A stretch of DNA of 60,574 nt, filler included, from Dimargaris cristalligena (taxonomy: Eukaryota): assembly GCA_003614675.1 (NCBI GenBank). It is 6 parts of 6 records of this genome, joined end to end, with 100 filler letters (N's around TTAATTAATTAA, not from the genome) between each part and the next. Parts side by side here need not be neighbours in the genome. Positions count along the whole stretch, not along the records: positions 30,389 to 40,396 come from ML003212.1; 5 more parts are not named here. One strand, given 5' to 3'. Shown in pieces: positions 1-60,574 of the stretch. The notes beneath the pieces were generated by a model that was not told the origin of the DNA, did not search any database, and saw only the letters and a program-made list of their open reading frames with translations. Position numbers and translations under genes: made by a program. Every line of letters starts with the position of its first letter. Positions within the stretch are counted from its first letter, which is position 1.

Positions 1-1397
1 TGATGTTCTTCATCTTTTCTAAACTAAAAATAGTTTGGCCGGGATATGCTATTAGAGTTTAAGCAGGCCCGGCCACAACAGTGTTGTGTGTCACCCTAGT
101 AAATTGGCTTTAAGCTAGTGCCCTCTACTCAACTAGACTAGGCCTTATTATGCCATGCTATCGTTCTCGAAGTCATGTCCGCTGGCCTGAGATCCCCTTA
201 TATATCACCTCCTTTTGATGACCTGGCTCCACCTTGTACACTCGCCCACTAATCCCAGGTGCCATCCACCACCCCTATGTCTTTGGTGGAAGTAACCAGC
301 CCAACCGATATGCCTATGACAAACACCGGCTTATATTAGCCCATAACTGACCCCGGTATTAAGAATTTCGTACATGGCTAGCAGTATAGGTTGGAAAAGG
401 GTTCAGCAAACCACCCTAACAGCAACCTTAACACCATACTGGTTTTGTTGTTCCGTTCGAATCAGTCATATCTATGGTTCCCAATAATTATTGTAAAGCC
501 AGGTTAATGAGTTAAGCTACTTGGTCCTGTGAAACTAAATGGCATCCCCAGTCCTACTGAACATATTATCTATGTTCGCATCCTGCTGGCGTGTGTATCG
601 TTATTGTGAATTTGCGAAATCGTGTGCTCTCTCCCAGCCCTACACCGCATCTATGCCGACCATGTCTTAAGACAGTTCTCCATTGAAGGCGATACTCACC
701 CCTGGTGCAATGGAAAAATGAATCAATGGATTCATTTTTGAACTATAGTATCTCATTCTACCATTTCACTGGCTCGAGACTACACAGGTCACAACCCACG
801 ATGCTGTTAGTTTTGGGCATTGCGAACATATATATGATTGTATAGGATTGCTGGGTGACTTTAAACCTTTGGTTCAACATGGGGTGGCCAAACCGAATAC
901 AGCTATTCGGCGTCTCACTGCAGTTCCTTATAACAACAGCAATAATAATAAGCGCTCACAATTATAGCACAACAAATTACTGGGGCTGGGGTGGCAGTCT
1001 CTATAGTGATAGAGCCAGAGTGAGGCACACCGATGCGGGAAATCTGCGTATAGGAAAAATCGCACTCATTCAATTTCATCGACAGGGTCAACCATGTCCT
1101 CTCCTTGAGTAGCCCATTTAATCGGCTATATTTTTACAGCCATGAGACTAGCTTACATTTATATAAAAGCTCCAGCGTCTCCCCTCCCTATTTCAAACCA
1201 TATCTAAGCAACATTTCCCTATTCACAATTACCCCGTCTACAACCAAGACCACCATTTCACTGACACAGATTTTCACATTTACGCTCCAGTATTTGTCAA
1301 CATCACCCCCACTCCAACTGCTCGACATTCCTCCGACTACAACTATCGTTTCCAACTCCAACCCTACCTCCCCACCCGTCTGCCCACCCCCTTTTTC

Positions 1398-2018
1398 ATG
1401 TTGAATTTCAAGTCGACCACCGCCCTGCTCGTTCTGGCCATCACCGTTAGCAATCTAACTGTCAGTCAGGCTTCTCTGCCTCATGATATCCACCAAACTT
1501 ATTCGGGCCCAGCGTCTTTGCAACGTCGGAGTCCCAGTAATGGGGCGTCCAGCGCTGTTCGTAGAGCAGTGAGGATCAACAATCCCCTAGACTCTTTGCC
1601 TGATCTGCTCAGCGATATTTACGATGCCTGTACTCAAGAATCACCCGCCCCCGTTGAGAAAAAAGACAATAAGCCCGCATCCATACCCGGCTCCTCACTC
1701 ACATCTAAGCCCGATTCCCCACCGGCATCTAAACCCGCCTCCCCACCTGTATCCGCGACCGCGAGCAAGTCGGTGGACGAATGTGAAAAGAAAAAAGAAA
1801 TCGCTTTAGTGAAATTTCGGGATATGATGGTGGAGAAAGCAACTGCAAATGAGAACACCCAAAAACTTTGGGAAATTTTTCAAAAATTGCCCACAAAAGA
1901 ATTCAGCGCCTTTTTGAACAACGTGAAGATCGCGGGGATTGATTTAAAGTGGGAAGGGAGTGGTGAACATAATGAGGATTTAAAAGTTCCCATCAGTGCT
2001 GGCAGAGGTAAACAATAA
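1398..2018 (+). CDS. Orphan secreted protein, 206 aa (signal peptide, LQRR dibasic site, Pro/Ser-rich linker flanked by two Cys)
   Basis: Intronless ORF. N-terminus MLNFKSTTALLVLAITVSNLTVSQA is a hydrophobic signal peptide. TATAAAA near 1162 and AATAAA-like signals downstream. No family recognised. Confidence 0.75.
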   Translation: MLNFKSTTALLVLAITVSNLTVSQASLPHDIHQTYSGPASLQRRSPSNGASSAVRRAVRINNPLDSLPDLLSDIYDACTQESPAPVEKKDNKPASIPGSSLTSKPDSPPASKPASPPVSATASKSVDECEKKKEIALVKFRDMMVEKATANENTQKLWEIFQKLPTKEFSAFLNNVKIAGIDLKWEGSGEHNEDLKVPISAGRGKQ

Positions 2019-2877
2019 ATGTATATTGGGCTGTTTGGGCTAAGAGGCCCCTCTGTTTAAATATCACCATCCATGGTTGCTTCTTTGACTTCTTCATGTT
2101 CCCTAATAGCTGCTTGGCCGGCCCCATTTGTCGTATTTCTCAAATAAATAACACTGTTGTGTAAAAGACGGGCTGCGATAATGTATATTAATCCCCCATG
2201 TGAAATAGTCTACGGAACGCAGTGGTTTTTTATCTCAAATAGCAGTGAGCGAGAATAGTCTATGGCCAATGTACGACCTTGGTTGAGGGAGGTAATCATG
2301 GATTATGTATGGTTTTAACTGCATGTACAGCTCAATCCAGTACGCCAAATATCGCGAGTACAGTTGAGCAGAATCTATAAAGAATAGGAATTAACCCCCG
2401 GTTGGTGCCTAGGAAATAGTATGGGCTGTTGAAAGCCAATATCTGGTTGTGTAGGTCATTTTAATACCAGCTATTTAACTAGATTTGATTGCAGTAAGAA
2501 GGTGAGAGCAAGGGAAAGGCCTGAGGAATTGGCCAAAGAAGTGGTTGCAAATAAATTAGTAGGAATGGTGCTAAGGTTGTTATCGAGTAAATATGGGTTT
2601 TGGGAAGAGTAACGGCTACATGGCATAGCAAGATACACATACAGCACTGTACGACTATACAGAAGTATACTATACCTATGGACCGTGGCTATTCCTAGTG
2701 GCTGGTAAGGAAGAGGTAGTATTTAATGGCACCCCTGTCCACCACACCTGTTGTGTAGGCTGCTAGGCAGTGGGTCAAATGAAAAAGTTCATGTCTAAAA
2801 TACTATTCGAAGGATGGAACAGCCAACTGCTATTCTGATGTTATCAACTTTAGAATTAGAGTGGCCAGCCATCATAT

Positions 2878-3013
2878 GGGCGATATTCGGCCCAGCTGTA
2901 TTGGGATTTAAATGATAACTGCACGAGAAAATGAGTGGGCAAACCATTTTCAGCCAGTAGTAGTTTCCTCATCCAATGGGGTATTCGTTATACAGCCTGG
3001 TTGAACCTCTCCC
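2878..3013. mobile_element. MITE copy 1 (diverged), GGG...CCC termini, TSD ATAT
   Basis: Ends gggcgatattcggcccagctgtat ... atacagcctggttgaacctctccc are imperfect inverted repeats. Flanked by ATAT on both sides. Aligns by eye with the copies at 18693, 19374 and 35041. Confidence 0.8.
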
Positions 3014-3394
3014 ATATATATGTTTATATCGTTGGATAGTCCATCGTTCAAATTAACAGTGTATTAGGCACTGTTAAAGCAAACAACACTAAGGGGACTG
3101 GAGCAGCAGGAATACCCCTATGCAATTATTGGAATAAAATACCGACGGTAGCAATCACCCATAGATTATGTATATACTTATTACAAGGGCAGCAACATGC
3201 CAATTTCAGTCCTAAGGTAAAGTATTTCTATTGGGATTCCGATATCGAAGAAAATGCGACATTCGTGATGTGGGGATATGTGCCTGAAATGTCATGGCGG
3301 TAGAAAAGTAGGAGGAGCATCAAGCCCCTGTGTAGTGCACAAGTAATGGAAAAGAACCGGTCGGATAACGGGCGCTATACAGATCCCACCGAAC

Positions 3395-4153
3395 TTATTT
3401 ATAGGTGACCTTGGGGATGGTGATGACCTGGGAGGTTTTGGCGTACCGGTCCATGTTGAGGAAACCGATGTAGGGAGTGACATCCCAATAAACGGTGAGG
3501 TTAGCCTCGGTGGCTCTATAGAGGGCAGAAGCAAGTCGGGTAGAATACAGCATTAATAGTAGGCTTAGCATACCGATTAGTTAACCAAGGGCGGGTTATT
3601 ATAGGAGAGTGTCGAAGCACAAACCAGTCGGACCAGATATACGTCTACTCGTCCGTAATCCGGCGTGACTATTGCCTATATATAGATACATAGATCCATA
3701 CAGCGGCCCCCGTAGCCGTGGCTCAACTTACCCGAAAACCTCGTCGTAATCCCGGAACAAATACTTGTTGCGGTATTTTTTGAGGTGGAACTGGGCGTCC
3801 TCGGGACTCTGGATGATGCTATCCCACAGCACGACCTTATTGACCGAGTTGGTGGGGGTGGTGTATTCGGCCACAATCATCATAAACACCTGTTTGGCGT
3901 TCCAGTGGAACAGACTGGCCACATCGGCCTCAATGTCAAAGGCCAGGCTGGCGTAATGGGCGCGGCGGGCCTGGGGGTCGTAGCCATCGTAGACGGAGGC
4001 CCCCTTGCGGACCTTGATGGCCTTGAGGGTGACGTCGGCCTGGGCCGAATTGGGGATCCAGAGGGACGTGTACGCGACGGTGAAGGCTAGGGTAAAGGCG
4101 ACGGTCAGGGCAAACGTGAATACGGCATTGAGCCGCTGCAAATGGTTGTACAT
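3395..4153 (-). CDS. SPC3: Signal peptidase complex subunit 3 (SPC22/23), 2 exons (4153-3732, 3515-3395), 180 aa
   Basis: Motifs FDIEADVASLFHWNAKQVF, NKVVLWDSII and RNKY are typical of SPC22/23. A GTAAGT donor at 3731 and TAG acceptor at 3516 splice in frame to ATEANLTVYWDVTPYIGFL...TYK*. Confidence 0.93.
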
Positions 4154-4727
4154 GGCGGGGGTATATGGAGGAGATGTGTGGGTTAGTTACAATAAAGCCG
4201 AGAAGGGTAGAGAGAAGGGCGGGAAAATGCCGAGCAAGAGAAAAGAGGCGGAGTGGGATGAAGAAGAGGGGAGGGAGCTCCAGTCTAAAGGGGCCGGGGG
4301 GCTAAGTCTAAATGAGGCCAAGGTGGAGAGATGAGATAAGTCAACTTGTGGGCTATACACACTGCCCAAAGTAAAAGGGACCAACTCCAGGGTGCCAACA
4401 CCGACACTCAGCCATAATCTTCCATAAATTCACCCACGGCTCTTTGTTCCTCAATAGATTTATGCCTATGCTTTTCCCGCCCGTAGAGCTCAGCGTTAAA
4501 CGGTGCTTTCTACAAATGTACGGTGGCCCCCCTTTGACTGCACAAATGCGAATTGGGCCTGCAAGTAACCAACTAGCCTATTTGTACTCTCCTACTTCCC
4601 TCTACGCACCCCTGCTACTATTGCCCAGGTCCTTCTCATTATTAAAAGTGGCTTTTGATTCCCTCTCACCACGGCCCCCTATTACTTAATTGGCGGTCAA
4701 TTACCCAGGCAACCCCCTCGCCAAACC

Positions 4728-6158
4728 ATGGAAGTCACCTCTCGCACCGTGCGCCGCCAACTTAATCAGTTCCTACTGCATTGCCATCCCGATTTCTTCC
4801 AGGCCCACCCCCAGCGCAAAGACCTCAATCAGGAATCCCTCCAAACTCTCCACGCTCTCCTCGAGCCGGTTCTAGCCACCGACCCTCCCGGCTACCGCGC
4901 TGCACCGCGCAAACAGAGCGACCCTGAGTCCGAGGCCCGTTCTTCAAAACCGGCGTCATTATCAACGTCTCCATCGGGGGCCCGGACTCCTCTGGAATGT
5001 CTAGCCCACCACGCTCTGGCTTGGGGAGATACCCTAGCAACACCGTCTATTCGAGTTTCATTTTTCCGTCGAACCCTTCCCAGAGACGACCCGCCAACCG
5101 GTATCCTATCCGCCGGCCCCACCCGATCCCCACCGGGCCCCGACAAGATTGAGCAGGTCTTTGGGCCCACCCCGAGTGTGTTGGCCCAGTTGGCCCAATC
5201 CCGGTCGACCGATGATGATAGTAGGCATAGTCTGCTTTCCCATCATCCCGAACCTATTCCAACCAAGACTTTGGCGGGTTACTATTGGTATACCGTGGCG
5301 GAACAATTTATTCGACTTTGCCAAAATACCGGAGTAGACGGGTCGACTGAACTTTTGGCGACCATAGTCCCTCTTCGCCAGGCCTGGCAGGAACGTCTCC
5401 AGAGCCCCCGTGGCAAACACGATCCTTCCGGATTAGGCGGGCCTGCCTCTCTAAAATCCCACCAGGGCCGTCAAGTATCAGCCCAGTCCACGTCCCTTTA
5501 CCAAATGCGGGAACAGTTCCAAAGGGGCCTTCGGGACGCCGAATTGCCAGAGTGGCGGCCGTCCCCTCCTCCATCCCAGCATCATAGCCATCATCAACAG
5601 CTGCATCCACCCACTATTTTAGATCCCCGGCGGGTCTTTTTTGTTCAGGGTATAGCCCTGGCCGATCACCCTAGACTCCTGCGGCGCTTGGATCGGGTTA
5701 TTGGGCGGTATCAAAAGGAACTCCAATTTGACCGGTGGTGGGACATCCCCATTATGGTATCTACTGCGTTTGAGCGGCAGCCCCCTGGGTTCCTCTGCCT
5801 GTCTCGCAGGTTCAGCCCTTCACGTAAGTACAAGGGGCCCCTATACCACTAAGCCTGCCCAATACCCTATTCGCCTAATATCCCTAATTAACTGCCTTTT
5901 GGTCCTCTTCGACCAGCCGTGTGGATTAACTCTGCATTATATTTGACCGGCACTAACCAACTGGGATGTCCAACCTATTTTTCCATTAATTATATATACC
6001 TCCGGATATGGATGCTACTTGGCCGAACAGAATTGATTGCATACGTGCAGAAAAATATCGACGCTATTATATCCGAAAGACGTCAACTGAATGCGACCCC
6101 GACCAGTAATTTGGTGGAAGAAACCTACAGTATTCACATACCACCAATAACCAGTTAA
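4728..6158 (+). CDS. TCAIM/DUF4460-like protein with a J-like HPD motif, 2 exons (4728-5823, 6031-6158)
   Basis: N-terminal LNQFLLHCHPDFFQAHPQRKDLNQESLQTL resembles the DUF4460 domain (HPDFF...N..SL..L). A GTAAGT donor at 5824 and CAG acceptor at 6030 join in frame to QLIAYVQKNIDAIISERR. Confidence 0.7.
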
Positions 6159-6962
6159 GCGCTTGGTTTTAATAGACCTACTTCTCCGCCGGGGTTTCCT
6201 CGCGTTTTACTCGAGTGTTCTATTAGAGTTGGTTGCATTGGGAATAGCAGGTGTACTTGCCCAGGTGACAATGCATACCCAGTAGCTTGTCCTGGAACCA
6301 TTTCTTTGGTCTCAGAACTACTGAGTGGCTATAAAAACCCCTAGAAGATACACGGCTCACCAGATTATTGGGCGTGGTAAATGAAGGCAAATGACCTGGG
6401 ATAAGACACGGGTGTTCGGGTTATAAGAAAACAACAATGTTGTTAAAGTGCACATATTGCCACCCTTGTGAATAGTAGTGGATTGATAGCTATTGTTAAA
6501 CGATGATTGGGCTAAGTCATTTAGAAAGCCAGTCAAGTATTCAATAAAATATTGCGCATGTCATTTAAATTATCGCCGACAATTGAGGAGGAAGGGCACC
6601 TCAAATTCCAAAGGGTAGTCCTGATAATCGCTCCAATTTATGCTTAATTGAACTGTGGGGTCAAAAATTTCGGCCCTTGTAGCCCAATGAGCCACTCGAA
6701 AATACCTATATCGTCCATATCCTTGCCAACACAATGCCCCAATTCGAAGTAAGCGGGTTGCTGTACAAACATTTCAATGCGTTTATCCCCTAACGAGGTA
6801 CCGTTAGGAGAGTTCCTCTATATCATTCATCCTCACCAGTTCTAATCCCCTATCGCGAAAGTTAATGGAATCTCTTAATGTGATTTTCTGATTCATGCCA
6901 GCATACCCACCGACAGCTATTAGTCATTTACGTGAAACCTATTTATTATAGTGGTAAAGTGC

Positions 6963-7360
6963 TGTTGCCCGAATTAACCACTCTTAGTCCATCAAGAGTC
7001 TCGGGGATAGGCTTCTAATGGTAGGCGGGGCATTGGGCATGGCCAAGCGGGCTACTAGCGTTAGGTAGGGCTGATACTAACTGAATAAAGCAAGGGTCGC
7101 TATGTATGCAGGGGACGTGCACCGATGCACACTTACTAGTCAGTATGGGGGGTGAGCGTATATAGGGTTTATTAAGGTAACTAAGGGGTCAGAATAAGCT
7201 AAGGTATTAACCGGTCCCCATCGGGGGCCCAGTTATATATACGCGGGGGACTACTCCAAGGGAGGTCCCGAGGGGAAACTACATAACTAAGATAACAATA
7301 GGGAGGGCCGGGTGGTCCTCGTACGAGCGGATGGATTAGGTCAGATTAGGAGGGGCGACA
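6963..7360 (-). mobile_element. Solo LTR copy A (398 bp, shorter variant), TSD AGTGC
   Basis: Reads TGTCG...CAACA on the minus strand with a perfect 5-bp duplication AGTGC at 6958-6962 and 7361-7365. Homologous to the copies at 20599, 24074 and 51271. Confidence 0.88.
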
Positions 7361-8627
7361 AGTGCCTATCCCCTCTATTTTAGTTAGCACGGATGTCTAT
7401 TAAATTTGTTTCGCACTGGACTCTACACCCTTTGCCAAACCTCGCGAATAGGTTTTCAAAAGCAGGAGTGGTGAACACGACAGCTGTCAAAGCTGGTACT
7501 TGGGTAGTGTACTTTTAGTTGGTCGATGCTGAGAACTTGCCTACGTACCCGACAGCACTAACTAATAAACATCGCCCTATCCTCCCCATTTCTACCGACC
7601 CTAGTATTAAATTTGAATAAAGTTTTATCAACAGCATTTGCTGCATATGTTATATGTAAGGGAAGGTACCAAAATAAGCGTATAATGTAAGAATTAAATG
7701 CGCCAAGGCGCCTATTAATATTCCAATGAGGGAACTGATTGGTAGGGTCCAATCGGCCGATTTATTTTCCGAGTCGGGGGGTGAAAATGTAAAGGGGGCA
7801 AGGGGAAAATGATGAATAACGGCATAGGCGAGAAGGGGCTCGGGTTTAGGTCCCAAATCAATTATACCTTTACTGGGGACCCAGTCGGTCGGTCCCAGTA
7901 ATAGGGCTCGTATTGAGAATATAGCCACTTCATTGCTGTATGGCTTGGAGCTCACCAGGTGGTAAAGAGTTGGCAGGACTGGAAATCGAAATCATTTAAT
8001 TATATCTAAACCAATATATGCACCACAAGCAGCTAGTGGTTAGCCGTAAACTACTGTCCCTTTGGCCAAGAGGTTTCCCTTCTAACGACTTTATTGTTTT
8101 GCATAGGCCATTAGGGCCGATTGAAAAGCGGTGAAGGCCCCGAGTTAAGCCAGTGCCCCAGTCAGCAGTAATATGTCCCAGTCCCGTGCCTAGGTATTTT
8201 CCGCCTTTTCCCACTATTGCCAATCTACGCCATAATATAGTAGGTATTTGGGATGGGTGTGGCAGTGTGCCGTGGAGAGCTGTAGGTGGGGGAATCGTCG
8301 GTTGAGAGGGAACATGGGAGCGTACTGCAAATGAATATATAAATACCCATTGCTGCCGTGTCCTAGAATGATAACCATCGTTTTCCGTCTATCCTTAGTA
8401 ATCAAGTATGTACCCCGCGTACGTATTTAGTCATCAATTATAGCCTCAGGTAATTTCCAATGGTCTTGTCCAAAAAAATCGGAGCTAGTATCCCCTTACA
8501 TTTTTTTGCGAACAAGTGATATACCGATTTATTGATATCTTGTACGATTTTCATATTGCTGGCCATTTACCTACTAGCCCTATCCGAACCCTGCCAAACA
8601 TCCCACCTCTACTTCGCTCCATTCAAC

Positions 8628-9188
8628 ATGGCAATTATGCGCGTGGGTGTCCTGTTTGCCTTAATGCTGTCCGTCGCCAACGGAATGGGCAATGGGGGAG
8701 ATGGGTCAACCAAGTCGGTCCAGTTTAACAACAAGCTACAAGTCGCCCTTTTCCATAAGGATGTGAACGTAGACACCCACCTAAGTCCAGATGAAATCGA
8801 TGCCCCTTGGGCTGAAAGTGACGAGAAATCTGATCAGCATAAAGCTAATTCCGGTTGGAATTCTAGGGCCAACTCAAATGGCTGGGATACAACTACTATC
8901 TCCAGGGATGCTGGGACCGAGTTCGGGGACCCGCCCAAGGATACTGCTGCTGGTCCTTCAAACAAAGGTAGTTTCGCAATGGCAATGCTAAACAATCCCA
9001 GCCCTCGGCAAGCAACCCGCTTTTCTTTGACTTCTAATAGAATGAAAATTCCCGAAACGCCCATTAGTTACTATTCGGCGGAATCTGAGGTCATAAATCC
9101 GGTCATTGATAATGCGGTGGAAAGCAATCCTCAGCCACGCTTTAACAGAGGATTTACCTGGCAGAGTGGTAATGGTGCCGGCCAATAG
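8628..9188 (+). CDS. Orphan secreted protein, ~186 aa, low complexity
   Basis: ATG in caacATGg context at 8628 gives MAIMRVGVLFALMLSVANG, a signal-peptide-like start. The ORF-track start at 8532 is a TTG and is probably not used. Confidence 0.65.
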   Translation: MAIMRVGVLFALMLSVANGMGNGGDGSTKSVQFNNKLQVALFHKDVNVDTHLSPDEIDAPWAESDEKSDQHKANSGWNSRANSNGWDTTTISRDAGTEFGDPPKDTAAGPSNKGSFAMAMLNNPSPRQATRFSLTSNRMKIPETPISYYSAESEVINPVIDNAVESNPQPRFNRGFTWQSGNGAGQ

Positions 9189-10041
9189 GCTGTTTCAGTA
9201 ATACCGGAGCGAGCACCAGAAACTAGTGGCAGGTACAACAGCATGCTCCCTTTTCTTAGTGTAGTGCATACTAGCTTTCTTTGTTATAGACCTAATGAGT
9301 TTTCCCATTACCTGATCCCCCGTGGTTTAGATTATTGTTATTAGCAATAAAAAATTATCCTAAATGGTCTTTATCTGGCCGTACATTTTGAGTTCTAATT
9401 ATAAACTTTGTATTAGTGATATAACACATTTTGAATTGTAAACTGCCTGATTTGAAATTGGTAGCTATATGGTGCTCAATGGTTACAGTGACAGTTTTCA
9501 ATCTAATATATTCAAATGGAGCTAGATGTCAGATGAATTGCGGCTAAATTGATGTGTGCAATACTGAGATATAAAATAATTATCCACATATATAGATGCA
9601 GGGGATATATATGCATAAAAATGCAACTAAACTCTCCTCGTAGATATTCATTAGACATATTTCGACTAATAGGAATATTTATCATTAAACACCATTAGAT
9701 GTGACAGAGGATATCCATTGGTAAGAGGTATATTCTAGTATAATATTATTTTATTTTATTTCTTTATTTGGGAGAAATTTGGCCCAGCTGTAAATAAACT
9801 GGGTATGTATGTGTGGGGTTATTTCATAATAATTTACATAGTAAAAGGGTAGTGCTTAAATGACCATAGGGCCAAAGTAGTACAGTTTACAGGGCCCAGG
9901 AAAAACACAACCTAAGAGGTTAAAACCATACTAATGTAAAATTTCAACAGTCATTCTGTAATCTGATATTGTAAAAATATAATATATAAAAAGTTGTAGC
10001 ACCAACTATTCCCAAGTGGTCACCCACCTCAGTACTAAATT

Positions 10042-10141
10042 NNNNNNNNNNNNNNNNNNNNNNNNNNNNNNNNNNNNNNNNNNNNTTAATTAATTAANNN
10101 NNNNNNNNNNNNNNNNNNNNNNNNNNNNNNNNNNNNNNNNN
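10042..10141. other. Artificial contig linker
   Basis: 44 N + TTAATTAATTAA (stops in all six frames) + 44 N. Confidence 0.98.
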
Positions 10142-10579
10142 ATCAACTGCTTATGTGTTATCTCTTGTAAACTCGTCCGAGGCGTAGCCCTTTAATCATA
10201 TCTTAGATTATTGTGTACGACAGTAATAAGAGAAGAAAATAACGCTCTCAGGAGCAATAAGTAAATCACATACAATCACTAATTTCCAACAAATAGACTG
10301 GTTGGGGCATATTTTTCAATAGCATAAAGATCCCTGGGAACTGGCCATTTAAGTGGGGTCGGGCATTTTTACAATGACTGACATTTATTCTGCTGGGATA
10401 TTGCGGGAGGCATACAATGGCACAATTAAGCCTAACCCAGTGATAAATGTGATTAGGGTTGATCTATGATAGTATTGGTCTTCTAGTGAGTAGCAGGCAC
10501 TAACCATAGCAGAGAACCGTCTCTTCAGCATTGATTTGAGAATATACGAGTGCTTTTACTAGAAACAATATATATATTA

Positions 10580-12037
10580 TTAATTTACTAGCCGATAAAT
10601 CCACCTTCTACAGATATTAGGTGCCGTTGCTACACGAATATGGTGATTGATCAGTCGAAGTGCGATCTTAAATTTATCAGGCTGATTGTCTAGATTCAGA
10701 TCCGCTGGGAAAGGGATAAAGGAAAAACAAGGAGCATCACCCAGGAAAGCCTTGGAGCTGAATAGACTGGTGCAATTGTACCCTTGCTCATTCGTAAAGA
10801 ACTGAATGTTCAGGGTTTGGGATGGTTGATCAACTCCTATTCCATAAACAAACATTGGCTGATTTAAATTGTCTTCTTTGGAGGTAACAAAAGTTTCTAA
10901 TCGGCGATTGAACAAATGGGTTTCCGTACCTGTAGATTTTTTTTGCGACCTGATGTTACAACCCACCTTCTTTAAAAACAAGCTTGTGTTGGCTTTGATT
11001 TCCTCGCAAATGCCCGGCCCACCTAGTACGGAGCACAGGTGCTCTATAGCTTCCTTGGTAAGACTGGACGCTTTTGTGGAATCCACCTCCTCTGGGCTAC
11101 TTTTAGGAATTGCTATTCTGGCGAAGGCCTTCTGGGAAAGACGCTCACATAACCCGAGCGCGTACTTGAGTATATAATTAGGATCTTTGATAACGATATC
11201 GGCCTCCTGTCTTTCCTGTTTTGTTTTAAAGATGCGCGGTCTCCTAACCTTAAAATCGATCTTCCTACTGCCACTGACTGGCTTTGACGGCAATAACGAC
11301 AATATATGCGGTTGACCAACATTGGGGATGCTTAGCTGATTTTCCGGCTGGTTTATGTCAGCCGTCGAAGATGCAAAGCCGATTCTTTGGCGTTTCGGAT
11401 TGGGAAGTACAGGGTAGGGACTGTTCCTTGACCGTGTAATATAACTCAATAAATTGAGGCGAGTTGCGGGATCCAATAATCCTAGATTGATGGTCCCGAG
11501 TTGAGCACTAGACACGCCTACGGAGGCTTTGCTACTGGCTTCCACGGTACTAGAATTCCCGGTATGGTTCAAATCGGATTCTCCAGACGGATTAAGGGAG
11601 TTAGGTGGCTGATTAGGGGTGGAAGGCACCGGCGGGCCTGCAGGATCCGTAAGTTGGACATCGTCTGTATTATCAAAATTTAGATATTCCGCAAGATCAA
11701 ATCTCGGCTCGTACGGGGAGGCATCAGAAGAAGTGTTGGCAAGACTCAGAACTTGGTTGGCATTGACTTGAGGGACCATTTCCATCACGTTTCCCATTGT
11801 GGAAAATTGATGATAGTCAGCGATCATGTCGCTGGTAAGGGGGAGGGGGTCATGTGGTGGGAAGTAGGGACTAGAGAACAATTGGGGGTGCCCATTGTCG
11901 ACAAATGCGTTCGGCCCGCCATCAGTCGGAATGGATATCGGGGAGCCCTGGGTGTTCGAGAGGCAGCCGAAGCCTTGATCTAGAACCAGCATCCAAAGCA
12001 GACACAGGGCAGCGAGACAAGGAGTACCATAGATCAT
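10580..12037 (-). CDS. Orphan 485-aa protein with signal peptide, disordered N-half, basic NLS-like motifs and a globular-looking C-terminal region
   Basis: Long intronless ORF. MIYGTPCLAALCLLWMLVLDQGFG resembles a signal peptide. Contains PNPKRQRI and KVRRPRIFK. No family recognised. Confidence 0.7.
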   Translation of the reverse strand: MIYGTPCLAALCLLWMLVLDQGFGCLSNTQGSPISIPTDGGPNAFVDNGHPQLFSSPYFPPHDPLPLTSDMIADYHQFSTMGNVMEMVPQVNANQVLSLANTSSDASPYEPRFDLAEYLNFDNTDDVQLTDPAGPPVPSTPNQPPNSLNPSGESDLNHTGNSSTVEASSKASVGVSSAQLGTINLGLLDPATRLNLLSYITRSRNSPYPVLPNPKRQRIGFASSTADINQPENQLSIPNVGQPHILSLLPSKPVSGSRKIDFKVRRPRIFKTKQERQEADIVIKDPNYILKYALGLCERLSQKAFARIAIPKSSPEEVDSTKASSLTKEAIEHLCSVLGGPGICEEIKANTSLFLKKVGCNIRSQKKSTGTETHLFNRRLETFVTSKEDNLNQPMFVYGIGVDQPSQTLNIQFFTNEQGYNCTSLFSSKAFLGDAPCFSFIPFPADLNLDNQPDKFKIALRLINHHIRVATAPNICRRWIYRLVN

Positions 12038-13573
12038 ATCGGCGAACTACGGATCCGGGGTAGATATGTAAATGACGTGAAAAAAAAAACTTTCCCAAAC
12101 ATACACTTTGAAGTGTGGCTTCCGGGATAAAGAAAATATCAAATAATGATTATGAAATATAAGTGAAGACAATGAAGTTAAAATGCGAGAAAGGAGTAAA
12201 ATTGGCGAAGATATATAGGAATCGAGCTGGGCGACCTTAAGAATAAAATTATTTTGGGTATCAAGGGAGAGGTCCAACTATTGTAGTTTGGTAGAGTATT
12301 TTTTGATCCTTCAGCCCAATTTCGGCTGGTCGTTTCAAAGGGACGTCGCTTTGTACGACAGTATCAGTGAATGAATGGGCGGGAAATCACTTGGCCAGCA
12401 TTTGTCATATACAAAGTGTAACCCCACATTTGGTACAATTTATGCCCAGTGTCGACTCAAACCCCAATGCTTATGCCAAGTATTATTATTTTTGGATTCG
12501 GTGGGATGTTAAACAAAAACAAAATATAAGTATTAGATGAACTGGTTGATTTGCGAGCAGTACTCTGTCTACTGATGAACTCCTGGGGGTGTATATAGGC
12601 CTCGGATAACGGAAGTCGCCATCAAAGGAGACGGACATTTGCGCCAACTAGTGTACTGTAGATAGTTGGGAGACTCCAACCGGCAATACACTAGTCACTG
12701 CCTGCCTGATTACATACCCTACACCAACCCAAGGCACCCGAGGCTATCGCGTGAGATAGGTAGTGAGTAGATTTATGGAACATTGCCGATATTTTGTAGT
12801 CTTATAATAAAATTCACTAGGTGCAAAGAACGGCCAATCTACGGCATGGTAGGTTTTTGTTGCGATACTATCGTCACATAGAATTCCAGAATATATTATT
12901 TAAGCCAACTGCTATTAACGGGGCCACGAAAATAACATGGCCCTCTGATTATTTTTTTGTAGACGCAGTTAATTGATGCATAGCATGTTGCAGTTGATTA
13001 TACGATTGGGTACTTATATTCACACTAACTAATTCGACCACTCTCTATACATGGATATCCCCGTAAACCCGAGCGATGCTGGAAATTGGAAAGACGGACC
13101 TGTCTACCAGTACCCATATGGAATATACGACTATCGTGTATTAATATTAGGGCTTAATTTTTATTCAGGTGAAGTAGAGTTTTATTTAAAGCAAATCTAA
13201 GGCAGGCGATCTTTTGGCCATAAATTGCCATCCACAGGGAACATAATAAAGGGTACCTTAGTCAAAAACCCTCAGGCTTAATTTATATTCAGCTAAACCC
13301 CCCCCCCCCTCCCCCAACATAGCATGATTCAACTTGTTACAATTCTATTGGGAAAATAACTATTATAATCCAATCGGAAATGTCCAATTAAAGAAAGGTC
13401 GTTTATTGAATGAATAAAAGGCCTCGCCCATCACTGAATTTCACCATAATGTAAATTTTAGGCTAATCGAAATGGGCTGCTACCTAATGACCTAATGATA
13501 GGTGACTGGCACTTATAAAGGCATACTATCCAGGCGGCACTTCAAAGGATTCATAGGTGGTGCAGTACTGGTC

Positions 13574-13849
13574 TTATTCGATCGGTTTGCCTCGATGTGC
13601 AGCATTATCCACTTTCACCATCGGTATATGACTTTTCGGTGGTTTTGGCGTTTTCTTAACCTTCGGAGACCCATTCCCCTTGGGGGAGTTCCGTCGGTAT
13701 AGGGGCATGGGGTGGGAATTGCTGAGGCTGTTTGCTTGGTGAGGAGCTGCGGCAATCGGATGCGAAGTAAGTACCAGAAGGGCTAAGCTGCAGAGAGCGA
13801 TGTATAGTATTTGATGGGGCATCATGGTAGTGGGTTGGATGGCTTCCAT
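13574..13849 (-). CDS. Small basic secreted protein (83-91 aa) with LYRR site
   Basis: ILYIALCSLALLVLTSHPIAA hydrophobic signal, then LYRR, then a Lys/Pro-rich tail. The start may be the ATG at 13825. Confidence 0.65.
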   Translation of the reverse strand: MEAIQPTTMMPHQILYIALCSLALLVLTSHPIAAAPHQANSLSNSHPMPLYRRNSPKGNGSPKVKKTPKPPKSHIPMVKVDNAAHRGKPIE

Positions 13850-16790
13850 GGGAATATATGATTGGCGATGTAGGGATAGGGAGCGCCTGTTTGGTCTAAA
13901 AATTATTTCAAATCATTGACGCGTTCAGAAGCAAATGTACAGGGATGGCTCGCCAGACGTCTTTAGGAAATCAAATACTTTCCTCTGATCCAGAAACTGG
14001 GCTGTATGGACTCACAAGAATGGTAGACAATATATTATTGGTGGCAAGCTTACTGGTAACGGTGGGATACACAGGCAATATTGCCGGATGGAGATAGGAT
14101 TAATATGGAAGAGGTCAGCGTAGAATGCAATGATAAGCCCTCTTGGACGGGCTGGCGGATTGCATATTTATAAGATTTATTTTGGGCTGAGCGATTCATC
14201 CAGAGCGTACGGAGTATATCTATAAAATATTCAATACAAGAAACGAGGGTATAGGAAAAGGGATAACGGTATAATGCGAAAAGATGGGTAAATTGGCGTA
14301 GATGCATGAAAAACAGCAGACGGGGGGCAAGGCGCGAACCCCAAAGAACCGGTTTTCGCTTGCATTCATGGCTGCCGTTTGTTTCGATGGATCGTCCATG
14401 GCGCTGCTACTGCCATCTCAATCCAAACTAGCTTACTTAAGATCTACGGTATGGGACATTTATCCTGTAGCTGGCCCCCCTCGACCCGCGCAATGGCAGG
14501 GCTGGGGCAACCAGCCCAGCAAGTAGGCCTACGCCTGTCCACTGCTATTACGACTGATAACGTCCTCCGCCACTTAGCACAAGGCAGCCCAATCGATAAG
14601 TTCGCATGTCACGCAGGCGACATGCCCTATTGTCTATATTCCCCTGTTTAGTCCGCGGCAGCTTAAGTTAAAATTAAAATTGGCAAGGTTGCCCATACCA
14701 CTTTATGATAAACCCGCTCAAGGCCCCAGCCATAGTAGGTCGGGATGCATGATTAGCCCCACAAAGGAAGATCCTTGGTGTCCAGAAAGTAGGGGTGATT
14801 TTCGAAACGTAAGAGAGGGGGAGTACTATTGCATCTGCTTAAGTAGTATAGGTAATCAAAGATTCAATAGTGCGGAATGGAAGGGAAGACTGAGACAGCA
14901 AGTGTAGTCGTAAATCGAAAATAAATAAATAAGAGAAGTCTACGAAGAGGTAGAATAGAGGGTGTAGGGGGGAGGGATAAAGCGGTATGCAACGACCTAA
15001 AAGACAAAATGGCGATAGCGATTCACATGAAGCCTTGGTAAAACTCTTCTTGTACGCTTGACAAAGACTACATACGCGATCTGCGCCTTAGCCGATATCT
15101 TTACAACCCTACCCTGTAGTATTCGACGTTCATTATTCAAAGCCTATAGTGTTCATTTGTAAGCGACGACATGTAAAGGATTATTGTCGCAATGCTAAGA
15201 AAAAACGGGAGGTCCAATGGGATAGTACAGTAGCCCACTACCGAAGTGTGGTCACTCCCTTGCAATTCCAACAGCAGAAGGAAGCGACTCCAAAAGACGA
15301 AACACGGAGAAATACCATGTATACCCCGTTTACACGGTAATTGACTATCAATGATCCAGCGCTGCCCTGCTTAACCCCCAGGGAAAGAGATAAGGTTACT
15401 GCACTCAAACGGGCGGGTGCTAGAGCAACTGAAGGAGTCCTTCACCCGTCATAGGCGAGAGGCCGCCCCCCCCCCACAGCACTCCTCACCCGAGTGAGGG
15501 AGACTGGCTGGGCTATGGTTTAGACCACTTGACCACCCTCCTCCATCGCTGGAAGAGGACGGTCTCCCACCAAAATAGTACAATAATAAAAACTCCTCTC
15601 CGAGGAATATGACACACTTCCCCTAGTCACTGACTACTATATCCTGTGTTTTTGAATAATATACCAATTACATTATTAGGTTTGAGAGCTCTATTTGACT
15701 TGGCATTCAGCTACCTACCCCTCTCGGTCTCTTCAGTTGTCTCCCATGGCTCTTCCCGCACTACTTGGCCTACTCGGTTATGCTATCCTACTCAGTTTAC
15801 AACCCGTTAGTTCCTAAGCATATTTCCTACCCTTTGATTATCCAATAAACTCTCATATACGCGCACCCCCAATTACTTGATCGTAGGTGCACTTCCCTAC
15901 ATGTCCCCTGCATAGTCAAACTAAGGAATTGCTGCCAAATTCAGGATTAGGGGAAGTCAAAAAATTTATCTATTTTATTGTGTTTTGATCACTCCCAAAA
16001 TTATACATATTACGGTGAAACTGGCGTTGCTATTGGTCCCACCAGGCGAGTCAATCGTTATGACTGAAATTATGAGTGAAGAGAACTCCGCCAACAGCAG
16101 GATGGGAAGTAAAGGCAGAGCGCAGCCAATACCGGAGAACTCGTCACTGGCGACCACATAGACGTCGATGAAACCGTTCGGCATTAGCCTCGCTGTTAGG
16201 GTATTTAAACCCGTTGATTCTGCGACTAGGTTTAAGGAGAGACTCGATAGGAGCGTGATTTCTACACAATTTCGAATACCAGTTCTTTTATAAAAATACT
16301 CAATAAATAGCTTGTTTTTGTAAAACCATTAGGTATCTTGTTCGAAAAAGGGGCCGCGTTGGTAAAGACGTTAGTGGCCACGGCTCTCTGTAGGTGATCT
16401 GGCTTAGCTTGTAGGATTATTTTGGAGATTCTCTTATTATAATTTGTTTTCGAAATATGACCTGGTCTCGCTCCCTAATGGACCGGTTGTCGGGGCTGAC
16501 CACTCTATTACGACCCGGTTCTCCTCAACCAGACAGGACCACGATGGACCCTACCCGACTCCCGGGCCGTGCCATTACACAGCCGGGTTTACCAACCCAC
16601 TGGATACAAATGGCCGGATTATTTTACTGGCTCCCAATTATATACACCCAAATACTAACCGGCGAATGTTAGATGTGGTTTTCAGGGGCCGAATTATCCC
16701 TATGCTTGCCCCATTATCCAATTTCAAGCCCAAGTCCAAGTAAGCTAAATTTATTGAATGGCGGTGGTCTATCAACTGGAACAACTATTA

Positions 16791-19202
16791 TTATTCGTTG
16801 TCGGCAGCGGTAGAGGCCAAGGCCGGCTGGGTGAGTCGGTAGTCGCGGGTCACGGGCTCGCCCTGGACCAAATCTTTAATGGGCCACAGAATATTGTATG
16901 CGTTGACCGCCCCGGTGGTGGGGGAGCAGTACAGCAACGAGTAGCAGCTGCAGTTGGGGTCGGCACTATTGCCGATGGCGTTACCTACCTCGTCCATCAC
17001 ATAGTGGACGGTGTCCTGCTGCGATTGGCCGGAGGCGGAGGCACTGGCGTATTTGTAGGTTTGCATGTACTTGTGTAGTTTTCGGGCTACTTCGCGGGCC
17101 ACGGCTTCCCGTTCGGGGTTGTTGAGACGCTCTTCCCCTTCGATCAACTCGGGCCAGGCCTCGTCGGCCTGGCGCTTCTTGAGGTGCAGAACAATATCCC
17201 CGGAGTCTAGTTAAAATAGAAGGGTAATAAAAATTGGGAGGGGGGGTGGAGAGATTAGCGCAGATGTTACCAAGTGGTTAAATAGGGGAGGTATGCAATG
17301 GCAATCAAATGACCCCTCTCTCCTGTCAAGGGAAAATAAATAAAATTGAATTGACCTGATCCCGAGATGAAAGTCCTCATGGAAATATACTTACCCACTG
17401 ACCAGGTGCTCGCGTCGGTATCAATGGTAGCATGCAGCTTTCCGTCCACTACGGTGTGGCCCTGTTGGGTGGCAATTCGGATATACTGGGGTTGAATTTC
17501 GACCTGGATATCAGCAGCCCGAAGTTTGGAATTTCCGGGGAAAGTCACAGTTATGTAGCCGTCGTTATCCCCGACGTCCGTTGATTGTTCGCAGCGGTAG
17601 AGGGGGGTCCACCACCGGGCCTGGCCTTCCTTTTTCCGAGCTAGTGAGAGTACACCCAGGTGTGTTTTGGTTTTAACGATTCGTTAGATGAAGAAAAAAA
17701 AATAGGCAAGTAAGATTAGGGAAGGGTCGTGGACTATAGATACCAGGCTAAATGCCGGGTTTAGAGGGCCACTTCGCTTAACAGAAACTGAGGGGAGAGA
17801 ATCCTATGATTGACCCGTTTAGCAAGCATTACAATAAGACCCGGAACGGTAAATTACCTTGGGCCTGGCTCGCGATCTGCTCCTTGATGGCCCTCAGCTG
17901 AGGGGTATCCTCCTCGATGTAGGTGGCCTCCACAATAGCATTCAAGACTTCGTAATTCTCCTTGTGCAATAAGTCCTTGGCCTGGTCTTCACTGACGTTG
18001 CCCGATTGGACCACCATCTGCACCATGTCGGCCCATTCCTCGGGAGTGAGGTGTTCAGGGACCTCCGGCTTGGCGGAACTGGGCTCCTTATCAGCGATGG
18101 ACAGATTGGAGTCCTCGTCGAACGGCACATTGACAATCTTGGCCATGCGAGCCAGCAGACTGGAATCCATTAGCAATAGCTGGTAGGGATCATTGGAGGT
18201 GGTTGCCCAGGCGTGATCAATCAAGAACACGTCACTGATCATCGGAAGTCGGTTGCGCAGATTAATTGGTATACGGTTTGCATTATTAGACGGGTTTTAG
18301 ATGGGTGGTCCTATAGGTAAAAAAACTAGGGGGTCGAATTGATATATATATATATATATGATAAATAGCAGGATTTCCGCTAACCATAAGTAATGTGAAG
18401 CAGGAAATGTATTACCTATCGCGATCCAACTGCTCCTTCTTAACCACTAGGCAGTACTTGGAGAGCTCCGGGCGGGAAGCTTCTTCAAAAGCGAACGTAC
18501 GGCCGGCGTCAAAAACATCGTCACGCAACTTGTGGTAGAGCAACTAAGAGGATCGGGCGAGTTGCGGTAGATTTAAGCAGAAGATTAAACCCGACAAGTG
18601 GTTAGCTGATGAGAAGTTGGTAATTAATTGTCTGGGCTAGTCTGAAGATACTATGCGTGAGGTGTGGGAGGAGGGATGTTGGCTATGCAGATGGGTGAAA
18701 TTCAGACTAGCTGTATAAAGCCTTACACAATACGTGAATGGGAGAATATGTGAAAGAAATTATTTTAACCAGTAATTTTGGCCCCATCTAATGGATTTAT
18801 CGTCGTTATACAGCCTGGATGAACTTCTCCCAGATGGACCAGGCTTACCACCCGGCCTATCCGACCCAATGCACCATCGTCTTTAAACGAAGCTTGCTAC
18901 TTACCTTCCAAAGGTGCGGGGGGAAGGCAATGGCCTGGAGCTGGTTGCGATGGATGGCCTCAAATTGGGCGTATTCGTCAACGGGGGCCTGGGTAGGGAC
19001 CTCGGACTGGGCCTCGTTGGCTGTTTGATAGCCGCACCATAGTTGGGCAAAGGGGTTAGTCAGGGGCCAATTGAGTTGTTCTTTTTTAAGTCAAAGGGCG
19101 ATTATGCTACGGAGAATATATTTTCGACCAGCGGAGGGACAGGCCCTCCGTGAATCGAGGAGAGAGAGCATGGGACCTGGACTTACGATTCGTAACAGCC
19201 AT
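16791..19202 (-). CDS. TTLL12-related protein (SET-like N-terminal region with UBA-like and CS/p23 inserts, no TTL domain); exons 19202-19187, 19020-18905, 18543-18416, 18234-17858, 17640-17395, 17206-16791; 432 aa
   Basis: All five introns are GT-AG and the phases are consistent (1299 nt). TTLL12 motifs: LWKLLYHKLRDDVFDAGRTF, VFLIDHAW, YVMDEVGNAI, YNILWPIKDL..GE.VTRDY. Confidence 0.85.
18693..18831. mobile_element. MITE copy 2, in intron 2 of the TTLL12-related gene, TSD AGAT
   Basis: gggtgaaattcagactagctgtataa ... ttatacagcctggatgaacttctccc, with AGAT on both sides. Confidence 0.88.
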
Positions 19203-19373
19203 GGCGGAATGCGGGACAATGGCAAAGGCCAGTAAGGCGGGGAAGTCAATGAGAAAAAAAGCAGGTTGGGTGAATCAGCCCTTGGTTTCAGTCCCACACA
19301 CCTTAACCCAAACAGGACTACTCTATTGGGCGACTGGTGTGCAGCCTGGCCTGAGTTGCGCAGGGAAGAATAT

Positions 19374-19509
19374 GGGAGAAATTCAAACCAGCTGTATAAG
19401 GTTTTACATAATACGTGTATGGGCGAATATATGTGAGAATAACTTTTAACCAGTAATATTGGCCGCATCCAATGGATTTTTCATTATACAGCCTGAATGA
19501 ACTTCTCCC
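19374..19509. mobile_element. MITE copy 3, upstream of the TTLL12-related gene
   Basis: Same TIRs and internal sequence as copy 2. Flanks are ATAT and AGAT (1 mismatch). Confidence 0.88.
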
Positions 19510-20179
19510 AGATGTACTTTTGAAGCTACACACTGTGTCTATTCATCACTGCTGGCATGGTTTTAGATTCATCTCTTGCGTATTATGGTCAATTACTATA
19601 TACATGCTTGGGCTAGTATGAGGGAAACTCAATTATATATGCCTGGCGAGGTATTCATTGCCGTATGCCAAGGTGCCCGGTGGAATCGGACTCGGCTCGG
19701 AGTAGCTTGTATATTCGAAGCAAACGACGAGGCTAACCAGTTGAACGGTTTATATACCAACCTCCGTATTTCCCCGAATAAACCGCACGCTTACAATTTC
19801 CAAGGCGACTATGGAGACAGCCAGCGTAATTCCCGGTATAGCGGAGAAACCTTCCTCAACACACTAACTGACCTGACACATCAGACTTTTTTTTTTTTTC
19901 ATTTCTCATCCATTCATGACTGGTCGAGTGAACTGGGTGTATCCCCAAGTCCAATGAAACCAGTTGTCCCACAACCTCCACCAAGGACTCTTCCGTCCCC
20001 ACCCTCCCCCATAAAAAGAGGGAGTCCCGCCACCTCCATGAACAGCATCGACTGTACTTTACAGGATCATGTTAATAGTTTCTACAACTAAGCTGCTCCA
20101 TTATTAATTTACAGCCGTTGACTAAAGTTGGTTGAGGAATGACAACCTGCCGTTCGTAAAGGGAGATTTGTGGGTTCCT

Positions 20180-20279
20180 NNNNNNNNNNNNNNNNNNNNN
20201 NNNNNNNNNNNNNNNNNNNNNNNTTAATTAATTAANNNNNNNNNNNNNNNNNNNNNNNNNNNNNNNNNNNNNNNNNNNN
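20180..20279. other. Artificial contig linker
   Basis: 44 N + TTAATTAATTAA + 44 N. Confidence 0.98.
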
Positions 20280-20375
20280 TTTATTATCTATCTTTTCAAA
20301 TAAAGTTCAGTTTTCAAGGATTTGATTTCAGTTCTTTACAGGCCCTGTCTGCTGTAAAAAGCATATCCTTAGAAT

Positions 20376-20410
20376 TCTTGATGGACTAAGAGTAGTAAAC
20401 CCAGGTGGTA
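20376..20410 (+). repeat. Fragment of the LTR 3' end
   Basis: tcttgatggactaagagtagtaaacccagg matches the end of LTR copy B (~21149-21179). Confidence 0.6.
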
Positions 20411-20598
20411 TGAAAACTTCTAATTTTTATTCCCAAATAGTAATAGAGGGGGTAGATAACTTTAAGGGTAGGTATATTAGAAATTCATTTCCCCCATCCC
20501 ACTGATTCCATCTCTCTGATTGGTTCATATTATACTCAGGACTATATTCTTTCTATGATTATATCATCCTATACTCTGGACTTTGTCCTAATTATCAT

Positions 20599-21183
20599 TG
20601 TTAGCCCTTTTAATCTAGCTTAATCTGGAAATAATGACCAACCACCCTTATTAGGCCTTATAGCACCATACTAACCTTCCCATAGTCACCCCCAGTATTA
20701 TGGGATTATCTTATATAATATAACCATTCTGTTTCCAGACTCTGGAGTTCCCATTTAATCACTCCTGGGCTGATCTAATAACTCTTTCAGTTCCCAGCAG
20801 AGTCTTCCATACCCTTACATTGTCTGGTTAGTATTTAATCCATTAGTTATCTTAGTAGTATCTTCCTTCAGGGACCTCCCTTTAGAGTCTTCCCCCATAT
20901 ATATATATAACCAGCCCCCCATTGGGACCAGTTAGATTCCTTAGCTTATTTTCACCCCCCCAGTTTACTTTAATAAACTCTGTATACACTCACCCCCCCT
21001 GTGCTGGCCAGTAAGTGTGCTTGCTGCACATCCTTGCATAGCTGACTACCTAAGTCTTTATTAGTTAATACTAACCCTGTATCTGATGCTAGTAGCCCAC
21101 TTGGCTGAGTTTAAGCCCAGCCTACAGTTGGAAGCCTATCCTTGGGACTCTTGATGGACTAAGAGTAGTTAACCCAGGCAATA
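20599..21183 (+). mobile_element. Solo LTR copy B (~585 bp)
   Basis: TGTTAG...GCAATA (decayed CAACA), with internal TATATATAA and AATAAA. Flanks are ATCAT and ATTAT (TSD with one C>T). Reverse complement of copy C. Confidence 0.85.
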
Positions 21184-22633
21184 ATTATTTCTGCTATTTT
21201 TAACTTAATAAAACCAACTGTGGGCAACTAGCTTTGTCCCTTGCAGTTCTTTCTCTCTTCTTTAAAGTCCTTATAGTTATATTTGAAGGCACTTATATTT
21301 ACCCTCAAATTTTCCATTCCAATAGGGTATTCATTGAGTATATATTCCTTCCCACATACAACTAATACCAACTGCTAGTCACAGTCATAATGTAGCCATG
21401 TACTATTAGTTGGCATTACCAATACACTGCAGAGATTCATTCCCTCAGGTATTTTGGTCATAACTCACAAATTTATGAGCAATTCACTATTTGACTATAG
21501 AAATGTATTATTAGTGAGTTTAGAGAAAATAGGTCTAAAGACATTATATAGAAGTCTATATTTTCTTGCCAAGTCACCTCGGTCACAACTTACTCTAGCC
21601 CATTAGACATGTCAATGTAGTGTTGGCACCATATAAATGGGGAAGTGTTAATACACCGGCATTGACAGCTATTAGGGGCTCGTCGTATTTAGGAGTGATT
21701 AGGATGAAAAGACGGGATGAAGACAAGGGATGATACAGGGGGATGCCAGGGTCAAATAGGCTGGTCTATATTTAATGTATATCTTTTGTTGAATATGTTA
21801 ATGATTGACTGATTAAAATGTAAGTAAATTAGCTGGATAATCCCAGCAGTTTATTTCTGGGTAAGAGGTAATACTGTATTGAAATACATCCAAGGCAGAC
21901 GGGAGGAATAGAACGAGTAATCTGCCCATAAACCATAGCCAAAGGAGCAATATGAGAGAAACCAATTGTTTCGTTCATTGCTGTCTTTGAGAAGGGACAA
22001 TTCAACATGTATGACAATGGCTGGACCCCAAACTCGATTGCCAATACTCATTATACTATGGAAACCGGGGTATACTTGGCGGATAATCTTATAGGCGACT
22101 AGCATCGGTGGCCTGTGAGGATTGAGATGTGCTAGGCATCCGCCAGGCTGTTCAACCAGAAACAAGAGGAGGGCAAAAAATAGGGTATTCGATGACCCCC
22201 GACTCTTGAATACCAAGGGCTACCCGTAGATCGGTGTAGTATCAACCCCTTTGTTATACCCTAAGAGACAAGATAGCAGGGAGGCAAGTGAGATACTGGC
22301 GGTTATTAGGCGACAGTTCGCCTACGATACACCAGGAGGAGTCCCCTGAGGCTGTAAGAAGGATATCCAGTGGCTTGGCCAGGTTAAGGTTGCTGATAAA
22401 TAATAGGAGGTCTACCTAGTTCAGTCTGGCGCTTAATTGCCATACAACCATTTAAATATCCTAGCCGGCGCCTCACTTCTATTTTCTATCCATACCATTT
22501 ACAATCTACTTCCTCTGCACAACCATCATCACACATTATTATTGCCCTACATTGAGACGGCTATAGCTCTTCCACTTCACCTTTCCATTACATTACACCC
22601 TTTCTATCCTTCCTCTCCTCTACTACCTCCAAC

Positions 22634-22921
22634 ATGGTCAACTTTAGCCAGCTGCTTATTTCCACCACACTGATTGGTGCCATTCTTGTGGCGGCCTCAC
22701 CCATACCGCAACCCCATCCTGGCGTCAGGCAATCACTTGGTAAAGTCTTCACTAGAACCAAAAATTTCGTGAAAGGAGGTGCCAGTCAATCTGTACCTCC
22801 TCCGGAGAAGAGTCAGCCCTCAGCTCTCAAGAAGAAAAGTACAACTACAGTCACTATGCAAAATAATCCAATCGAACAGCCCCCCCACAAAGATATATAC
22901 CAACCCATGCCTAGGAAATAG
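22634..22921 (+). CDS. Small basic secreted protein, 95 aa
   Basis: caacATGg start. MVNFSQLLISTTLIGAILVAA|SPIPQP is a classic fungal signal peptide. AATAAA near 23038. Confidence 0.75.
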   Translation: MVNFSQLLISTTLIGAILVAASPIPQPHPGVRQSLGKVFTRTKNFVKGGASQSVPPPEKSQPSALKKKSTTTVTMQNNPIEQPPHKDIYQPMPRK

Positions 22922-24073
22922 GCGAATCAGTAGAGTTGGGGGTCATTTCATGGCGGTTGAAAGTCGGGCCGCTCGACGGTGGGTCAATTATGGTTTGCCA
23001 GTAAGACGGCAGTCTGGCCGGCAGGTGGGGCGGTAGCAATAAATACAAAATATAATAAATTGAAGCTATGAATGGCTATTTATCGTATAATTGAAATAAT
23101 TATGAAATAACTGTGAACATTGTAGTACTAAAAGACGGGCTTTGTAGGCATCAATGGTTACTCGGACTTCACCCCCGACTGATAATTTGGCAAAAATTGG
23201 CAACAATATATAATAATATCAGTATTTATTCAGGGTTTACCTGTTACTGGTAACTTTGCTCTTCCAAGTATGTTGGAACTATGGGTTTTTATATAGGGAA
23301 ATTGTGGTTGTGCTATACTTTAGGATTCAGAGCTATTGGCAGTATTCACCATTCGGGAAAATTCATATGATATCATTATTTCTGATGAGGCAAGTAATTA
23401 ATTTGATTGATAAGCGATAATCGGCCACTGGTTACTATCTGAATAGAATATAAATGGCTAAATGGGACGATACTGCACTGATAATTACTGTAAACAAATA
23501 CCGGGTGGCTAGATTCATCATTAATTGCGAATAAATAGGTAGATATGCCTGGGACAATCGTGTATTTTGAAGAGTTTATAATAATATTGGGATATACGGT
23601 AGGAAAAAAAGTCTGAAATGCGAGAAAAAAAGGGGGTTTGCAAAGAAAGTAGTGATGTATGAGAATAAGGAAGTTCATTAATAAAATAGGTATTCAAAAT
23701 TCCTGTGCTCAGCAGCAATTCATAAGTGATTTATTGCTTTTACTTGGGATTTATCATAGTAAGAAGATGTTAGTAGTTTTATAATAATGGCCTCATATAA
23801 TTGCACTACCAATTAACTCTGGTCTTAATCAATTGAATGCGGTGGTAGGATTGAGGGGAATTGCACTCTATCAGGCACAGCCTAAAGGTGATGGGGCCAA
23901 TGTTTCACTAACAACTAATAGTATATTCATTGAGCTGAAAGGGACAGTACTAGGGGCAGGTAGATTCATTTCTTTTGGGCTTTGGGGTATAGAAAAGTAA
24001 GCATCTTCAACTGGGGGGTACTACTATTAAGACAATATATATTGATTAGGATGTTAAATATTAAATGTAGCAG

Positions 24074-24659
24074 TATTACCTGAGTTAACTACTCTTACTC
24101 CATCAAGAATCTTGAGGATAGGCATCTAATGGTAGGTAGGGCTTAGACTTAGCCAAGTAGGCTACTAGTATTAGGTATAGGTATAATACTAACCAATAAA
24201 GGCTTAAGTGGTCTACTATGCAAGGGATATACAGCAGGTACACTTACTGGTTGGTATGAGGGGGTAAGTATATATAGAGTTTATTAAGGTAAATGGGGAA
24301 ATGTGAATAAGCTAAGGGATCTAACTGGTCCCAGTGGGGGCCAGTTATATATATACAGGGGATGACTCCAATGGAAGGTCCCTGAAGGAAGATACTACTA
24401 AGACTACTGATAGGATAAAATAGCTCACCAGATTACTGTAAAGATATAGAAGACTCTGCTGGGAACTGGAAGAGTTGTTAGATTAGCCTGGGAGTGATTA
24501 AATGGGACTCCAGAGTCTGGAAACAGAATGGTTATATCATATAGGGTGATTTCATAGTACTGGGGGTGGTAACCATGGGAAGGTTAATATGGTACTATAA
24601 GGCCTAGTAAGGGTGGATAATCATTATGTCCAGACTAAATTGGATTAGAAGGGCTGATA
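24074..24659 (-). mobile_element. Solo LTR copy C (heavily mutated)
   Basis: Full-length inverted homologue of copy B. Termini have decayed to TAT...ATA. No clear TSD. Confidence 0.82.
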
Positions 24660-25742
24660 GAGATATAAATGGCCAGTAGTTAATTATACTGTCCTATTTT
24701 ATACCCCAGGTTTATAATGGTGTCCAATTTTGGCTTGTTATTGGGTATTGCCTACTTAGTAGCACATCTATTCAGGGGGGGGCAAGTAACCCACTCAGTT
24801 TCTAGGTAGTTGGGGATCAGGTCAAGGTACAACTACTAGATGTGGCTATTATATAATTCACCTTATATGTAGTATTGGTATTCACCTTTTGAGCTTTTGG
24901 GTTGTATCCATTTTTGTACCAAACAATTTCTTTATGGATGATGTTCCCAAATTTTCACAAGTATCATTTGCCAACTTCCACTACTACACTGTTTATTGTT
25001 CACCTATCCCCACAGTACACCACTCGTTATTTACATTGTTAGTGAGGAATAGTACCTCTAGGAATGGCTCAACTATATTGCGGAAAGGTAAATAACGCTA
25101 TCGAGTATTTTGAAAAAAAAAAAAAAAAACAACCCTTGGGATATGTTATTGACGACTAAGCTATCTCGTCAAATAGACCTGCTTCGCTTTTGAAGGCTAG
25201 CGCCAGGAATGACGAAACACTGAAAAATAAATAGCCAAACTGTTCGCGTTGGTTCTTTACAACCCATTCACACAGCTTAATAGCCTGGCCATAATAATAG
25301 TTTGTCACCCATGGAGGCCTCTCTCAACAATCATAACACTGCATGGGAAATAAATCCCGCCAACTTTGTCAAAGTTCTAAAATTATAGCACTCAGTGCCT
25401 GCACCATTCTTCATATGATGAGGCTTCACTGTCAATTGTTAGGACGAGGAAACTCCTAGCTCCCCCACATCGGGCGCCGCAGTATTTCTAGCAGCCTGTC
25501 AATAGTTTTTACGGGCTATTTGAAATTCGCTTCCTGGGCCTTAAAGGCCCATTTACACTTTACTTTTCATTTATAACATCCAATTATTCAATCTTTCCAT
25601 GGCATTCCGTACTATACCTCTACTGAACCGCCGCCTATCCTAGTTATACTTATGCGTACATTTTTCTACTCCGCTTGAGCCCAGCGTTGAGATCACCTCT
25701 ACCCATTGACAATCGACTTCACGGCCAAAACCCACTGTTAAC

Positions 25743-28700
25743 ATGGGTGAATCCCCCACCCAATTCGACCGGGGCCGTCTTGACGACCTTAACAAAAAAA
25801 TCGAGGCAATCCTATGCTCGTCTACCGATATCCCCGAAGCGAGCGCCTATGCAAAGGCTCTGCCCGGCCTGACCGAACAATTCTGTCAGCTCGGTATCCA
25901 CTATTTCCTCGAAGGGGAGCCGTCCAAATTGCCCTGCTGGTGGTGCAATCGGACCCTGTCCCCGTTTCTTACCAAACTGCTCTATCTGTTCCAGTTTGGC
26001 AATTCGCCCATACCGGAGATCAACAAGTTTCAGCGCATCATGGGCGACCAGCTCGGCCAATGCGTCGACTGTATTAACGAGTATATCAAAGCCAAGGCCC
26101 TTTTCCGAAGTCAATGCTTAGGCTGGTATGGCCAGGCCGGCGTAGACGCATTGTTCCAGCGGATCTTCTACTGGGACTTGGCCCGCGTTTGGCGGGCGGC
26201 CTACCAAGAGTGCGAGCGGCTTGGTCTACTGCCCGCCACCTTCCCGGTCACCTTAGTACCCCCGGTGAATTACCAGCCCAAGAACGGTCTACCATTCGGG
26301 GGAATGCCAAACGAGCCAACTCTCAACGTCAGCCTGTCCGTTGCCGAACCGCCCGAGCGAACCGAATACGAGAATGACAGCAGCTCGCCCTCCCAACGCA
26401 TTCAACTGCAAACCCTTTGTGTTATCTGCGAAGTTCTGGCTAATCCGGCGTACCTACGCCATACCTCCCTCCACGCTCTTTTTTCGCTGCTTCTTCGCCA
26501 CACCTTGGATCTTGTATCGCTACAGATTGGGAATAAGCTGTTGCCCGGGTTTTTGATCCTAATGTTCCACCCTTGGGCCTCCATCCGAGGCTGGACCCAT
26601 ACCGCTATTAAGAATCTCGACGAACCCGTTGCCGATCCCGACGACTGGTCATTCATTCGGCCACTTTTCAAGTTGATCACTGACCAGATCCTGGCTGACT
26701 ATACCCGCCTCTACCCGAAACTCAAGACCCTCGCAAAAACCGACTTCGATAAGGCTAACCCAGCGTTCGACCCCTTGGTAAACGGCGTGAAAATCCTCAA
26801 TACGCTCATCCCCCGGATTACTTCGGGAATCATCAATCCGTTTATACTTTCCGAGTACCCTACACTGCCGTATTACATTGCCTCGCTGATCCCCCTAGCC
26901 ACGCGCAACCTACTGCTCGAGGCCCTGCAGCTCTTTGCTCATCTCCTGTCGGCCTTTCCTGAGAAGTTTTGGGACCATGCTCTTATCAACGAAAACTCCG
27001 GACTTCCACTGAAAGCATTCGGCCTACAAGATTTTAACCCCGCCAAGTCATTGGGCCATTTGCTCAACCACAATTATTTGGAGATGTCAATGCGTGACAA
27101 TAACTTCCAATCCGAATCCACTTTGGCGGCTGATGCGTCAGAGGGTTTCTCCAATAAATTTCATCGGGCTAGCCGCCGTCTCCGACCAATCATTGATTGG
27201 ATGATCCCCTTCGCTCTTTCGGTAGTCTCGCGGTCTAAGGATGCCGAAATAGTTTGGTCGCGTCTATTCGATAAAACCAGTAGCTGGGCAACTCAATTGT
27301 ACACCTACCCGGAGGAAAACTGTTTGGTCGCTGGCCATGTATTCGCCCAACTGCTGGTGCACTACTACCGCACAGCCCAACACCAATTCGTCAATCACAA
27401 GAATTCCAACCCATCGTCCGACCCGGAAGTTGAGGCACCTACTGAACCAACCAACTCCCCACCCTCCAACCTCGTATTGCCCTGGATCGTCTCCCATGGT
27501 ACGCAGGTTGTGGATGCGCTGGCCCACATCTCCAAATTCCCGCTTACCCGGGGTACAGCTAGCGACTGCCTTGGGCTTATCCTGAGGCGGGACATTAATT
27601 TTTTTCACCAGTTTGTGGATGAAGCGATCGAGCTCCGGCGGGCTATCGCGACTTTCCCGCCCGACCACGTCACTGAGGAGCTCTCGAAGAATAGCGTGGC
27701 ATTTCAAACCCTGTTCCCGGCTCTCTACTCCCCCCTCGATAAGACCCTGGCCAAGACCATCTGGATAGCCGGTTTACAGGGTACCCTACCAACCGAACTC
27801 CAGGTTGAACTTTTGGTTAACTGTGCTGAGGTACTGTGGTGCGATCACTCATCTCTATTAGAGCAAACCGTTGCAGCTTGGCAGGTCGTCCCTAATAATG
27901 GTCCGTTGATCACCCCAATGGCTCATATGCAGGCCCTCCAACAGTTCCTCGATGGAATTTGTCCATTACTTACCGATATGCTACGTCGCATGACCCGAGA
28001 AACCCCCGTCAACCCGACGGCTATCATCAAGGTCGAGCCCGGACTATCCGCCTCCACCACCCTTCCCGAATTTCGCTCTGAGATCATGCCAGAAGTACGG
28101 GCGGTGTTAACCAACCGTGGTATTATGGCGATGCTGCAGCTCATGTTTCTCGGATCGGAAAAATTGCGTTTGACCATTTACCAATGGATCCGGGCCCATA
28201 TCAAGTACGACCAAAAGCTCAATCGAGTCCTGAGTGTCATTCCCCTGCCCTGGGCCGGCGCGCAGCCCGTGGCCCTCCTAGTGGCCTACTCCCCCGAAGA
28301 CAGTATCGTGTGTTTGGGAGAAATCATTGATACCTATCGACAGGGTGCGTTGCGGGATTTTAGTCTGTGTCGCATTACAGCCGATCTCCATCGGATTCTG
28401 GTCACGGGGCTTACCACATTTAAGCTGCTCATCAACATGACTTCCAGTGGGCCACCCGATGCTTTACCTTTACTTTCCGATAAAAGTCGGGGGTTCAAGG
28501 ATGCGGTGAGTATGGCCCGTGTCCAAGCCAGTTTACCGGGCCTCTGGTTACGTATGATGGATTTTGTCAACGTTGCTATTCACCAGGGTTTCCGCTGGGA
28601 TAGCTCCAATCCCCGGGAAGTTGTGGTTAAAGTAATGTCCGGGGTATTCGAATGCTGTCGAGTGATGCTTACCATGTTCCCCCACGGGTTCTATCCCCTG

Positions 28701-30288
28701 GCAGTGCAGCTGGCCACCACTGACTTGCATACTCATATTATGGAGCAGCTGGAAAGTGAGCTGCAACAAACGACGGAGTGGCTCAATGTGACCGACACCA
28801 AGTTACGGGATGCTGCCCTGGGTTTGATATTTGTTACCATCGATTTCCCCCTCCAGTTGGGTGCTTACATTAGTAGCCCCGCTGGCCAGCGAGCTTTAGC
28901 ATTGGTACCCAAAGACCTGGATCAGAATTCCTTGCTTCGCTCGGCCAGCGATGTCATCGATATTTACCGCTATGAACTTAAGCTGATGACTAAGCTTCTG
29001 CACATAGCTCGCTCCGAGAGGGGCCAGACCTCGCTTTTGGCCGAATACCAAAAGAGCGAACTGGAGGTCAAGGTCAATGACTTCTTGCAGGCCATGAACT
29101 ATCCCCTCACTTCCGATCTCCGGCCTCGGAAGTCCTTGGATGGGTCGCTGTTACCAGTGACGGAATCCGAACCGGCTGACCCGGTGGGAGCCTTGGCTGA
29201 CCTAGAACAAGTTGATGCCAGCCATGGTAACATCGATGTTAGCGAAAGTGATGATTCTGATGATTCAGTTACAGAGCTACCCACGTTCATACCCGCGGTT
29301 ATGCCCACTATCGAAACGATTTCTATCTCCGACGATGAATGCTCAGATACCGAACAGGATCAACGTGCATCGGTCTCCAACGAAATTTCCAAGCCCGTTT
29401 TGGCTGTTTCCACCCCCAGGACCGATACCAGCAACGACCGCCCGGGCCCGCACGTCTTTGGCGACCTTGCCTATGTTTGTATTTCCAATTCCCCGCCTCC
29501 CGCTCGAGCCTGTCTACCGCCTGCCTCAAGGAGGCCCCAGCCCACGTTATCCATTTCCGCCTCCAAAAATGATATTGCTCGTTTTATGGACCTGGATGCG
29601 AATGAGTCAGGTACTGCCCAGTCTAATAACTTATTCGACGACGCATTTGACGATATTGACGATGATGAACTCATGAGTTTTTGTGAAGAACTTGACCCAC
29701 CTTCCATTCCTTCCCATTCCGTCACCCCGGCCCCGGCCTCGACCACCCTGAAGGATTTCCGCGCCGAGTCGCTGCTGACTCCTTTGACGCCGGATTCCCC
29801 GCCGTCGACCATTCATCCCAGCCGGTTCCAGAAGCGGACTCTTATCGTGGAGACTCCACCCGAGGAGGACAGCAAGTTTGATCTCTCACCCACTCGCCCC
29901 TCGCTGTTGAGCCGCTCTCGCCCGGTGATGCGAAGTTTAACTCAGGAGGCTGCGCCAGCATTTACCCTTGCGCCGCGTCCTAATCCACCTCAGTCCTTGG
30001 GCAATTTGGATGACGTCTATCATGTCTACCTTACCCCCTCAGCCAAGGGCAAGTCTGCGCCAAAGGCCTTCAACCCTGGTCGTTCCTCTGGGGTCACGGG
30101 ATCTTTAATATCGGATACCCGATTCCCTACGCCTATATTTGGTCAATCCAAGTTGACTGGGCCCAACTTCAATAGAGCCAGGCAGGAACAAGCCACCTTT
30201 AAAGTACCCTCTAGCCAACCCCCGTCTATCTTTACCGGGCCCTCCGCTACCGTAATGACCCGCCCCCCAGAGCAAGTCAGGGCCGTCA
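25743..30288 (+). CDS. SEN1: Probable Sen1/senataxin helicase, N-terminal part only (3' end cut by the contig end)
   Basis: ORF of >1500 codons open into the gap. CWWC...LLYLF...QLGQCVDCINEY...WDLARV and LLPGFLILMFHPWASIRGW resemble the fungal SEN1_N domain, followed by a long disordered linker. No helicase motifs fall within the contig. Confidence 0.62.
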
Positions 30289-30388
30289 NNNNNNNNNNNN
30301 NNNNNNNNNNNNNNNNNNNNNNNNNNNNNNNNTTAATTAATTAANNNNNNNNNNNNNNNNNNNNNNNNNNNNNNNNNNNNNNNNNNNN
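30289..30388. other. Artificial contig linker
   Basis: 44 N + TTAATTAATTAA + 44 N. Confidence 0.98.
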
Positions 30389-30979
30389 TTTAGGAGAAGC
30401 CCCTCACCAAGCCCTTCCAGCAAAGAAGGATGGTTAGCAGTATCTATTTGGCTATGTTAAAGGGCTAGGTAACTCCAGTAAGGGACAATCTTATTAAAGA
30501 AGGTAATGTGGTAAAAATTCAGTAAGTTAATATAAGATTATACACAACCACAATGGTGAAAGTATGTCTGTCTGAGAAGAAGTATGAGGTCTTAGATTAG
30601 CCTGCTCAAAGTCCTGACTTAAGTCTAATTGAGTACACCTGGATCTAGATAAAGATGGGCCTAGCTAAGAAGTATACAGGTCATTGGTCCTGGGATGAAG
30701 CTATATACATTGTTAATTCAATGTAGGAAGTTATTAATACAGCCTACCTGGCAGCATATTGTGAGAGCATACCAATTAAAATCCAGGCTATACTTAATGC
30801 TAAGGGTAGTCTGACCTGGTATTAAATAAAAATATTCTGCTTTGCTCTGGCTTTCTAATGCAATTATTTTTACTATAAACGGTGCTAAATACAAGTAGAT
30901 ACATTGAATTGAAATAATGGCATTATTTTATTTTTTTACACTAATACTGGGTGTCTCACTTTTGCTGGCCATGGCTATA
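30389..30979 (+). pseudogene. Tc1/mariner (Tc1-like DDE) transposase 3' remnant with probable right TIR
   Basis: Translates D*PAQSPDLSLIEYTWI*IK (cf. WPxxSPDLNPIExxW) and SIPIKIQAILNAKGSLTWY* (cf. SMPxRxxAVIxAKGxxTKY), with in-frame stops. ctcacttttgctggccatggcta+TA resembles a Tc1 TIR end. Confidence 0.82.
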
Positions 30980-31512
30980 CTACTCACACCACTATTACCA
31001 ATAAGGGGGATATATATATTTATAGGGTAAAGGTATGTAAAAATGAGAGAAACCAAGGTATAAAAATTGGAGTGGGGAAGGTGATGGTGAGGGCCAGTAT
31101 AACTTAAATTGCATCACACAAAGGCCACAGATGGAAAAATAATAACACGGTAGGTGAGCAACATAGGCCATCTTTTACCCAAACCCAAACCTTCACCCCT
31201 CCCCCGCTTTAACCTAGAATGCCAAAAAGACAGTAAAATTTTAGAGAACTTGAATTGAATATAAAAAGAAGAGAAAAGACTGGTATTAAAAAAAATAGTG
31301 CGAACACTGCGGCCCAATAGGGATATATAGAGCCACTATGTTATGAAGCTTCCTTTTCTAACCCTTAAGTGACTAAAATCTCCCCCTTGCAAATGCAGGA
31401 TGGATAATCAAGAGGGGGAGGGGAGGGGAAACCCTGTCGGTCGGGCAGGAAGGAAATTCACTACAAATAGAAAAAAAACGATGGATTAGAAAGGGGGGAG
31501 GGGTATTGGGAC

Positions 31513-34395
31513 TTAGGCCCGGGCCTGGTAACCACCCCGGCGGTTAGAGTCGAAAGACCGACCTCCGCCCATAGGGTTGCCACCACCACTTTGGTTCCGG
31601 CGACCCTGCTGTTGGTCACCACGGTTCGAACGGTTGCCGTATCCGGTACGGGACTGGCCATCCTGGTTGTTATTGTTCGACTGACGGCCCTGGTGACCAG
31701 ACCGCTGGTAACCCCCGCGTCCGCCCCGACCGCCGCCCCGTCCACCACGCTGGTCGCCGCGGTGTTTACCGTCCCGGCCACCCTTGCCTCCGGCGGATTC
31801 ATCCTCCTCGTCATTCTCGTCCTTGTTCTGGGAGGTGACCTTTTGGTCAAACAGTTTTTCGTTACTCTCGACCAGGTTCACCACCTTGTCGGCGAACGAC
31901 AGGGACAGCTGTTGGACCTTGCTGGGGTCGATCTTGTGGAAGATGATCAGCTCACCAACCCGGTCCAAGGAGGCTACCAGCTCTTCGTGCCAGATCAGCT
32001 TGGAGATGATGCGGTAGACGGAGCTCAGTTCGAGACTGAACATGGCCGCCAGAGTGGGCAGGGCCATGGTGTCGTAGAAGGGAGCGTAGGTGAACAGATA
32101 GGTGCGCAGACCCTCTTCCTTGATACGGTCGGTGAGCATAGCCTTGATCTGGTCACTGCCGGTGGACATCAAGTCCCAGATACGGATGTCCCGGATCAGT
32201 TGGTCACACTTGGCCCAGTCACCCACCGCCAGGGCACGGGAGGCGCTCAGAATATGGTCGCGGGTATTCTCCGGGGGACCGGTGAAGATCTGGCGTTCGT
32301 GGAAGTCCAACAGGCGCAGGAAGACCCGGGAGATGATGTGCTTACGGGCGTTGGGGTCGTTGGTACCGCCGGCCTGGGCCATGGCGGGAATTTCCAGCAA
32401 CATGCAGCTGGTCAAGTAGACGCACTCCAACATTTCCAAGTTAATGTGCATGTGGAAGGGCAATTGACGCTGACGCTCCAGCAGCTCCTGTTCGGGATTC
32501 AGGACGCCGTTGCGGGGGTTGTGCACGCCCTGGGCCAGCAGTTCCTTCTGGCGACCGGTGGCAAAAATGTCCTGGAGGGCCGAGTGGCACTCACGGACGA
32601 ATCCCTGACGGAAGGCGCACAGACCGAGCTGAACCAAGGCCCGGTTGTAGAGCACCTGGGTTTCGATATCGAAGCCCATGATGTTTTCCTGCAAATGGGA
32701 CATGAGCATCATGTCACGGGCCGCGTGGAATCGGTCGTGCAGGGCGTGGTTGTAAATGTGGCAAATGATACCACGGGTGCGCAGCAGGGGCTCGCCGTGA
32801 CGGTACAGGTAGGCGCAGAGCTGGTGGACCAGTAGAGAGGGTTCGGCGGCCTGGTTGTAGTCGATAATCTCGGAGTGCAGACGGTTGGGGTAGGACTCCC
32901 GGAGACGGGCCTCGAGGGTAGCAATCACCTGATCGGGCTTATAGTAGAGGTGCTCAATCCGGCGCATAACGGCGCGACCGGTGCTCTCCTTCATCTGACG
33001 GGACTCAAAGTAGTTTTGGGCGCGGGCAATCAGCGAGTACAGGGCACTCTGGTTGCGCAGGCGACGCAGGTAATCGGTGGTGTGGGGGTCGAGTGCCTGC
33101 AGGGACTTGGTGTATTCGTCGTCCAGACGGTCCACAAAGGAGATGATAGAGCCCAGAACCTCGTTGCGGACCTTGGGGTCCTCAGACATAGGGTCGCTTT
33201 CGGCGCGCTCGTGAACCTTCACCTCGGGGGCGGCCTCGAGGGTATCCAAAATGCGGTTCAGGTCACCCAGGGCCAGGTTCCATACATCGAAGCGCAGGTA
33301 ACCACCGGAGATGGCCTGTTGGTCGAAACGCACGGAGACCGACAGAAGCAGGATGCGAACAATGTCGGAGGGCTCGGTGGCCACGTTGAGGAGCCGCTGG
33401 ATAGTCTTGAGCTGGCTGTGACGGTTGATACCACGCTTACCCCGGGATTCTAGGATGGTCTGGAGGGCAGCGGGAATATCACGAGCGGTGAGGGTGGAGG
33501 GCAGGGCGCCGGCCTTGGCCTTGGGGGCGGCCTTAGGAGTAGGCTCAACCTTGGGGGTCTCGACGGGTTTGGTCTTCTTGGCCTTCTTAGCCGGGGCCGG
33601 GGCGGGGGCAGCGGCGGCGGCCTTGGGCTTGTCCTTTTTCAGCCAGCGATTGATACCGGCGGCGGGGCGATCGTCGTCGGAGTCGGAGGATGACTCGTCC
33701 GAATCGGAGGGCCACGAGTCCGAGTCGGAACCACTGCCAGCCGGGGCGGGCTTGGGAGCAGCGGCGGCCTTGGGCTTCGTAGTAGCCACAGGGACCACTT
33801 GTTCTTCCTCTTCCGAATCGGCTTCGGAACCCTCGTCACTCCCGCTGTCGGCCGACAGAACGGGGTTGGCACGATAGGCGGAGATGGCCTCTTCGTAGTC
33901 CTTGTTGATCTTACGGGACTTTTGCTTCATAGCGTTCAGGGCCTTGGCGTGCAGACCGTTGGACATCTTCTGCTTCTTAGCGGTGATCTCTTTGATGGCA
34001 TCGTCGATAGCCACCAGACCACGGATATAGAAGCGCGGGGGCTGTCCGTTGGTCAGGAAGGTAGATCCAAACTTGGGGATCAGTTTGACGATGCTGTCGA
34101 ACTCGGAGTTGACGAGGGCCCAGTCGTTGCCTTTGAGGGCCTGGGTGATTTTGTTGATGTGGGAGCGGAGCTGGTCAAAGCGCTTGTCCTTGGCGGACCG
34201 GACGACACGCTTGACGTCCTCCTCGCTCTCGGAGTCGGAGGAGTAGGCACCACGGGCAAAGCGGGTGTTGGCGACCGGGGCCTCGGCGGGGCGGCGGGTG
34301 CTGATGACGGGCTGCTCATCCTCGCTATTGTACGAGGAATCGGATGAACTTGAGGACGACTCACTGTCGCTATCACCGCGGAAAAAGCGCGACAT
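31513..34395 (-). CDS. NIP1: Translation initiation factor eIF3 subunit c, 960 aa
   Basis: MSRFF start, KRVVRSAKDKRFD, QLPFHMHINLEMLECVY, FTGPPENTRDHI, PCI domain and RGG-rich tail. Confidence 0.97.
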   Translation of the reverse strand: MSRFFRGDSDSESSSSSSDSSYNSEDEQPVISTRRPAEAPVANTRFARGAYSSDSESEEDVKRVVRSAKDKRFDQLRSHINKITQALKGNDWALVNSEFDSIVKLIPKFGSTFLTNGQPPRFYIRGLVAIDDAIKEITAKKQKMSNGLHAKALNAMKQKSRKINKDYEEAISAYRANPVLSADSGSDEGSEADSEEEEQVVPVATTKPKAAAAPKPAPAGSGSDSDSWPSDSDESSSDSDDDRPAAGINRWLKKDKPKAAAAAPAPAPAKKAKKTKPVETPKVEPTPKAAPKAKAGALPSTLTARDIPAALQTILESRGKRGINRHSQLKTIQRLLNVATEPSDIVRILLLSVSVRFDQQAISGGYLRFDVWNLALGDLNRILDTLEAAPEVKVHERAESDPMSEDPKVRNEVLGSIISFVDRLDDEYTKSLQALDPHTTDYLRRLRNQSALYSLIARAQNYFESRQMKESTGRAVMRRIEHLYYKPDQVIATLEARLRESYPNRLHSEIIDYNQAAEPSLLVHQLCAYLYRHGEPLLRTRGIICHIYNHALHDRFHAARDMMLMSHLQENIMGFDIETQVLYNRALVQLGLCAFRQGFVRECHSALQDIFATGRQKELLAQGVHNPRNGVLNPEQELLERQRQLPFHMHINLEMLECVYLTSCMLLEIPAMAQAGGTNDPNARKHIISRVFLRLLDFHERQIFTGPPENTRDHILSASRALAVGDWAKCDQLIRDIRIWDLMSTGSDQIKAMLTDRIKEEGLRTYLFTYAPFYDTMALPTLAAMFSLELSSVYRIISKLIWHEELVASLDRVGELIIFHKIDPSKVQQLSLSFADKVVNLVESNEKLFDQKVTSQNKDENDEEDESAGGKGGRDGKHRGDQRGGRGGGRGGRGGYQRSGHQGRQSNNNNQDGQSRTGYGNRSNRGDQQQGRRNQSGGGNPMGGGRSFDSNRRGGYQARA

Positions 34396-35040
34396 GGCTG
34401 TGAAGTGGGTAGGTAGGTACCGAAAGAGACGGAGCTGAGATGAAGGTTCACAGATAAGGACCGACTATAGCGAATAACAGGTAGTCAGATGGGCGGGATC
34501 AAGGCTAAACGGAAGAGGGATCGAGCTGGATCACCTGGTTTGGCCAAATAGCGGGATGGGGTGGGGAGTGAGAAAGTCGAGTAACGGACAAAGCCAAAGA
34601 GATCGGGAAAGGGGGAACAGTGGGATACTCCGAGTCCAGCTGATCGGTGGCTGTGGAGGTAAAGGGGGTTGGAGGAAGCCCAGGGAACTGAACCGTCAGA
34701 TGAGTGAGGCCTGTGGTGGAGACCTCTCGCATTTTTTCAGTGGTGTAGTATAGGCCTTGTACCTACCATCCACCGCAAAAATCTCCTTGGCTAAAGCAAC
34801 GGACCATGGAGGAATAGGTATCACGTGATGTTGGGAACCCCAGGCCCCAACTCCGCCGTACTTTCCAATGGGTATAGAAAAGGAGGTAGAGGGTTGGTTG
34901 GTTTTACTGAGAGGAGGAGGAGGCAGTCCAATGGGCAGCTTAAAGGCCAGTAGTGATGCCGGGTCAGCGTGAGGAATATGGAATGCCTTATATTCAACGA
35001 GGAACAACCTGCAACGTAACAAGCCCACTACTTAGCACAT

Positions 35041-35176
35041 GGGTGAAATTCAGCCCAGCTATATAAGGGTTTACATTATACGTGTATAGAAGAATATATG
35101 GGAGATTTATTTTTAGCTAGTAATATTGGCCCCATTCAATGGATTTTTCGTTATGCAGCTTGGATGAACTTCTCCC
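35041..35176. mobile_element. MITE copy 4, between the divergent NIP1 and CPA2 genes, TSD ACAT
   Basis: Same TIRs as the other copies, with ACAT on both sides. Confidence 0.9.
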
Positions 35177-35704
35177 ACATTAAAGAGTGCTTAATGTGAA
35201 CTGACACCCGCATATCTCACTAATGGCGGCAGCTGACCACGGCCCATCCAGTTAATGGGCTGTGTAGGTAAGGAATGCTGATTAGCAGCGAGATTCAATA
35301 ATATTATACCCGGCTGGCTTAGCAGCACGGCCAAACCCAGTCTGCTTTCGCGTAGTTGTACTAAATGCCACCTAGGGGATTATATGCGCATAGAGGGACT
35401 GCCCGGGGGGTTGATGTACCGAGCTTCCTGATATTGCAATTGCCTTGTTTCGAGTATTAGGGAAATGCGAATAGACGCATTCCTTTATTTGCTCTCTCTT
35501 TTTTACTAGAGTATATAGTAAGATAGATAGTTGGGTGTAAAGGTTGTTTCTTCTCTTGGTGACGCGGATGAATTAGTCTGGGGGGTTTCGATTGGTCCTT
35601 TGCAGGACTTGCAAACACCAGACAGAGCCGGCTAGTTGGTCTCTTGTCGCCGTTATCTGGGCGATGTGCTAATGATAAGACTAATATACTCTCATCTGCA
35701 GTAG

Positions 35705-35712
35705 TGAGTCAT
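35705..35712. promoter_or_regulatory. Gcn4/CpcA-type binding site (TGAGTCAT) upstream of CPA2, with a TATA-like TATATAA near 35864
   Basis: Match to the TGA(C/G)TCA general amino-acid-control consensus upstream of an arginine biosynthesis gene. The motif is short, so a chance match is possible. Confidence 0.5.
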
Positions 35713-36050
35713 TATTGGGTAGCACTAAGGCAATCCCACTGACTGCCCTAGCCAATTAATGGCCGTCACTGTACACACCTATTTTTTTTTTCAATTCGGC
35801 TCAACAGGAGAAGAGGCTGTTCCTCTCACTAACTCATGCTAACCCTCTCCCACCCCACACGGGTATATAACTCAGGCCCAGATCGGCCCCCTTCGGCTCC
35901 TCCCCCTCCATACCATTCCATTCCATATCCTCTGCTTTCGCTGGCTCTCCTGTGCCCATTTAACCGCCCTCTACCACTGCCTCCTTTTAGCGTGACTATG
36001 ATCTAACCTTTCCTAGATCATCCTAACTTGCGCCCTTTTATATATTATAA

Positions 36051-36134
36051 ATGCTCGCGGTGTACGTCCACGCCCAAGAGAAAAATTCCTCCGACTATCT
36101 GCCCGACCAGATCTGGAAAACCTCCGGGCTCTAA
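36051..36134 (+). CDS. Upstream ORF encoding an arginine attenuator peptide (AAP)-like peptide, MLAVYVHAQEKNSSDYLPDQIWKTSGL
   Basis: 27 codons, ATG to TAA, ending 370 nt before the CPA2 ATG. DYLPDQIWKTS aligns without gaps to S. cerevisiae AAP DYISDHIWKTS and N. crassa DYLSDHLWRA. Confidence 0.85.
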   Translation: MLAVYVHAQEKNSSDYLPDQIWKTSGL

Positions 36135-36504
36135 GTTCATCTTCGATCTCGTCCGCTCCGTTGCTCTCTTCGTTTGTCCGTTTTCTCTTTAAGTATATTC
36201 CCCCTCCTTCGAGTACCTGACTACTGAAGCAGGTCGTATTGTTTTAACCAGCCGTCTTTACCTATCACCGCAATCTTCTTCGGACGATTCCCCGTTTCGT
36301 TCACTCACGTGACTTATAACTCAACACTTCCTTTTCTTTACCTCGGCTTTTTTACCCGGTGGTGAACAGTCACAGCGAATCCTTCCTTCCCCTTTTTTTC
36401 GCTGCTCTCGGTTTAATAGTAGTGGCTGTAGTGTCTCATCGCTTTCTAGCGCTACTACTCCTTCCCCGCATTCCTTCCTTCCGTGCGCTTTATCGTCTGC
36501 CCAC

Positions 36505-39500
36505 ATGTTGCGCCATACTCTTTCCGCCTCGCTTAACTCCCAGCTTGCCTGGAAGGCCGCTCGCACCACCTCGGTGCGTCGCCTAGGCACCTCCCGTATC
36601 TCGAACTCCACTGTCGCCTCCGCCGTCCGCATGGTCAATGGTCGGGGCTACGCCTATCAGTCCAGCCGCCTCGTCCCCGCCGCTCTGCACTTCCCGGCCC
36701 TTGGTGCCCGTGGCTTGCACACCAGCCAGGCCCGGACCGCTGCCGTAGTGTCCGAGGAAATCCTCGCTTCCGTTCCCAAGGTCGATGTCAAGAAGGTGCT
36801 AGTGGTCGGGTCCGGTGGTTTGTCCATTGGCCAGGCCGGTGAGTTCGACTACTCGGGTTCCCAGGCCATCAAGGCCCTGCGCGAATCCGGCGTCAAGACC
36901 ATCCTCATCAACCCCAACATCGCCACCATCCAGACCTCGCAGGCTCTGGCCGATCAGGTCTACTTCCTGCCCGTTACCCCTGAATACCTTACCTACGTGC
37001 TGGAGAAGGAGCGTCCCGATGGTGTCCTACTTACTTTCGGTGGCCAAACCGCCCTTAATTGCGGTATCAAGCTGGACGAGATGGGTGTGCTCGACCGCCT
37101 GGGTATCAAGGTGCTCGGTACCCCCATCAAGACCCTAATTACCAGTGAGGATCGTGACTTGTTCGCCCAGGCCCTGAAGGAAATTGATATTCCCGTGGCC
37201 CAGTCCGTCGCCGTATCGACCGTCCAGGATGCCCTCAATGCCGCCGCTGAGATCAGCTACCCGGTTATTATCCGTTCCGCCTTTTCCTTGGGCGGTCTGG
37301 GTTCCGGTTTCGCTTCCGACCCCGAAGAATTGCGTAACCTGGCCACCAAGTCCCTGTCCCTGTCCCCTCAGATCCTGGTCGAAAAGTCCATGAAGGGCTG
37401 GAAGGAAGTCGAATACGAAGTAGTGCGCGATGCCGCTAACAACTGTATTACCGTGTGTAACATGGAAAACTTCGATCCTCTGGGTATCCATACCGGTGAC
37501 TCCATTGTCGTTGCCCCTTCCCAAACCCTCAGCGACGACGAATACCATATGCTGCGTACGGCCGCCATCAAGATCATCCGTCACTTGGGTGTGGTGGGTG
37601 AATGTAACGTGCAGTACGCCCTCAACCCCTACAGTATGGAGTACATGGTCATTGAAGTCAACGCCCGTCTGAGCCGTAGTTCCGCCCTGGCCTCCAAGGC
37701 GACCGGCTACCCTTTGGCCTTTGTGGCCGCCAAGATTGCCCTGGGCCATACCCTACCCGAACTCCGCAACGCCGTCACCAAGACAACGACCGCCTGTTTT
37801 GAGCCTTCCTTGGACTACATTGTTACCAAGGTGCCCCGTTGGGATCTGAGCAAGTTCAACCACGTGAGTCGCGACATTGGCAGCAGTATGAAGAGCGTGG
37901 GTGAGGTAATGGCTATTGGTCGCACCTTTGAAGAGAGTCTGCAGAAGGCTCTGCGCCAGGTCGACCCCGCCTTCGACGGCTTCCAGTCCCTACCTATCGA
38001 AGGGGATTTGGATGCCTTCATCAGCAACCCCACGGACCGTCGCCTGTTTGGCATTGGTACCGCCATGCTTGACCGCCAATACACCGTGGACCAGGTGCAC
38101 GAGCTCACCAAGGTTGACAAGTGGTTCCTGTATAAGCTGGACAACATTCGCCAGATTCGCCAGGAGATTGCCCACGGCCAACTGGCATCCATCACCCCCG
38201 AGCTTATGAAGCGGGCCAAGCAGGCCGGTTTCGCCGATATCCAGATTGCCAAACTCACCAACGTGACCGAAGACGATGTGCGCGAATTGCGCCAACGTCA
38301 GGATGTCCACCCCTGGGTCAAGCGTATTGACACCCTGGCCGCCGAGTTTCCGGCCCACACCAACTACCTGTACACCACCTATAACGCCAGCTCCCACGAT
38401 GTGGATTTCACCGACCGTGGTACGATGGTGTTGGGTTCCGGTGTCTACCGTATTGGCTCGTCGGTCGAGTTCGATTGGTGTGGCGTGAGCTGCATCCGTG
38501 CTTTGCGTGCCTTGGGTAAGAAGACCGTCATGGTCAACTACAACCCCGAGACCGTGTCCACCGATTTTGACGAATGCGATCGCCTCTACTTCGAGGAACT
38601 GTCTTATGAGCGGGTGAAGGACATTTACGAACTGGAACAGGCCCAGGGCGCCGTAGTGTCGGTAGGTGGGCAACTGCCCCAGAACATCGCCCTCCGTCTG
38701 CACGAGAACGAGGTCAATATCCTGGGTACCTCGCCCGTCATGATTGACCAGGCCGAGAACCGGTACAAGTTCTCCCAGATTCTGGACAATATTGGTGTGG
38801 ACCAGCCCGAATGGAAGGAACTCACCAGTTCGCACGAGGCCCGGGAATTCGCCGAGCGGGTGGGTTACCCCGTGCTGGTGCGTCCCTCGTACGTGCTGTC
38901 CGGTGCCGCCATGAACATCGCCTACGATCCCGAAATGCTCGATCGATACCTGTCGCTGGCCGCCAATGTGTCGCCCCTCCACCCCGTCGTGATCACCAAA
39001 TTCATCATGGCTGCCCAGGAAATTGACATTGATGCCGTGGCCCATCAGGGCCGCGTGCTGTGCCACGCCGTGTCCGAACATGTCGAGAACGCCGGCGTGC
39101 ACTCCGGTGATGCCACTCTGGTGTTGCCCAGTCGGGACCTGGATGAGGCCACCCTGGCCCAGCTCAAGGTGATCACCGAAAAGGTCGCCCACGCCTTTGA
39201 GATTACCGGCCCTTACAATATGCAAATCATCAAGCAGACCGGTCCTAAAGGTGAACTCATCCTCAAGGTCATCGAGTGCAACCTGCGGGCCTCGCGTTCC
39301 TTCCCCTTCGTGTCCAAGGTGCTGGGTCTCAACTTCATTGACGTGGCCACCCGGGCCCTCTGCAACACCGGTGTCCCGGCCCCGGTGGACCTCATGGCCA
39401 AGTCCTACAACTACCAGGCCATCAAGGTCCCTCAGTTCTCGTGGACCCGTCTGGGCGGCGCTGACCCGTTCCTGGGGGTCGAAATGGCCTCCACTGGTGA

Positions 39501-40065
39501 GGTTGCTTGCTTCGGCAAGAACAAGCAGGAAGCCTACATGGCCGCCCTCCAATCCACCACCGGTTTCCAGCTCCCCACTCAAGGTGTCCTCATGGGCATC
39601 GACCATTTGACCGACCCTGCTGATGCCGCCTACGTGGCCGACATTCTGCACACCCAACTCGGCTATCCCATCTTCGTTGACAATGCCCAAACCGCCCAGA
39701 CCATCCAAGGGGCCAGCCAGACCGGCGTCCAGTGCAAGGTGATTGATTTCCCCTACACCGACAAGCGCCTGCTCTTCCAAGCGGTGAAGGACAACGGTAT
39801 CGACATGGTGATCAACTTGGCCAAGACCCGCCCCAACAGTACTACCGACGCCAACTACCTGATGCGCCGTAATGCCGTGGATTTCGGTATCCCATTGGTC
39901 AACGATGCCCAATGCGCCCGGTTGTTTGCGGAATCTTTGGCCCAGTACAAACAGGAACGTAAGGCGTTGGCTGAATTAAAGGCCAAGGCCACTGACGCGA
40001 CGGCGGCCCATGCCGTCATTCCTGCTGAAGTGCGGGGTTGGGACGAATACGTCAAATTGGATTAA
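36505..40065 (+). CDS. CPA2: Arginine-specific carbamoyl-phosphate synthetase large chain, mitochondrial precursor, 1186 aa
   Basis: [43 protein letters not shown] and [15 protein letters not shown], with two ATP-grasp halves plus an MGS-like domain. Arg/Ser-rich presequence. No glutaminase, DHOase or ATCase domains, so it is not URA2/CAD. Confidence 0.96.
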
Positions 40066-40333
40066 TAGAATTTTCGATCAGCCTAGAAATTGTACGGGAC
40101 CTATACTATATTTTTCTGATCTTCTCTCCCCTCTCTCTCCCATAGCAACACGTGATGATAAATGTGTTAAATATGTGGCGTTGTTAATAAATTACTTGAA
40201 ATATTTAAAGCTTGGCTCAATTTATGTAGTAGGTTGATTTTCATATTGAGTGATCTGTATGTGCTCGTGTATCGGTACAATTCAAGTCAATTTGGAGATG
40301 AATTTTTGATTATATTCTAGGCGAGAATTATAT

Positions 40334-40396
40334 GGGTGAAATTCAGCCCAGCTATATAAGGGTTTACATTATATGTGTATGGGATGGGAGAATATA
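40334..40396. mobile_element. MITE copy 5, left part, truncated by the contig end
   Basis: Nearly identical to 35041-35090. Left flank ATAT. Confidence 0.8.
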
Positions 40397-40496
40397 NNNN
40401 NNNNNNNNNNNNNNNNNNNNNNNNNNNNNNNNNNNNNNNNTTAATTAATTAANNNNNNNNNNNNNNNNNNNNNNNNNNNNNNNNNNNNNNNNNNNN
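40397..40496. other. Artificial contig linker
   Basis: 44 N + TTAATTAATTAA + 44 N. Confidence 0.98.
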
Positions 40497-41985
40497 GGAC
40501 GCCGAGGCGAATGAGAAGCTCAAGAAGATGGTGAATGACCAACAACAGGCCAGCAGGAAGTAGAGTCGAGTACGCTCCGTGGGGCCACCGCTGAACCGCT
40601 TGGCTGGAATGCTCTTGAGTGACTGGAGGAGGTTGGCCTTGATACCCGGAGGGGGTTCGAACATTAGGACACGGGACATGCGGAGCAGATTGACAGGAAC
40701 GCTGGGGTTGGTTTCCATGGTGAGGAAAAGGCGGAAGTTGCGGTTCGGTTTCAGGCTATGCAGCTTCTTTTCCAATTTACTGAGCCAGTTGGACGCCAGG
40801 TGCACATTCTTAAGCAGTACCCAGGTACCGGTCTTGACGGCCGTGGCAATGGCCTGGTCGGCCAGGGTGAATCCTTCGATGGATCCCATGGCTACAGACA
40901 GACACACTGTGCCGGTTTCCTGGGCCAGGTTCTCCACTAAGTTACTAGCATCATGCCCGGGAACGGCACACAGGGCCACAGGGGTACCGGCCCGCACCTC
41001 CTGTTGGACGATGCGGCGCAGGTCAATGTCGGCGTTGTTCACCAAGTCCGCATCAAAGAGCTGCTCAACCAGCCGAGTGGCGGCGGGTAAGATGCGGTCG
41101 GGTCGCAGGCATTTGACCAGAATCAGGCGACGGAAGGCGTCCGTAACAGATCCAGTCCGCTCACCAGCCGCGGGCGATGGGAAACACGGGGGCACTTGAG
41201 TCTCGCCGTTGGGTGCCTGCAGGAACTGCTCCCAAACCTCGGGTTGTTCGCGTACATTGTCAGTCAGGCCGTTGAACACGGGTAGAGTGAGAAGCTGGCG
41301 GAATTGGCCGACTCCTTCTTCATCCAAGTGCTGGCGCACAGCCTCGGGCAGGTTCTCAGGTTTAAATTGAGCGGCAGCTTGGTACGCTGAGCCGGCACGG
41401 CCCATAAGCGCGGCCACATCACCACCCGCCAGGAGGAATTCGTATTCCTTGTCATCCGGGGCACCGCAGTCGTTGGCATCGGCCAGGGCACGCCACTTGA
41501 TCTGACTCAGGAGCATCAAGAGGGTTAGGTGGTCCTGGTGTAGTAGAGTGGAGGAGGCCCGCTGGTAGGCCACATTAAACAAGTCCCGGTTGAGAATCTC
41601 CAACCGAGCAAGGGGGTCGGTTACACTGCGTAGATTGGGGTTCTGTTCCGACAGAATGGTGTTGAAAATTTCGTAGAAGAAATCGAGCGAGAACTGGTAA
41701 AAGTGGTGAACCAAGCTCAGTTGTTCCAGGGTGAAGAAAATGGCACTACAAGCCTGGGCCAGTGGAGTGTAAGTACCCAGGACATGTTCAATCTCCTGCA
41801 TGACCACGTCTGTCTCCTCCACCTTGCGAGACACTTCGGCCGCCTCTCGTTTCAGAGTCTCCAGGGTACTGATGACATTATCGTCGTCCAGAATGTTACC
41901 CTTCGATGTGCTAAGCGCTTGCAGCAGGGACTTCTCGAGGTGGCGCAGACGCAGGCGGAATTCGCCTTGCAGTTTGACCAGGTCA
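40497..41985 (-). repeat. Inverted duplicate of 46218-47706 (dynein fragment)
   Basis: Reverse complement of 46218-47706. The translated ORFs are identical. Confidence 0.95.
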
Positions 41986-44900
41986 CTGCCCAACGGTGAA
42001 CGTCTGGGCCTGCCCCCCAACGTGCGTATTATGTTTGAAGTGGAAACACTACGGTACGCCACCCTGGCTACCGTTAGTCGCTGTGGTATGGTCTGGTTTA
42101 GTGAAGAAGTTGTCACGCTTGAAATGACCTGCCAACACTACTTGCAAACCCTCCGCCAACAGCCCCTGGAGGATGTCGACGAGGGTATTTCGGCTACACG
42201 TCGATCGGCGGCCGCCCAAACCGCAACTGATCCGGATGATGCCGCCCAGTCCCCTATTTTGGTCACCCAGCAGACCTGCGCCGCTTGCCTAGCCCCCTTC
42301 TTCGAACCGGGTAATCTGGTGGGTAAGGCTCTGGACTACTCCCGCGAGCAAATCCGCCATATTATGGACTTTACGCCCACTCGCGCGCTGCATACCCTGT
42401 TTTCCTTGCTTAACAAGTCTATTCGTAATACTTTGGAGTACAACACCCAACATTCGGACTTCCCCCTGTCCCCTGATCAGACTGAGAGCTACATGACCAA
42501 ACGTCTTGTTTACGGTATCATTTGGAGTTTCGCCGGTGATGCCTCGCTGGACATGCGGGTCCAACTATCCGAATTCCTGCAGGGTATTACGACGGTCGAA
42601 CTGCCCCCTCTAGGGAATGGACTATCCATCATTGACTACGACGTTCAGCTCCAGAGTGGTGATTGGCTGCCGTGGCAGTCCAAGGTCCCGGTGATTGAAA
42701 TCGAAACCCACAAGGTGTCCGAGGCTGACGTGATCATTCCCACTGTCGACACGATCCGCCATGAGGATGTCCTGTACTCCTGGTTGTCCGAGCACAAGCC
42801 CCTCATTCTATGCGGTCCGCCCGGTTCGGGTAAGACCATGACTCTGTTCAGTGCCCTGCGTAAACTGCCCGACCTTGAGGTGGTTGGTCTCAATTTCTCG
42901 AGTGCCACTACCCCCGAACTGATCATGAAGACCTTTGAGCAGTACTGCGAGTACCGTAAGACGCCCAACGGAGTTATTCTATCCCCGCAGCTGATCGGCC
43001 GCTGGCTGGTCGTGTTCTGCGACGAAATCAATTTACCCGCCACCGACAAGTACGGCACCCAGCGGGTTATCTCGTTCCTCCGCGAGCTCATTGAATGCGG
43101 TGGGTACTGGCGGGCGTCAGATAAGCAATGGGTCAAGTTAGAGCGGATCCAGTTCGTGGGTGCGTGTAACCCGCCCACCGATCCCGGCCGAGTGCCCATG
43201 TCCCACCGGTTCTTGCGCCACGCCCCCCTGGTCATGGTCGACTACCCCGGTGAGATTTCGCTCAACCAAATTTACGGAACGTTCGCCCGTGCCATGCTCA
43301 AGGTGGTCCCCACGCTGCGGGCCTATGCCGAACCGCTTACCGCCGCCATGGTCGACCTTTACCTGGTCTCCCAGCGCCGGTTTACCCCCGATATCCAGGC
43401 CCATTATATTTACTCCCCGCGTGAGTTGACCCGCTGGATGCGCGGTATCTACGAGGCCATCAAACCCCTGGATGCTTTGCCCGTAGAGGGTCTGGTCCGC
43501 ATTTGGGCCCATGAGGCTCTCCGCCTCTTCCAGGATCGTTTGGTCGATGAATCCGAACGCCGTTGGACTGACGAGCAAATCGACCAACTCGCTCTTAAAC
43601 ATTTCCCAACGATTGACCCCCAGGAAAGTCTACGCCGCCCCATTCTCTTCTCCAATTGGTTGTCGAAGCACTACATTCCCGTGGAGCGCGAAGAACTGCG
43701 CGATTACGCCAAGGCCAGACTCAAGGTTTTCTACGAAGAAGAGCTGGATGTACCTTTGGTGCTGTTCAACGATGTCCTGGACCATGTTCTCCGTATCGAT
43801 CGGGTGTTCCGCCAGATGCAGGGACATTTATTGTTGATTGGTGTGAGTGGAAGCGGTAAAACTACCTTGTCCCGCTTCGTGGCCTGGATGAACGGCCTGA
43901 CGGTGTTCCAGATTAAGGTCCATAACAAGTACTCAGGTGACGATTTCGATGAGGACCTGCGTATCGTGCTACGGCGGACGGGCTGTAAGGGTGAGAAGAT
44001 ATGTTTCATCATGGATGAGTCCAACGTGCTTGACTCCGGGTTCTTGGAACGCATGAATACGCTGCTGGCCAACGCTGAAGTACCCGGTCTGTTTGAAGGC
44101 GACGAGTATTCCTCTCTCATGACTCAGTGTAAGGAAGGCGCCCAGCGCGAGGGTCTGATGCTGGACTCGGGTGAGGAACTGTACAAGTGGTTCACCCAAC
44201 AGGTCATGAAGAATCTTCACGTGGTGTTCACCATGAACCCTCCCGAAGGTGGCCTAGCCTCCCGCGCCGCCACCTCCCCCGCCCTGTTCAATCGTTGTGT
44301 CCTGGATTGGTTCGGTGATTGGTCGGACCAGGCCTTCTTCCAGGTGGGTAAAGAATTCACCCATACCCTTGACCTGGATCTCCCCAACTACGCCGCCCCT
44401 TCCGATTTCCCCCGCGTCTACCGCGATTTGGAGCTCCCGGCCCACCATCGGGATGCGATTATCAATGCCTTCGTCTATGTGCACATGTCGTTGTACGAAG
44501 TGAACGCCAAACTGAGCAAGCGCCAGGGTCGCCACAACTATGTGACCCCCCGCCACTACTTGGACTTTATCAACCACTATGTACGTTTGTTCAGTGAGAA
44601 GCGCGAAGAGCTCGAAGAGCAGCAGCGCCATCTTAACGTCGGTTTGGACAAGCTACACGACACTGTCAATAAGGTAGAGGAGCTCCGCCGTGGTTTGGCC
44701 CAAAAGAAGAATGAGCTCGCTGCCAAGGACGCCGAGGCGAATGAGAAGCTCAAGAAGATGGTGAATGACCAACAACAGGCCGAGCAAAAGAAGGTTTCCT
44801 CCATGCAGTACCAGCGCAAACTGGAGGAACAGAACCGGGTCATTGAGGAGCGCCGTCGACTCGTGATGCAGGATCTACAAAACGTGCAACCCGCGGTGGA

Positions 44901-47657
44901 AGAGGCCCAGCAGAGTGTCGGCAGTATTAAGAAACAACAGCTGACCGAAGTGCGTTCCATGGGTAATCCCCCGGTGGCCGTGAAACTGGCCATGGAGTCG
45001 GTGTGTACTCTGTTGGGCCACCGCATTGACAGCTGGAAGACCGTGCAGAGTATCATTCGACGGGACGACTTTATCGCCAGCATTGTGAACTACGACACGG
45101 CTCTACTGACTAAGGGTCTGCGCGACCGGATGCGGCAGGAGTATCTGCAGAACCCATCGTACAATTTCGAACAGGTCAACCGGGCCAGTAAGGCGTGCGG
45201 TCCCTTGGTCAAATGGGTGATTGCTCAAGTTAATTATTCCGAGATTCTCGACCGGGTGGGTCCCCTCCGCCAGGAGGTGGAAGACCTAGAGAAACAGGCC
45301 GAGGAGTCCCGAGTGGGTGCGGCCAACATGGAACAGATGGTCGAGGAACTGGAGCAGAGTATCGCGCAGTACAAGGAAGAGTACGCCCTCCTGATTAGTG
45401 AGACGCAGATGATCAAGACTGAAATGGAACGGGTCAAGTATAAGGTAGACCGCAGTGTGACTCTGCTTGCCAGTCTGTCTTCCGAAAAGGAACGTTGGGA
45501 GGCCGCCAGTGAGACCTTCGAGGTACAAATGGGCACCATTGTCGGCGACGTGCTGCTATCCTCGGCTTTCCTGGCCTACGGCGGTTACTTCGATCAGCAG
45601 TACCGTGAGATGCTCTTTAGTAAATGGAGCAGCCATCTGATGCGAGCCCAGATTCAATTTAAGCAGGAGATCTCCATCCCCGAGTATCTTTCTACTGCTG
45701 ACGAACGCCTGGCCTGGCAGGCCAATGCCCTCCCGGCTGACGACCTGTGTATCGAGAACGCCATCATGTTGAATCGCTTCAACCGTTACCCGCTTATCAT
45801 TGATCCTTCGGGCCAGGCTGCCGCCTTCTTGGCTAACCAGTATAAGGACCGCAAGATCACCGTAACCAGTTTCCTGGACACTGCCTTCCTCAAGAACCTG
45901 GAGAGTGCCCTGCGGTTCGGTAACCCGCTCCTGATTCAGGATGTCGAGAACCTGGACCCGATTCTCAACCCCGTGCTTAACAAGGAACTTCGTCGCACGG
46001 GTGGCCGTGTCCTCCTACGCTTGGGAGGCCAGGATATCGATTTCTCGCCGTCCTTCACGCTCTTCCTGTCCACCCGGGATCCGTCCGTTAACTTCGCCCC
46101 CGACATTTGCAGTCGAGTCACCTTCGTCAACTTCACGGTTACCCGGGGTAGTCTACAGAGCCAGTGCCTCAACCAGGTCCTCAAGGTCGAACGTCCCGAT
46201 ACCGATAAGAAGCGCACTGACCTGGTCAAACTGCAAGGCGAATTCCGCCTGCGTCTGCGCCACCTCGAGAAGTCCCTGCTGCAAGCGCTTAGCACATCGA
46301 AGGGTAACATTCTGGACGACGATAATGTCATCAGTACCCTGGAGACTCTGAAACGAGAGGCGGCCGAAGTGTCTCGCAAGGTGGAGGAGACAGACGTGGT
46401 CATGCAGGAGATTGAACATGTCCTGGGTACTTACACTCCACTGGCCCAGGCTTGTAGTGCCATTTTCTTCACCCTGGAACAACTGAGCTTGGTTCACCAC
46501 TTTTACCAGTTCTCGCTCGATTTCTTCTACGAAATTTTCAACACCATTCTGTCGGAACAGAACCCCAATCTACGCAGTGTAACCGACCCCCTTGCTCGGT
46601 TGGAGATTCTCAACCGGGACTTGTTTAATGTGGCCTACCAGCGGGCCTCCTCCACTCTACTACACCAGGACCACCTAACCCTCTTGATGCTCCTGAGTCA
46701 GATCAAGTGGCGTGCCCTGGCCGATGCCAACGACTGCGGTGCCCCGGATGACAAGGAATACGAATTCCTCCTGGCGGGTGGTGATGTGGCCGCGCTTATG
46801 GGCCGTGCCGGCTCAGCGTACCAAGCTGCCGCTCAATTTAAACCTGAGAACCTGCCCGAGGCTGTGCGCCAGCACTTGGATGAAGAAGGAGTCGGCCAAT
46901 TCCGCCAGCTTCTCACTCTACCCGTGTTCAACGGCCTGACTGACAATGTACGCGAACAACCCGAGGTTTGGGAGCAGTTCCTGCAGGCACCCAACGGCGA
47001 GACTCAAGTGCCCCCGTGTTTCCCATCGCCCGCGGCTGGTGAGCGGACTGGATCTGTTACGGACGCCTTCCGTCGCCTGATTCTGGTCAAATGCCTGCGA
47101 CCCGACCGCATCTTACCCGCCGCCACTCGGCTGGTTGAGCAGCTCTTTGATGCGGACTTGGTGAACAACGCCGACATTGACCTGCGCCGCATCGTCCAAC
47201 AGGAGGTGCGGGCCGGTACCCCTGTGGCCCTGTGTGCCGTTCCCGGGCATGATGCTAGTAACTTAGTGGAGAACCTGGCCCAGGAAACCGGCACAGTGTG
47301 TCTGTCTGTAGCCATGGGATCCATCGAAGGATTCACCCTGGCCGACCAGGCCATTGCCACGGCCGTCAAGACCGGTACCTGGGTACTGCTTAAGAATGTG
47401 CACCTGGCGTCCAACTGGCTCAGTAAATTGGAAAAGAAGCTGCATAGCCTGAAACCGAACCGCAACTTCCGCCTTTTCCTCACCATGGAAACCAACCCCA
47501 GCGTTCCTGTCAATCTGCTCCGCATGTCCCGTGTCCTAATGTTCGAACCCCCTCCGGGTATCAAGGCCAACCTCCTCCAGTCACTCAAGAGCATTCCAGC
47601 CAAGCGGTTCAGCGGTGGCCCCACGGAGCGTACTCGACTCTACTTCCTGCTGGCCTG
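41986..47657 (+). CDS. DYN1: Cytoplasmic dynein heavy chain, internal fragment (end of AAA2, AAA3, AAA4, stalk/MTBD, AAA5, most of AAA6)
   Basis: [56 protein letters not shown]. Both ends are replaced by inverted dynein sequence, so the ORF-track termini (41800, 47856) are spurious. Confidence 0.95.
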
Positions 47658-50502
47658 TTGTTGGTCATTCACCATCTTCTTGAGCTTCTCATTCGCCTCG
47701 GCGTCCTTGGCAGCGAGCTCATTCTTCTTTTGGGCCAAACCACGGCGGAGCTCCTCTACCTTATTGACAGTGTCGTGTAGCTTGTCCAAACCGACGTTAA
47801 GATGGCGCTGCTGCTCTTCGAGCTCTTCGCGCTTCTCACTGAACAAACGTACATAGTGGTTGATAAAGTCCAAGTAGTGGCGGGGGGTCACATAGTTGTG
47901 GCGACCCTGGCGCTTGCTCAGTTTGGCGTTCACTTCGTACAACGACATGTGCACATAGACGAAGGCATTGATAATCGCATCCCGATGGTGGGCCGGGAGC
48001 TCCAAATCGCGGTAGACGCGGGGGAAATCGGAAGGGGCGGCGTAGTTGGGGAGATCCAGGTCAAGGGTATGGGTGAATTCTTTACCCACCTGGAAGAAGG
48101 CCTGGTCCGACCAATCACCGAACCAATCCAGGACACAACGATTGAACAGGGCGGGGGAGGTGGCGGCGCGGGAGGCTAGGCCACCTTCGGGAGGGTTCAT
48201 GGTGAACACCACGTGAAGATTCTTCATGACCTGTTGGGTGAACCACTTGTACAGTTCCTCACCCGAGTCCAGCATCAGACCCTCGCGCTGGGCGCCTTCC
48301 TTACACTGAGTCATGAGAGAGGAATACTCGTCGCCTTCAAACAGACCGGGTACTTCAGCGTTGGCCAGCAGCGTATTCATGCGTTCCAAGAACCCGGAGT
48401 CAAGCACGTTGGACTCATCCATGATGAAACATATCTTCTCACCCTTACAGCCCGTCCGCCGTAGCACGATACGCAGGTCCTCATCGAAATCGTCACCTGA
48501 GTACTTGTTATGGACCTTAATCTGGAACACCGTCAGGCCGTTCATCCAGGCCACGAAGCGGGACAAGGTAGTTTTACCGCTTCCACTCACACCAATCAAC
48601 AATAAATGTCCCTGCATCTGGCGGAACACCCGATCGATACGGAGAACATGGTCCAGGACATCGTTGAACAGCACCAAAGGTACATCCAGCTCTTCTTCGT
48701 AGAAAACCTTGAGTCTGGCCTTGGCGTAATCGCGCAGTTCTTCGCGCTCCACGGGAATGTAGTGCTTCGACAACCAATTGGAGAAGAGAATGGGGCGGCG
48801 TAGACTTTCCTGGGGGTCAATCGTTGGGAAATGTTTAAGAGCGAGTTGGTCGATTTGCTCGTCAGTCCAACGGCGTTCGGATTCATCGACCAAACGATCC
48901 TGGAAGAGGCGGAGAGCCTCATGGGCCCAAATGCGGACCAGACCCTCTACGGGCAAAGCATCCAGGGGTTTGATGGCCTCGTAGATACCGCGCATCCAGC
49001 GGGTCAACTCACGCGGGGAGTAAATATAATGGGCCTGGATATCGGGGGTAAACCGGCGCTGGGAGACCAGGTAAAGGTCGACCATGGCGGCGGTAAGCGG
49101 TTCGGCATAGGCCCGCAGCGTGGGGACCACCTTGAGCATGGCACGGGCGAACGTTCCGTAAATTTGGTTGAGCGAAATCTCACCGGGGTAGTCGACCATG
49201 ACCAGGGGGGCGTGGCGCAAGAACCGGTGGGACATGGGCACTCGGCCGGGATCGGTGGGCGGGTTACACGCACCCACGAACTGGATCCGCTCTAACTTGA
49301 CCCATTGCTTATCTGACGCCCGCCAGTACCCACCGCATTCAATGAGCTCGCGGAGGAACGAGATAACCCGCTGGGTGCCGTACTTGTCGGTGGCGGGTAA
49401 ATTGATTTCGTCGCAGAACACGACCAGCCAGCGGCCGATCAGCTGCGGGGATAGAATAACTCCGTTGGGCGTCTTACGGTACTCGCAGTACTGCTCAAAG
49501 GTCTTCATGATCAGTTCGGGGGTAGTGGCACTCGAGAAATTGAGACCAACCACCTCAAGGTCGGGCAGTTTACGCAGGGCACTGAACAGAGTCATGGTCT
49601 TACCCGAACCGGGCGGACCGCATAGAATGAGGGGCTTGTGCTCGGACAACCAGGAGTACAGGACATCCTCATGGCGGATCGTGTCGACAGTGGGAATGAT
49701 CACGTCAGCCTCGGACACCTTGTGGGTTTCGATTTCAATCACCGGGACCTTGGACTGCCACGGCAGCCAATCACCACTCTGGAGCTGAACGTCGTAGTCA
49801 ATGATGGATAGTCCATTCCCTAGAGGGGGCAGTTCGACCGTCGTAATACCCTGCAGGAATTCGGATAGTTGGACCCGCATGTCCAGCGAGGCATCACCGG
49901 CGAAACTCCAAATGATACCGTAAACAAGACGTTTGGTCATGTAGCTCTCAGTCTGATCAGGGGACAGGGGGAAGTCCGAATGTTGGGTGTTGTACTCCAA
50001 AGTATTACGAATAGACTTGTTAAGCAAGGAAAACAGGGTATGCAGCGCGCGAGTGGGCGTAAAGTCCATAATATGGCGGATTTGCTCGCGGGAGTAGTCC
50101 AGAGCCTTACCCACCAGATTACCCGGTTCGAAGAAGGGGGCTAGGCAAGCGGCGCAGGTCTGCTGGGTGACCAAAATAGGGGACTGGGCGGCATCATCCG
50201 GATCAGTTGCGGTTTGGGCGGCCGCCGATCGACGTGTAGCCGAAATACCCTCGTCGACATCCTCCAGGGGCTGTTGGCGGAGGGTTTGCAAGTAGTGTTG
50301 GCAGGTCATTTCAAGCGTGACAACTTCTTCACTAAACCAGACCATACCACAGCGACTAACGGTAGCCAGGGTGGCGTACCGTAGTGTTTCCACTTCAAAC
50401 ATAATACGCACGTTGGGGGGCAGGCCCAGACGTTCACCGTTGGGCAGTGACCTGGTCAAACTGCAAGGCGAATTCCGCCTGCGTCTGCGCCACCTCGAGA
50501 AG
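47652..50502 (-). repeat. Inverted duplicate of 41931-44781 (dynein fragment)
   Basis: Reverse complement of 41931-44781. The 939-aa minus-strand ORF repeats the plus-strand protein. Confidence 0.95.
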
Positions 50503-50602
50503 NNNNNNNNNNNNNNNNNNNNNNNNNNNNNNNNNNNNNNNNNNNNTTAATTAATTAANNNNNNNNNNNNNNNNNNNNNNNNNNNNNNNNNNNNNNNNNN
50601 NN
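50503..50602. other. Artificial contig linker
   Basis: 44 N + TTAATTAATTAA + 44 N. Confidence 0.98.
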
Positions 50603-51042
50603 AGATGAATAATAGAGAAAGGGAGAGAAGGTCCCAGAAGATTGGATGACTAAGCAATGGGAAAGGGAAGGGAATTCCCAGACAATCATATTAGTCATCA
50701 CAAAGGGTAGGTAGTGCTCGGGTAACCAATAAATTTAATGTAAAACAATAGAAGGGAAAAAAAGAAAGGGATAAAGCTATTGTTAGCTATTCTTTGAACA
50801 GGGGTGCAGTCGGGCCAGGGGTGCATCACAGTCAAGGGTATAAAATATAATAATAGAAAAAACAATATAATAATGAAAATATAGGAAAAATGACCATACT
50901 CGTCAGGGGCAGGGGCTCATTTACTTGTCAGGGGCGTACTTCCGATAAGTGCAAAAAATGGATTAAAATAAAAGTAGGTAAAAAATGTGGTAAGTTCACT
51001 ACAAAAAGTATTCCACACTTGGGATGAGATGGTTTTCTAATA

Positions 51043-52294
51043 ATTTTGTCATATAGTACAGAGGGCTGGACTTTGCTGGGTTTGAGGGGGTTAAGACTGA
51101 GGTGGCCTTGGGGAAGTCACTGCTGATCTTCTAGTCATCCATCATGTTGTATGTCATCATCTTGCATCATCAGTTGATAAGAAAAATAAAATAAACTAGA
51201 AAATTTATATAAAAAAACACTATAATCAAACAGTATAATTAATTCAGTATAATCAATTCAGTACTCAGAGTATTGGCCCTCCTAATCTGACTTAATCCAG
51301 ACCTAACAATCACCCATCCTTATTAGGCCTTATAGTGTCATATTATCCCTCCCATAGTTACCCCTAGTACTATGGGGTCATCATTTATTATATAACCCCA
51401 CTCCTTCCAACCCCAACACTTTGTACCCAACACTTAACTTGTTGATCTAAGACTCTTCCAGTTCTCATGAGAGTCTTCCCTATCCATACCTTATTCTTAG
51501 TAGTATTTCCCTTGGGACCTCCCTACATATATAACCAGGCCCCACTGGGCCTGGTTCAAGGTTTCAGCTTATTTTTTATATCCCCCAGTTTACCTCAATA
51601 AACTCTATACACTTATCCCCCCTTATACTAACTAGTAAGTATGCCTACTACATGTCCCTGGCATTTACTTACATCTGTCCTTTATTGGTTAGTACCCCAC
51701 CCCCATCCTAATGCTAGTAGCCCACTTGGCCAAGTCTAAGCCCCACCTACCATTAGAAGCCTATCCCTGGGACTCTTGACAGACTAAGAGTGGTTAATTC
51801 TGGTAACACAGAGATACCACAACTTTGAACTAAGTAAATAAAAGTAAACAAATAGGAGTAGTGGCAATAAAATAATCAATAATGAAACTGGGTAAAAGGT
51901 TAATCATTGGTATCAATTGGTGAAGTTAAAATATATATTTATTTGTTTATCTCAAAACTAACTTATCCCTTCAACTGAGGGGACACTGCTATAGTATATA
52001 TAAGAAATCGACTAAACTAAAAAACTATCACTAAGAAATAAAGCTGCAATAATTGTAGGTCATAAAAAACTTATAATAGGAAGAAAATTAATTTACTGGC
52101 TAAACTATAGTCATGAATATATTAGATGGAAGTAAAATATAGAAAATGGAAGGTTGGAAGACACATTCTTCCCAGTCCTCCTTCATATTGGATATTGATA
52201 AAACTAATAAGAAGAATTCATGCTAAGTAGTTGTATAGCACAATTCCAAGAAGGAATCCACTGGAGGCTGGTTATTTATAAGCCCTACTCATAA
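51043..52294. repeat. Unclassified AT-rich repeat (copy 1, interrupted by solo LTR D); paralogue at 59855-60551
   Basis: Colinear direct repeat of 59855-60551 once 51271-51813 is removed. Confidence 0.85.
51271..51808 (+). mobile_element. Solo LTR copy D (538 bp), TSD CAGAG
   Basis: TATTGG (decayed TGT) ... GGTAACA, with CAGAG at 51266-51270 and 51809-51813. The empty site is visible at ~60061-60075. Confidence 0.92.
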
Positions 52295-52635
52295 ATAGAT
52301 AAATAATACAAATAGTGATATGAAGTGGCCAATCACCATGGGTTAAAATCACCATTGATTTTGATGGCCTATAACTTCATCAATAATAAATGGAAATATA
52401 TATAGAATAATAAGTTGGAAAGCTGAAGAAAAGGAGAATCGGCTTACATTAATAAATGTAATAACACTTTTGGCCCTAGACTGTTCCTATGGAATTAACT
52501 CATTCATTGTCCAGGGACCTCAAATCCATCCAAAATATGACTACTTCTTGGATTGGTAACTGGTGCTGGTACTTACATGGCCTTGGCTCAGCTGCCCATG
52601 GCAGTACAGATTATACTTATTATTCCCACTGGGAA

Positions 52636-53048
52636 TAATAAAGGCTAAGAGGTAAGTATATGCAAGGGATATACAGTAGTACACTTACTAGTTAGGTATA
52701 AGGGGGTGAGTGTATAGAGTTTATTAGATAAATAGGGGGTAAGAATAAGCTAAGGAATCTAACTAGTCCCAATAGGTCCCAGTTTTATATATGTGGGGAT
52801 AACTCCAGAGGGAGGTCCTAAGGAGGAAGGATACTACTAAGACTAATGTATAGGTAAATAGGCTACCTGGACAGTCATGGGTATCCAAAAGTTTCTGATG
52901 GTAACTGGAAGAGTCTTATAGATTAGCACTGGAGTGATTAGTATAAATAGGTGGAGTCTGGTTAGGGGGAAGGTTAATATGGTACTATAAGGCCAAATAT
53001 AGCTAATTACTAAGCAAGCTGGATTAGGGTAGATTAGATTGTCCAACA
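52636..53048 (-). mobile_element. Partial LTR copy E
   Basis: Homologous to ~24195-24650 (acacttactag..., gagtttatta..., gaaggttaatatggtactataaggcc). Boundaries approximate. Confidence 0.75.
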
Positions 53049-55202
53049 GCCAGCCCAAAGATGGGCCCTCAGATAACTATTATTCCTACATGACCTCCTA
53101 CATTTCCTAGATTCACTACTTTAATATTCATACCCTATTAGGGCTGTTATTAATAAACTAACCTTTCTAGGATATCCACACTTGCTCAGCCTTGTTCTTA
53201 ATACTACTATGTGAAGTGCCCCTCTGTTTTTACTATGCAGCTTATCTGGCTATCCATTTGGTAAGTTCTTCTAACTTGTGGATTTTTTACAAATGCTCAA
53301 TAGCACATACTATATGGCTCATTATAATATGGGAGCCTAGGGTGATATGAGCTTCTGTTATTTGTTATACCCCATGCTTCTCTGTTGGATAATTGGAGCT
53401 GCAACTGTTCACTGCCGATTTGATGACAGAAATTAAAATATAGGAGCCCAGTGATGGGTTCTTGCCAGTGGGGTCGGAAGTTGGATCAAAACCTAGGTGG
53501 TAGGCCTCATCTAGCAGGTTCCGTGCCCACTCCCCCCCCCCGCCCCCTCCTATTATACAGGACACGGCCGTTTACATTTAGCCCATATATCAGCAGCTAA
53601 TAGTGAATGGACTGCCTAGCAAAGTCCAGTTTAAGCCGGTACTGCTATTGACGAATATGCACTTGACACTCCTTTTGGGATACTAGGATGAATGCTAATG
53701 GGATCTGGTCGTGTTTTTGGGATAGGTGCATTTAACGTATATAACTAACCCAAAATATTGGATTTTAAAAATAACCATTTGAATTGATAAGGGGCCTCTG
53801 GGGACAATATGAGCATCTGGTGGTTTGGTTTATAGGAAATCTATCCTTAGACAAGCCACTTAAGTATTAACTAGGGCCTTCAAATCCCCAGGCTGAAAGG
53901 GGTGGTATGTGTAAGATGGAGCTGGTGCCTATAGTATATCTAATTTCCTGAATATTGGCTCCAGCTGTGCTAGGGAGGGCCACGGCAAGAGCGCAACCAT
54001 CAGGATTAACATGCCTGTATTCCAAACCGTTTACTCTAGATTGCTCTGCTCTTTCATAAAATGGTGTATATTAAAAAAAATGGGCCTATTATTAGACACA
54101 AATTGTATTAGAATACTAAGGCTTTAAACAATAAAACTGGAAGTAAGGGAAGAAAGCAGCTAGAGGACGGTAGGTACCTCTAGGTGGTTAGTTTTATTAA
54201 GTTGTAATTTCTGTGGAGTGAAATATAATTGGGTGAAGATAGGATAGAATAAAGAACACGTAGGAACATATTCTTCAACAAATTGCTTAGGACATGGGCT
54301 GGCGATATCTGTGATAAACCACGGCCCCTTAAAGAGATGGATTTTTGTTTTGAATAGCCGGACTCCACTAAGGCAAGCCATTCTTGATACTACTTCTAAG
54401 GCAGTCATCCTTCCTCTTGTATAGGTCCCTCCCCTCTCCGTACTCCCTTCCGTTAGTCAGCCTAATGGTACACTTGTACGTGAATATTGTGGATTGCTGT
54501 ATGATGACCTCAAGGGATTATATTCTACCGATATAACAAAGCAGCTGATTTGCAGTTGCATTAATATTCTTTGTATATGGGGAAATCTGCGCTAAACTCA
54601 TACACTAAGTCAATTCAACCTAAATACCAACAAAGAGGCCTGCAAGCTCATTATCCCATCCCTCGATGTTGAAATTCGACAGGCTAGGGGGGACGGTGGG
54701 CTGAGTGGGAGTAACACCCGCCCATTTGCAAGGATATCCTTTCCAACTGCATTCCTATCACTAAGCGCACTAATCGAACAAAGAAGCTACATGTCCATGT
54801 CTATGAAATATCGATGGGGGAAACGGAAGAGGGGGAAGGCTAAGGTATCGAAAGTAGGCCCGTCGGGCATTGGATCATCGAGATTGGCAAACGATATGGA
54901 TATGAAAGTAGGGATCCTCCCTCAGCAGTCTAATAATTAACCGACCTTGGCCTCAAAAATGTGCCAAACCGATTTTAACTATAGTCCACCATTTGCCTAG
55001 CGCCATGGCGTGGGGTTGGTCGATTTTGATATAAAAAGAGCGGTGGCTGTCCTCTCTAAAAGTATTATCATCATTACTATTACATTCTCCATTTTCTATC
55101 ATCCTCACCTCATTCACTGACATTCACACATATTTACATTCCTACTAAAAAGTCAGGCTATTTATATCCTTCAATTTTTCGATTCACCACTTTCATCTCA
55201 CC

Positions 55203-55562
55203 ATGGCTTTCATCTCGTCCAAGAAGGTTTTGATTCTGGGTGCCTTCTGTGCCTTTACCGCTATGACATTTGCCCCAGTTAGTGTTACGGCAGGCAACCC
55301 TTCTGGGTCAAACCATGCCGATGTGGGTCAAACCAATCATCAAAACAAGCCCCCTGGCCAAGGCAACCGTTCACATAGGTTGTTTGCACGCGCCAGCTTC
55401 GTTCCTGTGAACAAACCCAACCAGAAAGACAATACTACTGTGAACAAACCCAACCAGAAAGACCATACTACTGTGAACAAACCCAACCAGAAAGACCATA
55501 CTACTGTGAACAAACCCAACCAGAAAGACAATACTGCTGTTAAACGCATTGGAAAATGTTAG
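55203..55562 (+). CDS. Small secreted protein, 119 aa, with four 11-aa tandem repeats
   Basis: caccATGg start, signal peptide KVLILGAFCAFTAMTFAPVSVTA, TATAAAA near 55030, repeats VNKPNQKD(N/H)T(T/A). Confidence 0.8.
   Translation: MAFISSKKVLILGAFCAFTAMTFAPVSVTAGNPSGSNHADVGQTNHQNKPPGQGNRSHRLFARASFVPVNKPNQKDNTTVNKPNQKDHTTVNKPNQKDHTTVNKPNQKDNTAVKRIGKC
55405..55536 (+). repeat. Coding tandem repeat, 4 x 33 bp
   Basis: Unit ctgtgaacaaacccaaccagaaagac(a/c)atact(a/g) at 55405, 55438, 55471 and 55504. Confidence 0.95.
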
Positions 55563-58500
55563 GTCGGCATTTTGAGGGACCACAGGGTCGAGATTCTTAT
55601 ACATCTGAGACACCACTCACTCAAATTCAGGTTATGATATTTTCTACTTGATTACTTGATACTATTGCTGAATATGGCCACTTAAATGAATAAACACTGG
55701 TTGTCATCGATTCTGATTATATATGCATAGGTATATAGCACACTTTTCACTTTTGGCAATTATTAGTAATTCGGGTGCTGCCATAGTGGAAAATATTATC
55801 AAATGTGAGAATACCCAAGCCTAGGTGCTATGTTATTAAGAGACCATTCGCAGTAAGGCTGTGAAGGGCGTTTTAAAGGTAACAGTGGTGGCTACTATAT
55901 AATAAAAGGGTTTCCTAACTAGTAAATGGAGGTATTGTATATGGCTTGTAAATTGTGTGGTAACTATGGAATTTGACTCGACTTTGTATAGCCTAGCAGG
56001 CTAGGGATAAAGAGGTTGGACCAGCAAGAGCATGTTGGAATATGGAACTAGTAGAGATAATGCAAACATATAAAGATAAAGTCCGGATAGCAACTGTAGA
56101 GATATTGATTCTGTAAATAGGGAAACAGGGATTGGGAAGTAAGATTGGCCGAAGAAGCGATGCCTTCAGTGATATAAGTATTGTGCCCTATTGATAAATC
56201 TAGGCAATGATGGTTCCCAGAACTTAAGGATGGGGCTTAATTATTATCTTTGATAATATATCACAATAACCTCATCATTTTGGCCGACATTTGCAATATA
56301 GCAGTTAGAAGATGTTAAAGTTAGCTATAGGTTGTATTTGGCTATCAAGTAATTATAATTATGGAGAACTAAGGGTCAATGCCATATATACTATCACGAT
56401 AATTAGAGGGATAGGTAATATACACTATTAAGGGCAGCTGGCTTTTGGTAGTGGCTGTCCCGTTTCACACTTTCAATCCCGTTTTTAGGTGCTGCCTCCC
56501 TTCTCCCTCCCATAATGCCACTAAACAGGACACCGGCGATCCGCTGAATTTGGGATCCAGTCAGCTCGGGTTGAATTTGAGACTTAATTCGACCGAATTG
56601 CCCAATCCAGGTGCTCGAATGTAGGACAACGTTAATACCAAATTGGCAGATCAAAGATTCCCATAGCATGCTACCTATTCTACAGGCCACGGCGGCCATC
56701 TGTATTGATATGCATCATGAAAACCCTAATTCGACCTGGTTTTTCGGATCTAGCCCACTAGTGACACAGGAGGGCAGGCGATTAGCCACTGGACCATAAC
56801 TTATGAGGCGAAGTTTGCATTATTCAACCCGGGCCCCTACCTGATAGATACTAGCTACAAAATCGCTTCGAAGAATTCACCATCAATACTTATGAGCTTG
56901 GGCTTACAATATTGGTACTGAGCACTGCTCGGGTACTCCTCACTAGATTGTATATTTTCAGTTCTGGATACCTCATAAAAAAATACAAATAGTTTACTCG
57001 ACTATTCGTAGTAATAAGCTTTGTTTGAGCGAGTGTTCGAAGAGAATGGGCCCTTGGTTCTGATTTGATGACAGTATGGTTGCTGGCGTTTCTTTTTCGG
57101 AGTTATTAAATTTGGATTGTTTATATATTTATCACCTAGTGCCAAACATTGGACAATGTTAATATTGTCCCTGAATTACATCAAACCGATAATGACTCCA
57201 AAAATGGACATGCTGCATCGGCCACAAAGTCCAACATGTATATGCTCTATTATATTTGGGAAATACCTGACATTATTCAATGAAAAGATACTAAATAGGT
57301 TTTTTTTTTTTTGCAATGGCCGAGACATGAGGTATGATGCGCCAATGGCAGTCGAGGCAGTTGTTCAACTCGACTTATTAACCATGGGCAAAATCACAAA
57401 AAGTGGTAGGCATGGTCGAAAAAAAACGCAATACGCATAGACTATGCCTAAATAGGCCCGACTTGAGGGTACTGTACATCAACAAAACAGCAACTTAACG
57501 GAATAGCGTGGATTGCTTACTAGCAGAATTAGGAAAGGATTGCCTAGGCTGGCTAACCCTATATATGCAAGTCATCCACCCAATAAAACGGTCAGTATCG
57601 GTACATTAGCTTAGGGTAATCGAGTATCTCATTAAATATTACATTACTAGGTTAGGAGGGGAGGGTGAGGGGGGAGAGGCCCAAGGCATGGGAGAAATCC
57701 AACCGGGGCTAATCCCAAAATAATCTCGTTAGAAAATGATGCGCGTCCGCAGGCGTGCCATCCATCAATCAGCCATTACATTAGTCGAGCCGTAAATCAC
57801 GCGTTTGTTACTTTAGCCAGTTAACTCTATGCAATTATGGTAGAATCAGCGTTGCAGTACGAACCCAACGAGATTGCAACCATTAGGAGAGATTGACTCC
57901 ATTAGTGATGTCGAGGTCACCTGATTCTCCCTACTCTAAAGCAACGCCTAAAAGGCGAAGAACGGTTACCGGCCCCATTAAAACATACCGAATTACCTGA
58001 GGTATAAATTAGATAATGATCTGCGCCACCCGGCAAACCTTATGTCTTAATAAAATACTTATACTTATATCTATACATCTAGTCATTATCCCCCTCGAAC
58101 CCCAACTCGGCTGATGTGTTGGATCCTAGCCTAACTCGGCCTAATTGTAACAAGATGTAGCTGTATGCCCCGCTGTACCTTCCCTGCCTCCTTTCGTATT
58201 CACCCAATCGAGCAGGGATTATCCGATCCCCACCTTGACTGAATCCACTAAGCGAATCTAAGTGAGAGGAAATTAGTCCGTGGCCGATACTGATCACCCC
58301 CGATGAGAATTATTCCCGTCGTAGCAATCTAAGGGTGCTCCATTTCAATGATCGACGCTTCCCCACCTACTGTTGATAAACTGGGTCGAAATATTGCGGG
58401 CAGGCCGGCCTCACCATATCCTTATTTTTGAGGGGTAACGGACCTTCCTATCTAAAGCAAGCCCAGCGACATTGTTTCTTTATAAGTAGGGACCGCCTCG

Positions 58501-58674
58501 GCCTACTTGGAAAAATTATCATACCACCGACTGTGCCCTTTACGCCATACTTACTCGCTGTGTTTTCTTCTTTTCTGCAACGATATTCTTTTGAGGTTGA
58601 TAGCCTAAATCAACCCAGTAAATAGTAATATCTCGCCACCATCCCCAACCTTCTCCACCCGTCTACTGCTCATC

Positions 58675-59370
58675 ATGAAGGCCATGCTTATGATTACTTT
58701 GGCTAGTCTGGCCGTCATTGCTGCCCAACCCATGGAGGCGCCTAATAAGTGTGGACCCCCAGCTGCCTCCAGCACCACCTCTATCACCACCACTTCCGCC
58801 ACCAATACCTTTACTGCTACCACCACCTCTACCGTATCCACCCCATCCAATAGCCCAAGCACTACCGGTTTTATCAGTTCGACCACACCCAGTACCACTA
58901 GTTACACTAGCTCCACCACGTCAAGTACCACTATCAAACCTAGCTCGACTACATCTTCCGCCTCCCCTACAGCCACCGTGATAATCAATAGCCCTGGTAA
59001 TAAAGTCGACCAAAGCCTTTGCCTCCAAAACGTCAACCAGTTCCGTTCCCAGAAGGGTCAAGGTGCCCTCCGCTACGACTCCCGCCTAGAGCAACTTGCC
59101 ACCTACCATTCGACTTTCATGTTTACGACCATGAACTTCACGACATGGAATGCCAATGGCACCCTGGGCGAGCGCCTCGACAAAATGGGGGTACAGCATG
59201 GTTACGCGGATGTGGATATCGGTATTGGGTTCAGCAATGCCACTGAAGCCGTCGATGCATGGACGACGTCCAGCCGACATGTGGCCAAGTTCATCGACGC
59301 GACTATAAATGCGATGGCCTGCGCCTATGTGGATGACTGGTGGACGGTCAATGTAGCCGCCATTAACTAG
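58675..59370 (+). CDS. Secreted CAP/SCP (PR-1-like) protein with Ser/Thr-rich stalk, 231 aa
   Basis: Signal peptide, S/T-rich region, then VNQFRSQKGQGALRYDSRLEQLATYHS...AVDAWTTSSRH...WWT, matching the CAP fold pattern. Confidence 0.85.
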   Translation: MKAMLMITLASLAVIAAQPMEAPNKCGPPAASSTTSITTTSATNTFTATTTSTVSTPSNSPSTTGFISSTTPSTTSYTSSTTSSTTIKPSSTTSSASPTATVIINSPGNKVDQSLCLQNVNQFRSQKGQGALRYDSRLEQLATYHSTFMFTTMNFTTWNANGTLGERLDKMGVQHGYADVDIGIGFSNATEAVDAWTTSSRHVAKFIDATINAMACAYVDDWWTVNVAAIN

Positions 59371-59694
59371 ACTGCCATCCGTCCGATAGGTGAGAGCGAG
59401 TGTTAAACAAGTATGGTCCCTGGGCCCCCATGGAGCAGTCCCTCCCGATTGCCTCTGTTGGCAATATTTTATTTGGGACCAGCTATGTGTGGGTTCCAAT
59501 TTGAAGCATACCTCTATTCCCTCCCCTCCCATAACCATGTGTATTTCAAGGGCCTAACAAACTCTAGCCAGATTGATCTGGAATTACTATTTATATGCTT
59601 AATGATTATTGAACTATTCTATTACTTTACTATTATTAAAGGCTAAAATTGACCTGTTTTTTTCCATTCCTGTAATAAATCTAACCATATCAGA

Positions 59695-59757
59695 TGTTAC
59701 CCAAGTCGACCACTCTTAGTCTGTCAAGAGTCCCGGGGATAAGCTTCTAATGGTAGG
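59695..59757 (-). repeat. LTR 3'-end fragment
   Basis: tgttacccaagtcgaccactcttagtctgtcaagagtcccggggataagcttctaatggtagg matches the LTR terminus at 6963-7025. Confidence 0.8.
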
Positions 59758-59854
59758 TGTGTTGCCAACCATTTAAGGGGCTCTACTGGGTTGTCTTTGG
59801 GAGTATCAGCAGGAGGGGGAACCTCTGGTTTCTTTCCACTGGATGGGTCACTAT

Positions 59855-60551
59855 ATTTTGTCATATAGTGTGGAGGGTTAGACTTTGCTGGGTTTGAGGG
59901 GGTCAAGACCAAGGTGGCCTTGGGGAAGTTGCCACTGATCTTCTGGTCATCTATCACGTCATATGTTGTTTTCTCACATCATTAGTTGATAAGAAAAATA
60001 AAATAAACTAAAAACATTATATAAGAAAAACGTTATAATCAAATGGTATAATTAATTTGGTACTTAGAGATACCACAACTTTGAACTAAGTTAATGAAAG
60101 TAAATAAATAGGAGTAGTGGCAATAAAATAATCAATAATGAAACTGGGTAAAAGGTTAATTATTAGTATCAATTGGTGAAGTTAAAACAGATATTTATTT
60201 GTTTATCTCAAAACTAACTTATCCATTCAATTGAGGGGACACTGCTATAGTATATATAAGAAATCGACTAAACTAAAAAACTATCACTAAGAAATAAAGC
60301 TGTAATAATTGTAGGTCATAAAAAACTTATAATAGGAATAAAATTAATTTACTGGCTAAACTATAGTCATGAATATATTAGATGGAAGTAAAATGTAGAA
60401 ATTGGAATGTTGGAAGACACATTCTTCCCAGTCCTCCTTCATGTTGGATATTGATAAAACTAATAAGAGGAATTCATACTAAGTAGTTGTATAATGTAAC
60501 TTTAAGAAGGAATCTACTGGAGGCTAGTTATTCCTAAGCCCCACTCATAAA
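59855..60551. repeat. Unclassified AT-rich repeat (copy 2, lacking the LTR insertion)
   Basis: Direct paralogue of 51043-52294. Confidence 0.85.
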
Positions 60552-60574
60552 GGATCAACAATAGTATAAAAGTA

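What the first reader, a model, noticed from the sequence alone, without database searches (positions are those of the whole stretch)
36051..36134. Arginine attenuator peptide-like uORF on the LARGE subunit (CPA2) of arginine-specific CPS
Seen: a 27-codon uORF, too short for the ORF track, encodes MLAVYVHAQEKNSSDYLPDQIWKTSGL* and ends 370 nt before the CPA2 start. Its ATG has a weak context (T at -3). Established: the AAP (S. cerevisiae CPA1 uORF MFSLSNSQYTCQDYISDHIWKTSSH; N. crassa arg-2 uORF MNGRPSVFTSQDYLSDHLWRALNA) stalls ribosomes in high arginine, needs its conserved Asp and Trp, and is known upstream of the SMALL glutaminase subunit gene. Here the D-Y-x-x-D-x-x-W core, the 7-residue D-to-W spacing and exactly 5 residues from W to the stop are all preserved, but the downstream gene is the synthetase large chain. 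Inference: arginine-sensing ribosome stalling controls the large subunit in this lineage, by relocation, by duplication onto both genes, or by retention from an ancestral or fused CPS arrangement. I do not know of this placement being described, but I cannot search the literature.
Basis: partly seen in the sequence, partly recalled or inferred. Interest (0 to 1): 0.92.

Follow-up and report, generated by a model that had tools for sequence, protein, structure and literature searches.

The report
Arginine-sensor-like uORF before CPS large subunit

Summary
The window at 36051-36134 (+) encodes MLAVYVHAQEKNSSDYLPDQIWKTSGL*. It ends 370 nt before an intronless 1186-aa CPS large-chain ORF (36505-40065). 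That ORF's nearest named relatives are Dimargaritales cpa2 proteins.

The peptide's only Pfam hit is PF08252, the arg-2/CPA1 leader peptide. It scores E 0.0046 and 16.8 bits, just under the 18.5 cut-off. True AAPs recovered here score 49-59 bits, so this is a divergent AAP-like peptide. It has Pro and Gln where 39/40 and 40/40 environmental AAP-like loci have Ser and His. It keeps both Asp, Tyr, Trp, Lys and the Asp-to-stop spacing.

A metagenome scan gave 30 AAP uORFs before small-subunit genes. It also gave 5 (plus 3 truncated) Pfam-passing AAP uORFs about 55 nt before CPA2 genes of Dothideomycete-like fungi, and these are under purifying selection. So the sensor does occur on large-subunit genes.

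Not shown: that the uORF lies in the CPA2 mRNA, that it is conserved in relatives, or that it responds to arginine. No genome was held and no RNA run was listed. No searchable paper describes this placement, but the key specialist papers were not held.

Verdict: probable new variant of a known mechanism. Interest 0.6.

The parts
36051..36134 (+). 27-codon AAP-like uORF including its TAA stop; peptide MLAVYVHAQEKNSSDYLPDQIWKTSGL
   Evidence: Translation. Only Pfam hit is PF08252 Leader_CPA1: E 0.0046, 16.8 bits, cut-off 18.5, residues 13-25 aligned to profile positions 10-22 of 23. Top of 3,486 short frames against an HMM of environmental AAPs.
36093..36119 (+). Core motif D15-Y-L-P-D-Q-I-W-K23. 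Asp15 lies 13 residues before the stop.
   Evidence: Single pattern match in the window. 39 of 40 environmental AAP-like loci have the same spacing of 5 residues between W and the stop. Pro18 and Gln20 differ from Ser (39/40) and His (40/40) in those loci.
36048..36054 (+). uORF start in weak context (taaATGc, T at -3), preceded directly by an in-frame TAA
36135..36504 (+). 370-nt pyrimidine-rich spacer with no ATG; presumed 5' leader between the uORF and the main start. It may hold an intron (not tested).
   Evidence: No ATG against 3.2 expected. C+T-rich on the + strand from about 35750 to 36500. Environmental AAP loci have spacers of about 38-107 nt.
36505..40065 (+). CPA2/arg-3-type arginine-specific CPS large chain, 1186 aa, uninterrupted ORF. 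The first ~82 residues are basic, Ser/Ala-rich and free of acidic residues (presequence-like).
   Evidence: Pfam CPSase_L_D1/D2/D3, no GATase. Best named hits are cpa2 of Tieghemiomyces parasiticus 81%, Dimargaris verticillata 83% and Dispira simplex 82%. N-terminal alignment.
35864..35870 (+). TATATAA element, a candidate TATA box. If used, it would place the transcription start upstream of the uORF.
   Evidence: Sequence. Function inferred, not tested.
36036..36050 (+). Second A/T-rich TATA-like stretch (ttttatatattataa) abutting the uORF ATG. If this is the working TATA box, transcription could start inside or after the uORF.
   Evidence: Sequence. This feature counts against the reading; not tested.
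35998..36006 (+). Two-codon mini-ORF ATGATCTAA. It would be a first uORF only if transcription starts upstream of it.
31513..34395 (-). Divergently oriented upstream neighbour, eIF3 subunit c. It bounds the 2.1-kb intergenic region.
   Evidence: Pfam eIF-3c_N, E 7.7e-179. G+A-rich on the + strand at 34400-34900, which mirrors the C+T-rich CPA2 side.

Best explanation
The uORF is a divergent member, or close functional analogue, of the fungal arginine attenuator peptide, placed in the 5' leader of the CPA2 (large-subunit) mRNA of a Dimargaritales fungus.

Proposed mechanism:
- At low arginine, most scanning ribosomes pass the weak uORF AUG, or terminate and resume scanning, and so reach the CPA2 AUG 370 nt downstream.
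- At high arginine, a ribosome that has made the peptide stalls with the uORF stop codon in its A site. The peptide's Asp-Tyr-Leu...Trp segment is held in the exit tunnel.
- The stalled ribosome blocks following scanning ribosomes and probably exposes the mRNA to nonsense-mediated decay. Large-subunit synthesis, and with it arginine-pathway carbamoyl phosphate, falls.

Shown here: the sequence, its position and strand, its family resemblance, and the existence elsewhere of AAP uORFs on CPA2 genes.

Inferred: that the uORF is transcribed and translated, that it stalls ribosomes, and that the response is specific to arginine.
For: Family resemblance:
1. The only Pfam hit of the peptide is the arg-2/CPA1 leader peptide (E 0.0046). 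The frame ranks first of 3,486 short frames of the window against an HMM of environmental CPA1-linked AAPs (E 0.0017).
2. It keeps both Asp, Tyr, Leu/Ile, Trp and Lys, and the 13-residue distance from the first Asp to the stop. That distance is found in 39 of 40 AAP-like environmental loci. The equivalent Asp-12 of the N. crassa AAP is required for arginine-dependent stalling and contacts uL4 at the tunnel constriction (PMC7038982, passages).

Position in the leader:
3. The uORF is on the sense strand, 370 nt upstream of a verified CPA2 start, inside a C+T-rich tract. No further ATG lies before the main start. Its start context is weak, as the leaky-scanning model requires (PMC11550727, passages).

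Precedent for the placement (scan, filter):
4. Of 45 pattern hits in short frames, 30 lie before small-subunit genes. 5 lie about 55 nt before CPS large-chain genes (L017, L018, L053, L087, L110). 3 truncated loci share the same uORF and the same main start (L005, L021, L059).
5. The second-exon frames of L017 and L018 score 29.5 and 30.6 bits against PF08252, above the cut-off.
6. Six Peltaster-like CPA2-linked copies encode an identical spliced peptide. They show 0 nonsynonymous and 0-3 synonymous codon differences, while the intron is 68-94% identical and the spacer 72-94% identical.
Against: 1. The Pfam score is below the gathering cut-off (16.8 against 18.5). It is far below true AAPs at 48.8-58.8 bits, and about half the 29.5-30.6 bits that the core alone scores in the CPA2-linked Dothideomycete copies.
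2. Pro18 and Gln20 replace Ser (39/40) and His (40/40; the search pattern also allowed Gln) of the recovered AAP-like loci. Nothing N-terminal to residue 13 matches the profile.
3. The spacer to the main AUG is 370 nt, against about 38-107 nt in the environmental loci.
4. A TATA-like stretch abuts the uORF AUG (36036-36050). The transcription start could therefore lie downstream of it.
5. There is no comparative evidence from this lineage. No genome was held, and none of the 120 fetched metagenome stretches resembles this variant. The one DYLPDQ hit, L088, is a chance match inside a bacterial histidine kinase gene.
6. The environmental set is dominated by Ascomycota. It does not show what early-diverging AAPs tolerate at the Ser and His positions.
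Confidence: 0.55

Rival explanations
1. The uORF descends from an AAP and is translated, but the peptide no longer senses arginine, or never did. It acts as an ordinary constitutive uORF that lowers CPA2 translation or promotes decay whatever the arginine level.
For: The score is below the cut-off and the core is divergent, with Pro for Ser and Gln for His at positions nearly invariant in 40 AAP-like loci. The N-terminal half has no profile match. The unusually long 370-nt spacer would favour reinitiation.
Against: The residues kept (both Asp, Tyr, Trp, Lys) and the exact Asp-to-stop spacing are what a tunnel-acting arrest peptide needs. A uORF acting only by its presence would have no reason to keep them. 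Which substitutions abolish function is not known from anything I could read.
Confidence: 0.2
2. The ORF is not part of the mature CPA2 mRNA, because transcription starts downstream of it or it is spliced out. It is then an inert relic of a former leader, or belongs to another transcript.
For: A TATA-like stretch lies directly before the uORF ATG. The distance to the main ATG is 3.5 times the longest seen in environmental loci. No expression data could be obtained.
Against: An intact ATG-to-stop frame with the family motif and spacing is unlikely to persist without selection. A consensus TATATAA lies 181 nt upstream of the ATG. The C+T-rich tract typical of the sense strand of this leader already begins near 35750. 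The 370 nt after the uORF are free of ATG, as expected of a scanned leader.
Confidence: 0.12
3. The resemblance is a chance match in an intergenic region.
For: The peptide is short, and 6 of 100 shuffles of the window gave one match to the loose DNA motif somewhere. The Pfam score is under the cut-off.
Against: The single match falls on the sense strand within 500 nt of the one gene in 60 kb whose partner gene is the known AAP target. It lies in an ATG-started frame that stops exactly 5 codons after Trp. By my rough estimate the joint chance is about 1e-5 or less (inference). It is the only Pfam hit of 24,736 models and first of 3,486 frames. Among pattern hits in short frames, 38 of 45 lie beside, or (3 truncated loci) match loci beside, CPS genes.
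Confidence: 0.04

Closest known systems
[quoted passage not shown]
   Same: A short uORF on the sense strand ahead of an arginine-specific CPS gene, with a weak start context. It has the core D-Y-[LI]-x-D-x-[LI]-W-K, 13 residues from the first Asp to the stop, and 5 residues after Trp. [quoted passage not shown]
   Different: The downstream gene is the large synthetase chain, not the glutamine amidotransferase small chain. The Pfam score is 16.8 bits against 49-59 for true members. Pro and Gln stand in place of Ser and His. The uORF has 27 codons, not 23-25, and its N-terminal half is unrelated. The spacer is 370 nt against about 38-107 nt. There is no intron in the uORF, whereas many Pezizomycotina copies carry one in the first Asp codon.
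CPA2-linked AAP uORFs in environmental Dothideomycete-like contigs, found here (L017, L018, L053, L087, L110; truncated L005, L021, L059)
   Same: An AAP-type uORF on the sense strand ahead of a stand-alone CPS large-chain gene that has a presequence-like N-terminus. No small-subunit gene lies in the held stretches.
   Different: Those copies are canonical AAPs. They pass the Pfam cut-off on the second exon alone (29.5 and 30.6 bits). They are 24 codons long and split by a phase-1 intron in the Asp codon, and they end about 55 nt before the CPA2 ATG. They come from Ascomycota: the nearest named CPA2 is Peltaster fructicola at 85-92%. Canonical CPA1-linked AAPs occur in the same sample series.
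Other eukaryotic nascent-peptide stalling uORFs (hCMV gp48 uORF2, plant AdoMet decarboxylase S-uORF, mammalian AMD1 MAGDIS)
   Same: A uORF-encoded peptide acts inside the ribosome tunnel, in some cases in response to a metabolite, to stall at or near its own stop codon and repress the main ORF (PMC7038982, passages).
   Different: The sequences, ligands and target genes are unrelated. This is a resemblance of mechanism only.

Membership tests
Arginine attenuator peptide (Pfam PF08252 Leader_CPA1) | Scores at or above the family's curated gathering score | tested here: not met
   16.8 bits against 18.5, E 0.0046. It is the only family hit among 24,736 models. True AAPs from L086, L026 and L012 score 58.8, 54.0 and 48.8 bits.
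Arginine attenuator peptide (Pfam PF08252 Leader_CPA1) | Conserved core D-Y-[IL]-S-D-H-[IL]-W-[KR] | tested here: inconclusive
   7 of 9 positions are kept. Pro stands for Ser (Ser in 39/40, Ala in 1/40) and Gln for His (His in 40/40) of the environmental AAP-like loci. The search pattern fixed the other seven positions, so only these two and the spacing are free observations.
Arginine attenuator peptide (Pfam PF08252 Leader_CPA1) | Fixed distance from the essential Asp to the uORF stop (13 residues; 5 after Trp) | tested here: met
   D15 to the stop is 13 residues, and 5 residues follow W22. 39 of 40 AAP-like loci are the same; L025 has 6 after Trp. The role of Asp-12 comes from PMC7038982 passages.
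Arginine attenuator peptide (Pfam PF08252 Leader_CPA1) | Lies in the 5' leader of the mRNA, sense strand, with a start context that allows leaky scanning | tested here: inconclusive
   Strand, position, T at -3 and the ATG-free spacer fit. Presence in the mRNA could not be tested: no RNA run was listed.
Arginine attenuator peptide (Pfam PF08252 Leader_CPA1) | Downstream gene is the small (glutamine amidotransferase) subunit of arginine-specific CPS | tested here: not met
   The downstream gene is the large chain, and no small-subunit homologue lies in the window. However, 5 environmental loci with Pfam-passing AAP frames also precede large-chain genes. This feature describes the studied cases, not necessarily the whole family.
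Arginine attenuator peptide (Pfam PF08252 Leader_CPA1) | [quoted passage not shown] | not testable with these tools
   Needs toeprinting, reporter assays or ribosome profiling.
Arginine-specific CPS large chain (CPA2/arg-3 type) | Stand-alone large chain with duplicated pre-ATP-grasp and ATP-grasp halves and an oligomerisation domain, not fused to GATase, ATCase or DHOase | tested here: met
   CPSase_L_D1 x2, CPSase_L_D2 x2 and CPSase_L_D3, with no GATase or CPSase_sm_chain. The best 120 hits are fungal proteins, mostly named cpa2 or arginine-specific large chain.

The most novel reading that the evidence does not exclude
The AAP arginine sensor is a portable module that fungi have placed on the large-subunit gene at least twice: in Dimargaritales (Zoopagomycota) and in Capnodiales-like Dothideomycetes (Ascomycota). 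In Dimargaritales a divergent Pro/Gln-core peptide is a working arginine-responsive arrest peptide, and possibly the only one on the CPS-A genes. The regulated subunit would then have switched from the amidotransferase to the synthetase, and the sequence space of functional AAPs would be wider than the Dikarya consensus suggests.
Probability: 0.3. Interest if true: 0.75.

Novelty: new variant of a known kind. Interest (0 to 1): 0.6.

Why it matters
The AAP is a textbook case of a nascent peptide that senses a small molecule from inside the ribosome. The papers I could read describe it only on the small-subunit gene.

A copy on the partner gene shows that the sensor can be moved or duplicated between genes of one enzyme. 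That bears on how translational metabolite sensing evolves and on which subunit limits enzyme assembly.

The divergent core (Pro and Gln in place of the near-invariant Ser and His) offers a natural test of which residues the arginine response really needs. The Dothideomycete copies found here give a second, canonical and selectively maintained case. It can be studied in cultivable relatives with existing genomes.

Tried and rejected
Tools that were unavailable or gave nothing:
- Whole genome of the window: none held. The CPA1 locus and its leader could not be examined.
- RNA evidence: no RNA holder was listed for 35600-40200.
I used Pfam hmmscan instead.
- PDB sequences, NCBIfam and Rfam on 35400-36700: no match.

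Literature:
- Eight searches found no paper that places an AAP on the large-subunit gene, and no paper text holding AAP sequence motifs.
- Not held: PMC3003393, PMC7686025, PMC3434499, PMC232343, PMC3568992, PMC384695 and PubMed 16979358. Supplements are closed.
- PMC2373899, PMC5853489 and PMC9866270 (passages) held nothing relevant.

Metagenome scan:
- 75 of the 120 stretches were not AAP uORFs. Most are a ~470-aa protein family with ELDYLRDQFWK. L102 is AAP-like but cut off by the contig end.
- Of the 45 filtered hits, L023, L062/L115 and L090 are chance matches in other coding frames. L088 (DYLPDQFWK) is inside a bacterial histidine kinase gene and shows no similarity to the window.
- L045 and L106 are AAP-like but have too little downstream sequence to classify.

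Other points:
- One search used lengths 'longer', so normal-length CPA2 proteins were not among its candidates. The taxon call for L017 rests on long or fused gene models.
- Possible introns in the 370-nt spacer were looked at by eye only and are not claimed.

Full report
**What is in the sequence**

The window at 36051-36134 (+) reads ATG...TAA and translates to MLAVYVHAQEKNSSDYLPDQIWKTSGL*. A TAA stands directly before the ATG, so the frame cannot be longer. The start context is ttataaATGc, with T at -3.

The next ATG on this strand is at 36505. It opens an uninterrupted 1186-codon ORF that runs to 40065. Pfam finds in it the duplicated pre-ATP-grasp and ATP-grasp domains and the oligomerisation domain of the CPS large chain, and no amidotransferase domain.

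The closest named proteins are cpa2 of Tieghemiomyces parasiticus (81%), Dimargaris verticillata (83%) and Dispira simplex (82%). Other Zoopagomycota, Glomeromycota and Mucoromycota follow. The window therefore comes from a Dimargaritales fungus, a group of haustorial mycoparasites (PMC9866270, passages).

The start at 36505 is supported in two ways. The N-terminus MLRH... is shared with the Tieghemiomyces and Dimargaris verticillata proteins. The first ~82 residues are basic, Ser/Ala-rich and free of acidic residues, like a mitochondrial presequence; that reading is an inference.

The upstream neighbour (31513-34395, minus strand) is eIF3 subunit c. The uORF therefore sits in a 2.1-kb divergent intergenic region.

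**Is it more than chance?**

- The DNA motif for D-Y-x-x-D-x-x-W occurs once in the 60.5-kb window on both strands. 0.06 matches are expected, and 6 of 100 shuffles gave at least one.
- Against all 24,736 Pfam models the peptide hits one family only: PF08252 Leader_CPA1, the arg-2/CPA1 leader peptide. E is 0.0046 and the score 16.8 bits. Residues 13-25 align to profile positions 10-22 of 23.
- I built an HMM from 9 distinct AAPs that I recovered from metagenome contigs upstream of small-subunit genes. Among 3,486 short stop-to-stop frames of the window, this frame is first (15.3 bits, E 0.0017). The runner-up scores 8.5 bits, E 0.23.
- The one match lies on the sense strand within 500 nt of the partner gene of the known AAP target, in an ATG-started frame that stops exactly 5 codons after Trp. 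Taking these together, I put chance at a few per cent at most (inference).

**Reference AAPs obtained with tools**

No held paper prints AAP sequences, so I scanned the metagenome collection with a back-translated core pattern.

45 of the 120 have the motif in a short frame that stops within 6 codons after Trp. Their downstream genes sort as follows:

| Downstream gene | Loci | Evidence |
|---|---|---|
| CPS small subunit | 30 | tblastn; Pfam CPSase_sm_chain+GATase checked for L086, L026, L012, |
| CPS large chain | 5 (L017, L018, L053, L087, L110) |; Pfam checked for L017 and L018, |
| Unclassified | 10 | |

The 10 unclassified loci break down as follows:
- L005, L021 and L059 share the uORF, its intron and the main-ORF start of L017 and L087, but the contigs end there.
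- L045 and L106 are AAP-like with too little downstream sequence.
- Five are chance matches inside other genes.

That confirms both that recollection and the pattern.

**How typical is the window's peptide?**

True CPA1-linked AAPs score 48.8-58.8 bits against PF08252. The second-exon frames alone of the CPA2-linked copies L017 and L018 score 29.5 and 30.6 bits. The window's peptide scores 16.8 bits, under the 18.5 cut-off.

It keeps both Asp, Tyr, Leu/Ile, Trp and Lys. It also keeps the 13-residue distance from the first Asp to the stop, which 39 of 40 AAP-like loci share. It differs at two positions:
- Pro stands where 39 of 40 have Ser and 1 has Ala.
- Gln stands where 40 of 40 have His, although the pattern also allowed Gln.

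Its N-terminal 12 residues match nothing. The Asp that aligns with N. crassa Asp-12 is the residue whose change to Asn abolishes arginine-dependent stalling, and it contacts uL4 at the tunnel constriction (PMC7038982, passages).

I therefore call the peptide AAP-like and divergent. I do not file it as a Pfam-level member. The environmental set is almost all Ascomycota, so it does not show what early-diverging fungi tolerate at these two positions.

**Is it in the CPA2 leader?**

This could not be tested directly. No RNA run was listed and no genome is held.

Indirect points in favour:
- The + strand turns C+T-rich from about 35750 to the main ATG. This mirrors a G+A-rich stretch next to the divergent eIF3c gene.
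- A consensus TATATAA lies at 35864-35870.
- The 370 nt between the uORF and the main ATG contain no ATG, against 3.2 expected.

Points against:
- A second TATA-like stretch (36036-36050) abuts the uORF ATG. It could set a start site downstream of it.
- The spacer is 370 nt, against about 38-107 nt in the environmental loci. The spacer may hold an intron; I did not test that.

**AAP uORFs on large-subunit genes exist elsewhere**

In L017, L087, L110 and L053, and in the truncated L005, L021 and L059, the uORF is built as follows:
- An 11-codon first exon ends in ...TSQ.
- A 90-95-nt intron with GTATG...YAG interrupts the first Asp codon in phase 1.
- A second exon reads through DYISDHLWKAQVN to a stop 54-57 nt before the CPA2 ATG.

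L018 has the same structure with a different first exon and ...ANVN.

The six Peltaster-like copies encode an identical spliced peptide. They show 0 nonsynonymous and 0-3 synonymous codon differences, while their introns are 68-94% identical and their spacers 72-94% identical. That is purifying selection on the peptide.

Their CPA2 proteins are closest to Peltaster fructicola at 85-92%. One search covered only long or fused gene models.

CPA1-linked AAPs with the same intron position occur in the same sample series. One of them, L038, is closest to Capnodiales/Mycosphaerellales small subunits at 82-83%. L018 (CPA2) and L022 (CPA1) have nearly the same uORF peptide, but their introns and flanks have diverged.

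These data fit an old duplication of the sensor onto both genes in those Dothideomycetes. That both copies sit in one genome is not proven.

No small-subunit homologue lies in the window or in the held parts of the CPA2-linked loci.

**Mechanism proposed**

By analogy with the studied AAP (PMC7969011, PMC11550727 and PMC7049704, passages):
- The weak uORF AUG lets many ribosomes scan through to CPA2.
- When arginine is high, ribosomes that made the peptide stall at its stop codon. They block scanning and probably trigger nonsense-mediated decay.

For this window, only the sequence features are shown. Transcription, translation, stalling and arginine specificity are inferred.

My probabilities:

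| Reading | Probability |
|---|---|
| Arginine-responsive AAP-type uORF of CPA2 | 0.55 |
| AAP-derived but arginine-blind uORF | 0.20 |
| Not in the mRNA, or a relic | 0.12 |
| Chance | 0.04 |
| Other | remainder |

**Novelty**

Every paper passage I could read places the AAP on the small (amidotransferase) subunit gene. Eight full-text searches found no paper that puts an AAP on CPA2 or arg-3. Only five papers hold uORF, CPA2 and arginine together; I opened two (passages) and neither was relevant, and the other three I judged from the search listing only.

The specialist papers most likely to mention it were not held: Hood 2007, Spevak 2010 and the Dever/Ivanov/Sachs 2020 review. Supplements are closed. 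From memory, unverified here, yeast CPA2 and N. crassa arg-3 are not known to carry such a uORF.

I rate the finding a new variant of a known kind, with that caveat.

- PDB, NCBIfam and Rfam gave nothing.

Noticed in passing
window 40497-50502: The dynein heavy-chain region holds two perfect (100%) inverted repeats: 41931-44781 with 47652-50502 (2851 nt), and 40497-41989 with 46214-47706 (1493 nt). Dynein motor domains therefore appear on both strands (ORFs 40449-41801 minus, 41800-47856 plus, 47640-50402 minus). The perfect identity suggests an assembly artefact (palindromic misjoin) rather than biology.
   Followed up: partly
L017, L018, L053, L087, L110 (also L005, L021, L059): Environmental Dothideomycete-like contigs carry a canonical two-exon AAP uORF about 55 nt upstream of the CPS large-subunit gene. 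The peptide is identical across six diverged copies, with only synonymous codon changes. I found no description of this in the searchable literature.
   Followed up: yes
L004, L013, L022, L025, L030, L034, L038, L045, L049, L058, L060, L083, L106, L108, L119 and the CPA2-linked loci: Many Pezizomycotina-type AAP uORFs are split by an intron at one fixed place, phase 1 in the first Asp codon. The intron's last G mimics the first base of that codon in genomic DNA. The position is the same in CPA1-linked and CPA2-linked copies.
   Followed up: partly
about 60 of the 120 metagenome stretches, e.g. L003, L006, L008, L010, L015: A ~470-aa protein family, apparently prokaryotic, holds a conserved ELDYLRDQFWK(P/T)EW segment that matches the AAP core pattern by coincidence. 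I did not identify the family.
   Followed up: no
window 25743-30344 (+), 4728-5852 (+), 58675-59370 (+): Other genes of the window by Pfam: a SEN1 N-terminal domain protein (1533 aa), a DUF4460 protein and a CAP/cysteine-rich secretory family protein. Long uninterrupted ORFs suggest an intron-poor genome.
   Followed up: no
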